NCBI RefSeq assembly: GCF_001194135.2
Contig: NC_069006.1
Coordinates: forward strand, 18,975,997 to 19,039,996
DNA from: Octopus bimaculoides
Taxonomy: Eukaryota
Direction of reading: 5' to 3'
DNA: 64,000 nucleotides
The position numbers were made by a program, and so were the translations under genes. Below, one piece after another: positions 1-64,000 of the stretch. Each line of letters begins with the position of its first letter. Within the stretch, counting starts at the first letter, position 1. The notes below the pieces were generated by a model. The model searched no databases. It was not told the DNA's origin and saw only the letters and a list, made by a program, of their open reading frames with translations.

Positions 1-453
1 TATACTCTTTTACTTGTTTCAGTCATTTGACTGTGGCCATGCTGGAGCACCACTTTTAGTCGAGCAAATCGACCCCAGGAATAAACTATTATCTTTTGAA
101 CCTCATTAGCTTACAGGTGTTTTCACTATAAGATGTGGTGGACTCATAATTGAGTGCTTCTGTAATACTCTACAGCTTCATCAGAGCTTGGAACATAAAA
201 TGCTCTTTGTTTGGGAAAACAAATACATTTAAGCATATATGGAGGAAAGTATCACTGATGTGGATGCATATGTAGTTCCTTTTAAGATGTTTTTTGTCTC
301 TTCTCACTCTAGATAACTTCATTTCCTCCTCACTTGTTCCTGTAACTCCTTTTCTGTCTCCTATTGTATAATATGCACACTTAAATACATACATGTATGT
401 TTGTGGAATCAACTCATAATAGATATTTTGTTCATCTTTCATTTTCATTCCAG

Positions 454-932
454 AGAAGATGAAATTGATGCTGTACCATTAAACAATTCTGAAACTAATA
501 CAGAGCCTGTGTGCATTGAAACATCCATCAGTAACTCTGATTCATTACCCAGTCTTAGTGAAACTCCAGAAACTAAAGCAGTGCCCATAATTAATGAAAA
601 TGACAAAAATGATGATGATTCAATACCCAAGCCTACAAAAGAAGGCAACAATAAAAGAAGAGCAATACCCAAATCTAATGAAGATAGCGGCAATAAAACT
701 GATGCGGTACCTCAACGTTGTAATTATCTTAGCAAGAATACTCCTGCTACGTTCATTCCTGAAGGAACTCGTAGCTATAATATGCAAGCGGCACTCCTTC
801 CCAAAAAGGATCCCAGAAAAGAATTTAACCCAAGATGCCATAAAGATGATCCATTTCACAACCAGCCAGACTCTTCTTATAATGATCATCATTCAGACGG
901 AGAAAAAATTTTAAGCATGTTTTCACAATGCT
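454..932 (+). CDS. Exon A of copy 1: acidic/disordered region with D|AVP motifs
   Basis: Acceptor ttttcattccAG (451-453) and donor CT|GTAAGG (933); lies within ORF 401..964. Confidence 0.75.
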
Positions 933-3900
933 GTAAGGCTCCATTCTTTTTTATATTTCCTTAGATAAATTCACCATCATTACTTTGCATTGCTTCCCTG
1001 TCATAATTTCTTAATTATCATTACTTATTATGTTGTCATCATTAATTTTCCATCGTTTCTTTATCATCATTACTCTCTCATTATTATTTACAAATATTCT
1101 TTGTAATCATTACTCCATCATCATTACTTCTCCATCAGTCTTTGTCAACCATTACTTTGTCATCATTGCTATTTTTACTTTGTTACCAATACTTTGTCAC
1201 TATTATTTTGTTATCCTTACTGTTTCATCCTGAATTACCTATCATTACTTCTACATCATCGCTTTGTTTTTACTTTGTCATAATCCATCATCATCTGATT
1301 TGGAAACTTACTTGGACCAACACAACTCTCCCATGCCAAGTATCCTGAACAAGCCATATGGCATGAACATCTAGCCTGGGTTTTAATCACCTTGGTCTTT
1401 CATGAGCTAAAATATCTCACTTGCACTTGCCACAGCTACAGATGAAAGCAGTGTTTCGCTAACTGAACAGGACAATACTGATTGCTGACACTTGTTGTTT
1501 GTTCATTCGCTCAGCATTTAGTGGTATTTGTCTCTGATTCAATAAATTTATTTGCCAAAATAATTCACATTCACCATGCTGCATCCCATAATTTTTATGT
1601 ACCTGGTCTCAGGTAGTTTCATGCTACTTAGCCTTTATCTGGGACTCTGACAGGTGCTACTACTCAGGCCAAAGTAGACCTGGGAACAACAGTGACTAAC
1701 AGAGGTGGTTCCACATTCCTCAAAACCCTGGAGCTCCTGAACTATTGGATGAGGTTTAACTCTTTAGCCTTTCATATCTAATAGTGATGTTTTCTTCTGT
1801 TACAGGCACAAGTAGGTTTTCCACAGGTTGGTAAATGCATTTGGTTTTCCACAGGTTGGTAAATGCATTTGGTTTTCCTAATGTTAATCTTTAAGCTGAA
1901 TTTTTGTGCAGCTCTAGCAAAATTACCTATCAGGTTCTGCATATCTTCAGCACTGTAGGCAACTAGTGCACTATCATCAGCATCTTTTGCAATAGGGCCT
2001 TCGAAGTGTGTGTCTTTGCTTTATACTGTGCAGCCTTGAACATATCAACATCATGCCACATCTAGGTGTAAGCCCCACTCCAACTTTCTTAAAGGCAACT
2101 TCCAACACTGCTGTGAGATAGAGGGAGAATAGTGCTGGAGCAAGTATGCACCCCTGTCGAACTTCATTTATCACTGCAACCTAACTTGAGGTATTACTAT
2201 TTTGTACTATAAAAGCTTGCATTCCTTCGTGTAGGGCTGATACTGTGTCAAAAGCCATTGTGACATCTACGTAAACTACATACATAGGCATGTTCCACTC
2301 AATGTATTTTTCCTGAATATTGCATAGACAGAAGATTATATCCGCAGTGCTTCTGCAATGGAAGCCACACTCAGTCTCAGGTAAGACAGATATACTCATT
2401 TAGTCTGTTTAATAGAATATGAGCCAAGATCTTCCCAGCTATTGATAGAAGAGATATACCTCAATAGTTTCCAGAGTCCACTCTACAACCTGTTTTGAAG
2501 ACAAGAATGATGCCTGTGTCTTTCCAGTCTTGTGGAACTGTTTCCGTCTTCCAGATCTAGAGCACAGTGCTATACAGGCTTTTAATAAGCTCTACACCTC
2601 CATGCTTCCAGATTTCAGTGGGTATTCAACATCTATCAGGTGCTTTACTTTCTTTCATGTGTTTGATTGCACCATTGAATTCATTGTAAACAGGTTTGTC
2701 ATCTAATGATTGGATGATTAGCTGTTGTGTCACCTTCTTGAGGGTGTCATAGTCCATGACACCGGGGATATTAAGTAGGCTAACAAAGTGATTGGCAAAT
2801 CTATCAAGAATCTCCAGTTTTTCCTGGAATACTGCTTGGCCACCAAGACCAATGAGTTTTGTTGCACCTCTACTCTGTGGCTCGCATACCATTCAAAGTC
2901 CTGAATAAAATGTTTTCATATCATTTTATCAGCATAATGCTGTAGCTCTTCAGGGTATTTGTGAACTAAACCCCCATACTTTGTGTGTGTGTATATATAT
3001 ATATATATATAAAGAGTAAAGGGTAAAGACCCCTTCAGTCATGAATGATCATGGGATTGCACCTAGAAGGTTCCCCTCTGAGGCACAAGTCCGGGTAAGT
3101 TTTTTTTGTGGAAAACCAGCAGTCATCCATGCATACCAGCCTCCCCCCTCTCCACACCACCGATGTTGCCCAAGGGAAAGGCAAAGGCCAATACAGCTTG
3201 GCACCAGTGATGTCACAACTCATTTCTACAGCTGAGTGAACTGGAGCAAAGTGAAATAAAATGCCTTGCTCAAGAACACAACACACAGCTAGGTCCAGGA
3301 ATCGAACTCAGTACCTCATGATTGTGAGCTTGATGCTCTAACCACTGAGCTACACACACACACACATGCACACAAAACGGGCTTCTTTCAGTTTTTATCT
3401 ATCAAATCTACTGAAAAGGTTTTGGTTGACCTGGGGCTATGTTAGAAGAGTCTTGACCAAAGTACCTTGCACTGGGATTGAACTTGGGACTATGTGGTTG
3501 AGAAGCTAACTTCTTAATACACAGCCATGCCTATGTATGTATTATATTCTCAAAAATTTATGCTCTTGTGCTAAGTTAGAATTTTATATATTTATTCTAG
3601 CGAATATTACTATTGGAACAAGCAATCTATCCATTGGTAACTCTAATATCACAAATGTATTCAGCTCAGAACCGAGGAAGATAAAATCCGAGCATCATAG
3701 GGAGAAATTCATCAAATATTTCAGTAAGTAAATGCAGTTTCTATTTGTTGATTTCATATTAATCTTTTTATTTGTTTCAGTTGTTAGACTGTGACCATGC
3801 TGGGGCACTGCCTTGAGGGATTTTAGTCGAACTATTCGACCCCAGCACTCATTTCCTTTTTAAACCTGGTAGTTATTCTATCAGCTCTCTTTTGTTGAAC

Positions 3901-3940
3901 TTCTAAGTTACAGGGACATAAACACACCAACACTGGTTGC

Positions 3941-3973
<33 letters not shown>

Positions 3974-6081
3974 GTCAGTTGATGGTGGGGGACAAGAGAG
4001 AGATGTATGGAATTGGGAGGAGATGATAAGTGAGCATGGCACCAGCAAGACTTACATTATTTGGAAAATGCAATGGAAAAAATACAGTGAAATTGTCATG
4101 GAGAGTTGAATGTCTAACATTTAAGATAGAGTGTGAAATCTGATGGCGATTTGACTGTTATTTCTAAACAAAAACGTAAATATCAAACATTTCAATATAA
4201 AATCTTAAGAATCATGGAAATATTTTTGCAGAGTCTAATACAGTACTGACTGAGAAACACCTCAACAAAATAGCCAAATACTTAGGGAATAAATGGAAGT
4301 CTGTTGGTAAGTATAAAATATACATTACTTTAGATGTTTGGCTTCTATCATATCTTTATGTCTTGTCTTTTACTTGTTTTAGTCATTATATTGTTGCCAT
4401 GCTGGGGCAGCACCTTGAAGAATTTTTAGTTGGATGAATCCAGTACTTTTTTTTTTTTTTTTTTTAAGCCCGGTGTTTATTCTATCAGTCACTTTTGCTG
4501 AACTGCTAAGTGATAAAGATACAAACACACCAACACTGGTTGTCAAGCAGTGGTGGAAACAAACATGCACACACACACACACGTGTGACAGGCTTCTTTC
4601 AGTTTCCATCTACCAAATCCACTCACAAGGTTTTGGTTGGGCTGGTGCTATAGTAGAAGACACTTGATCAAAGTCCCATGCAGTGGGAATGAACCTGGAA
4701 TCATGCAGTTGGGAAGCAAATTTTCTTACCACCCAGCCATCCCTACGCCTATCTAACTACAAAATAATGTTTAGTGAGTGCTAAGATACTTAATGTGATG
4801 AAGAAAAAATTTCAGTTGAAGTTGTTTTTGCTAGGAGGAGAGGAAAAGAATCTTAACCCTTTTGCTACCATACTTTTGTTGGAACTCTTCTTTTGTTGTA
4901 ATTAATGTTGAAAATAATGAATTTATGAATATAACTGTTTTGAGATTAAGCTAGTGTTTTGAATATAAATTTGCATAAAAATTTGGGTTCAAGATTTTAA
5001 TTCAAATCACTTAAAAAACAAGAAATTTGTAGCATAGAACCAAAGTCAGTATTAAAAAGTTAGTGTTAACAAAATCTAATTCTAGACGAAGGGAGACAAC
5101 TTCGAAATTGTAACGAATCAAAGTTTGAAACAATACAATGAGGAGATAAAGACATTATTAGCTAGAGGCTTAGTGAGTACAGTGGCAGGTGTGGACATAT
5201 TTTGGATACAACCTTTATGCTAAGTCTCAATCACGTCATCATGATCTTCCCTTATTTGGTAATATAGATCTTCTCACTTTACCTACCTTAATTGAATGTG
5301 TGAACAAGATGTGGACTTTGCAAGCCACGGATTACTCGTCTCAGAGATCAGTAACATTTTGACTAAGAAGTGATAAAAAGGGACTCTTTGATCCTCCCCA
5401 CATGAGACAACCACTCTAGTGTCACCCAGTAAATTCCATGCTTCCCTATTCTCAATCTTTTGTCTTTTATCTTTTACTTGTTTCAGTCATTCGATTGCAG
5501 CCATGCTGGAGCACTGCCTTCAGAAATTTTAGTCAAACAGATTGACCCCCCCCCCCCAGTACTTATTTTTCCTTTTAAGCCTGGCACTTATTCTATGATT
5601 CTCTTTTGCTGAACTGCTAAGTTACAGGGATGTAAACACACCAACACCAGTTGTCAAGTAGTTTATGTGCTTGTCTACATCACTTATAATCATTTCAGTA
5701 TCACTTATTATTATCTGGATTCTTTCTATTTTCAGTCCCCAGTTTCTGCTTATCTCCATTTCTAGATCTTCATATCTGGATATTTTTTTTTCATTATCTA
5801 TTTTTGTCCTTCGGAATCGATACATCATTTGCTATTATTATTCTTCTTGTCAATGATATAATATTTTATTTTCAGGTCGGGATTTAGAAATTAAAGACGC
5901 TATGCTGGAAAACATAGAAGCAAACTACTCAAATAATGTTGAAGAACAAAGTTTTCAAATGTTAAACAAATGGTTACAGCTTTCCAAGTCGGAGACATGT
6001 ACAACTAGCAAATTAGCTGAAGCACTCTTTGAGGCTGAATGTTATGATTCAATTCAATATTTACCATTAGAGGAGGAGTGA
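454..6081 (+). CDS. Spliced Imd/RIPK1-like death-domain adaptor, copy 1 (5'-partial); join(454..932,3601..3723,4232..4306,5876..6081)
   Basis: All three introns are GT-AG and phase 1. The join reads open for ~293 aa to TGA at 6079-6081: EDEIDAVPL...KILSMFSQC-S-NITIGTSNLSIG...KYF-K-SNTVLTEKHLNKIAKYLGNKWKSV-G-RDLEIKDAMLENIEANYSNNVEEQSFQMLNKWLQL...KLAEALFEAECYDSIQYLPLEEE*. The C-terminus fits the death-domain pattern (IA..LG..W..GR.L.I....I....EQ.FQML.KW....T...L..AL). The Imd/RIPK1 label is inferred from architecture. Confidence 0.8.
1940..2900 (-). mobile_element. Degraded RTE-type LINE reverse-transcriptase fragment in the exon A-B intron
   Basis: Frameshifted RT motifs: EVRQGCILAPALFSLYL; LPETECGF..RSTADIIF....QEK..E......YVD...AFDTV; ILDRFANHF. 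Confidence 0.8.
3014..3350 (-). mobile_element. tRNA-derived SINE
   Basis: tRNA-like A/B-box head at the 3350 end; body shared with the copies at 18230-18395 and 44960-45215. Confidence 0.7.
3601..3723 (+). CDS. Exon B of copy 1: RHIM-like core (NITIGTSN)
   Basis: Acceptor tttattctAG (3599-3600), donor CA|GTAAGT (3724), 123 nt, phase 1-1. Skipping it would create TAG at the A/C junction, so it is needed for the frame. Confidence 0.75.
4232..4306 (+). CDS. Exon C of copy 1: N-terminal part of the death domain
   Basis: tttttgcAG|AGTCTAAT...GTCTGTTG|GTAAGT, 75 nt, phase 1-1; encodes SNTVLTEKHLNKIAKYLGNKWKSV. Confidence 0.85.
4368..4750 (-). mobile_element. Major tRNA-derived SINE, shared by both duplication copies
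   Basis: Same consensus as 59535-59945; the same insertion is present, truncated, at 15640-15850. Confidence 0.8.
5876..6081 (+). CDS. Exon D (terminal) of copy 1: remainder of the death domain
   Basis: ttttattttcAG|GTCGG; 67 codons to TGA; AATAAA downstream. Confidence 0.85.
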
Positions 6082-6306
6082 TTATTAAAAAAAAAATGTT
6101 CTCCACCATGGTGTATGTCTTGAATAAGAAGAGCATTATTACATCATTTAATTTCTAAATATCTGCTTATATCAATATTAATATCTGTTTATACCAGTAT
6201 TAATATGACATATATTTAAGAACCAAAATCTTTTAAGTGCTTGGGGTCTCTATGGGTCTTAATCCAGCCTTGCCTACACATATATGTAGTTCAAAATATA
6301 AACAAC

Positions 6307-6324
6307 AATAAACCATAAAATAAA
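6307..6324 (+). terminator. Twin AATAAA polyadenylation signals, copy 1
   Basis: AATAAA at 6307-6312 and 6319-6324; both conserved in copy 2, and inter-copy similarity stops shortly after. Confidence 0.55.
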
Positions 6325-6444
6325 TTTTTATTTTTCAAAATTGTTGTGGGAGAATTCTGAACACCTACATGCGACTGAAAACGGACTAACAGATTTTCAA
6401 TAAATAAAGAACTGTGTGAACTATCAGGAAGTTGATAGCATTGA

Positions 6445-7330
6445 TTGTCCATATTGGTTACTACGTTAGTTTAATATCATAACTATATTTGGAGTAGTAC
6501 GGAGTGCATTCTGTGTTAACATAATAATACTGTGATAGGTTATTCTAGATAACCATATCCGAGTAATTATTTAGGTAATACTATTCTTACACACACGTCA
6601 TATTTTTGGTGATGAGGATATTTGAACCCATGCTGGACAGATTATTGTTTGAACATGGAAGATTTACTAGCTTTGGTAATTCAATTACAGAAACAGCAGT
6701 TGTTGGAATTGCAGAAGCAACAGCAGCTGTTAGTACAACGGCTTCAGAAGAAAACAGAAAATATATCAAAAGGATGTGTTATAATACTATTCCACAGCCA
6801 TACCAACAATCCACATATACAACTTTCAAACACATTTACCAATGTACAACCATATTGATAAATAAATTCCATAAGTAAATTACAACCACTCCTAAATACG
6901 CAACTAAACAGCAACAGCTCTATTAAGTCATACAGAATTATAATCCCAACCATCTTCCATAGTGTAATATAAAAGTAAAAGCTTAATGACCACATTATTT
7001 CAATCAATCAGTATATAGACAGGATGTGTAGTTCATTCTGACATGGTCACAAACTCCATCTGAGAGTTTGCATATAATCCAGAGGAGGGTACAACTTTTC
7101 CTGCTTACTTTAGAAGGTATGAAGAAATTTTTAAAGAAGAGTGCTCTGACTAGCAAGATGAAAAATCATACCCGACTTTTGTTGAGAAAGTTGGCATCAG
7201 CCAAGCATGAGAAATATTGAAATTACATATTACCAAAGAGACCAGGTTTTGAAGAAGATGTGAATATTTTGTCAAAGATTTTCGGCGGAAAACCTCTTTA
7301 TTTAATATGCATTGGTAATGCATGAATATT
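6445..7330 (+). mobile_element. Ty3/Gypsy remnant: putative LTR end, PBS and degenerate gag
   Basis: PBS-like TGGTGATGAGGAT at 6607 (complement of the tRNA-Ser(GCT) 3' end after CpG decay). gag-like MEDLLALVIQLQKQQLLELQKQQQ and EFAYNPEEGTTFPAYFRRYEEIF, with stops. Confidence 0.7.
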
Positions 7331-8379
7331 ACAGAAAAATAAGATGTATATTTTATTATATATACTGGAATTGTTAATAGGGATAGGGAATGTAAGAGAT
7401 TTAAAATTAATGAACTAACACCAGATATGTTTAAATAATCAATTTTTGTGAAAGGTTTAATAGCAAAGAAAAATGTGGAAATTCATAACCAAATTCTGAC
7501 TAAATTAGAGCAGAATCAGAAGTATTAGTGAGTAAAAAGAGAGAAAAATGACTGACAGCAAATATACTAATTACAGGGTGGCAGCGCTAAGCAGTGATGT
7601 ATGTAAATAGAAGGTTATTAGCAGCTCAAATATGCTAGAAGCATATTCCAAACCATAAAAATGCTGTTCACTGTGTTTTGCCACAGAGAAAACTTCTTGC
7701 TGTAACAAATGGTGTAAATAAACCAGCATCAGCTCACAGTGTGACAAAACACAGCAAATGGCTTTCTTATGGGTTCAAATATGCTTGAGACATATTTGAA
7801 CTGATATAACCTTGGACTTCCACTAATATCCACTGAAACAAGGTATCAACTAAGGTAGACACATGTCTAATATTATATATTATAAATAATGTTATACATT
7901 ATAACATCATATATCAATATGTATTGCCTTTTGGGCAAGATCGAAATGTAGTGCATATGTGTGTGTGCAAGAGTTCCCTAGCTTGCATATTAAATATTCT
8001 GTCAGTTAAATCTGGTCTGTCAGCTAGTGTCTGTCCTGGATAAACTTTGTGATACTGGTCGAGCAATGAAAATTAAATTATGGAGATGTATTTGCATAGC
8101 AAGTGACTTGATCTGAGATCCTGTGCTGAAACAAAATCAATTGCAGCATGGAAGATGACTGTAAGCCATTTAAGAATGCACAAAAAACTGTTAGATTCAC
8201 TTCTACATTTAAATTTTAATTTGTGCCAAAATATTTTCGTCACTCTGAAACCATGACCGATTCACTGACAAAACTTTGTGCTGCATCTAGATATTCTTAA
8301 ATGGCTTCTATAATGCAATTGTTTTTGAAAATGTTGAAGTGAATCTAATGGTTTTTTGTTTTCCTTGAAGCTGCAATTG

Positions 8380-8428
<49 letters not shown>

Positions 8429-8774
8429 TATAATGTAAAGAAACCACAAAAAGAAAAAAAGACCCTAGTGAAAAACAGCAACCCAGGATTTCGTGGATGA
8501 GATACATAAATATATTACTAATGATCCGATAAAGCAGAGACCTAGAAGATGAAATACGACAAAGCAGTTATTAACAGAACTTTTTTATTTTTATGAATTT
8601 TCACAAATCTTTTTCAATTCTGTCTTCTGCAATATGGAGTTAATAAGATGATGCAAAAAGAAAAAAAATTTTTTTAAATCCCCAACCCCTCAATTTTTTT
8701 TCGGACAGTCCGAATCTACCATTTGTTTCTCTTTATAATTTCCAAATAATTTTTTAATATATTTTTGGAAAAAA

Positions 8775-9265
8775 GTCAATTGACAGTCTTCACACTTTTT
8801 CACATAATCCTGGACTTTATGTGAAATGCCAGTGTCTGCTGCATGTCCATCAACGATATTATTTTCTACTCTAGGCATAAGGCCTGAAATTTTGTGGGAG
8901 GGAACAGTTGATTAGATTGACTAATAGTACACAACTGGTACTTAATTCATCAACCTTGAAAGGATGAATGGCAGAGTCGATTTCGGCAGAATTTGAACTC
9001 AGAATGTAAAGACATGAAATACCGCTAAGCATTTTGCCCGGCATGCTAACGATTCTGCCAGCTCGCCATCTTCAAGAAACATCTTTTCTACTCAAGGTGC
9101 TAGTTTCAAAATGTTTTTTGCATAATCATATCAATTCCATTATGCAGAGGACAGAATCGAAAAAGTTATGAGAGGTTTTAGTAGGTCAATTGACAGTCTT
9201 GACACTTTCACACATAATCTTGGACATAATGTGAAATGCCAGTGACATGCTGCATGTCCATCAAC
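8775..9265 (-). mobile_element. Two ~80-bp copies of an integrase Zn-binding-like fragment flanking a SINE piece
   Basis: 8775-8854 and 9185-9265 are diverged direct repeats reading GHAA..GISH.VQDYV.KC.DCQ on the - strand. Confidence 0.3.
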
Positions 9266-10169
9266 AAGATTAGCAGACAGCCAGCCATACAGTGGTACGA
9301 CATATAGTCTAAGTAGAAGAAAACCTTTTTAAGAGGAAAAATGAAGTTGGAAGAGTGGTGAAAAAGTTTTAGGTACTTGTGGTCGCTGTAACCGATGGTG
9401 TGCCAGTTCTTCTATGTGTGTATAAAGATATAATTAAAACAATATGTATACACCCACATAAATACACACACACATATACAACAAAGCCTAATGGTGTGAG
9501 TTTTCTAAAACTCCTTTAGGCACAAATGGTTTTCACAATATGCAAACCCAATTGTATGAATGGATCATAAGATTGAACTGCAAAGTAAAAATTTGAAATG
9601 GCGTTGACAATAATTTTTGTTTCCATGGATGCGCATAAACATGTACTCCAGCCTGGAAAACGCTATAACTGGTTAATGTGTATGACTGGGCATGCATAAC
9701 AGGACATACAGAGAAACTCCTTTTCTTTTAAATATATTACTAATGATCCAATACGACAGGCTTCTTTCAGTTTCTGTCTACCAAATCTGCTCACAAGGCT
9801 TTGGTTGGCCAAAGGCTATGGTAGAAGACACTTACCCAAGGTGCCATGCAGTGGGACTGTACCTGAAAAGTATGTGGTTGGCAAGCAAGCTTCTTACCAC
9901 ACAGTCACTCCAATCATTCACATAACCTATTTACATAATGTGAATGATAATATTTTGAAAACAAAAATGTTTAATATTTAATTTCATATGTAGGAGTAGC
10001 TGTGTGGTAAGAAACTCGCTTCCCAACCACATGGTTTTGGGTTCAGTCTCACTGCATGGCACCTTGGGCAAGTGTCTTCTACTATAGCCTCAGGCCGACC
10101 AAGTCTTTTTGAGTGCATTTGGTAGATGGAAACTGAAAAAAGCCCGTCGTATATGTGTGAAATTTATAC

Positions 10170-10543
10170 CCCTTTATTTGTTTCAGTCATTTGACTGTGG
10201 CCATGCTGGAGCACCGCCTTTAGTTGAGCAAATCGACCCCAGAACTTATTCTTTGTAAGCCTAGTACTTATTCTATTGGTCTGTTTTGCTGAACCGCTAA
10301 GTTACGGAGATGTAAACACCAGTATCGTTTGTCAAGTGATCTTAGGGGGACAAACACAGACACACACATATATATAAGACGGGCTTCTTTCAGTTTCCAT
10401 CTACCAAATCCACTCACAAGGCTTTGGTAGGCCCGAGGCTATAGTAAAAGACTCTTGCCCAAGGTGCCATGCAGTGGGACTGAATCCGGAACCATGTGGT
10501 TCGTAAGCTAGCTACTTACCACACAGCCACTCCTACGCCTATA
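10170..10543 (-). mobile_element. Near full-length major SINE
   Basis: Matches the family consensus, with an internal CA/TA tract; preceded by a + strand SINE head at 9990-10160. Confidence 0.8.
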
Positions 10544-10618
10544 AAAAACAAAAGATGAAGACAGATGTATGAACAACAAGTAAGTGTATTAGTTTCACGC
10601 TTAGGAAAATGAAGAAGT

Positions 10619-10654
10619 CTTTTACGTTTCAAGCCTATGCTCTTCATCAGAAAG
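10619..10654 (-). ncRNA. Minimal type I hammerhead ribozyme motif (Penelope pLTR-like)
   Basis: The - strand reads CTTT CTGATGA AGAGC ATAG GCTT GAAAC GTA AAAG: intact core, stem I, stem II and a GUA cleavage triplet. Confidence 0.6.
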
Positions 10655-11707
10655 GAATAAAAGAAAATAAACAAAGAGAGAACTTGTAGAGTTTAGCAGT
10701 CCAACATGGTGAATATATGTATGTATTTGTGTGTCTGTGTCCCCACCACCATCGCTTGTCAACAGATGTTGGTGTGTTTACGTCCCTGTAAGTTAGCGGT
10801 TCGGCCCAAAAGACTGATAAAATAAGTACTAGGCTTACAAAGAATATATCTTGGGGTTGATTTGTTCGACCAAAGGCAATGCTCCAGCATGGCTGCAGTC
10901 AAAAGTATAACAGAATAATTGTGCATGCATGCATGGGAGAGAGAGAGAGAGAGAAACTGATAAACTAAATACAATTTTGTAATTGAAATACCAGTGACTT
11001 TAAAATTATGTCCCTTGCGTCTGTGACTGCCACTACCACCCACTCCCACTTCATCTTGCTGTTTCACTTTCTTTTCCTCACCTTCGTGGGCAGCCACATA
11101 TCGTGTTTCTTGTGCTCTAACTTCTTGTTGAACATCATTCATAGAAAATAGTAGCGACCACCATAAAGAAATACAAAGGTTAGTTAACTTTTCAAATATG
11201 TTTTGGTTTTAAATAACCTCATTCTTTTTGTTAGTTTTTATTTTATGCTTGTTAGATCTCTATCAAATCCTGAAACTTTCTTTAACTTAGAATAAACTAT
11301 CTTAATACTGTGCTGCCAACCAGGAAGTACCTGCACTACATAAAACCACTTATAACTTTGTGTTTGTTTGGAATTTTCAGAAAATGTTTGTGAATCTGTG
11401 TTCTATACACATGAATTCATATGTGTTCTATACACAGGAATTCATATGATTATGAAAACTAAAATATTTGGTGTGCGTTTAAGGCAATATAACTTTATTT
11501 TAGCACAGCTCACAAATACCTCATGCCTTCCTTGCACTGATATTTATTGATATTTTTCAACGTTTTTCTCCCCATAAACTCATTTAATGGAATGATGATG
11601 CACTCAAGGGCAGTCAATTGCTGGGATTTATTAATAAGGAAAAATTTGAAAATTAGGGGTAGAGTTTAAAAAATTAAGAAAAGAAATGTTTTTTTCATAA
11701 TCATATG

Positions 11708-12085
11708 TGGAGGCATGGCTGTGTGGTGAGAAGCCTACTTCCCAATCACATGGTTCTGGGTTCAGTCCCATTTCATGGCATCTCAGCCAAGTGTTTTCTA
11801 CTATATTCGCAGGCCAACCAAAAACTCGAGAGTGAATTTGGTAGATGAAAACTGAAAGAAGCCCACATATATATGGCTATTTATATATGTATATAGCCAT
11901 AAGTGTGTGTCTTTGTGTCTATGTTTGTCCACACATCATCACTTGACAACGGGTGTTGGTGTGATTATGTCCCTGTAACTTTGCAGTCCAGCAAAAGTGA
12001 CTGATAGAATAAATGCCAGGTTTAAAAATAAGCCCTGGAATTGATTTGTTTGATTAAAACCCCTTCAAGGTGATGCTCTAGTATG
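11708..12085 (+). mobile_element. Full-length major SINE
   Basis: Head tggaggcatggctgtgtggt followed by the family body. Confidence 0.75.
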
Positions 12086-12427
12086 GGCTCACAACTTTTT
12101 TAGTACAATTTTTTGTTGCATGGGATCAAAACTATGAAATTCTTCACACATTCTCCTATCATTGAATCTAAGATAAAATAATATATTTTGTTTTTAAAAT
12201 ATAAATGTTATTTAGATCTAAATTTGACTGGTGGCGTTAGTTACTCTCCTATAACGTTGCTACAAATTTTGATGTAAACCTTTTTCTACTGGATCAAATC
12301 TCAAATTTTTTTTATGCCAAAATGTAGCTAGAGACCAGCCCTCTTCCAAAATGTTATCAGTTTTCAATTTGATTAAGAACTGAATTAACGACAAGTTCTG
12401 AAATATACTGCGTATGAGTAAATTGAA

Positions 12428-12465
<38 letters not shown>

Positions 12466-13137
12466 GAAGGTTTGAAAATGCACTTATTTTTTAAAAATAT
12501 TTATTTACTTAACCGGTTTCACTTTTTTAGAAAAAGATTATCAAAAGTCTTTTGAGAATAATAAAAAATGTTAAAAAACAGTCTGAGTATTAAAATGCAT
12601 ATATACATTCTTTGATGATAAAATATATTTAAAGTATAAAGCTTTGTATGAACTTTGTAGTGTTACATACTGATTGTCACACATTCTCTGATATATACTG
12701 CGTATGAGTATATATGTATGTATGTATGTATGTATATGTCAGAAAAAATATATTCAAGTAGAACAATTCAATCTTTTTGAGGAGTCCAAAAGGAGAGAAA
12801 AATAATATGAAAATGAAGAAAGTTTGCCAATGTGAGGACTAAAAGTATTTTGGATTACAAGACAGTGATTGAAACCTTTGGCATTATGCTGTGCTTGAGA
12901 AGAAGACCCATCAAGCTAAGTGAAACTATAGTCTCAATATATACGACAGGCTTCTTTAAGTTTCCATCTATCAAATCCACTCAGTTTGGTTTGCCTCAGG
13001 ATTTATTAGAAGACACTTGGTCCATGATGTCACTTTGCGAAGCAAACTTCTTAACACACAGCAATGCCTATGTATGTATTATATTCTCAAAAATGTATGA
13101 TCTTGATGCTATGTTAGAAATTTTATATTCATTTCAG

Positions 13138-13239
13138 CAAATATTAGTATTGGAACGAATGTTGTAGTCATGGGTGACTCTAGCATTGCAGAAAAGCCAA
13201 AATGTGAGAGTGATAACGATCAATTCAGCTGCTATCTCA
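13138..13239 (+). CDS. Exon B' of copy 2 (RHIM-like ISIG)
   Basis: catttcAG|CAAAT...CTCA|GTAAGT, 102 nt, phase 1-1. Confidence 0.7.
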
Positions 13240-13758
13240 GTAAGTAAAAGTAGTTTCTATTTGTTTACTCTTTTTACTCTTTTACTTGTTTCAGTCATTT
13301 GACTGCAGCCATGCTGGAGCACCGCCTTTAGTCGAACAAATTGACCCCAGGACTTATTTTTTGTAAGCCTAGTACTTATTCTATTGGTCTCTTTTGCCGA
13401 ACTGCAAAGTTATGGGGACGTAAACACACCAGCATCGGTTGTCAAGCGATGTTGGGGGGACAAACACAGACACACAAACACACACACATATATATATATA
13501 TATATACATATATACGACGGGCTTCTTTCAGTTTCCGTCTACCAAATCCACTCACAAGGCTTTGGTCGGCCCGAGGCTATAGGAGAAAACACTTGCCCAA
13601 GGTGCCATGCATGTGGTTGGTAAGCAAGCTACTTACCACACAGCCACTCCAACCTTTTACTTGTATCAGTCATTAGAAGGAGGCCATGCATATATATATG
13701 TATGCACATATATATATATGTGTCTGTACATATATATATGTATGCACATATGTATATG

Positions 13759-13808
<50 letters not shown>

Positions 13809-16594
13809 TCTATAAATATATACATTGGGTTATCCCTGTAAACAATGCATTTTTTTATACTTCTTTTATTTTCCAAAATTAAGATAAACAAAGTTCTTTT
13901 CTAATCTAAAATATACTCTCCTTCGTTTTCTACAATGCTCTTCTGTCTATCTGGTAGACTTGCAAGGCCCCTCTTCCAAAATTCTCTTGTCCGTGACGAA
14001 AAATACTCCTCCAGTACTGTTCTGACCTCGTCTACAGAATTCATATTTTTTCCATCCAAATGATTTTGAAGACTGCGGAATAAATGATAATCCGATGGGA
14101 CAATGTCCAGCGAATATGGTGGGTGGGGCAAAAAAGGTTCATTCATGAGATGTGACAGCAAAGAAGAGCACACATTCACTTGCAGCACGTGATTAGACTC
14201 GGAAAGTTTGTGAGCAACCTATTGACCCAATTTGCTTACTTTTCCGATGGCACACAGGTGTCAATGAATGGGTGAATGACCAAATCCAAGCTTTTCTGCT
14301 AGTTCCTCAACACTTACAATGGGATTTTGTTCCACTAGGGTTTGCAGGATGTCCTAATTGAGCGCTACAAATCTTCCAGGATGAGGCTCGTCTTCTAGTC
14401 TAATTTCCGTCTTGGAATTTCCGGAACCACTGTTGACACTGGCTTACAGTTATTGTCGAATCCCAATATACTACATTAATATTCCTCACACTTTCTGTTG
14501 CGTTGTTGCCTTTATTGAAATCATAAAGCAAAATAGCTTTGAAAAAATAACTGTTAAAATCAAACAGCACTCTTTAAAATTTGCAGTAAGAACAATCACA
14601 AGGTGAACTTACTACCTGCTTTTATAGTAAGTGAATACAGGTAGTTTATCCTGTTCCCCTGTGACTTTTAGTTCATGCAATTGATAAAAACTGCATTATT
14701 TATGAGATGACCCTTATAAATGAGTAACAGTAGAGAACTACAGGTGTCACTTCATGATGACCATTTCAAACAACTCGTTTAGTTAATTAACAAAAACATT
14801 ACATCATTGTAAAGAAACCGTTTTCATCAGATAAATTCATGAACTTCAAAATATAGCACATTCAATATGATTTGACATAGTTTACAATCTATACAACAAA
14901 AATATTTCTAGAAATAGCAGCAGAAACAATATAAATGTTTTTGCTCTGTGGATTGTAAACTATGTTAAATCATTTTGAATGTCCTTTATTTTGAAGTTCA
15001 TGAATTCGTCTGAGGAAAACTGTTTTTTTTCACAATGATGTAATGTCTTCATTAATCAATTAAAGGGTTCATTAGAAACAGTCATAATTGATTGACACCT
15101 GTACCTCTGCAGTTACTCGTTTACATTTTATTCACCTGTCTCGAAATCTGCTCTTCATAAATATTATGGACCATATATTTAATATAATGTACATGTCAAG
15201 AGTGGATTTCTTCATTCAGCTTGGTTTAATAGTCTACATACACTGCAAGAATATCATTTGGCTGGTATTTATGTAGCAAGTTTGATGTTTACATAATATT
15301 GTTGTGTGTGTGTGTGTGTGTGTAAGTTGCCAACTAAGGATTACAAGGATTTAAAAGATTTGGGGATGACAAAACACCCCATGTGACTAACACAGGGTTA
15401 AGATAGAGTGTGAAATTTGATGGCGATTTAATTGTTATTTCTAAACAAAAAAGTAAATATGAAACATTTCAATATAAAATCTTAAGAATCATGGAAATAT
15501 TTTTGCAGAGTCTAATACAGTACTGACTGAGAAACACCTCACCAAAATAGCCAAATACTTAGCGAAAAAATGGAAGTCTGTTGGTAAGTATAAAATATCC
15601 ATTACTTCAGATGTTTTGCTTCTATCATATCTTTGTTTTATCTTTGACTTGTTTCAGTCATTAGACTGTGGCCATGCTGGTGCACCACCTTGAAGAATTT
15701 TTAGTCAGATGAATTCAGTACTTTTTTTTTTTTTTTTTTGAAGCCAGGTGTTTATTCTATCAGTCACTTTTGCTGAACTGCTAAGTTACAGAGATGCGAA
15801 CACACCAACCCTGGTTGTCAAGCAGTGGTGGAAACAAACACACACATACACACGTGCACATAGGTTTGAAATAAGGTGGAAAAAGTAGTACTTGAATACC
15901 AAAGGTAGAAAAAAATGTTCTTTTATTGAAGCTGGAAAAACCTTCACAAGCTGTTACTCAGATTTTTATGTAACCTATCATCAGACAGTTGTGATACTGA
16001 ATTATCAAATATTTCTGATGAAACTCTGAGTAAGAGTTTGTGGAGGATTTTTTCCAGCTTCAAAAAATTAGTTCATCATTTCTTTGGTGACATCCCTCCA
16101 GGATCAGGTCATGAATTTTCATGATGCTTTCATTCGTTTGGGAGGTCGACGGTCGCCTTGCATGAGGTTGGTCTTCAAATGACTAGTGACCCTTCCTACA
16201 GCATGGAAACCACTCATAAACTTGTGCTTCGCTTATGGCAGCATCCTTGTAAGCTGCTTGAAGTTTGACAACTGTTTCAGCGACCATTTTTCCCTAGTAT
16301 AAATTTTTTCATTATGTATCCCTCGAAATCGATACATTATTTACTATTATTATTGTTGTTGTCAATGATATAATATTTTTATTTTCAGGTCGAAATTTAG
16401 GGATTGAAAATGCTGACATAGATATAATACAAAGTGACAACGTACTTAATACTGAAGAACAGAGTTTTCAAATGTTGAACAAATGGTTGAAGATGTCCAA
16501 GCCAGAGAAAGGTACAACTGGCAATTTAGCTAAAGCTCTCATTGATGCTGATTGTCATGGTGCGATTCCATATTTACCATTAGATGAAGAGTGA
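13138..16594 (+). CDS. Duplicated RHIM-like + death-domain module, copy 2; join(13138..13239,15509..15583,16389..16594)
   Basis: Paralogous to exons B, C and D, with GT-AG phase-1 introns. Open frame: xNISIGTNVVVMGDSSIAEKPKCESDNDQFSCYL-K-SNTVLTEKHLTKIAKYLAKKWKSV-G-RNLGIENADIDIIQSDNVLNTEEQSFQMLNKWLKMSKPEKGTTGNLAKALIDADCHGAIPYLPLDEE*. No upstream exon A equivalent was found. Confidence 0.7.
13268..13650 (-). mobile_element. Full-length young major SINE in the copy 2 B'-C' intron
   Basis: Near-consensus sequence with a (TACTCTTT)n tail on the + strand. Confidence 0.85.
13823..14716 (-). mobile_element. Internally deleted mariner element
   Basis: ORF 13901-14188 encodes the transposase C-terminus (HPPYSLDIVPSDYHLFRSL). 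Degenerate TIRs: gggttatccctgtaaacaatgc and the reverse complement gggtcatctcataaataatgc. Confidence 0.8.
14779..15063. repeat. Foldback element (~130-bp imperfect inverted arms, ~25-bp spacer)
   Basis: acattacatcattgt...ttcatgaacttcaaaata...catagtttacaatc is mirrored at 14933-15063. Confidence 0.75.
15509..15583 (+). CDS. Exon C' of copy 2 (death domain N-terminal part)
   Basis: 72/75 nt identical to exon C, with the same splice sites. Confidence 0.8.
15928..16061. repeat. Nested palindromic element with a collapsed hammerhead-like core
   Basis: GAAGCTGGAAAAA/TTTTTCCAGCTTC, TTACTCAGA/TCTGAGTAA and CATCAGA/TCTGATG nested pairs; CTGATGAAACTC at 16015. Confidence 0.55.
16389..16594 (+). CDS. 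Exon D' of copy 2 (death domain C-terminal part)
   Basis: attttcAG|GTCGA; 67 codons to TGA (16592-16594); no indels relative to exon D. Confidence 0.8.
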
Positions 16595-16800
16595 TTAGCA
16601 GAAAAAAATTTCTCCACCGTGGTATGTTTTGAATAAGAAGACCATTATTATATCATTTAATTTCTAAATATCTGCTTATATCTGTATTAATATTTGATTA
16701 TACCAGTACTGATATGACATATATTGAAGTACCAAAATATTTTAAGTGTTTAGGGTCTTAATCCTGCCTACATATATATGTTATTCGAAATATGAACAAT

Positions 16801-16818
16801 AATAAACCATAAAATAAA
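16801..16818 (+). terminator. Twin AATAAA polyadenylation signals, copy 2
   Basis: AATAAA at 16801-16806 and 16813-16818, homologous to copy 1. Confidence 0.5.
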
Positions 16819-17879
16819 TTTTTATTTTTCAAAATGAAAAAAAAACTAACAGTAAGATGGAAATTGTTCATTTTTGTATTCTTCTAGTTTCTTTATTTTG
16901 GAAAAGTTTTCTCCTCCTTTTTTAATTGCAAAGTCTTTGATCAGATCCCTAAAATTAGTTTTACGTAACACATCTACGTTTATAATTAGTATAGATAAAG
17001 TATCCTGAATATTATCTTACCAAGTTTAAAGTGATTTCTTTTGTGCCGTAAACCATTTACCATTTCTCAGATTCCCTGCTTCTCTTGATGCACTAAGCAT
17101 GTATTTATTTTGTATAATGATTAATCCAATGTTGTATGTAGGTATTCAGGATGTGCATCAGTTGTTAGCTGAACACTTTTAATTTTCAAATGTACCTTGC
17201 CTGCTTAACCCTTTTAATACCAACCTGCCTGAAACTACCCCTGGCTCTATGATAACAACCCATGTTTTCATATTACTAACTACTAAGTCAAAAGAAATTC
17301 AATTTATTGCATCTTTAGCGACTTCAGATATTGCTTAATCGACAATGTATTATTTGAAAAGTGAATAAAACAAATTCTCATACTGAGGAGGGATGGGGGC
17401 TGAGATTCTAACTAGGGGTGCTGAGCACCCCATAGCCCGCCCACCCCCCGTGGCTACGTGTCTGTGAGAGGACAGACTACTTCTACCCGAAATTCATTCA
17501 ACTAGCAGAGCCTGAATACTTTTACTAATTACAGGGTGGCAGCAATAAGCAGTGACGTGTACAAATAGAAAGTTATTAACAGCTCAAATATGCTAGGAGC
17601 ATATTCAAAACCGTAAAAATGTCATTAAGTGTGTTTTTGCCACTGAGAAAATTTCTTGCGATGGTGTTAATACACCAACATCAGCTCCCAGCGTCACAAA
17701 ACACAGTGAACTGCTTTCTTACTGGTTCAAATATGCCTCGAGCATATTTGAACTGGTAATAACCTTGGACTTGCACTAATGTCCACTGAAACGGGGTATC
17801 AACTAAAAAAAGAACATTTGTCTTCGAGAAAACGCCAGAACGCACAAGGGGGAGGTAAAAGAACAAAGTGAAATGAGAA

Positions 17880-18228
17880 AAAAGAGAGTTGTGTCCCTTT
17901 GACCTCTTCCACATCTGGTGCACGTTTTTCTTTAAGGATATTTTTCATATAAAGGACAAAAAACAAGTTACAGGGAGTAGCATCGGGTGAATGGGGGTGG
18001 TGAAGGTAAGTGGAGTCATGCCATTTTTGGTCAAAAACTGTCTTACACTCCAGACGGTGCGCGCAGGCGCATTGTCGTGATAAAACCACCACTCTCCACT
18101 TCGCCACAGGTCATGCATTTTCGTCTTTGCCGCGTCTTGCAAATGCTTCAGAACTGCCAAGTGAAATGTCTGGTTAACAGTTTGGCCTGGAGGAATAAAT
18201 TCTGTGTGGGTAATTCCTTTTGTGAAGG
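17880..18228 (-). mobile_element. Mariner transposase fragment
   Basis: WWFYHDNAPART..SVRQFLTKN and HHPHSPDATPCNLFF, the catalytic-region motifs, frameshifted. Confidence 0.8.
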
Positions 18229-18399
18229 CGCATAGCTCAGTGGTTAGAGCGTCGAACTTACGATCGTGGGTTGTGAGTTTGAATCCCGAACCGGGCTGCG
18301 TGTTGAGTTCTTGAGCAAGACACTTTATTTCACGTTGCTCCAGTTTCACTCCGCTGTAGAAATGAGTTGCAATGTCACTGGTGCCAAGCTGTATAGACC

Positions 18400-20010
18400 C
18401 TCCTACCTCTCTTTCAGTAACCAAATCATCGTCTCTGCCTCAGGAGTCAAACAAGGCGATCCACTCGGGCCTGCTCTGTTCGCATTGGGCATTGATGGCA
18501 TCACTAAGATGGGGCTCAAGCTAGACCTTAATATCTGGTATCTTGACGATGCTTCTTTGGAGGGGGAGGGACATCTAGACAGGGTTCTTGCCATTGCAAA
18601 CAAAATGGTTAAGGAGCTTGGTCGTAGGGTCCCCAAGTAAATAGCGCTAAATGTGAGCTCTGGATCCTCAACCACCTGGCTTCTCAACATCAACAATCTA
18701 TAGACCTATTTGTAGAGCCTTTCCCTTCCATTGCAGTTCCTCCCTCATCGGTGTGGTGCTCCTTAGGAGCCCCAATTACTGACCTTGATTCTATATTTGC
18801 TTAAAGTCAGCTCCTCTGAGTAATTCCCATCTTGCCTCCATTGCTTCAACAACCTAATTTTTGAGAGGTTTGAATACTTGGTCAATGTCAGGTTCTCTCC
18901 AGCGTGCTATGATCAGGCTGCATTGTACAAGCAATTTGGGGGTCTTGGTCTTTGTAAGTTTACATCCCTCTCTCTCCCCTCCTTCTGTTCCTCTATTCAC
19001 GCCTGCTCCATCCTGGTGAGCAACATCTTCTCCTCTCCAACATGGACCAGTTCCAACAGGGAGTTCGATGAAGTTCTCCAACACAGTAGTGAATTGGGCT
19101 TGTCTGCTCCTGAGAAGGCGGAGGACTGTCGGAGTCAGAGAGCTTGGGACAATATAATTTCAAATGCCACCTTCAACTCATTCTTCATCCAGTTGGACCA
19201 GTTTCCAAGGTGCTGCTTACTATCTGCTTGCACCAAATACTCAGGTGACTGGTTTGATGCCATTCCTGTGGCTAACATCAGTGGCCCACTCAGCTTGGAC
19301 GAACTTTGTGTTTCTATTGCCCTCAGAGTGGGAGCTGATGTCTGCATGAGTTTCAGTTATTGTTGTGTCAAGCTCCTTGACTTCACAGGCCTCCATGGTT
19401 TTTCTACCCGCCTGAATGCCGATCACTTCAAGCATCATACGGAATTAAACCTTACACTCGAGAGGAGTTTGGCCTGGGAAAACATCCCCTCCATCATGGA
19501 ACCATCTGGGTTGTCCACATGTGATGGGAAAAGACCCGACAGCCTCACCCTGTACCCCTTGTTGAGAGGCAGATGCTTTGTCTGGGACATCACAGTTAGT
19601 GACTCCTTTGCTTCTTCTCACATCCTGGATGCTGTGGCCAGGGTGAGATCCACAGCTTCTGTGGCTGAGTGGAACAAAATCCTAAAGTACTACGATCTGT
19701 CAGCCAACTACATTTTCCATCTTGTGGCGCTTGAGATTTTTGGTGGGGTTGGACCACTGACTGCAAGATTCCTGTCTTTACTGGCAGATCTCCAAGCAGA
19801 GGTAACTGGTGAATCTTATAAGGGTGCTTGGTTGTTCCAGCGCATCAGCCTTCCCATCACCCGCAGCACCGCTACAAGTGTGGTGTGCCTCAATAGTCAT
19901 TAGAGAAGTTTTCCCAGCACCCCAAAATGTTCAACCTAAGGTGGTGAATTGTTTTTGTTTTTTGTTTTGTTGTTTTTCTTCTTCTCACTCTTATGTATAT
20001 ATTTAATAAA
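18400..20010 (+). mobile_element. 5'-truncated CRE-like (RLE-type) non-LTR retrotransposon
   Basis: RT motifs SGVKQGDPLGPALF and NIWYLDD. The C-terminus has a degenerate C/H region, KRPD, WDITVSD and E..KILKY, typical of restriction-like endonucleases. AATAAA near 20005. Confidence 0.8.
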
Positions 20011-20789
20011 GGGTTTACTAACCATGTAATATATCTTTAAATAAGCATTACATTTGACAGAGTAATCTGAACGCTAAAGGGTCAATACTTTAGTATTTAA
20101 ACCTGCCGTATCTGGTCCAGATATTCTATCAGTTTTATGTTTAAATCAGCCACATTTAGCTATTCGTACCCACCCTCCAATGTCATTCTAGAAATAAACG
20201 TCATTAAAATCTTGAAGGCGCACGCGCACACACAATCACACGCATGCCCGCACACACACACACATCTCAGGCTTTGGTTAGCTGGAATCAGCACCGAAAA
20301 CGAAATAAACTATGTTAAATGAAAACAGTTTCAGACTGTTTTGTCACAAATATTTTATTAAGCGTTCCTTATATGTAAAGTAAGGGACATCACTCTTGAG
20401 AGAACTAATTTAGTAAGGGAAATAACTCGAACTTCTGGACGAGCGAGCAGAAGATAGACGTCTGTCGAGATTAATTGCTAAGAAAATGCAATGAAGAGAT
20501 TTAAGCAAGAGTCAGGCCATCACACTGGCATTGGTACAAATTCTTCTATACTAATAATTCCTGTATTTACTCACAGTTTGTAAATTTAGAGTTGATACAA
20601 AGCAAACATTCTATTGCTGAGATTGTTGGTTCTCAACTTCGGACGATATGACTATTGAGGCTCTATATATGATTTTGTTGTTTATGTGCAAGAAACTGGT
20701 TGTATTTATACAATACTCAAAATATTTTAACTTTTTCCTACAATTCCCAATAATAATTAGTTATAAAATATACCTGTGCCCAGCGTTGC

Positions 20790-21130
20790 CTTTCTGGCGC
20801 TTGTGCCCGTGGCATGTGTAAGGACTTTCGAGCGACATCGTTGCCAGTGCCCCTGGACTGGCCCTTGTGCGGGTGGCACATAAAATACACCATTTCGAGC
20901 GTGGTCGTTGCCAGTACCGCCTGACTGGCATTCGTGCCAGTGGCACGTAAAATCACCTACTACACTCTCGGAATGGTTGGCGTTAGGAAGGGCATCCAGC
21001 TGTAGAAACTCTGCCAAATTAGATTGGAGCCTGGTGTAGCCATCTGTTTTCACCAGTCCTCAGTCAAATCGTCCAACCCATGCTAGCATGGAAAGCGGAC
21101 GTTAAACGACGACGATGATGATGATGATGA
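20790..21130 (+). mobile_element. SINE/LINE-tail family with GCCAGT subrepeats and a (GAT)n tail
   Basis: Further copies at 32160-32490 (-), 47850-48070 and 50225-50675. Confidence 0.7.
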
Positions 21131-22569
21131 TTAGTAGGATATTTTAAATGTTGAATGGCTATACGGGTCCACCCATGCAAATTAGGAATCAAAGTGGTCC
21201 ACAGGTAAAAAGGGTTGAGAACCACTGGTCTAGATTAATGGCAGTATCATACAAATTATATTACCAAAAGAGAACCCTGAAAGGATGAAAGGCAAAGTCG
21301 ATGGCAGTGGAATTACAGCTCAGATCATAAAGATGGACAAAAAGGCTGCTAAGCATTTTACCCTGTGCAATAATGATTCTATATACCATTCAGTATCCTG
21401 TACTGAGTCTGCCAAGGTCGACTTTGCCTTTCATCCTTTCGGGGTCGATAAATTAAGTGTCAGTTGCGTACTGAGGTCGATCTAATCGACTGCCACCCCC
21501 CCTCCCACAACATTTTGGACCGTGTGATTAGAATAGAAAAGAATATCCTTTATTGAGTAACAGACCCTGTTTTTGAAGGTGGTTAATTTGCATATAGTGT
21601 ATCAAAAATAGTTTGGTTCTTTACTTTTTCTTTGTGGATTGGTAAAGATTAAACATACTCTGCTTGAGAAGTGTATTAATCTGTACTTGTATCTGTAAAA
21701 TAAAATCATGTTCCTTACTTTTCTTTGCTTACTTGTCATCCTATAAACATTATACTCTATTCATGGTACAATATGGTATCTTTTAAGTAGATTCAGAAAT
21801 ACCAAACAGATTGCTTTTGAAGTGTATTACTTTTAATCTGTTAAATATATAAAGTATGACTGATAAATTTGTCATTGCTTGAAGTTCTTTTATCATGGAT
21901 TTAAGACTATCAAACCTTAGATTAACTCTTACTCTCATGTAGTTCTCTGTGTTTTAACTCCTTGTTCATATAAGGATTGGCAAAAGAGACTTAAAACTAC
22001 GTTTAGAATGTAATAACTTTAATGCAGCCTTCTGTGTGCATACGTGATCTTGCAATGTTACAGGTCATATCCTGTGCAACCCATTTGTGTACCTAGTGAG
22101 GAAGCATGTTTTCAAGCAGTTCATGAATGAGTGTCCACTGCGGATTGGAGTGGTCTATGATGTCAAGAGTTAAACAACAACAGGTTATATAATGAAATAG
22201 GCTGGACAGTTGAGCTAGTGAATGTTCCTGCCATCACACTGTACCCAACAAGACAAACCGCAGCATGTCAACTTGATTGGTGTAGTTATCAACCTGCCAC
22301 AGCCAAGGTAAATCTGGAAAAATACTGTGGCTGACTACCTATCTGCCATAATAATCTGCCGGGTCATACAATAACAACAACAACAACAATAATGATGATG
22401 ACAATGCTAAATAAAATCACTTTGTGTGTATAACAGAGTTTATAAAATCATTTATTTATTATCAGATTAAAATTAAAATTTAAATATTCATGCTGAATAA
22501 CAATTCTTGTTTTCACAAACCTAATAATGATGACTTGTTATTTATATACATACTTGCACGTGTGTGTGT

Positions 22570-22631
<62 letters not shown>

Positions 22632-24407
22632 TTACAAATATATACATATACATACATATCTATATAAATATACATACATATATATATACATATACACACA
22701 CATACATACATGTGTGTGTATATATATATATATAGTGTCAATTATAGTTTTCCTATTCGGTAAAACATTGCACATGGCTATCTGTATTAAATTATTATTA
22801 TTATTACACACATGCATGCACACACACACATGAACACACACATACACAGACACACTCATGCACCCATATTTGTGATCAGCTAAGGGGGAAACTCAGTGAG
22901 TAAACTGTCATTTTATGATATTACAAACAAATATACACGTACACACACCCACACACATGTAGTCGACATAATAGCCATAATAAAAAATATTCAGTTTTAG
23001 ATGAAATGTGTGATGTAACTGACGGAAGCAGAGTTGTAATCTTATACTAAAGGTAGTCATATTAAGCTGATATTAGTGCTAGGCTTACTGATTAGTTAAT
23101 TAGCAAGTTAAAGGTGCGGAATTGTAATGATCTTTTGGACATTGACTGATGAGGAATTAGCTACAAATTTTGTGTTTGTAGTGTGTTTGTAAAATTTTCT
23201 TTTTGTTGTATTTTTATTAAATTTTTGAAATATATATATACATGTGTGTATTTGTGTGTGTGTGTGCGTGTGTACAAGGGGGTGCTGAGAAATTCCCGGT
23301 TTAGGGTGAAAGAAAATACAGGAGGTTCAGTTAATTATGATTTTATTCAACATAACCCCTTCTCAGATTCACACACTTGTTGCAGCGGTTCTTCAGTTTT
23401 TCTAGGTTCTGTATACATGCTGGTCTAAAGTGTCATCTATGATCACACAAGAACAATATTAAACCCTAATACCATCATTTTATGCAAGAAAATGCTCTTC
23501 AGTGTGTTATTTTTGTCAAAAGGTGTGTAAATCTTCTGGAGGCCTAAAGAGACACCCAAACATGCACAAAAATTGCAATGGAATAACAGATTCAGAACCA
23601 AGACACATTTGCAATATAAGTGGAAAGATTTTTAAGAAAGTCTCTGGGCTCAAAACCATTATCTTCTCACTTGAGGAGCTAATGCTGTATTTGTGCAGGA
23701 AGTGGTAAAACTTTCCTTCAGAGCAAACTGCCTTCGCACATACATACATACATACATACACCTCAAAAGTAAATTGACACCTCTCACTGCACTGCTTTGT
23801 CTGTGCAGATACTACTTAGTACTTCAAACTTGTTAGTGTGTTTATGCACAGGGCATGTTAGGATGTTGCACTAACAATTGTGAAATCGTGGTTTCAATTC
23901 CTGCACAGATCTGTGGCAGGCTGTAAAAGGGCACCCAGATCTGTGGCAGGCTGTAAAAGTGGGGAGTAAGTCACGCCTTTCATCTATAGACATGTATGGC
24001 ACCTTGGGCTAGTGCCAGTGACCCTTTAACGTCTTGTACCAGGGATACAGTGAAGACGTTGGCAGCAGTATGTTGGATAACCAACAAAGTGGAAGAATCC
24101 TGGACCAATAGTTTGAAGGTTATTGCAGCCAAGAAGAAGATCTGTACCATCAGACAACAGCCGGGCATCAAATAGCAAGTGAGCTGCTATTGTAGGGAAG
24201 CAGCATCCTTCACCATGTTCGTTGCACTCTTGTACAAAGCTGAAATCTGGCATGGGGGTCCAGCAAGGCAGTCTAGTAGGTAGACTGTGCCAGCAGCTAC
24301 CTTACTTACTTTCCAAATGCATCTTGTTCGTTCCTGAAGAGAACAGTCAAAATTGACCAGCGAAAGACACAATATATACACACATATATACATACATATA
24401 CATATAC

Positions 24408-24462
<55 letters not shown>

Positions 24463-25645
24463 TATATATATNNNNNNNNNNNNNNNNNNNNNNNNNNNNN
24501 NNNNNNNNNNNNNNNNNNNNNNNNNNNNNNNNNNNNNNNNNNNNNNNNNNNNNNNNNNNNNNNNNNNNNNNNNNNNNNNNNNNNNNNNNNNNNNNNNNNN
24601 NNNNNNNNNNNNNNNNNNNNNNNNNNNNNNNNNNNNNNNNNNNNNNNNNNNNNNNNNNNNNNNNNNNNNNNNNNNNNNNNNNNNNNNNNNNNNNNNNNNN
24701 NNNNNNNNNNNNNNNNNNNNNNNNNNNNNNNNNNNNNNNNNNNNNNNNNNNNNNNNNNNNNNNNNNNNNNNNNNNNNNNNNNNNNNNNNNNNNNNNNNNN
24801 NNNNNNNNNNNNNNNNNNNNNNNNNNNNNNNNNNNNNNNNNNNNNNNNNNNNNNNNNNNNNNNNNNNNNNNNNNNNNNNNNNNNNNNNNNNNNNNNNNNN
24901 NNNNNNNNNNNNNNNNNNNNNNNNNNNNNNNNNNNNNNNNNNNNNNNNNNNNNNNNNNNNNNNNNNNNNNNNNNNNNNNNNNNNNNNNNNNNNNNNNNNN
25001 NNNNNNNNNNNNNNNNNNNNNNNNNNNNNNNNNNNNNNNNNNNNNNNNNNNNNNNNNNNNNNNNNNNNNNNNNNNNNNNNNNNNNNNNNNNNNNNNNNNN
25101 NNNNNNNNNNNNNNNNNNNNNNNNNNNNNNNNNNNNNNNNNNNNNNNNNNNNNNNNNNNNNNNNNNNATATATATATATATATACACATATATACACATG
25201 TATATAAATGTATATATATATCTATCTCTATTTATAAATTTTTTAATATATGTATTGAAACATATTCAAGATGGTTGGGAGTACACCTTTTGAGGAAATC
25301 TGTATGCCATGTTTTTCTCTTTCTCACTTCCTCTTTTTCTTTCTTGCCTCCTTTCCCCCTCTCTCTTCATACGTACATACATACATACATACATATATCC
25401 GTATGTATATGTATATATATATATCTATATCTATATATATATATATTTGTCTCTCTCACAACTGTAAGTGAAAAGTTCATTGAGATTTTTTGTATTTGAT
25501 TTATCAACAAATTTTATGTTTGATGAGCATAATATACTTGGAAACTTCTTCTGGCCAATATAAGCTAAGCTTCCCCATGTAGTCCAACAGAAAACACTTC
25601 AAGACACATAAAACAGACAGATGGAAGACATCAGATCGACATTAA

Positions 25646-27592
25646 TCAAGGGTAATAGCCTAATGATTTCTCAAAGTTCATGTTATCATGTCGATTGTAG
25701 TTTGACTGTATGTGCTGTCTGTCAATTTCAATATTTTGAAACATAGAAGCAATTTCTGCCTCTTTACTGCCAATGTTTAGATGTGGGTTACTAGCAGCAT
25801 ACTGCTTATAATTATGACTGTATTCTTGCCTTCGCATTGCATCTTCATTTGCTTGTGAACGTCTGTCTTGTTCAACAGACATATCTGGTTTGTATTGCCT
25901 GTCCCCTACAGCTGGGTTGTAATTTGGGTTCAACTGGTTAGGGTAGTTGTTTGTCTGGTATTGCCTGTAGATGTCATGCTGTGACATTGTAGGTATTTGA
26001 CTTTTGTAATAATCATTAGCTGTAGCCATTGACATAGGTCTTGGTTCACTAGCTGACAATGAAGTACGAAGATAATTTCTACTACCTTCATCAGACTTTG
26101 AATCAAAGGCGTAGACATTTGAATAACGGTTGTTAGCCGTTCGATTGTCATGACTGCTGTGTCTATATTGCACGTCTGCCTTATCCCAGTTGGTCCCATT
26201 GGAAGAAAGTTTGGCACTGTTATCATATTCCTGATGAGATGGTTTAGGTGAAATTGGTCTTTTAGGTAATTCAAATGCTGTTGGCAACACTTTTACTCCA
26301 GCTATTTTGTGGGGTGGTACTTTTGCGACGGGTTTGTTGCGTGCTGCTTCAAATGACTGACCAGTATCGTTTCTGTCAAACTGCTGCCGGCTTTCAAGGT
26401 TTGAGAGTGAATACATAGGCCCAGAATGGTTCAATGGCTGTGAAGTAAATGAATTTTGCTGATACTGTTGTGAGTGTGGCATTTTTGGAGAGTATGGCTC
26501 ACTGGCATTTGTTTTCTGTGCCATTGGGTGTAATTCACCTGCCTGTCTCTGTTGTTCATCATAATTTGGATATTGCCCATAGCCTCGGATATTTTCGCTC
26601 ATTGGACGACCATACTTTGAAGGAAACCTTTGGCGGTTTTCTTGATTATGAGGATAATTAGATTGGCCTTCTTGATTGGCAACAGGTCTTTCATAGTAAG
26701 AATGTCCTCTAGAGAGTTGCACATGTCTGTTTTGGTGGGGTGAACCAGGAAATGGTGGTTGCTGATTATAAGGCTGTGGTTGCCCGTATGGATGTTGGCT
26801 GCGGACATCAGGAAACCTGTCATTTCTATCTAAGGCCCAGTCATCATGCACTTGGTGTCGGAAGTATTCATCTCGCAGTTGGTAGCCTTCATTAGGATGA
26901 GATGGCGGGTATTGTCCAGATGCCATGGCATTACTACCAACAGCTTGATTTTCTGGCGATCTAGGAAGAGAGTGGTAGTTCATTTCATTTGTTCTGGGGT
27001 CTTTGGGGTCGGGATTTTGTGAAGCAGCACCAAAGTCACCAATGTATTCTTTTTGCATGGATTTTTGTTGCATGAAATTAAAACTCTCCACAATTTTAGT
27101 AGCATCTGTCGTTGACAAAGAAAGAAAAACATGGCAGTCCAAAGCTTTTAAACCTGCCTGGCGCCTTAATAAACAGACAACAATAGGCTGATGAGAGATT
27201 TTCAGCAGATAATTGTTTTTCTTTTCCAGAGTAGAAAAGAGTTTGTCTGGAGACCTAACAATACGTTTCTCATCAAGAGGCATAAATGCAAACTGGGTTT
27301 TCCGCGTGTTGTTCTTGTTTATTGTAAACTGAACTGCTTCCATGTAATTAATCATATTAAATTCATAATGAGTATTTTTTAAGTAGGTTCCACTACCAGA
27401 TCCATTTGAAGTTAATATGTCTAATCCTTCGTAGGTGATTTGCATGTAGACTTCAGCTGGGGATTTGGTGACTTTCTTGTGGAAGTTGAAGTAATGCTCT
27501 TTTAGAGGTTTCTGTATTGATCCCAGTCCGGTGGTTCCTTTCGACAAAGTGGAACAGCCCAGGTAATGTAGGGTGTAGGTTAGATCCGACAT
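25646..27592 (-). CDS. PTB/PID-like domain protein with a long Q/N/Y/P-rich low-complexity tail (648 aa, single coding exon)
   Basis: Uninterrupted 648-aa ORF. The N-terminus (LHYLGC...VVCLLRRQAGLKALDCHVF) resembles PTB-fold hallmarks (YLG; CHVF). The ATG context is ACAATG, 6 nt after a strong acceptor (ttttccAG, exon starting at 27598). Confidence 0.85.
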   Translation of the reverse strand: MSDLTYTLHYLGCSTLSKGTTGLGSIQKPLKEHYFNFHKKVTKSPAEVYMQITYEGLDILTSNGSGSGTYLKNTHYEFNMINYMEAVQFTINKNNTRKTQFAFMPLDEKRIVRSPDKLFSTLEKKNNYLLKISHQPIVVCLLRRQAGLKALDCHVFLSLSTTDATKIVESFNFMQQKSMQKEYIGDFGAASQNPDPKDPRTNEMNYHSLPRSPENQAVGSNAMASGQYPPSHPNEGYQLRDEYFRHQVHDDWALDRNDRFPDVRSQHPYGQPQPYNQQPPFPGSPHQNRHVQLSRGHSYYERPVANQEGQSNYPHNQENRQRFPSKYGRPMSENIRGYGQYPNYDEQQRQAGELHPMAQKTNASEPYSPKMPHSQQYQQNSFTSQPLNHSGPMYSLSNLESRQQFDRNDTGQSFEAARNKPVAKVPPHKIAGVKVLPTAFELPKRPISPKPSHQEYDNSAKLSSNGTNWDKADVQYRHSSHDNRTANNRYSNVYAFDSKSDEGSRNYLRTSLSASEPRPMSMATANDYYKSQIPTMSQHDIYRQYQTNNYPNQLNPNYNPAVGDRQYKPDMSVEQDRRSQANEDAMRRQEYSHNYKQYAASNPHLNIGSKEAEIASMFQNIEIDRQHIQSNYNRHDNMNFEKSLGYYP

Positions 27593-27960
27593 TGTGCTCT
27601 GGAAAATAAAAATAAAACTGAATTAGTGACATCCATTTCTGAATATAACAAAGAAAAAAATAAACCAACATCAACAACAATGGCACTAGAGATGATTACA
27701 ATGGTGATGACATTATACCCCTTTCTTATTTTTCTGACCAGGCTCCCGTGGCTTTTGTGGGTTTTTCCATGTGTGACCTTTTATTTTTCGAAGCGCCTCC
27801 CCCTATTGAGAGTTTTATTTGTTATATATCTTTCTCCGTTTTTCCTCTGTTTAAATGAACGTTTTTCTACTTTTCGGACAAAACCCTATGTAACCTTCGT
27901 CTTGTCTTTGTCCTTACATGTTTTTGATTTATATTAGCCCTTGTGGCCAATAAAACGAAT

Positions 27961-27965
27961 TAATT

Positions 27966-28021
<56 letters not shown>

Positions 28022-28170
28022 AGTGATCATGATGATGGTAGCGATGATGATAATAATGATGATGATGATGATGATGTTGATAACGATGATGGTGATCATG
28101 ATGATGGTAGTGATGACGACAACGATGATGACAATAACTATGAGGGTGACGATACTGATGACGATAATGG
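27961..28170. repeat. (GAT)n microsatellite degrading into an imperfect array
   Basis: Pure GAT run followed by interrupted units. Confidence 0.95.
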
Positions 28171-28265
28171 TGCTGGGATACTCAGTTTGATAATCTTAAA
28201 AGTACATGTGTCATAAACTTTTATACTGCCTGCATGTGTGTGCATGTTTTATGCATGTGCATGTC

Positions 28266-28321
<56 letters not shown>

Positions 28322-29397
28322 NNNNNNNNNNNNNNNNNNNNNNNNNNNNNNNNNNNNNNNNNNNNNNNNNNNNNNNNNNNNNNNNNNNNNNNNNNNNNNN
28401 NNNNNNNNNNNNNNNNNNNNNNNNNNNNNNNNNNNNNNNNNNNNNNNNNNNNNNNNNNNNNNNNNNNNNNNNNNNNNNNNNNNNNNNNNNNNNNNNNNNN
28501 NNNNNNNNNNNNNNNNNNNNNNNNNNNNNNNNNNNNNNNNNNNNNNNNNNNNNNNNNNNNNNNNNNNNNNNNNNNNNNNNNNNNNNNNNNNNNNNNNNNN
28601 NNNNNNNNNNNNNNNNNNNNNNNNNCCCTGAACATGCTGCCTTGTGCTGAAATTTGAAATCAATATCTATTAACCCTCTAGTATTCAGATTACTCTCTCA
28701 AATGTGATGCTTATTTATTTACATATTTTGAATTGCTCATGCATCGTCTTGTGCCTTTAAGATTTCAATGATATGATTGTATATTTTTAGAATGACATTG
28801 TAGGGTAGGTATGCAATGCCAGATCTGGCCATCTTGACCAAAAAAAAAAGGTCGAATATCAGTCAAGGCAGATATACCTTGGCACTAGTCAGTGACCCGG
28901 AGCAACATGAAATAAAGTGTTTTGCTCAAGAACACAACACACAGCCTGGTCAGAGAATTGAACTCACTACCTCTAGCCACAGAGCCCGATGCTCTAACCG
29001 TCGAGCCATGCATCTTCACTATTTTTTATCTTTTTTACTTCTGTTACATGTTTCACTCATTAGACTGCGGCCATACTGGGGCACCACCTTGAATATTTTG
29101 TCGAATGAATCAACCCCAGTACTTATGTTTTAAGCCTGGTACTTATTCTATAGGTCTCTTTTGCTGACCTACTAAGTTATGGGGACATAAAAATACTATC
29201 ACTGGTTATCAAGTGGTGATGGGCGGACAAACACAGATGCAAACACACACACACACACACACATACACATATATATATGTGGGAAGCACCTGCACCTCAT
29301 ACACAGCACCTCTTGTGCCTTATACTATATATAACAATATAATATTGAGCTCTCATATTAGGCAAATTACCAGTTGGTTTTGTATCAGAAGTTGAGA

Positions 29398-29796
29398 ATA
29401 GGCGCAGGAGTGGCTGTGTGGTAAGTAGCTTGCTTACCAACCACATGGTTCCGAGTTCAGTCACACTGCGTGACACCTTGGGCAAGTGTCTTCTCCTATA
29501 GCATTGGGCCAACCAAAGCCTTGTGAGTGGATTTTGGTAGACGGAAACTGAAAGAAGCCCATTGTATATATGTATATATATATGTTTGTGTGTCTGTGTT
29601 TGTCCCCTCAACATCGCTTGACAACTGATGCTGGTGTGTTTACATCCCCATAACTTAGCGGTTCGGCAAAAGAGACCGATAGAATAAGTACTAGGCCTCC
29701 AAAGAATAAGTCCTGGGGTCAATTTGGTTGACTAAAGGCGGTGTTCCAGCATGGCCACAGTCAAATAACTGAAACAAGTAAAAGAGTAAAAGAGTA
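29398..29796 (+). mobile_element. Full-length major SINE
   Basis: ggcgcaggagtggctgtgtggt head and AAAGAGT tail. Confidence 0.85.
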
Positions 29797-29865
29797 ACCA
29801 ATTTCACCATCATCAGAAATGGGTGAAAGGAATAGTAGCATGTGGGCTCTTTGTTACTAGAGCAA

Positions 29866-29967
<102 letters not shown>

Positions 29968-30640
29968 GCATATAGATATCACATGAACAACCAGACTACC
30001 GGATGTATATATACATCGCTGGTTACAATATGCTTTGCATTGTTTTAGCTTTTAAATGATGCCACCCAGTTAGGTGAGTAGGCTAACACTGCAACATTGC
30101 TCTTGATCGGAAAGGCTGGTCCATCACAAGATTACCCATTCACAGATGGGTGGACTGTAGCAACATGAAATGAAGTGTTTTGCTCAAGAACACAGCACAC
30201 AGCCGGTATGGAATTCAAAACCACAATCTCATGGTTGTGAGTGCAATACACCTAATTGCTAAGCCATGTGCCTTTACAGACAGACAGACTGACAGACATA
30301 TCTCACAAAATGTAGACCAACATGTTCGCATGCCATTAGGGCCAAATTGGCTAATAATGAGGTCAAACGAAAGAGTATTAGAGAGAGGGAAAGAGAAAGA
30401 GAGAGAAGGGGGATAATGAATGAAAGAAAGACATACGGTAAGAAAAAAGAAATTGTGTGACTGAGACAAATTTCTTAGGTTAAAATAGAGGATAAAGTTT
30501 GCTTCTTTTTTGTTGTATTTTGCAAGAATGACTGCTTGTATAATGTATAAATGTTTCTTTGTTGTAACAGAAGACAGAAATTAATCCACTGAGGTTCCTA
30601 TCTATAACCAGCAGTGTGTAAATATCAACAGGCTTCTTAC

Positions 30641-30676
30641 CAACAACTATTGTCACCTTTGAGTGACAATTACAAT
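30641..30676 (-). other. Candidate 36-nt 5'UTR micro-exon of the PTB gene
   Basis: On the - strand: ttttgttctttcctAG|ATTGTAATTGTCACTCAAAGGTGACAATAGTTGTTG|GTAAGA. Splice signals only, no transcript evidence. Confidence 0.3.
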
Positions 30677-32504
30677 CTAGGAAAGAACAAAAGCATTGTG
30701 AACATTCTAGGGAAATGTCAGTCACCCAGCCACAAAGGTGCCAAGCTAAGCCAGCCAGCCTAATGGTCAGGCCCTGTCATCTTTTACTTGCTTCAGTCAT
30801 TAGCCTTTGGCCATGCTGGGGCACTGCCTTGAAGAAATTTTAATTGAATTAATTGACCTCAGTAGTTTTTTTTAAGCCTGGTACTTATTTTATTAATCTC
30901 TTTTGTTGATGAATGACCGAGGCCTTTGGCATTATGTTGTGTTTGAGAAGAAGACCCATCAAGTCAAGTATAATTGCAGCCATGGCAGATACTGGTGTCA
31001 TGCAAATGGTACCCATGCTGGTGGCACATAAAAGCACCCATTACACTCTTGGAGTGGTTAGCATTAGGAAGGGCATCCAGCAGTAGAAACCCTACCAAAT
31101 TAGTCTGGAGCCTGGTGCAGCCTTCAAGTTTGCCAGCCCTGGTCAAACTGTCCAATTCATGCCAGCATGGACAACAGCTGTTACATGATGATGACGACGA
31201 CGACGATGATGATGATGTTGATGATGACAGACTTCTTTGGTAGAAGTACTTGCCCAAGGTGTCATGCAGTGGGACTGAACCTGGAACCATGTGGTTGGAA
31301 AGCAAGCTTCTTACCACACAACCATGCCTGTGCCCATATAGGATTTTTTCCCCTCTAAACCAAAGGATTTATTGCACTGGGTGTAATATTTTCTAAAATA
31401 TTTACACCGGGTGTAAAATTTTGCTGAAATTAGCAATGTGGACATAAGCGTCATCATACATGCCCCAAAAGGACCTTACTATTCAGCAAGGGTTCAATCT
31501 AGGTTAATCAGACTGACCTAAAGTTTCCTTCAGTGCTGTAATGGAAATGTTTGATAGTGTAACATTATGCAACGTTATTGGTATTTCTATTCTAGATTTG
31601 CTTGATAAGAAATTTCCCTTGATAGTTTTGGTCTGTATAGGGATGATGTTTTGCCACTACTGAGAGGGATAATGCATATTTATATATACACACTTGAAGG
31701 TATTGGTAGCTATTGAGATGATTGTTATATCTGTACTGACACTGGTGGTTGTTATAGTAGTATTGATAGTTAGGGTTAGGGTAGTGGCAGTGGTGGTTGC
31801 TGTGATTATGAGTCATCAAGGTAGCCTACTGCTTGGCTTTGGAATGCTGTCAAACAAGGTGTGAAAATAACAATCTATTTATGTGTGTTTATATGTAATT
31901 GTGTGCTTGTGTTTATTTGTTTGCTTCTATTTGTATGACATATATGTAGGCGTGTATGTGTGCACATGTGTTTACATGTATGTTTACATGTTTATTATTG
32001 ATGTATGCTGGCATGGCTTAGTGGTTAAGAAGTTTATTTTGCGATCCTAAGGACACGGGTTTGATCCTACCACATAGATTCTTGTGTCAGTGAAGGATAT
32101 ACCTTTTACCACAATCTCAGATCAGTGCTACTCTAGCTTGCAGTCTCCATATCGTTCGTTCGTTCATCATCATCGTTTAACGTCCGCTTTCCATGCTAGC
32201 ATGGGTTGGACGATTTGACTGAGGACTGGTGAAACCAGATGGCTACACCAGGCTCCAATCTGATTTGGCAGAGTTTCTACAGCTGGATGCCCTTCCTAAC
32301 GCCAACCACTCAGAGAGTGTAGTGGGTGCTTTTACGTGTTGCCTGCACAAAGGCCAGTCAGGCGGTACTGGCAACAGCCACGCTCAAAATGGTGTATTTT
32401 ATGCACCACCTGCACAAGAGCCAGTCCAGGGGCACTGGCAATGATTTCGCTCGAAAATCCTTACACATGTCACGGGCACAAGTGCCAGCTGAGAAATGAC
32501 CTGA

Positions 32505-32612
32505 TCTAGATTAGGTTTAGGATTAGCATTTAGGTTTGGGATTAGGGTTTAGATTTAGGATTAGGGTTTGAGGTTAAGGTTTGTGGTCAAGGTTTGGGAT
32601 AGAATTAAGGTA
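32505..32612 (+). repeat. Degenerate TTAGGG-like repeat patch
   Basis: gattaggtttaggattagcatttaggtttgggattagggtttag... Confidence 0.5.
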
Positions 32613-32905
32613 GACTGCATGTTCAAGTTTAAATGAAATTGGTTTGAGGGTAACAGTGTGGAAGTGCACTGGATGGATGGTACTCACCTCACCTTGTTAT
32701 ATATTGTGTCATTTTGATTCAGCATGAGCGTCAGGGTGTAGGGTTAGAGTTAGATTTGCACACACACACTCACACACAAATGTATACATATTAGCATACT
32801 CACAGTTTTCATCTATCAAGTTCACTCACAAGAAATACACATATGTCAGTACTCATACATACATCCATTGATACATACATACATTGATATATATATCATC
32901 ATCAT

Positions 32906-32946
<41 letters not shown>

Positions 32947-33327
32947 NNNNNNNNNNNNNNNNNNNNNNNNNNNNNNNNNNNNNNNNNNNNNNNNNNNNNN
33001 NNNNNNNNNNNNNNNNNNNNNNNNNNNNNNNNNNNNNNNNNNNNNNNNNNNNNNNNNNNNNNNNNNNNNNNNNNNNNNNNNNNNNNNNNNNNNNNNNNNN
33101 NNNNNNNNNNNNNNNNNNNNNNNNNNNNNNNNNNNNNNNNNNNNNNNNNNNNNNNNNNNNNNNGGAATATACAATATATAATATGATATACAATATACAA
33201 TATAAAATAAAATAACATAAAAATGGATGGCACCATGAAAGAAAGTATTGAATGTAGATGAAATATTGAGTGTTCAATATAAAGGATCAAATATATAAAT
33301 ATATAAATATAAATATATATATATAAA

Positions 33328-33367
33328 GGCGACTCGAGTTTCAGGGCTATTTCCCTTCGTCATGGCC
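33328..33367 (-). ncRNA. Minimal hammerhead motif with one core defect, inside (TA)n
   Basis: The - strand reads GGC CATGACGA AGGG AAATAG CCCT GAAAC TCGA GTC GCC. Confidence 0.5.
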
Positions 33368-33461
33368 GGTATGACAATATATATATATAATACTAATATA
33401 TACTTTTGTTATTTACACCACCTGTCCTCGTCTGTTGTTATTTTTTGTATATTCTCCCTCC

Positions 33462-33492
<31 letters not shown>

Positions 33493-33731
33493 ATAAAATT
33501 AGTGTACATTTCTACACAAAAGAGATGACCCCTAACAGGACACCTTACATGCTAGAACGAACAGTCAAAATCCAAACTACGGTTAAGAGCAATTTCGAAG
33601 AGGATGGAAAATAAAAACATTTTCAATAGTTACTATATATATAGAGAGAGAGAGTGAAATATATACATGTATGCATACACATACGGGACAGTCAATTAAT
33701 GAAAGAGATCAGATAATATTCACTTTAAAAT

Positions 33732-33961
33732 TTAACCCATTAGCATTGAAACCAGCCATATTTGGCCCAAATAGTTTACATGTTTCATGTTCAAATGGCC
33801 TAAACTCAGTCCCTCACACCAATCATACAATGTCATTCTTAAAACTTAAACAATCACATCATTGAAAGCTAGAAGCAGCGAGATAATGCATGATTAATTC
33901 AAACCGTTTTGAATAAACAAGCACTATGCTTAACAGAACAATCTGAATGCTAAAGGGTTAA
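33732..33961. mobile_element. piggyBac-like MITE
   Basis: TTAA-CCCATTAGCATT ... AATGCTAAAGGG-TTAA. Related copies near 20030-20200, 28670-28850, 40800-40940, 42779-43312 and 43430-43590. Confidence 0.7.
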
Positions 33962-35891
33962 TCCATAAATAGGCTTAGGCATACCTGTGTGGTAAGAAGC
34001 TTGCTTCCCAACCACATGGTTTCGAGTTCAGTCCCACTTTGTAGCACCTTGGGCAAGTGTCTTCCACTATAATATTGGGTTGACCAAAGCCTTGTGGCTG
34101 GATTTGGTAGATGGACACTGAAAGAAACTCATTGTACATCTCTCTCTCTCTTTCCCTCTCTCTTTCTCTTTATGTGTGTGTGTGTGTGTCAGTGTCTGTT
34201 TTCGTCCCCCACCACCACTTCACAACTGGTGTTGGTGTATTTTCATCCCTGTAACTTAGAGGTTCAGCAAAAGAAATCAAAAGAATATGTACCAGGCTAA
34301 TAAAAGATTAAAAATAAGTGTTGGGGTCAATTTATTTGACTAAAAATTCTTCAAGCCAGTGCCCCAGGATAGCCACAGTCTAATGACTGAAACAAGCAAA
34401 AGATAAAAGACTTGTCCCATCAGAGTAAATAAAAGCAAAATCCACAAGAATATTCAATAAGTGGATTTTATGGAAATATGGAAGCATCATATACTCTTTC
34501 ACTCATAGAAAAAGAGACCTCCCAAGATAAAGGAAGGAAAGAAAAAACCCCAAAGCTAAGATACAAACCCTGAAGCAGTTCTCTCCCCTTAAGAAGACTA
34601 TTCAGCCTCTCTGTCATCTCATGATAATCACTCTTTCTGTCTCTCTCTCTCTTTCTCCCTTACTCTGTAAGCAAATTTAAGCAGCAGCAGCCATCGTTTC
34701 CCAGTTAAGTAACCATTTGGATAGTAAACGCTATTCAAGTTTTTGTAAAATTCAATATTTAAGTATTTACTGGGGTTATTCGGCATAGTCCACATATAGA
34801 AACCAGCTCCTAGCAATTCCCTTCTTCATAGGGAAAATGTTAATAAACTAAAACCAATGTATATATGTGTGTGTGTGTGTGTGTGTATAAGCATACTTAT
34901 ATATATATATTATGTGTATATATAACTACATACAAGAGAAATCATACCAAAGCTGACATTGGAGTCCCATGCAGAGCTACTGGATCCACGTAGGTCACTG
35001 GATCCCGTCAAACTATCCAACCCATGCCAGCATGGAAAATGACTGTTAAATGCTGCTGCTGCTGATGATGATATATGTACATATATANNNNNNNNNNNNN
35101 NNNNNNNNNNNNNNNNNNNNNNNNNNNNNNNNNNNNNNNNNNNNNNNNNNNNNNNNNNNNNNNNNNNNNNNNNNNNNNNNNNNNNNNNNNNNNNNNNNNN
35201 NNNNNNNNNNNNNNNNNNNNNNNNNNNNNNNNNNNNNNNNNNNNNNNNNNNNNNNNNNTATATATATTCACATGCATATATATGCAGATATACATAAAGA
35301 CACATATGCATAACACATAAGCATGTATATATATAGTTCTGTATACAACCAGACATATGAGCACAGCTATACACACTCATATATATATATACATACATTC
35401 ATCAGCTAAGTTGACTATATTGAGATTAGTAGGTCAAAAGAATATTGGTGGAAATTAAAAATTAAAACAGCCATCAAGTTAAAACACAGCTGGCCTGATA
35501 TTGTTGTGTGGAAGCAAATATGAAAAAAAAAATGCTCTGTCTTGGAAATCAGCTTCTTTCTGAACACCAGTGTGGTTGGAAAAGAGAAATAAAGTATTTA
35601 TGAACGATTGATAAGGAGTTTGAAGATCCAGTACCCAAGATACATTTTCAGCTTTATACCTATTATTATTGGAGCAACGGGTATGAACCAACCTGGCGCA
35701 AAGTATGGTCAAACTTGGGTTCTTGGGGAGAGAATGCAACATCTTAATTCATATGCTGTAAATGATCTTCATATCTAAGACAATAAAAACATGTGAGACC
35801 TTCTTAAGATTTAAAGGCTGATGAACAAAGCAAGATGCTTTTCATAACAACCTTGCTATCAAGCAGGTGGCTTGGTCAAAATCATCTCTAC

Positions 35892-35933
<42 letters not shown>

Positions 35934-35981
35934 CATACATAAATATATAAATATACATACATATGTATGTGTATATATATC

Positions 35982-36045
<64 letters not shown>

Positions 36046-36231
36046 CATACATATACATATACACACATGTATGTGTGTGTTGTGAACACCCTACCTCGAG
36101 GTGCTCTTATAGTGGGGATGTTGATAATACATGCATACACACACATGCATACATACATACATACATACATACATACATACATGCATACATGTGTGAGTGA
36201 GTGTATATATGTATATATGCATCAATATATA

Positions 36232-36270
<39 letters not shown>

Positions 36271-37142
36271 GTATACACACACATGCACACACACACATGC
36301 TCACACATACATATAGATGCGTGCTTGTGCATGTACACACACCGCTATATAAGACATGAAAAAGCTGTACCTTACCTGTCAACTAAGTAGACATTCTCAA
36401 AATATTTTCTTAAGAAACAAAACAATGACAAGATGGAAACTTATATCTTTTTATTTTCATTTATAATTATCTTTTCTCGTTCTTTTTTTCACCTCAAGCT
36501 CCACCCATTCCATTCACCCCTCTGTCCCTCCCCTTCTAAGCACAGATAGAGGATTGAAGCACAATGGGCGGTGGTTGTGGGGGGAAGAAGTAGTAATAAA
36601 ACAAAGTGTGATATAAAGAGAAAGTGTGGGTGTTGTTATAAAGGTGTGAATTTAGAGAAGTGGCATTTGTTGATGTTGTTTAGTACACCCCACCTTTAAT
36701 TCCTGTTAGACCAGACCTATAAAAGTAAATGTATTCACAACCAGCTATGACCTTCCCAAATTCTATTTAAATCTTGTGTATCTGGAAATATTTCATCAGA
36801 TGTTTTTTTCTTTTCAATTCAAGATAATGCGATGTGATTTGGATGGTATTTTTGTTAACCTTGAGCAGGCCTACTGCAACACAATGCTGTCCAGTAATCA
36901 GACTTCAAGAACTGTATTGCACGAAGATTTTTGTAAATTGCATTTTCTAAATCTGAGGGTGTACCATTGAATAGTGAGGAGGTTGTGCCATTCAGTGCAT
37001 CCCCCACTTCCTTAGTGACTGGCATGGCTCTGAGTGATCCCATAAAGACTCCTTTGTTTATTTTAAATCTATACTATAGGCGCAAACATGGCATTGGTGC
37101 AGGTGTGGGTTTGTGGTAAGTAGCTTGCTTCCCAACCACATC

Positions 37143-37610
37143 AGTCCCACTGCATGGAATCAGTCCCACTGCATGGAATCAGTCCCACTGCATGGAATCA
37201 GTCCCACTGCATGGAATCAGTCCCACTGCATGGAATCAGTCCCACTGCATGGAATCAGTCCCACTGCATGGAANNNNNNNNNNNNNNNNNNNNNNNNNNN
37301 NNNNNNNNNNNNNNNNNNNNNNNNNNNNNNNNNNNNNNNNNNNNNNNNNNNNNNNNNNNNNNNNNNNNNNNNNNNNNNNNNNNNNNNNNNNNNNNNNNNN
37401 NNNNNNNNNNNNNNNNNNNNNNNNNNNNNNNNNNNNNNNNNNNNNNNNNNNNNNNNNNNNNNNNNNNNNNNNNNNNNNNNNNNNNNNNNNNNNNNNNNAG
37501 TCCCACTGCATGGAATCAGTCCCACTGCATGGAATCAGTCCCACTGCATGGAATCAGTCCCACTGCATGGAATCAGTCCCACTGCATGGAATCAGTCCCA
37601 CTGCATGGAA
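37143..37610 (+). repeat. 19-bp minisatellite (AGTCCCACTGCATGGAATC)n inside a SINE head
   Basis: About 7 identical units left and 6 right of gap 37274-37498; the flanks continue the SINE consensus. Confidence 0.95.
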
Positions 37611-38040
37611 CCATGTGTAAGGATCTTCCACTATAGCCTCAGGCTCACCAAAGCCTTGTGAGTGGATTTAGTAGTTGGAAACTGAAAGAAGCCTGTTGTA
37701 TACATACATACACACACACACATACACACACACACACACATACACACACACACACACACACACAATCACACAAACATGTGTGTGTATAAATATCTATGTG
37801 TGTGTGTCTTTGTGTCTGTGTTTGCCCCCAGCCAATGCTTGGCAACTGATGTTGGTGTGTTTACAGCCCTGTAACTTAGCGGTTTGGCAAAAGAGACCAG
37901 TACAATAAGTACCAGGCTTAAAATAAAAATAAGTCTTGGGGTCAGTCCATTCAATTAAAAGTTCTTCATGGCATTGCCCCAGCCTGGCCATATCCTAATG
38001 AACGAAATAAGTAAAACATATGTGAGTGTGTGTGTATGTA

Positions 38041-38076
<36 letters not shown>

Positions 38077-39394
38077 TTTGACTCTGTGTGTGTGTGTGTA
38101 AACATGCTTTCTTGAAGAGATCAGCCAAACCATTGTTTTTTTTTTCCAGCACATACATTCATGAACGCTGAATTAGATCTGTCCAGTTATTTTATCAGTT
38201 AATACATACATATATCATTTAAAATTCTGTAATAAAACCATCATGAGAATGGCTGATATATGTGTTGCAAAAAAGAAATTTGACATTGGCATTGTGAAGA
38301 GATATGTAATCTTACCTTTGTGGGAAAACAATAAACTCTATTTGTGCATGTGCATGTGTATGTATACGTGAATATATGCTCTCTTTCTCTCTTCAATTTA
38401 GGATAAATTGGTAGTAAAGATGTGAAGGAAAGTATCTTGCTTTAAGCATCATCCTTTAAATCTTAAGAAAATCATGCAGATTTTTATTGTCCCAAATATT
38501 GTGATCATTTGTAGCATATGAATTATGGCTGTATGTATGTATGTATGCATGTATGCATGTATGTATGTATGTGTATGTATGTATGTATGTGTGTGTGTAT
38601 GTATGTATGTATGTGTGTATATATATATATATATATANNNNNNNNNNNNNNNNNNNNNNNNNNNNNNNNNNNNNNNNNNNNNNNNNNNNNNNNNNNNNNN
38701 NNNNNNNNNNNNNNNNNNNNNNNNNNNNNNNNNNNNNNNNNNNNNNNNNNNNNNNNNNNNNNNNNNNNNNNNNNNNNNNNNNNNNNNNNNNNNNNNNNNN
38801 NNNNNNNNNNNNNNNNNNNNNNNNNNNNNNNNNNNNNNNNNNNNNNNNNNNNNNNNNNNNNNNNNNNNNNNNNNNNNNNNNNNNNNNNNNNNNNNNNNNN
38901 NNNNNNNNNNNNNNNNNNNNNNNNNNNNNNNNNNNNNNNNNNNNNNNNNNNNNNNNNNNNNNNNNNNNNNNNNNNNNNNNNNNNNNNNNNNNNNNNNNNN
39001 NNNNNNNNNNNNNNNNNNNNNNNNNNNNNNNNNNNNNNNNNNNNNNNNNNNNNNNNNNNNNNNNNNNNNNNNNNNNNNNNNNNNNNNNNNNNNNNNNNNN
39101 NNNNNNNNNNNNNNNNNNNNNNNNNNNNNNNNNNNNNNNNNNNNNNNNNNNNNNNNNNNNNNNNNNNNNNNNNNNNNNNNNNNNNNNNNNNNNNNNNNNN
39201 NNNNNNNNNNNNNNNNNNNNNNNNNNNNNNNNNNNNNNNNNNNNNNNNNNNNNNNCAGAGGGACTGAAACTGCAACAATGTGGTTGGGTAGCAAGCCTCT
39301 TACCACAAAGCCACACCTTATATATTACCTATGAGTGTGCATGCGTACGTGTGCGTGTGTGTGAAGAGATTGAGAAAGAAATAGTAAGATAGAA

Positions 39395-39440
<46 letters not shown>

Positions 39441-39928
39441 GCACACACAAACACACACACACACACACACAAAGAAACACATCACCTCTCTCCTCCTCCT
39501 CTGCCTCTTCATCTAATACTTAATGGTCAGTCAGACACTGAGAGGCGTCACTGATACATTCACAAGATATGAAAATCAGTTTTATCTATTCATATAATTT
39601 TTCAAAGTTAACACAGTCAGGTGTGATTTTGATGGTGGTCATGGCCAGAGAGGCTGTATTATTCAGTCTTTAAATATAAATGTGGGTCTTTACCATTGTT
39701 TCTTTTATCTCTGTTGGCGAAATGTTCAATGTCATGCAAAGTATTCTTTTGTGATTACAGGAAATAGATTTGTTATAAAAAAATTAAATGTACCATTCTT
39801 TTGAATATATATATATATATCTATATATATATATATATATCTTTCTCTTTTTATATATGTATACATACACACACACAGACAGACACACACACATACATGT
39901 AAACATACATCCATACATACATACATAA

Positions 39929-39959
<31 letters not shown>

Positions 39960-40089
39960 GATATGCAGGGCAGGGAATCGTCAATTAGTAATAAAATTAA
40001 TAATTAACAATTTTGCCGGGTAGCTCAGTATGAAAAAACCTTTTCGGTAAAAATCATTTATAATCATAAATATATAGGGATTGACAGTA

Positions 40090-40323
40090 ACCTGCTTCTC
40101 CAACATACTGAGAATTCAGAAATAGCAGCCAAAGAACTACTGATTCCAAAACTACAAATTATTACTCTAAATTGATAGCGATATTTTTGATGCACACAGA
40201 ACAAAAAACAGTAGAGAAGAGTAAAAAAAATATCGCTATCAATTTAGAGTAATAATTTGTAGTTTTGGAATCAGTAGTTCTTTGGCTGCTATTTCTGAAT
40301 TCTCAGTATGTTGGAGAAGCAGG

Positions 40324-40324
<1 letters not shown>
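40090..40324. repeat. Perfect 99-bp inverted repeat with a 37-bp spacer
   Basis: 40090-40188 is the exact reverse complement of 40226-40324. Confidence 0.95.
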
Positions 40325-40355
<31 letters not shown>

Positions 40356-41540
40356 TATGTATATGTGTGTATACACACACACACACATACACACAGACAT
40401 ATATATATATACAAATTGGTGGACAAACGAAAGAAAAGGACTTCAATACATTTAAAAGGAGTTACGTGTATTATTTAAAACAGTTTGATTCAGTTCCAAG
40501 TGACTTAAATTTTCATAGGCCTCTAACAGAAGCCTATCTTCTGGTAACCATTTTGAACCTCTTGTATCTCTCCATTCAGTAATCTAAACCCTGGAATAGA
40601 TGAACTTCTGTTAGAGGCATGCAAAACTTTAAATTGCATGGAACCAAATCAAACTATTTTAAATAACACACGCACGCATGCACGCACACATGTCATTTAT
40701 AATCAAGTGGACAATCATAGAAAAATGCATGTTATGTATGAATGGATAAGAAAAATCCAAGTTATACATAGCTGAATTAATAATGTATTATCTCATAGCT
40801 TAAAGATTTCGACTATGTAATTATCTATTTTTAGAATGACATTATAGGGTAGGTGTGAGAGTCCAGAGCTGGCCAGTTTGAACATTAAACAGATAGAATA
40901 TTTTGGCCAGATGTGGCTGGTTTAAATACTAAAGGATTAAATAAAGAAGGGCCACATTTATTGATATTGTTCTGGATATCTCTAAAAAGACAGAATGGTC
41001 AAGGGTGGAATGTCTTTGAGGATAAGGCAACTTGATTATGGTTGATGTGAAGATAAGCAACTTCTGTTATTGATCGCTTTGTAACTTTATACAACAAGCA
41101 TTCTCTGTTCTCAGGGAAAGGTCGAGACTTGTTACCCTCTTCACAACCATATAAAACTTATCTTGTTTCATAAATTTTATGAAGTGCTTATATTTCGTGA
41201 CACAAACCATAACTAATTTCTCGTATGTGTGTGTGTGTGCATGCATGTAAGTGCATGTGGGTGTGTGAGTGTGTGTTGTGTATGTGAGTGTTTGTGTGTG
41301 AGTGCATGTGTGTGTGAGTATGTGTTGTGTGTGTGTATGTTTGTGAATGTGTGTGTGATTGTACATGTGAGTGAGTGTGTGTATGCTTGTCTGTGTTTGT
41401 GTATATATGTGTATATATATATATATATATTCATGTGAATGTATGTGTGTGGGTGCATGTGCATGTGTGTGTGAATATGTGTTATGTGTATGTGTGTGTG
41501 TGTGAGAGAGAGAGAGAGGTTTTGAGTGTGTGAATGTTTG

Positions 41541-41575
<35 letters not shown>

Positions 41576-42597
41576 AAATCTCTTGAGTGTTATTACAAGT
41601 GACGCACATTATATTACAAAGTGAAGAGTACTCAATACTTGAAGTAGAGTAAAAATTTATTATTGTATTGCTAGTTAAGTTGGCCATATTTACATTACTT
41701 CAAATTTCATGGCCTCAAACAATAGTAGATATGTATATGTGTGAGTGTGTATATCATTGGATTGATCTAGAAGTAGATCAATCCAAACATTGTTTACATT
41801 CCCCTAGAAATACACGCATATACACATACATACTTGATGTGTGTGTGTGTGTGTGTGTGCTTGTGTTTATGTTTGTCCCCACCCACGCCACTTAACAACT
41901 GGTGTTGGTTTGTTTACATCCCTGAAATTTAACAATAGAATAAGTACTGGACTTTAGAGAAAAAGAAATACTAGAAGCAATGTATTTAGCTAAAAACCTT
42001 TCAAGGCAATGCTCCAGCATGGCCTTAATTCAATGACTGAAGCAAGTAAAAGAAGATAAAAGAAGACCCAGTACATTCAGTAAAGTGGCTGGTGTTATGT
42101 CGAGCTTCCAACCATGACAACCAAAAGGAAATATATGAGTGAGGCCTGGTAGGACGGGCAGTGAATGTCTATTTTGGATTGTCAATACAAGCTGGAAGAA
42201 ACTATTTTGTTGTTTAACTTGTTAATCTGTCATGCTGGAGCAGACCTATATTCGTTTATAGACATAGTGTTGGTCTTTATACAGGCATTGTGTATCTAGG
42301 ACTGCATTGTTCAATGTGTCCTTTCCTGCTGCTGCTGCTGTTGTTGTTGTTGTTGTTGTTGTTTGGCTCCTGGTTATTCCTGATCCATCAGACCCAAAAT
42401 GAAATAATGTTCCAATTCTAACAATCTCATCTCTGCTTTTTTCAGACAGTGTATCTAGGTGTACATTATCCCTCATATCACACCCTCATATCCAGTGGGG
42501 CGCGATATGAGGGAGATGTAGCTGTTATTTCAAGCAGGTCAGTTTACCTGCTAGAAATAAAAGAGGCTCTCAAACAGCATCTTATTTGTTTTTTATG

Positions 42598-42775
42598 GAG
42601 TCACCCTTAATGAGAAGTCTGCTTAAAGTCTGTCTGAAAAGGTGTTCATGGTAACGAGAAGCCTGTTTTTAATGACTGTTCACGTTAATGAGGTCCCATT
42701 TACATGGTGTTCACTTTAATGAGAAGTCTGATTGAAATGATGTTCACTTTAATGAGAAGTCTGTTTGCTCTAATT
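42598..42775 (+). repeat. Degenerate ~35-bp minisatellite (GTTCACTTTAATGAGAAGTCTG core, ~5 units)
   Basis: Repeated ttaatgagaagtctg with variable spacers. Confidence 0.65.
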
Positions 42776-45700
42776 CTATTTTAACCCTTTGGTATTCAAA
42801 CCAGCCATATCCTGCCCAAATAGTCCACATCTTATATGTTTGAAATGGCTGGATCCAGCCTCTCACACATTGTTTTTTTAAAAATAAACAATCACATCAT
42901 TGAAATCTCAGAGCTATGAGATAATGTATGATTAATTCAAAACAATAGTGGAGGTACATGGCTTAGTGGTTAGAGCAGTGGACTCACAGCTGAGGGATCA
43001 TGGGTTTGAGTCACAGACCGGGCTATGTGTTCATTTATGAGTGAAACACCTAAGCTCCAGGCAGCTCTGCCTGAAGGTAAAGGCAAACTTCTGCTGACTC
43101 TTTCACCACAACATTCTCTCACTCTTTCCCCTTGCATCTAGCAGCTCACCTGTGATGGACTGGCATCCTGTCCAGGTGGAGAACCTATAGGCCAATGAAA
43201 CCAGGAAACTGTTTCTTATGAACCAGGCATTGCTTGAGAAGGAACAAACAACAAATTCAAAACAATGTAAATAAGCATTGCATTTGACAGAGTAATCTGA
43301 ATGGTAAAGGGTCAGAGGAGATTTGGCTACTACTTTTAGCTATGTTTAGCCAGTTAAATGAATGCGTAGTGGCTTCTTCATATTGACTGGTTTTATGGAC
43401 TTCTCTTCTTAATTGTTTTATGTTCAATTGAACAGATCCAGCTTCTCACACTGATCCTACAATGTCATTATAAAAATAAACAAGTTCATCATTGAAATCT
43501 TAAAGCTACAAGATAATACATGATGAATTCAAAACAATGTGAATAAATAAGCATTACATTTGGCAGAGTAATCCGAACGCTAAAGGATCAAATACTGTTG
43601 ACTGCAACGTGAAGTCTGTTTCATGAAACTCAGGATTAAAGGCAAGGATAAGTATTACAGGATTTGATTTGAGAATGTCAACGGTTGTAAGTAAATCTGG
43701 TTTCAGCAATCCTTTTTTGCATGATCCTTTTGATAGTGAAGATACCTAGCTTAGTGGTTAAGATATTTGGTTCATTCTAACCTCTAACAAGACACTTTAT
43801 TTCACATTGCACCAGTCCACTCAGCTGGCAAAAATGAGTAGTACCTGTATTTCAAACGGCCGGCCTTGTTACATTCTGTGTCATGCTGAATCTCCCCAAG
43901 ATTTAGGGTCTGCTTATCTGTGGAGTGCTCAACCACTTGCACATTAATTTCATGAGCAGTCTGATTGGACCAACTTAAACCCTCAACATTGTAACTGATG
44001 GTCTTTTTTTTTTCTCTCCTTTGATATATAAAAAGTTAGGATATTATATACCCCTAATCTAAATTTCAAGGATTTTTGTTGAAGGTAGGGTTATGACCAG
44101 TATAGTCCTCACAAAGATTGATCTCATATTCTTTATTACACTTGCTTGCTTTCTCTTTAGAATCATACCTCAATCTGATTCATTCTCACTTGAATGACTG
44201 GTTTGTCATGAATTTTTATTACAGCTCAAATCATTTATTTGACACTGCTACATTGAGTCAGTTCACTCCCTAAAGTCCAACAGTGCAACTACAACTCTGA
44301 CAATGACTAGCATAACACTTATATAACTATCTGCGTAACATATCTCTGAAGAACAAAACAAAATCCAGAAATACTGTGACAAAAACTGAATATTCAAGTT
44401 AGTGGACATTTTCTATTTAAAGACATTTTCTTGTTTTATTTTTATGGCTTACTCAGAGGACGGAAGTAATGTCTTTTATATTTTGGGAGCTAATACAGTT
44501 TTATACCTTACTTAATGGATTTGCTTTGCACATGCTGTCTAACAATTTTTTTTTTCAGCAAAGCACTTTCACACCTTATCCATATTCCACTTTGTGCCCA
44601 TCTACAGTAGTCTATGTGGTTGCATAACCTGCTAGAAATGGTAACCAAATCTCCTTCAACAAAGGGTAAAAAAATAATCAAATCAATTATTAATTTATTC
44701 CCTGTCTATTTCTTTTGTTTTTTCGAACTTTAATTTTCGGTTCCTATTTGATCATCCAATTTCACAACTTCTGAGATGAGCCAGTCCCTGCCCAACACAA
44801 ATAGGGTTGACCAAGGGTTTGTAGTACTAGCTTGGATTCATATAAATGTACAACAATCTTAACTATATTTGATTGAATTCTTCTCTATTTGGCTGCCATC
44901 TACACCTTTAGTATTTCCTACTTCTTTTATCATTTGTCTTTTACTTGTTTCATACAAATAGGTTATACAAGGTAAAAGTAAAGTTACCTACTCGAGTCAT
45001 ACTGACTCATAAGAGCCAGTTTCCTAGTTTCATGGCGTATATATTCCCCAACTGGACAGGACACCAGTCCCTCACAGGATTATTCATTTTTGCCAGCTGA
45101 GTGGACTGGAGTAATGTGAAATGAAGTGTTTTGTTCAAGAACACAGCATGTCACATGGTCCAGGAATTGAAACCACTCAATCTTGTGATCATGAGTCCAA
45201 CAGCCTAAGCCATCCACAAAATAGGTTATATGGTACTATAACAATTATTTAATTTGGCATCCTAATTGTGAAATACCATAATGCAATTAGTTAGACTGCA
45301 TAAAATGTTACATAACTCCCAACACAACAGGAATCTAAATAAACTAGTGAGCAGAGACTTGTTCATTAATCAACAGATCATCAACAAGTGAAATTCTTAA
45401 TCAGAAATACCAACTTTAAGATATTTAAACCGGGTGTGTCCTCAGGCTGTCCATCTAGAAGGGTGGATAGTAGAATAAGAATGTAAATAAACTGACATTA
45501 AAGGTATTAATATCCCAAAGAAGTCATTAATCCTAGCAACCACACTAGTAAAAGCCAGTAGTAGCAGAATTTAATCAAATATAACAGATATTCAGTGCAA
45601 AGATATGACATTTAACCCTATCAAAAATATTCAAAGGCTTTTGCTGGTGTTGTTCAAAAACCCTTTATTATACTATATTACTTTAGATTTAGCATTAGTT

Positions 45701-46547
45701 GCTTGTTTACTTAATTAATCAGGATAAAAGTGTTCTGAAAGAAAAATACTGAATCAATAGAATATTAACATCAGTTAATGGAGATTCAGCTAATTATAAT
45801 ATAACGAGAATAATTTAGGGTAGAAACAGCTGACTAAATAGGTTTAGTGCAAATGTTAAGGTGATGGAGGGAAAACAAAGATGGGAAGAAAAGGAAAAAA
45901 AAAGTAATGGAAACAATCAGATAAAGTAAGTAGAGAGACAAAAAATCAGAAAGAACGTGATCCATGCAATAACAAGAAGCTGGTATTTGGCATTTTTAGT
46001 TTTATAGTTTTTATGCCTGTACCAAACACATCCATTTTAAATTTCTTAAATGTTGATATTTCTGATTATAAGTTTCATTTGCTGATGTTCTGTTGATTAA
46101 TTGTCAAATCACTCCTCACTTATTTATTTGGTGGCCTGATGAGTTGGGAGCTCTGTAACATTTTATGCAATCTAACTAATTGTTTTATGCTTATGTCACA
46201 ATAAAGACTTCTAATGAAACAATTGTAGTAAAAGCAGATAACCCACTGGTTTGTTTCCATTATATTCTTATGGCACACTTAAGTTTCGATTCATCATTGG
46301 ATAACTTTGGATAATTTTGGATAAATCTGGAATTCTGAATCACCTAACAACAGTGAACTGTCTTTATTGATGCGTTCTGTGCTAAGATTGGATTACTTAT
46401 CTGACTGTCTGGCATCATCCTGTGTAATTAATTTGTCGTTTGCCTCAATTTGATATGCTTTGGCTCTTTATATATCTTTTGTAATCAAAATTAGCTAGCG
46501 GTGTGTGCATATGTGTGTGTGTGTATGTATATATGTATATACATACA

Positions 46548-46583
<36 letters not shown>

Positions 46584-48601
46584 TGATGGACTCTCCCATC
46601 GTTAGATGACATATGAGGGTTCAATAATTTCTTATTGAACAACTACACAGATGATTTGTTTATAGTGATCAAATGTTTGTGGACACATAAGCACACTCCC
46701 TTCCTCAAATCAACATTACCTGTACAGGTGCACTGGGTGCCACATGTCAGATGATGAAAACGATTGCAGTGCAACATGAAATGAAGTGCTTTGCTTAAGA
46801 GCACAACACAATGCCTGGTCTGGGAATTGAAACCACGATCTTGAAATCATGAGTACAATACCTTAACCAGTCACCATTTTTCATTCCATATCAGCTATCT
46901 GATGAGCATAGGGTTACATAACCAGATTGTTACCCAACACTCCATTGAATCCTGAGTGCAAAACTGATTGGTAAGATCTACTATAGATTTGGCTGACGGA
47001 AAATGAAAGACAGAAACTGAAAGAAACCTGTAGTTATATATATATATATATATATATATATATNNNNNNNNNNNNNNNNNNNNNNNNNNNNNNNNNNNNN
47101 NNNNNNNNNNNNNNNNNNNNNNNNNNNNNNNNNNNNNNNNNNNNNNNNNNNNNNNNNNNNNNNNNNNNNNNNNNNNNNNNNNNNNNNNNNNNNNNNNNNN
47201 NNNNNNNNNNNNNNNNNNNNNNNNNNNNNNNNNNNNNNNNNNNNNNNNNNNNNNNNNNNNNNNNNNNNNNNNNNNNNNNNNNNNNNNNNNNNNNNNNNNN
47301 NNNNNNNNNNNNNNNNNNNNNNNNNNNNNNNNNNNNNNNNNNNNNNNNNNNNNNNNNNNNNNNNNNNNNNNNNNNNNNNNNNNNNNNNNNNNNNNNNNNN
47401 NNNNNNNNNNNNNNNNNNNNNNNNNNNNNNNNNNNNNNNNNNNNNNNNNNNNNNNNNNNNNNNNNNNNNNNNNNNNNNNNNNNNNNNNNNNNNNNNNNNN
47501 NNNNNNNNNNNNNNNNNNNNNNNNNNNNNNNNNNNNNNNNNNNNNNNNNNNNNNNNNNNNNNNNNNNNNNNNNNNNNNNNNNNNNNNNNNNNNNNNNNNN
47601 NNNNNNNNNNNNNNNNNNNNNNNNNNNNNNNNNNNNNNNNNNNNNNNNNNNNNNNNNNNNNNNNNNNNNNNNNNNNNNNNNNNNNNNNNNNNNNNNNNNN
47701 NNNNNNNNNNNNNNNNNNNNNNNNNNNNNNNNNNNNNNNNNNNNNNNNNNNNNNNNNNNNNNNNNNNNNNNNNNNNNNNNNNNNNNNNNNNNNNNNNNNN
47801 NNNNNNNNNNNNNNNNNNNNNNNNNNNNNNNNNNNNNNNNNNNNNNNNAGTGGGTGCTTTTACGTGTCACCCGCACGAAAACGGCCACGCTCGAAATGGT
47901 GTCTTTTATGTGCCACCCGCACAAGCCAGTCCAGGGGCACTGGCAACGATCTCGCTCGAAAATCCTACAGGAGCCAGTCAGGCGGTACTGGCAACGGCCA
48001 CGCTCAAAATGGTGCATCTCATGTGCCACCCGCACAAGAACCAGTCCAGGGGCACTGGCAACGATCTTACATGTATACATGTATATATATTCTTTGTATT
48101 ATATATATATATATATATATATATCTGTGTGTGTGTGTAAGTTTATATCTACATCTATATCAACTTACAGACATAGATGCTTGCATGTATGAATTTATGT
48201 ATCTCTCTCCAAGTATATACAAAATATAAATATGCATACATATACACACACACATATATACATATTTATGTAGGTATGTATATGTATTTATATATGCACA
48301 CACGCTTACATTGTATCTATTATGTATATATACACATGCGTGCATTGTATCTTTTATATAACAGAGTATATCCAGAATGTCGTATATCAAGTTCGTTGTA
48401 TGTCTAACCAACAGCAACAGCAACGGCAGCAGCTGCTCAAAACATTATATATACATGTTCCTAACACCTAATAGTGCTCAAACCATATATATATATATCC
48501 ATATTTCAGACATTTAAAAGCAACAGCTGTCCAAACCATACATACACTACATATACACGTTCCCTGAATCTAATAGCAGTAACTACCTTAACCACACGCA
48601 C

Positions 48602-48655
<54 letters not shown>

Positions 48656-49358
48656 NNNNNNNNNNNNNNNNNNNNNNNNNNNNNNNNNNNNNNNNNNNNN
48701 NNNNNNNNNNNNNNNNNNNNNNNNNNNNNNNNNNNNNNNNNNNNNNNNNNNNNNNNNNNNNNNNNNNNNNNNNNNNNNNNNNNNNNNNNNNNNNNNNNNN
48801 NNNNNNNNNNNNNNNNNNNNNNNNNNNNNNNNNNNNNNNNNNNNNNNNNNNNNNNNNNNNNNNNNNNNNNNNNNNNNNNNNNNNNNNNNNNNNNNNNNNN
48901 NNNNNNNNNNNNNNNNNNNNNNNNNNNNNNNNNNNNNNNNNNNNNNNNNNNNNNNNNNNNNNNNNNNNNNNNNNNNNNNNNNNNNNNNNNNNNNNNNNNN
49001 NNNNNNNNNNNNNNNNNNNNNNNNNNNNNNNNNNNNNNNNNNNNNNNNNNNNNNNNNNNNNNNNNNNNNNNNNNNNNNNNNNNNNNNNNNNNNNNNNNNN
49101 NNNNNNNNNNNNNNNNNNNNNNNNNNNNNNNNNNNNNNNNNNNNNNNNNNNNNNNNNNNNNNNNNNNNNNNNNNNNNNNNNNNNNNNNNNNNNNNNNNNN
49201 NNNNNNNNNNNNNNNNNNNNNNNNNNNNNNNNNNNNNNNNNNNNNNNNNNNNNNNNNNNNNNNNNNNNNNNNNNNNNNNNNNNNNNNNNNNNNNNNNNNN
49301 NNNNNNNNNNNNNNNNNNNNNNNNNNNNNNNNNNNNNNNNNNNNNNNNNNNNNNNNNN

Positions 49359-49393
<35 letters not shown>

Positions 49394-49419
49394 AACATAT
49401 ATGTTTATATATATATTGT

Positions 49420-49960
49420 AGGTAGAAACTCTAAGATGTACCCAGTGTAAGCTATGGACACATAAGAGATGCAGTTGGGGCCTCTCACTCAAAGTAAAAG
49501 GCAGACTGTATGACGCATGTGTATAAACAGCCATGCTACATGGTAGTGAAACATGGGCCATGACTGCTGAGGACATGCGTAAGCTCGAAAGGAATGAAAC
49601 CAGTATGCTCCGATGGATGTGTAATGATGTGTAATGGATGTGCATACTCGACAGAGTGTAAGTACCTTGAGAGAAAAGTTGGACCTAAGAAGCATCAGTT
49701 GTGGTGTGCAAGAGAGACGATTGTGCTGGTATGGTCATTTGGTGAGAAGGGATGAGGATAGCTGTGTGAAAATGTGCCACAGCCTGCGGTTGAGGGAACC
49801 TGTAGAAGAGGTAGACCCAGGAAGACGTGGGATGAGGTGGTGAAGCACGACCTTCGAACATTAGGCCTCACGGAAGCAATGACTTGTGGCTGAGACCTTT
49901 GAAAATATGCTGTGCATGAGAAGACCCACAAGACAAGTGAGCCCATAACCCGTGGCGTTT
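49420..49960 (+). mobile_element. RTE-type LINE 3' fragment
   Basis: GRLYDACV.TAMLHGSETWAMTAEDMRKLERNE.SMLRWMC, RRLCWYGHLVRR and RGRPRKTWDEVV. Confidence 0.85.

Positions 49961-64000: not shown

What the first reader, a model, noticed from the sequence alone, without database searches (positions are those of the whole stretch)
454..6081. Imd/RIPK1-type adaptor (IBM + RHIM-like + death domain) hidden across four exons
Seen: four GT-AG, phase-compatible exons join into ~293 open codons, ordered as acidic disordered region with D|AVP sites, then FSQCSNITIGTSN, then a C-terminal death domain. The ORF track misses most of this. Known: Drosophila Imd has a caspase-exposed IAP-binding motif, a cryptic RHIM and a C-terminal death domain; RIPK1 has a caspase-8 site, a RHIM and a death domain. 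Inference: a cephalopod-type Imd/RIPK-like immune or cell-death adaptor. A kinase domain upstream of the window cannot be excluded.
Basis: partly seen in the sequence, partly recalled or inferred. Interest (0 to 1): 0.85.

Follow-up and report, generated by a model that had tools for sequence, protein, structure and literature searches.

The report
Octopus kinase-less Imd/RIPK1-like death-domain adaptor
The four exons are a real Octopus bimaculoides gene, already in RefSeq under the misleading name "RIPK1", and it encodes a short kinase-less protein laid out like the insect immune adaptor Imd, a type that a 2023 paper said had not been found in molluscs.

Summary
Exons 454-932, 3601-3723, 4232-4306 and 5876-6081 have GT-AG borders and join in phase into 293 codons plus a stop. 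The product matches RefSeq XP_052833014.1 (300 aa) at 100% identity.

The only upstream coding sequence is one of several alternative first exons of 7-9 codons. No kinase exon lies in the window, in the 12 kb upstream, or in the 62-kb O. sinensis locus.

The C-terminus is a confident death domain, closest in sequence and fold to the RIPK1 death domain. A beetle IMD gives the same result.

A profile of the octopus protein retrieves insect IMDs carrying the coleopteran LTTD/A signature. The alignment puts octopus DEID|AVPL on the insect caspase-cleavage and IAP-binding site.

Octopus carries six [AS][VIL]P motifs in the first 95 residues of the RefSeq protein, against 0.33 expected. Four follow an Asp.

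The RHIM-like stretch sits where RIPK1 and IMD have their RHIM, but its statistical support is modest.

Death-domain phylogeny cannot separate Imd orthology from independent kinase loss. dN/dS against O. sinensis is about 1.

A truncated tandem paralogue lies downstream.

Cleavage, IAP binding and amyloid formation are inferred, not shown.

The parts
454..932 (+). Exon 1 within the window (the second coding exon of the gene). It encodes the disordered, net-acidic N-terminal region: residues 1-159 of the 293-residue translation, plus the first base of the split Ser160 codon.
   Evidence: AG acceptor at 452-453 and GTAAG donor at 933. Identical to the RefSeq protein. No secondary structure and pLDDT about 50 in the model. 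Residues 1-165 of the RefSeq X2 protein hold 28 D+E against 19 K+R.
458..481 (+). DEID|AVPL: candidate caspase cleavage site (after Asp) followed by a candidate IAP-binding motif (neo-N-terminus AVPL).
   Evidence: MAFFT places it on the insect IMD LTTD|A site. That site is defined in PMC6626034. O. sinensis has DETD|AVPL. Cleavage itself is inferred.
533..715 (+). The other five of the six [AS][VIL]P motifs: SD|SLPS, K-AVPI, DDD|SIPK, RR-AIPK and KTD|AVPQ. The last four begin successive 14-residue units (578-715).
   Evidence: Six motifs against 0.33 expected, with 0 of 20,000 shuffles reaching six; the 14-residue register is shown in the same output. Coordinates. All six are conserved in O. 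sinensis. No DNA-level tandem repeat was detected.
3601..3723 (+). Exon 2: RHIM-like segment SNITIGTSNLSIGNSNITNV (cores NITIGTSN at 3603-3626 and LSIGNSNITNV at 3627-3659), then the linker to the death domain.
   Evidence: Splice sites. An HMM alignment puts RIPK1 GIQIGNSNVMHI on LSIGNSNITNV. PSSM score 8.2, reached by 50 of 5000 shuffles; the O. sinensis orthologue scores 14.6, reached by 3 of 5000. Pfam RHIM finds nothing.
4232..4306 (+). Exon 3: start of the death domain (first long helix).
   Evidence: Pfam Death covers residues 209-285. Model pLDDT is 96-98 here. This exon is 96% identical to the paralogue's exon 3.
5876..6081 (+). Exon 4: remainder of the death domain, C-terminal YLPLEEE, and stop codon TGA at 6079-6081.
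13138..16594 (+). Tandem paralogue (gene 2). Exons 13138-13239, 15509-15583 and 16389-16594 have the same intron positions as gene 1. RefSeq annotates it as a 116-aa death-domain protein. A possible first exon (MEDLLALVIQ...) starts at 6655. No N-terminal motif exon is detectable.
   Evidence: tblastn and translation. P0008 is the 116-aa RefSeq model. The gene pair is conserved in O. sinensis. Its RHIM-like segment is not significant.

Best explanation
This is the Octopus bimaculoides member of the RIPK1/Imd death-domain adaptor family. It is a 300-residue cytosolic protein with no kinase domain. From N- to C-terminus it has a disordered region with caspase-type Asp sites directly followed by A/S-V/I-P tripeptides, then a RHIM-like segment, then a RIPK1-type death domain.

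Proposed mechanism, by analogy with Drosophila Imd:
1. The death domain recruits the protein to FADD or receptor death-domain complexes.
2. The caspase-8-type protease bound there cuts after Asp (DEID|AVPL, and possibly SD|SLPS, DDD|SIPK and KTD|AVPQ).
3. The new N-terminus acts as an IAP-binding motif for a BIR-domain E3 ligase.
4. The ligase ubiquitinates the adaptor and so recruits TAK1/IKK-type kinases to activate NF-kB.
5. The RHIM-like segment helps the adaptor oligomerise.

Shown here: the gene structure, the absence of a kinase, the RIPK1-type death domain, the disorder of the N-terminus, the non-random motif array, and its alignment with the insect IMD site.

Inferred: cleavage, IAP binding, amyloid-like assembly and the NF-kB output.
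For: - Gene model: four in-phase GT-AG exons that equal the RefSeq protein.
- No kinase: short first exons, no kinase motifs, and no tblastn hits in about 140 kb from two species.
- Death domain: Pfam 3.2e-10. RIPK1 DD is the best solved relative by sequence, with a roughly 10^7-fold E-value gap to TRADD, FADD and ankyrin. It is also first by fold. Beetle IMD behaves the same way.
- Family: exhaustive HMMER with the octopus profile retrieves short kinase-less proteins with D|A/S-x-P, a RHIM and a DD. These include beetle and leafhopper proteins. The beetle proteins carry the published coleopteran IMD signature LTTD/A. The search also retrieves kinase+RHIM+DD proteins from vertebrates and the annelid Owenia. 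Owenia has the closest DD outside cephalopods, at 48% identity.
- Alignment: the octopus D|AVP column aligns with the IMD cleavage/IBM column, and its Pro is invariant across 13 sequences.
- Motif enrichment: 0 of 20,000 shuffles.
- A transcript from an unidentified species (P0016) shows the same plan with three D|A-x-P sites.
- RHIM-like motif: correct position, aligned to the RIPK1 RHIM, empirical p about 0.01 in O. bimaculoides and 6e-4 in O. sinensis.
- Partners: FADD, caspase-8/10 and IAPs, including a Diap2-like protein, are reported in a squid (PMC9389742).
Against: - No experimental or RNA-seq data were examined.
- Pfam RHIM does not hit. The central Gln of canonical RHIMs is replaced by Thr or Ser. 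The PSSM score is modest, and it was trained on only 10 sequences found through the same death-domain search.
- P4 of the first site is Asp (DEID), which is more effector-caspase-like than the L/V-x-x-D of insect IMDs.
- Two of the six motifs follow Lys or Arg, not Asp.
- The DD tree does not place the octopus clade inside arthropod IMD (itself only 54% support) or inside RIPK1, so orthology is unresolved.
- dN/dS against O. sinensis is 0.99 (CI 0.61-1.87), and exons are slightly less conserved than flanking introns (90.5% against 92.8%). This species pair therefore shows no purifying selection.
- The Argonauta orthologue is N-terminally partial and shows no D|AVP in the part available.
Confidence: 0.65

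Rival explanations
1. It is a kinase-less RIPK1 derivative that acts only through its death domain (and perhaps its RHIM-like segment) as a scaffold, decoy or dominant-negative regulator of death-receptor/FADD complexes. On this reading the A/S-V/I-P motifs have no IAP-binding role. It lost the kinase independently of arthropod Imd.
For: The closest death domain outside cephalopods belongs to a kinase-bearing annelid protein (Owenia, 48% identity). Deep tree nodes are unresolved. The same death-domain type has been shuffled into many octopus proteins, including MIB-like RING E3 ligases and an adhesion GPCR, so domain loss and gain is common in this lineage. The downstream paralogue already lacks the N-terminal exon.
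Against: The motif array is highly non-random. Its first copy aligns with the functional site of insect IMD. The same D|A-x-P, RHIM and DD order recurs in many kinase-less relatives.
Confidence: 0.2
2. It is a caspase-activated IAP antagonist, functionally like Smac or Reaper. Cleavage at several Asp sites releases fragments with AVPL, SLPS, SIPK and AVPQ N-termini. These fragments displace caspases from IAPs and amplify apoptosis rather than NF-kB signalling.
For: There are several IBM-like motifs, one of them (AVPI) identical to what I recall as the mature Smac N-terminus (own knowledge, not checked here), and four directly follow Asp. Drosophila IMD itself 'can promote apoptosis', per the title of Georgel 2001 as cited in PMC6626034.
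Against: AVPI follows Lys, not Asp. A death domain and a RHIM-like segment are not features of known IAP antagonists. The overall architecture matches IMD.
Confidence: 0.1
3. The locus is drifting neutrally. It would be a recently duplicated death-domain gene under relaxed constraint, with motifs that are remnants of no current function.
For: dN/dS is 0.99, and exons are no better conserved than introns between O. bimaculoides and O. sinensis. Between the two paralogues, exons 2 and 4 are less conserved than their flanking introns.
Against: The reading frame is intact, with only in-frame indels, in O. bimaculoides and O. sinensis, and colinear full-length protein models exist in O. vulgaris. 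The architecture is retained in the far more distant Argonauta and in P0016. The death domain scores well above the Pfam threshold and folds confidently. N-terminal dN/dS is 0.6, with all six motifs conserved. Fast evolution is common in immune genes (general knowledge).
Confidence: 0.05

Closest known systems
Arthropod IMD (immune deficiency adaptor; Drosophila Imd, Tenebrio TmIMD)
   Same: Both are short kinase-less proteins of 200-300 aa. Both have an N-terminal Asp|Ala/Ser-x-Pro site: 27LEKD/A31 in Drosophila and LTTD/A in beetles. A RHIM-like motif lies between that site and a C-terminal RIPK1-type death domain. The octopus profile retrieves insect IMDs, and the motif columns align.
   Different: Octopus has six A/S-V/I-P motifs, four after Asp, partly in a 14-residue register, where insects have one site. 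P4 is Asp (DEID) rather than Leu or Val. The RHIM core is I-T-I-G / L-S-I-G rather than V-Q/H-I-G. Orthology is not resolved by the DD tree. No function has been tested.
Vertebrate RIPK1
   Same: It is the best solved relative of the death domain, at 8.6e-12 by sequence and 33% identity, rmsd 1.6-1.7 A by fold. The order of RHIM-like segment then death domain and their spacing match, and the RIPK1 RHIM aligns to LSIGNSNITNV. RefSeq names the octopus gene RIPK1.
   Different: The octopus protein has no kinase domain and no Pfam-detectable RHIM. RIPK1 has no neo-N-terminal IBM as far as I know (own knowledge). The RefSeq name is therefore misleading for function, since no kinase-dependent necroptosis role is possible.
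Spiralian RIPK1-like kinase+RHIM-like+DD proteins (Owenia fusiformis CAH1778590.1; P0135, source unknown)
   Same: Owenia has the closest death domain outside cephalopods (48% identity). The RHIM-like sequences are very similar: NISNCNNVMVGSSNVMNVT and MQGCQNVIIGNSNTINV against FSQCSNITIGTSNLSIGNSNITNV.
   Different: Those proteins keep an N-terminal protein kinase domain (Pfam hit for Owenia P0031; kinase motifs in the P0135 sequence) and lack the D|A-x-P array.
Nemertean Imd (Lineus ruber; Orus-Alcalde et al. 2023, PMC9835746)
   Same: It is a spiralian death-domain protein assigned to Imd by death-domain phylogeny. That paper states that the Imd adaptor had not been found in molluscs or brachiopods.
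   Different: The paper detected no RHIM motifs in nemertean data and does not report an IBM.
IBM-bearing IAP antagonists (Smac/DIABLO, Reaper/Hid/Grim)
   Same: They share A-V-P-type tetrapeptides that bind type II BIR grooves when N-terminal (PMC8917759). AVPI is identical to what I recall as the Smac N-terminus (own knowledge, not checked here).
   Different: Those proteins expose the motif by presequence or Met removal. They have no death domain and no RHIM.

Membership tests
Death domain superfamily (Pfam PF00531) | Sequence match above the curated threshold and a six-helix death fold | tested here: met
   Pfam Death scores 40.4 bits against a cut-off of 22.6, E 3.2e-10. The AlphaFold model has helices at pLDDT 94-98. 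Foldseek top hits are all death domains, with TM 0.76-0.83 normalised to the target.
RIPK1 (receptor-interacting Ser/Thr kinase 1) | N-terminal protein kinase domain | tested here: not met
   The protein is 300/302 aa and Pfam finds only Death. First exons encode 7-9 residues. No kinase motifs or tblastn hits were found in the window, the 12 kb upstream, or the 62-kb O. sinensis locus.
RIPK1 (receptor-interacting Ser/Thr kinase 1) | RIPK1-type C-terminal death domain | tested here: met
   RIPK1 DD is the best PDB match at 8.6e-12, with the next family at 2e-4. It is also first by fold.
RIPK1 (receptor-interacting Ser/Thr kinase 1) | Canonical RHIM (I/V-Q-I/V-G core; Pfam PF12721) | tested here: inconclusive
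   There is no Pfam RHIM hit at E<=10. The same model also misses two of three insect IMDs and the annelid RIPK1-like protein. The cores here are ITIG and LSIG. My own PSSM gives p about 0.01. An HMM aligns the segment to the RIPK1 RHIM.
IMD (immune deficiency adaptor) | Short kinase-less protein with a C-terminal RIP-like death domain | tested here: met
   A beetle IMD shows the same PDB profile. The family description is in PMC6626034.
IMD (immune deficiency adaptor) | N-terminal caspase site with conserved Asp|Ala, followed by an IAP-binding motif | tested here: met
   The sequence pattern DEID|AVPL aligns with the insect LTTD|A column. D and A are the residues the literature reports as conserved. 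The enrichment is non-random. This tests the sequence only.
IMD (immune deficiency adaptor) | Actual cleavage by a caspase-8/Dredd-type protease and BIR2/3 binding of the neo-N-terminus | not testable with these tools
   This needs biochemistry. The partners (FADD, caspase-8/10, IAPs) are reported in a squid (PMC9389742).
IMD (immune deficiency adaptor) | Cryptic RHIM between the IBM and the death domain that supports amyloid-like assembly | tested here: inconclusive
   A motif of the right pattern lies at the right position, about 25-45 residues before the death domain, with modest significance. Amyloid formation is not testable here.
IMD (immune deficiency adaptor) | Orthology with arthropod IMD by phylogeny | tested here: inconclusive
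   In an NJ tree of 83 death-domain columns with 300 bootstraps, the octopus clade has 92% support, vertebrate RIPK1 93% and arthropod IMD 54%. All deeper nodes are at or below 42%.

The most novel reading that the evidence does not exclude
Cephalopods keep a true Imd-type adaptor, so the IBM + RHIM + death-domain module predates the split between ecdysozoans and spiralians and is not an arthropod invention. In octopus the single Imd cleavage site and IBM has been multiplied into a periodic array of up to four caspase-unmaskable IBMs. Stepwise cleavage could then grade or amplify IAP recruitment, or tip the outcome between NF-kB signalling and IAP antagonism.
Probability: 0.3. Interest if true: 0.65.

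Novelty: new member of a known kind. Interest (0 to 1): 0.5.

Why it matters
A 2023 comparative study stated that the Imd adaptor had not been found in molluscs or brachiopods, and presented a nemertean gene as the first spiralian imd (PMC9835746). Cephalopod papers meanwhile list 'RIPK1' as a stress or necroptosis kinase on the strength of automatic annotation (PMC9389742, PMC6341066, PMC8917759).

Every octopus protein named RIPK1 that was retrieved here is kinase-less. The one in this window has the Imd layout.

If this holds, the missing adaptor of a mollusc Imd-like/TNFR-like NF-kB pathway has a concrete candidate. Necroptosis-kinase readings of octopus 'RIPK1' expression would then need revising. 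The multi-IBM array would also give a testable variant of caspase-licensed IAP recruitment.

It does not open a new category of system.

Tried and rejected
- Pfam RHIM (PF12721) found nothing in the octopus protein. I treat this as uninformative, because it passes threshold only for a vertebrate RIPK1 and misses most invertebrate family members.
- A word-indexed search with the 13-sequence alignment at E<=1e-5 returned only four proteins, and no new named relatives. The threshold was too strict for a 5.8-billion-sequence database.
- A word-indexed search with the Owenia protein was swamped by generic kinases. It showed no mollusc kinase+DD protein, but this is not evidence of absence.
- The first AlphaFold run, on a 3-sequence alignment, was unusable (mean pLDDT 42). 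It was replaced by a 78-sequence alignment.
- Tandem Repeats Finder saw no DNA-level repeat under the 14-residue protein periodicity.
- The death-domain NJ tree did not resolve deep relationships. No FADD, TRADD, MyD88 or ankyrin sequences were added to it, because I would have had to type them from memory. Their distance was judged from the PDB searches instead.
- The test for positive selection in the death domain (2 synonymous against 22 non-synonymous changes) is not significant by my rough binomial estimate, so I make no such claim.
- The source species of the P0016 transcript (SRR27666076) could not be identified.
- Sun et al. 2025 (Dev Comp Immunol 165:105339), on the origin of RIPK1/3 'in Mollusca', is not held in the library. 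I know it only through a review's one-sentence summary.
- Rejected as explanations: an upstream kinase, ankyrin/UNC5/MyD88-type death-domain affinity, and a secreted or glycosylated reading of the N-x-S/T sequons in the RHIM-like stretch. No signal peptide or transmembrane segment is evident in the sequence, judged by inspection only.
Full report
WHERE AND WHAT. The window is Octopus bimaculoides chromosome CM046626.1 (assembly GCA_001194135.2). Window position 1 corresponds to L001 position 12185. The sequence is AT-rich (about 35% G+C), rich in repeats, and contains 12 assembly gaps.

OBSERVATION. The four proposed exons are 454-932, 3601-3723, 4232-4306 and 5876-6081. Each is preceded by a polypyrimidine tract and AG, and each internal exon is followed by GTAAG. 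They join in one phase to give 293 sense codons and a TGA stop, while the other two frames are full of stops. [quoted passage not shown] It differs from isoform X1 (XP_014771875.1, 302 aa; UniProt A0A0L8HJL9 'Death domain-containing protein') only in the first few residues. The gene is not hidden, because it is an existing annotation.

UPSTREAM OF THE WINDOW. Alternative first coding exons encode MLISTFS (2184 bp upstream of the window) and MDGSSGLHR (1854 bp upstream). A third, MFRAEPFDGEKSCIGV, lies about 11.6 kb upstream and matches the N-terminus of the O. sinensis model.

The 12 kb upstream contains no kinase signature motifs. tblastn with the kinase domains of an annelid, an unassigned invertebrate and a vertebrate RIPK1-type protein finds nothing better than E about 1. 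This holds in the window, in L001, and in the 62-kb O. sinensis locus, which includes that gene's 29-kb first intron.

DEATH DOMAIN.
- Pfam Death matches residues 209-285 at E 3.2e-10, above the curated cut-off.
- Against all PDB sequences, the four best matches are RIPK1 death domains (8.6e-12 to 6.3e-11). TRADD (2e-4), FADD (3e-4), ankyrin (4e-4) and RAIDD (1.6e-2) follow.
- A first structure model from three sequences was poor.
- A second model from a 78-sequence alignment gives pLDDT 94-98 over most of residues 201-300. It shows no secondary structure and pLDDT about 50 for residues 1-190.
- Foldseek against the PDB ranks the human RIPK1 death-domain filament and crystal structures first, with target-normalised TM 0.81-0.83, rmsd 1.6-1.7 A and 33% identity. 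RAIDD, FADD and ankyrin-G come next.
- A beetle IMD queried the same way also finds RIPK1 first (2.8e-11), then ankyrin (3e-6). The octopus domain is therefore as RIPK1-like as a true IMD domain.

THE FAMILY. An exhaustive HMMER search of 1.84 billion representative proteins, using a profile of three octopus sequences, gave 514 hits at E<=1e-3. Most match only the death domain. Hits whose match extends further N-terminally fall into two architectures.

(a) Kinase + RHIM + DD. These are vertebrate RIPK1 (for example lungfish), the annelid Owenia fusiformis CAH1778590.1, and P0135 of unknown source.

(b) Short kinase-less proteins with an N-terminal D|A/S-x-P, a RHIM, and a C-terminal DD. Examples:
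- Henosepilachna: LTTD|AFPS and GVQIG.
- Scarab beetles: LTTD|ARPQ and GVHIG.
- A leafhopper: LVLD|SVPD.
- Several transcripts from unidentified organisms.

The published signature of coleopteran IMD is exactly 'LTTDA'. Drosophila has 27LEKD/A31. Cleavage there by Dredd exposes an IAP-binding motif that binds DIAP2 BIR2/3 (PMC6626034; PMC9950452). The octopus profile therefore retrieves real insect IMDs. A MAFFT alignment of 13 such proteins places octopus EID|AVPL in the same column as those sites, and the Pro is invariant. Seven of the 15 non-cephalopod kinase-less relatives examined have D[AS]xP, always as the N-terminal-most copy, against 0.02-0.14 expected per protein.

THE N-TERMINAL MOTIF ARRAY. 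The octopus protein has not one but six [AS][VIL]P motifs in the first 95 residues of RefSeq isoform X2: EID|AVPL, SD|SLPS, TK-AVPI, DDD|SIPK, RR-AIPK and KTD|AVPQ. Four follow Asp.
- Six motifs are observed against 0.33 expected.
- Four D[AS][VIL]P are observed against 0.03 expected.
- Three AVP are observed against 0.017 expected.
- In each case 0 of 20,000 composition-preserving shuffles reached the observed count.

The last four motifs start consecutive 14-residue units: AVPIINENDKNDDD / SIPKPTKEGNNKRR / AIPKSNEDSGNKTD / AVPQ.... There is no detectable DNA-level tandem repeat. All six motifs are conserved in O. sinensis. An intronless 1.1-kb transcript contig from an unidentified species (P0016) encodes a 299-aa relative with three D|A-x-P sites (KID|AMPV, KTD|ANPI, KPD|AMPI), a RHIM-like NVQFGGHNTMHI, and a death domain ending ELPLDE. 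The multi-site version is therefore not confined to one genus.

THE RHIM-LIKE SEGMENT. FSQC|SNITIGTSNLSIGNSNITNVF spans the exon 1/2 junction (920-3662). Pfam RHIM does not detect it. That model passes threshold only for a vertebrate RIPK1 (23.9 bits). It is sub-threshold for one beetle IMD (15.7 bits), and silent for two other insect IMDs and for the annelid kinase protein.

The octopus profile HMM aligns lungfish RIPK1 GSGIQIGNSNVMHI to octopus ...NLSIGNSNITNV, and Owenia NVMVGSSNVMNV to the same stretch.

I built a position matrix from ten non-cephalopod RHIMs. Its best scores, always at this same location, were:
- O. bimaculoides: 8.2, reached by 50 of 5000 shuffles.
- O. sinensis: 14.6, reached by 3 of 5000.
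- P0016: 14.5, reached by 2 of 5000.
- Argonauta: 7.1, reached by 126 of 5000.

The paralogue lineage is not significant. I conclude there is a RHIM-like motif in the expected place, with divergent cores (I-T-I-G and L-S-I-G) and moderate support. It is not a demonstrated RHIM.

PHYLOGENY. I built a neighbour-joining tree from 83 death-domain columns of 38 selected proteins, with 300 bootstraps. Supported clades are:
- Octopus gene 1 plus gene 2: 92%.
- Vertebrate RIPK1: 93%.
- An octopus-specific group in which this domain type is attached to MIB-like RING E3 ligases and an adhesion GPCR: 85%.
- Arthropod IMD: only 54%.

All deeper nodes are at or below 42%. The closest domain outside cephalopods is that of the kinase-bearing Owenia protein, at 48% identity. 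The data therefore cannot say whether the octopus gene is an orthologue of arthropod Imd or a spiralian RIPK1 relative that lost its kinase independently. Either way it belongs to the RIPK1/IMD group and not to the ankyrin, UNC5 or MyD88 groups.

EVOLUTIONARY RATE. The O. sinensis orthologue lies in a syntenic locus, with the same downstream paralogue. Exons are 90.5% identical between the two species and the 150-bp flanking intron segments 92.8%. Nei-Gojobori dN/dS values are:
- Whole gene: 0.99 (bootstrap 0.61-1.87).
- N-terminal region: 0.6.
- RHIM region: 1.4.
- Death domain: 2.8, from only 2 synonymous and 22 non-synonymous changes, which I do not regard as significant.

Only in-frame indels separate the two species. 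The gene is evolving fast, so this species pair gives no evidence of purifying selection. Long-term retention of the architecture in Argonauta and P0016 argues that it is functional.

TANDEM PARALOGUE. Downstream lies a copy with identical intron positions: exons 13138-13239, 15509-15583 and 16389-16594. RefSeq annotates it as a 116-aa 'RIPK1' (P0008). A possible first exon, MEDLLALVIQ..., starts at 6655 and matches the start of the O. vulgaris orthologue. No homologue of the motif-bearing exon is detectable between 6.1 and 13.1 kb, and that interval has no assembly gap. Exons 2 and 4 are less similar between the paralogues (71% and 79%) than their flanking introns (80-91%).

MECHANISM (INFERRED). 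The proposed sequence of events follows Drosophila Imd (PMC6626034, PMC9950452).
1. The death domain brings the adaptor to FADD or receptor death-domain assemblies.
2. The associated caspase-8-type protease cuts after Asp.
3. The new A/S-V/I-P N-terminus docks into a type II BIR groove of an IAP E3 ligase.
4. K63-type ubiquitin chains recruit TAK1/TAB and IKK, leading to NF-kB activation.
5. The RHIM-like segment promotes higher-order assembly.

FADD, caspase-8/10 and several IAPs, including a Diap2-like one, are reported from the squid Euprymna (PMC9389742). Octopus IAPs are catalogued in PMC8917759. None of these steps was tested here. The rival readings are a pure death-domain scaffold or decoy, a caspase-activated IAP antagonist, and neutral drift. 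They are listed with their evidence in the rival explanations.

COMPARISON WITH WHAT IS KNOWN. The protein is not a RIPK1 in the defining sense, because it has no kinase, even though databases and several papers call it one. It meets the sequence-level features of IMD: short, kinase-less, RIP-type death domain, and D|A plus IBM. The cRHIM and orthology tests are inconclusive, and the biochemical features are untestable here.

The literature is split. One paper says Imd is unknown in molluscs (PMC9835746). I found no paper in the searchable library that describes the kinase-less, IBM-bearing architecture in a cephalopod.

VERDICT. This is a real and already annotated gene. It is a new member of a known kind, with a lineage-specific multi-IBM array as the most interesting detail. 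Interest is moderate, at 0.5.

Noticed in passing
window 6655-16594 (+): A tandem paralogue of the finding's gene has the same intron positions but no detectable N-terminal motif exon in O. bimaculoides. RefSeq models it as a 116-aa death-domain-only 'RIPK1'. The O. vulgaris and O. sinensis orthologues (292 and 205 aa) keep more N-terminal sequence. The two-gene arrangement is conserved in O. sinensis (L003).
   Followed up: partly
window 3601-6081 vs 13138-16594; window vs L003: Coding exons are no better conserved than adjacent introns, and are often less so. This holds between the two paralogues (exon 2 at 71% against 82-84%; exon 4 at 79% against 80-91%). It also holds between O. bimaculoides and O. 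sinensis (90.5% against 92.8%; dN/dS 0.99). The cause could be diversifying selection or relaxed constraint, and this was not resolved.
   Followed up: partly
proteins P0013-P0024 and others (elsewhere in Octopus genomes): The same RIPK1-type death domain is attached in octopus to many other architectures. These include MIB1/MIB2-like ankyrin+RING E3 ligases, an adhesion GPCR ('GPR126-like', 1283 aa), and several 130-aa death-domain-only proteins. Together they form an 85%-supported octopus-specific clade.
   Followed up: partly
window 25646-27592 (-): An uninterrupted 648-codon ORF in 35% G+C DNA, Q/N/P/S-rich after a roughly 170-residue N-terminal region. It has no Pfam hit (E<=0.01) and no PDB sequence hit (E<=1). 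It is too long to be chance, so it is probably a large coding exon or an intronless gene of unknown family.
   Followed up: partly
window 17945-19903: Transposon debris in the one G+C-rich stretch (47%). It comprises a mariner-type transposase fragment on the minus strand (Pfam Transposase_1, sub-threshold), a reverse-transcriptase fragment (RVT_1, sub-threshold), and a 341-aa ORF on the plus strand.
   Followed up: partly
window, 18 sites incl. 9, 3767, 4369, 5473, 13281, 15644: A SINE-like element with the core TTTACTTGTTTCAGTCATT...GCCATGCTGG occurs 18 times on both strands. Copies lie in introns 2, 3 and 4 of the finding's gene and at matching positions in the paralogue.
   Followed up: no
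L003 42572-42691 and 43669-43788: In the O. sinensis assembly the RHIM-like exon and about 400 bp around it are present twice, 1.1 kb apart, with identical translations. This is either a very recent exon duplication or an assembly artefact.
   Followed up: no
protein P0005 (O. vulgaris CAI9741230.1, 453 aa): This gene model continues past the death domain into a second copy of the N-terminal region, which then goes out of frame. It looks like a mis-model or a locus with a partial duplication.
   Followed up: no
L001 612, 10001, 10331 (upstream of the window): Three alternative first coding exons (MFRAEPFDGEKSCIGV, MLISTFS and MDGSSGLHR) all splice to window position 454. They give isoforms that differ only ahead of the DEID|AVPL site.
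   Followed up: partly
window 24472-56120: Twelve runs of N (10-785 bp) are flanked by (TA/CA)n-type microsatellites. About 4.7 kb of the window is unresolved.
   Followed up: no

What the first reader, a model, noticed from the sequence alone, without database searches (positions are those of the whole stretch)
458..715. Array of latent IAP-binding motifs behind caspase-like sites
Seen in exon A: DEID|AVPL (458-481), ETK-AVPI (578-589), RR-AIPK (662-673) and NKTD|AVPQ (692-715). Known: an N-terminal A-V/I-P-x peptide (Smac AVPI) binds BIR domains only after proteolysis, and Imd is activated by Dredd cleavage after Asp. Inference: two Asp-preceded sites could be caspase-activated IBMs and the two K/R-preceded ones could respond to other proteases. 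Four repeats of this motif in ~85 aa are unlikely to be accidental.
Basis: partly seen in the sequence, partly recalled or inferred. Interest (0 to 1): 0.72.

Follow-up and report, generated by a model that had tools for sequence, protein, structure and literature searches.

The report
Octopus Imd-like adaptor's repeated AVP motifs
The four A-V/I-P motifs are real and sit in the floppy front half of an octopus death-domain signalling adaptor resembling insect Imd, but they are mostly heads of a decayed 14-residue tandem repeat, and only the first (DEID|AVPL) looks like a good candidate for a caspase-exposed IAP-binding site.

Summary
Observation confirmed: window 458-715 (+) encodes DEID-AVPL, ETK-AVPI, RR-AIPK and NKTD-AVPQ, plus a missed DDD-SIPK at 620. 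Four A[VI]P are expected 0.06 times by shuffling. The exon (454-932) belongs to Octopus bimaculoides XP_014771875/XP_052833014. That protein has about 190 predicted-disordered residues, a RHIM-like exon and a C-terminal death domain closest to RIPK1's, with no kinase, so its architecture is Imd-like. The multiplicity is largely descent: heads at 578/620/662/704 lie exactly 42 nt apart, and lag-42 identity is 0.56 against 0.31 background. All five heads and their preceding residues are identical in O. sinensis and O. vulgaris, while the exon otherwise evolves near the intron rate (permutation P about 0.03-0.05, marginal). In the tandem paralogue only the [VIL]-P core survives, not Asp or Ala. 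KRR becomes KIR in O. sinensis. O. vulgaris has a 1-nt frameshift downstream of the array. Verdict: partly supported. DE[IT]D|AVPL, 14 residues from the N-terminus, is a credible Imd-type cleavage/IBM candidate, and NKTD|AVPQ is a weaker one. The K/R-preceded sites have no support. Nothing is shown biochemically. This would be a new member of a known kind, of moderate interest because Imd has been reported missing in molluscs.

The parts
454..932 (+). Exon A: 159 codons encoding the disordered N-terminal region. The exon enters on the third base of a codon and leaves after the first base of a codon.
   Evidence: AG at 452-453 and GTAAGG at 933-938. 100% match to residues 10-168 of P0004 and 8-166 of P0002. 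Same exon in O. sinensis at L002:39118-39594 with no indels.
458..481 (+). DEID|AVPL: the best candidate for a caspase site plus IAP-binding motif (Asp14/Ala15 of isoform X1).
   Evidence: It is DETD|AVPL in O. sinensis and O. vulgaris. It lies outside the 42-nt array.
530..553 (+). SNSD-SLPS: a looser head of the same type (S-L-P after Asp).
   Evidence: It is SNSD-TLPS in O. sinensis and SNSD-ALLS in the paralogue.
578..745 (+). Degenerate tandem repeat of four 42-nt (14-residue) units: AVPIINENDKNDDD, SIPKPTKEGNNKRR, AIPKSNEDSGNKTD, AVPQRCNYLSKNTP.
   Evidence: Lag-42 identity 0.556 against 0.31 background. Unit pairs are 45-64% identical in register. TRF finds nothing because the repeat is too decayed.
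578..589 (+). AVPI head preceded by ETK (no Asp).
   Evidence: Conserved in O. sinensis; this head is deleted in the paralogue P0006.
620..631 (+).
   Evidence: Conserved in O. sinensis; NNN-AVPK in P0006 and NNN-VVPK in P0007.
662..673 (+). AIPK head preceded by KRR.
   Evidence: KIR-AIPK in O. sinensis; KIR-EIPK in the paralogue.
692..715 (+). NKTD|AVPQ: the second Asp-Ala junction.
   Evidence: SKTD|AVPR in O. sinensis, KTD|AVPQ in O. vulgaris. TN-ALPP in the paralogue.
3601..3723 (+). Exon encoding SNITIGTSNLSIGNSNITNVFSSEPRKIKSEHHREKFIKYF, with RHIM-like tetrads ITIG and LSIG-NS-N.
   Evidence: Splice sites read. Matches P0004 residues 169-209. Pattern resemblance only: Pfam gave no RHIM hit and the PDB search found nothing.
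4232..4306 (+). Death-domain exon 1.
5876..6081 (+). Death-domain exon 2 with the stop codon at 6079-6081.
   Evidence: Pfam Death E = 3e-10. Best solved relative is the RIPK1 death domain, E = 9e-12. The gene end matches L001:2912.

Best explanation
Exon A encodes the intrinsically disordered N-terminal half of a roughly 300-residue, kinase-less RIPK1/Imd-like adaptor of Octopus bimaculoides. The order is disordered region, RHIM-like stretch, then C-terminal death domain. The A-[VI]-P tetrapeptides are the conserved heads ([A/S]-[V/I/L]-P) of an old, decayed 14-residue tandem repeat, plus one separate copy close to the N-terminus.

The most likely working part is that N-proximal copy. By inference from the Imd model, the death domain recruits FADD and a caspase-8/Dredd-type caspase. 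The caspase cuts after Asp14 of DE[I/T]D|AVPL. The new N-terminal Ala-Val-Pro-Leu then docks into a type II BIR groove of an IAP E3 ligase. That ligase ubiquitinates the adaptor and passes the signal on to TAK1/NF-kB.

The downstream Asp-preceded heads (NKTD|AVPQ, NDDD|SIPK) may be alternative or back-up sites. The Lys/Arg-preceded heads are most likely repeat relics.

Shown here: the motifs, the repeat, the gene model, the domain architecture, the predicted disorder, and conservation in two close relatives. Inferred: cleavage, BIR binding and every downstream step.
For: The gene model and architecture rest on (Death domain only, no kinase; RIPK1 death domain E = 9e-12 against TRADD and FADD at about 2e-4; residues 1-190 pLDDT < 50, death domain confident). 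DEID|A has Asp at P4, Glu at P3, an aliphatic residue at P2, Asp at P1 and a small P1' residue, and A-V-P-L fits A-[VTI]-[PA]-x. Both consensus patterns are from my own knowledge. The site's position, 14 residues from the N-terminus, parallels Imd LEKD30/A31 and TmIMD LTTD/A, whose D/A junction is conserved across insects (PMC6626034). In O. sinensis and O. vulgaris the P2 residue changes I to T, but the Asp and AVPL are kept. There are no nonsynonymous changes in the 20 head-plus-P1 codons, against about 3.8 expected from the rest of the exon; block permutation gives P = 0.026. The exon as a whole diverges as fast as its intron (8.6% against about 7% mismatches; dN 0.080). Head codons differ at third positions between units (GCT/GCA/GCG, GTA/GTG/ATA, CCA/CCC/CCT), so the amino acids have outlasted synonymous drift. 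Octopus genomes encode IAPs, and type II BIRs bind N-terminal IBMs (PMC8917759).
Against: There is no biochemical evidence. The only orthologues found are within the genus Octopus (dS about 0.13), so the conservation signal is marginal: P is 0.03-0.05 with P1 included and 0.06-0.11 for the heads alone. In the tandem paralogues P0006 and P0007 the aligned positions read K-TLP, D-ALL, N-AVP/VVP, R-EIP and N-ALP. Only [VIL]-P is kept, and no D-A junction survives. The gene evolves very fast: death-domain exon 2 shows 17 nonsynonymous against 2 synonymous changes. The O. vulgaris assembly carries a 1-nt deletion in exon A downstream of the array, so constraint on this gene may be relaxed. Orthology to arthropod Imd was not tested. 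The RHIM resemblance is at pattern level only.
Confidence: 0.4

Rival explanations
1. The [A/S]-[V/I/L]-P heads are an internal, uncleaved short linear docking motif, repeated for avidity, that binds some other partner of the adaptor. The preceding Asp and the resemblance to IBMs would then be incidental.
For: Across the paralogue alignment (about 40% identity in this region) the hydrophobic-Pro core survives in 4 of 5 aligned heads, while the first residue varies (A, S, T, V, E) and the preceding Asp is kept in only one of four Asp-preceded heads. The region is predicted disordered. Multivalent repeats of short motifs are common in signalling adaptors (my own knowledge).
Against: I could not match the motif to a known ligand. 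From memory I checked patterns for TRAF2/6, SH3, SIAH, USP7, CtBP and calcineurin LxVP, and none fits. In the gene-1 lineage Ala or Ser and the Asp residues are fully conserved in three species.
Confidence: 0.22
2. The array has no specific function. It is the remnant of a 42-nt tandem duplication in a fast-evolving, weakly constrained disordered linker, and the heads look conserved only because the compared species are close.
For: The 42-nt periodicity is shown. Exon A diverges at about the intron rate, with omega 0.59. The death-domain exon shows 17 nonsynonymous against 2 synonymous changes. O. vulgaris has a frameshift. The conservation P-values are only 0.03-0.1. The locus is structurally unstable: the RHIM exon is duplicated in O. 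sinensis, and the death-domain exon of this gene copy in O. vulgaris resembles the paralogue's.
Against: Repeat tails have decayed to about 50% nucleotide identity and TRF cannot detect them, yet every head keeps [AS]-[VI]-P with differing synonymous codons. There are no indels in 477 nt between O. bimaculoides and O. sinensis, against 5 in 769 nt of intron. The first site combines a near-optimal caspase motif with an IBM at the position where Imd carries its own.
Confidence: 0.3
3. One reading: all four A[VI]P motifs are latent IBMs, two unmasked by caspases and two (ETK|AVPI, KRR|AIPK) by other, basic-residue-directed proteases.
For: All four fit A-[VI]-P-x and are conserved in O. sinensis. 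AVPI is identical to the mature Smac N-terminus (my own knowledge).
Against: KRR is KIR in O. sinensis and O. vulgaris, so the dibasic context is not kept. Neither site fits furin (P4 Arg) or the MALT1 paracaspase preference (P2 Ser/Pro), both from my own knowledge, and proprotein convertases do not meet cytosolic proteins. In the paralogue the AVPI head is deleted and AIPK is EIPK. The multiplicity is explained by the tandem repeat.
Confidence: 0.05

Closest known systems
Arthropod Imd (Drosophila IMD, Tenebrio TmIMD)
   Same: Both are short, kinase-less adaptors (240-280 aa against about 300 aa here) with a C-terminal RIPK1-like death domain. Both have an unstructured N-terminal part with a caspase site whose Asp|Ala junction is followed by A-x-P-x close to the N-terminus: LEKD30|AAPV and LTTD|A against DEID14|AVPL. 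Both carry a RHIM-like stretch between the N-terminal part and the death domain (PMC6626034, PMC4262963).
   Different: Imd has one such site, whereas the octopus protein has up to four Asp-preceded [A/S]-hydrophobic-Pro heads inside a tandem repeat. Orthology was not tested and no direct sequence comparison with an arthropod Imd was run. The tandem paralogue lacks the D|A junction. Imd has been reported as not found in molluscs (PMC9835746).
Vertebrate RIPK1 (the name NCBI gives this gene)
   Same: It has the closest solved death domain (E = 9e-12). It also has a RHIM-type element upstream of the death domain, and it is a caspase-8 substrate in death-receptor complexes (my own knowledge).
   Different: The octopus protein has no kinase domain. 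Caspase-8 cleavage of RIPK1 after Asp324 does not expose an IBM; RIPK1 meets cIAPs through TRAF2 (my own knowledge).
Classical IBM proteins: Smac/DIABLO (AVPI), HtrA2 (AVPS), Hid/Grim/Reaper, caspase-9 (PEPD|ATPF)
   Same: They share the tetrapeptide consensus A-[VTI]-[PA]-x. In caspase-9 and Imd the motif is unmasked by cleavage after Asp (my own knowledge; PMC8917759 for type II BIR-IBM binding).
   Different: Those proteins carry a single IBM at a proven mature N-terminus. Here the motifs are internal in the primary product and no processing has been shown.

Membership tests
Imd-type adaptor | C-terminal death domain of the RIPK1/Imd type | tested here: met
   Pfam Death E = 3e-10. The best PDB relatives are RIPK1 death domains at E about 1e-11, against TRADD and FADD at about 2e-4. 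The AlphaFold2 model of the death domain is confident. No direct comparison with an arthropod Imd death domain was made.
Imd-type adaptor | Short adaptor without a kinase or other catalytic domain | tested here: met
   The products are 300-311 aa in two species, Death is the only Pfam family above threshold, and residues 1-190 are predicted disordered.
Imd-type adaptor | N-proximal caspase site with a conserved Asp|Ala junction followed by an IBM (A-x-P-x) | tested here: met
   The sequence pattern is present as DEID14|A15VPL and kept as DETD|AVPL in O. sinensis and O. vulgaris. It is not kept in the tandem paralogues P0006 and P0007.
Imd-type adaptor | Cleavage by a Dredd/caspase-8-type caspase and binding of the neo-N-terminus to IAP BIR2/3 | not testable with these tools
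   This needs biochemistry.
Imd-type adaptor | RHIM-like (cRHIM) amyloid motif | tested here: inconclusive
   ITIG and LSIG-NS-N fit hydrophobic-x-hydrophobic-G-x-x-N and are kept as INIG and FIGNAN in O. sinensis. Pfam gave no RHIM hit and there was no PDB hit.
Imd-type adaptor | Orthology with arthropod or nemertean Imd by phylogeny | not tested
RIPK1 | N-terminal Ser/Thr protein kinase domain | tested here: not met
   No kinase family appears in the Pfam scan of P0004. Three alternative first exons add only 7-20 residues.
RIPK1 | C-terminal death domain | tested here: met
IBM-bearing IAP ligands | Tetrapeptide A-[VTI]-[PA]-x | tested here: met
   AVPL, AVPI, AIPK and AVPQ are present.
IBM-bearing IAP ligands | The Ala is the free N-terminus of the mature protein | not testable with these tools
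   All copies are internal in the primary translation product. Two follow Asp, one follows Lys and one follows Arg.
Protein tandem repeat | Head-to-tail units of constant period with above-background identity | tested here: met
   The period is 42 nt, with lag-42 identity 0.556 and lag-84 identity 0.536 against 0.31 +/- 0.04. TRF was negative because of decay.

The most novel reading that the evidence does not exclude
Octopuses possess a true Imd-type adaptor, in a phylum where Imd has been reported missing. Its N-terminal region would be a multi-site, caspase-gated array of IAP-binding motifs: cuts at Asp14, Asp64 and Asp92 each expose an [A/S]-[V/I]-P N-terminus. This would give graded or redundant IAP recruitment. 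The tandem paralogue that lacks every D|A junction would act as a non-activatable decoy.
Probability: 0.12. Interest if true: 0.7.

Novelty: new member of a known kind. Interest (0 to 1): 0.45.

Why it matters
The Imd adaptor is the hinge of the arthropod antibacterial NF-kB pathway, and a 2023 survey states it had not been found in molluscs or brachiopods (PMC9835746). An octopus death-domain adaptor with the Imd hallmarks would suggest something broader. Those hallmarks are no kinase, a RIPK1-like death domain, a RHIM-like stretch, and an N-proximal Asp|Ala-x-Pro site. The caspase-cleavage/IAP-docking switch might then be older than arthropods, or it might have arisen twice. It would also give cephalopod immunology a concrete, testable signalling node. 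If only the repeat explanation holds, the finding is an ordinary low-complexity feature of a fast-evolving immune gene family.

Tried and rejected
1. The word-indexed protein search with exon A alone found nothing, not even the gene's own product. This was a false negative. The exhaustive search and a profile search then recovered the self protein and the Octopus relatives.
2. Tandem Repeats Finder found no array in 400-1000. The repeat showed up only in a lag-identity analysis.
3. Splicing exon A directly to the first death-domain exon would create TAG. That led me to the intermediate RHIM-like exon at 3601-3723.
4. A second copy of exon A for the neighbouring paralogue was sought in the window by tblastn and not found.
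5. The Pfam scan and PDB sequence search with the RHIM-like exon gave no hit.
6. The only non-Octopus hit to exon A, P0003, is a 1959-aa repetitive protein matched over 29 residues. I dismissed it as compositional.
7. Basic-residue proteases (furin or proprotein convertases, MALT1) for ETK|A and KRR|A were rejected, because the context is not conserved (KIR in O. sinensis) and does not fit their preferences as I know them.
8. Other linear-motif classes (TRAF2/6, SH3, SIAH, USP7, CtBP, LxVP) were checked by eye from memory, and none fits.
9. The literature searches that returned anything on cephalopods or lophotrochozoans found no description of this octopus gene or of its motifs.

Full report
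**1. What is in the sequence**

Translating window 458-715 on the + strand gives DEIDAVPLNNSETNTEPVCIETSISNSDSLPSLSETPETKAVPIINENDKNDDDSIPKPTKEGNNKRRAIPKSNEDSGNKTDAVPQ.

The open frame runs from 401 to 964. It is bounded by a good acceptor (ttcattccAG|A at 452-453/454) and a good donor (CT|GTAAGG at 932/933).

**2. The exon is real and belongs to an annotated gene**

The first word-indexed search with the exon found nothing. The exhaustive search then found a 300-aa protein that contains the exon at 100% identity (P0002). Cluster look-up names it XP_052833014 (isoform X2). Its partner is XP_014771875 (isoform X1, P0004, 302 aa). [quoted passage not shown] The window is chromosome CM046626.1 of GCA_001194135.2.

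The coding exons visible in the window are:
- exon A, 454-932;
- 3601-3723, encoding SNITIGTSNLSIGNSNITNVFSSEPRKIKSEHHREKFIKYF;
- 4232-4306 and 5876-6081, which together encode a death domain.

The 7-9 N-terminal residues come from alternative first exons upstream of the window.

**3. What kind of protein it is**

Pfam finds only a Death domain (E = 3e-10) and no kinase. Among solved structures the best matches are RIPK1 death domains (E about 1e-11). TRADD and FADD score far worse, at about 2e-4.

An AlphaFold2 model built on the eight-sequence alignment gives pLDDT below 50 for residues 1-190. It gives a confident helical bundle of six helices for residues 192-296.

The middle exon carries two tetrads, ITIG and LSIG followed by NSN. 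These fit the RHIM pattern hydrophobic-x-hydrophobic-G-x-x-N. However, Pfam gave no RHIM hit and the PDB sequence search returned nothing, so this is a resemblance, not a demonstrated RHIM. Divergent RHIM-like motifs in invertebrate death-fold proteins, including Drosophila IMD, are documented (PMC4262963).

The architecture is therefore that of a kinase-less RIPK1, which is how Imd is usually described.

**4. More than chance, but not independent**

Shuffling the exon 200,000 times gives a mean of 0.059 A[VI]P against 4 observed, and no shuffle reached 4. It gives a mean of 0.005 DA[VI]P against 2 observed (P = 5e-6).

With it, the heads at 578, 620, 662 and 704 are exactly 42 nt apart. The units read AVPIINENDKNDDD, SIPKPTKEGNNKRR, AIPKSNEDSGNKTD and AVPQRCNYLSKNTP, and unit pairs are up to 64% identical at the DNA level.

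In-frame self-identity of 578-745 is 0.556 at lag 42 and 0.536 at lag 84. At all other in-frame lags it is 0.31 +/- 0.043. No codon shuffle out of 20,000 reached the lag-42 value. Identity stays at 0.505 when the heads are masked. TRF misses the array because it is too decayed.

Two points still suggest the heads matter:
- The unit tails have decayed far more than the heads.
- The head codons differ at synonymous positions (GCT/GCA/GCG; GTA/GTG/ATA; CCA/CCC/CCT).

The first copy, DEID|AVPL at 458-481, lies outside the periodic array.

**5. Relatives**

A profile search recovered only Octopus proteins:
- P0005 from O. sinensis (311 aa, 79% identity), the orthologue;
- P0006 (O. vulgaris, 292 aa) and P0007 (O. 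sinensis, 205 aa), which belong to the lineage of the neighbouring tandem paralogue;
- the window's own second gene, P0001 (116 aa; exons at 13170-13239, about 15509-15585 and 16388-16594).

In O. sinensis every head and its preceding residue are identical: DETD|AVPL, ETK-AVPI, DDD-SIPK, KIR-AIPK and KTD|AVPR. The unannotated O. vulgaris copy reads the same, with AVPQ as its last head.

Exon A has no indels between O. bimaculoides and O. sinensis, with dN = 0.080, dS = 0.135 and omega = 0.59. Its nucleotide divergence is 8.6%. That is no lower than the adjacent intron, which has about 7% mismatches plus five indels in 769 nt. At the amino-acid level the exon therefore evolves close to neutrally while keeping its frame.

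Against that background, the 20 codons of heads plus P1 residues show no nonsynonymous change where about 3.8 are expected. Block permutation gives these P-values:
- 0.026 for heads plus P1 over the whole exon;
- 0.05 for heads plus P1 within the first 100 residues;
- 0.06-0.11 for the heads alone.

This is suggestive but marginal.

**6. The paralogue argues for caution**

At about 40% identity the alignment of P0006 to exon A is convincing. For example, VPKPTGEGNDKIREIPKSNE aligns with IPKPTKEGNNKRRAIPKSNE, and CNNFSKNT with CNYLSKNT. The heads there read K-TLP, D-ALL, (AVPI head deleted), N-AVP (VVP in P0007), R-EIP and N-ALP.

What is common to both gene lineages is hydrophobic-Pro. The Asp|Ala junction that defines a caspase-exposed IBM is not shared. 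There are two ways to read this:
- The paralogue has lost or never had the switch, and could act as a regulator or decoy.
- The conserved feature is an internal docking motif unrelated to cleavage.

Other signs of weak constraint are:
- 17 nonsynonymous against 2 synonymous differences in death-domain exon 2.
- A duplicated RHIM-like exon in O. sinensis.
- A paralogue-like death-domain exon in the O. vulgaris copy.
- A 1-nt deletion in a CCC run of O. vulgaris exon A, downstream of all heads. It is either a real frameshift or an assembly error.

**7. How it most likely works**

In Drosophila, Dredd cuts IMD at 27-LEKD|A-31. The new N-terminus is an IBM that binds DIAP2 BIR2/3. K63 ubiquitination then recruits TAB2/TAK1. 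The D|A junction is conserved across insect orders (LTTD|A, LETD|A, LKSD|A), and in Tenebrio it lies about 14 residues from the N-terminus (PMC6626034).

The octopus DE[I/T]D|AVPL has Asp at P4, Glu at P3, an aliphatic or Thr residue at P2, Asp at P1 and a small P1' residue. From my own knowledge that is a near-optimal caspase-3/-8-type site. It is followed by a textbook IBM, at residue 14/15 of a disordered tail attached to a RIPK1-like death domain.

Octopus genomes encode IAPs, and type II BIRs bind such N-termini (PMC8917759).

I therefore take an Imd-like switch at this first site as the single most likely mechanism (confidence about 0.4). NKTD|AVPQ and NDDD|SIPK are possible secondary sites, although their P4-P2 residues are poor for canonical caspases.

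The Lys/Arg-preceded heads have no plausible activating protease. The KRR context is not even kept in the sister lineage (KIR).

**8. Comparison with what is known, and novelty**

The protein works like Imd on paper, and it meets the sequence-level features I could test (see the membership table). Orthology with arthropod Imd, cleavage and BIR binding remain untested.

It fails the defining kinase feature of RIPK1, so the database name is misleading.

A 2023 survey states that the Imd adaptor had not been found in molluscs and reports the first spiralian imd in a nemertean (PMC9835746). The literature searches that returned anything on cephalopods or lophotrochozoans found no description of this octopus gene or its motifs.

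I rate it a probable new member of a known kind. It is moderately interesting (0.45) because everything beyond the sequence pattern is inference, and the comparative signal is thin.

Noticed in passing
window 3601-3723 (+); L002:42572-42691 and 43669-43788: The exon between exon A and the death domain encodes two RHIM-like tetrads (ITIG, LSIG-NS-N). These are conserved as INIG and FIGNAN in O. sinensis, where the exon is present twice about 1.1 kb apart. Pfam gave no RHIM hit and the PDB sequence search found nothing.
   Followed up: partly
window 13128-13239, 6655-6756, 7207-7251 (+): The annotated start Met of the neighbouring paralogue (P0001, 116 aa) lies inside a RHIM-like exon (FISANISIGTNVVVMGDSS...). 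ORFs at 6655-6756 and 7207-7251 match the N-termini of the O. vulgaris and O. sinensis paralogues. The O. bimaculoides gene-2 model is therefore probably truncated. No exon-A-like copy for it exists in the assembled window.
   Followed up: partly
window 5876-6078 (+) vs L002:52440-52637: Death-domain exon 2 differs from O. sinensis by 17 nonsynonymous and only 2 synonymous changes (omega about 2). This could reflect positive selection, relaxed constraint or gene conversion in this tandem family.
   Followed up: partly
L003:6460-6950 (O. vulgaris), equivalent to window ~757: A 1-nt deletion in a CCC run shifts the frame of exon A downstream of the motif array. The O. vulgaris annotation instead fuses exon A to an upstream death-domain gene (453-aa product). 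A further upstream paralogue has its death-domain exon at L003:550-628.
   Followed up: partly
window 25646-27592 (-): There is a single 648-codon ORF on the opposite strand, and a 653-residue gene product is called on the minus strand at the corresponding position in the GenBank assembly. It has no Pfam family at E <= 1, and its C-terminal two-thirds are rich in Gln, Asn, Pro and Tyr.
   Followed up: partly
window 591-911 (+), frame +2 of exon A: A 107-codon alternative-frame ORF overlaps exon A. This is the frame the O. vulgaris frameshift reads into. It is probably a by-product of the A-rich codon usage.
   Followed up: no
window 1781-2892 (-), 17948-18439 (-), 18248-19900 (+), 13904-14218 (-), 52699-53070 (-): These ORFs look like transposable-element debris. 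RVT_1 scores below threshold at 18248-18637 (E = 9e-4) and Transposase_1 at 17948-18439 (E = 2e-3). The other ORFs look like reverse-transcriptase or mariner fragments by eye but gave no Pfam hit. The first of these fragments lies in the intron between exon A and the RHIM-like exon.
   Followed up: partly
window e.g. 9686-9922, 11634-11876, 13345-13620, 29300-29731, 33978-34169, 59574-59879, 62143-62403: A SINE-like element recurs many times on both strands; in one frame it translates to ...LLSVSIYQIHSQGFGWP.... It is usually next to TG/CA or TATG microsatellites and assembly gaps. The window holds 4747 N.
   Followed up: no
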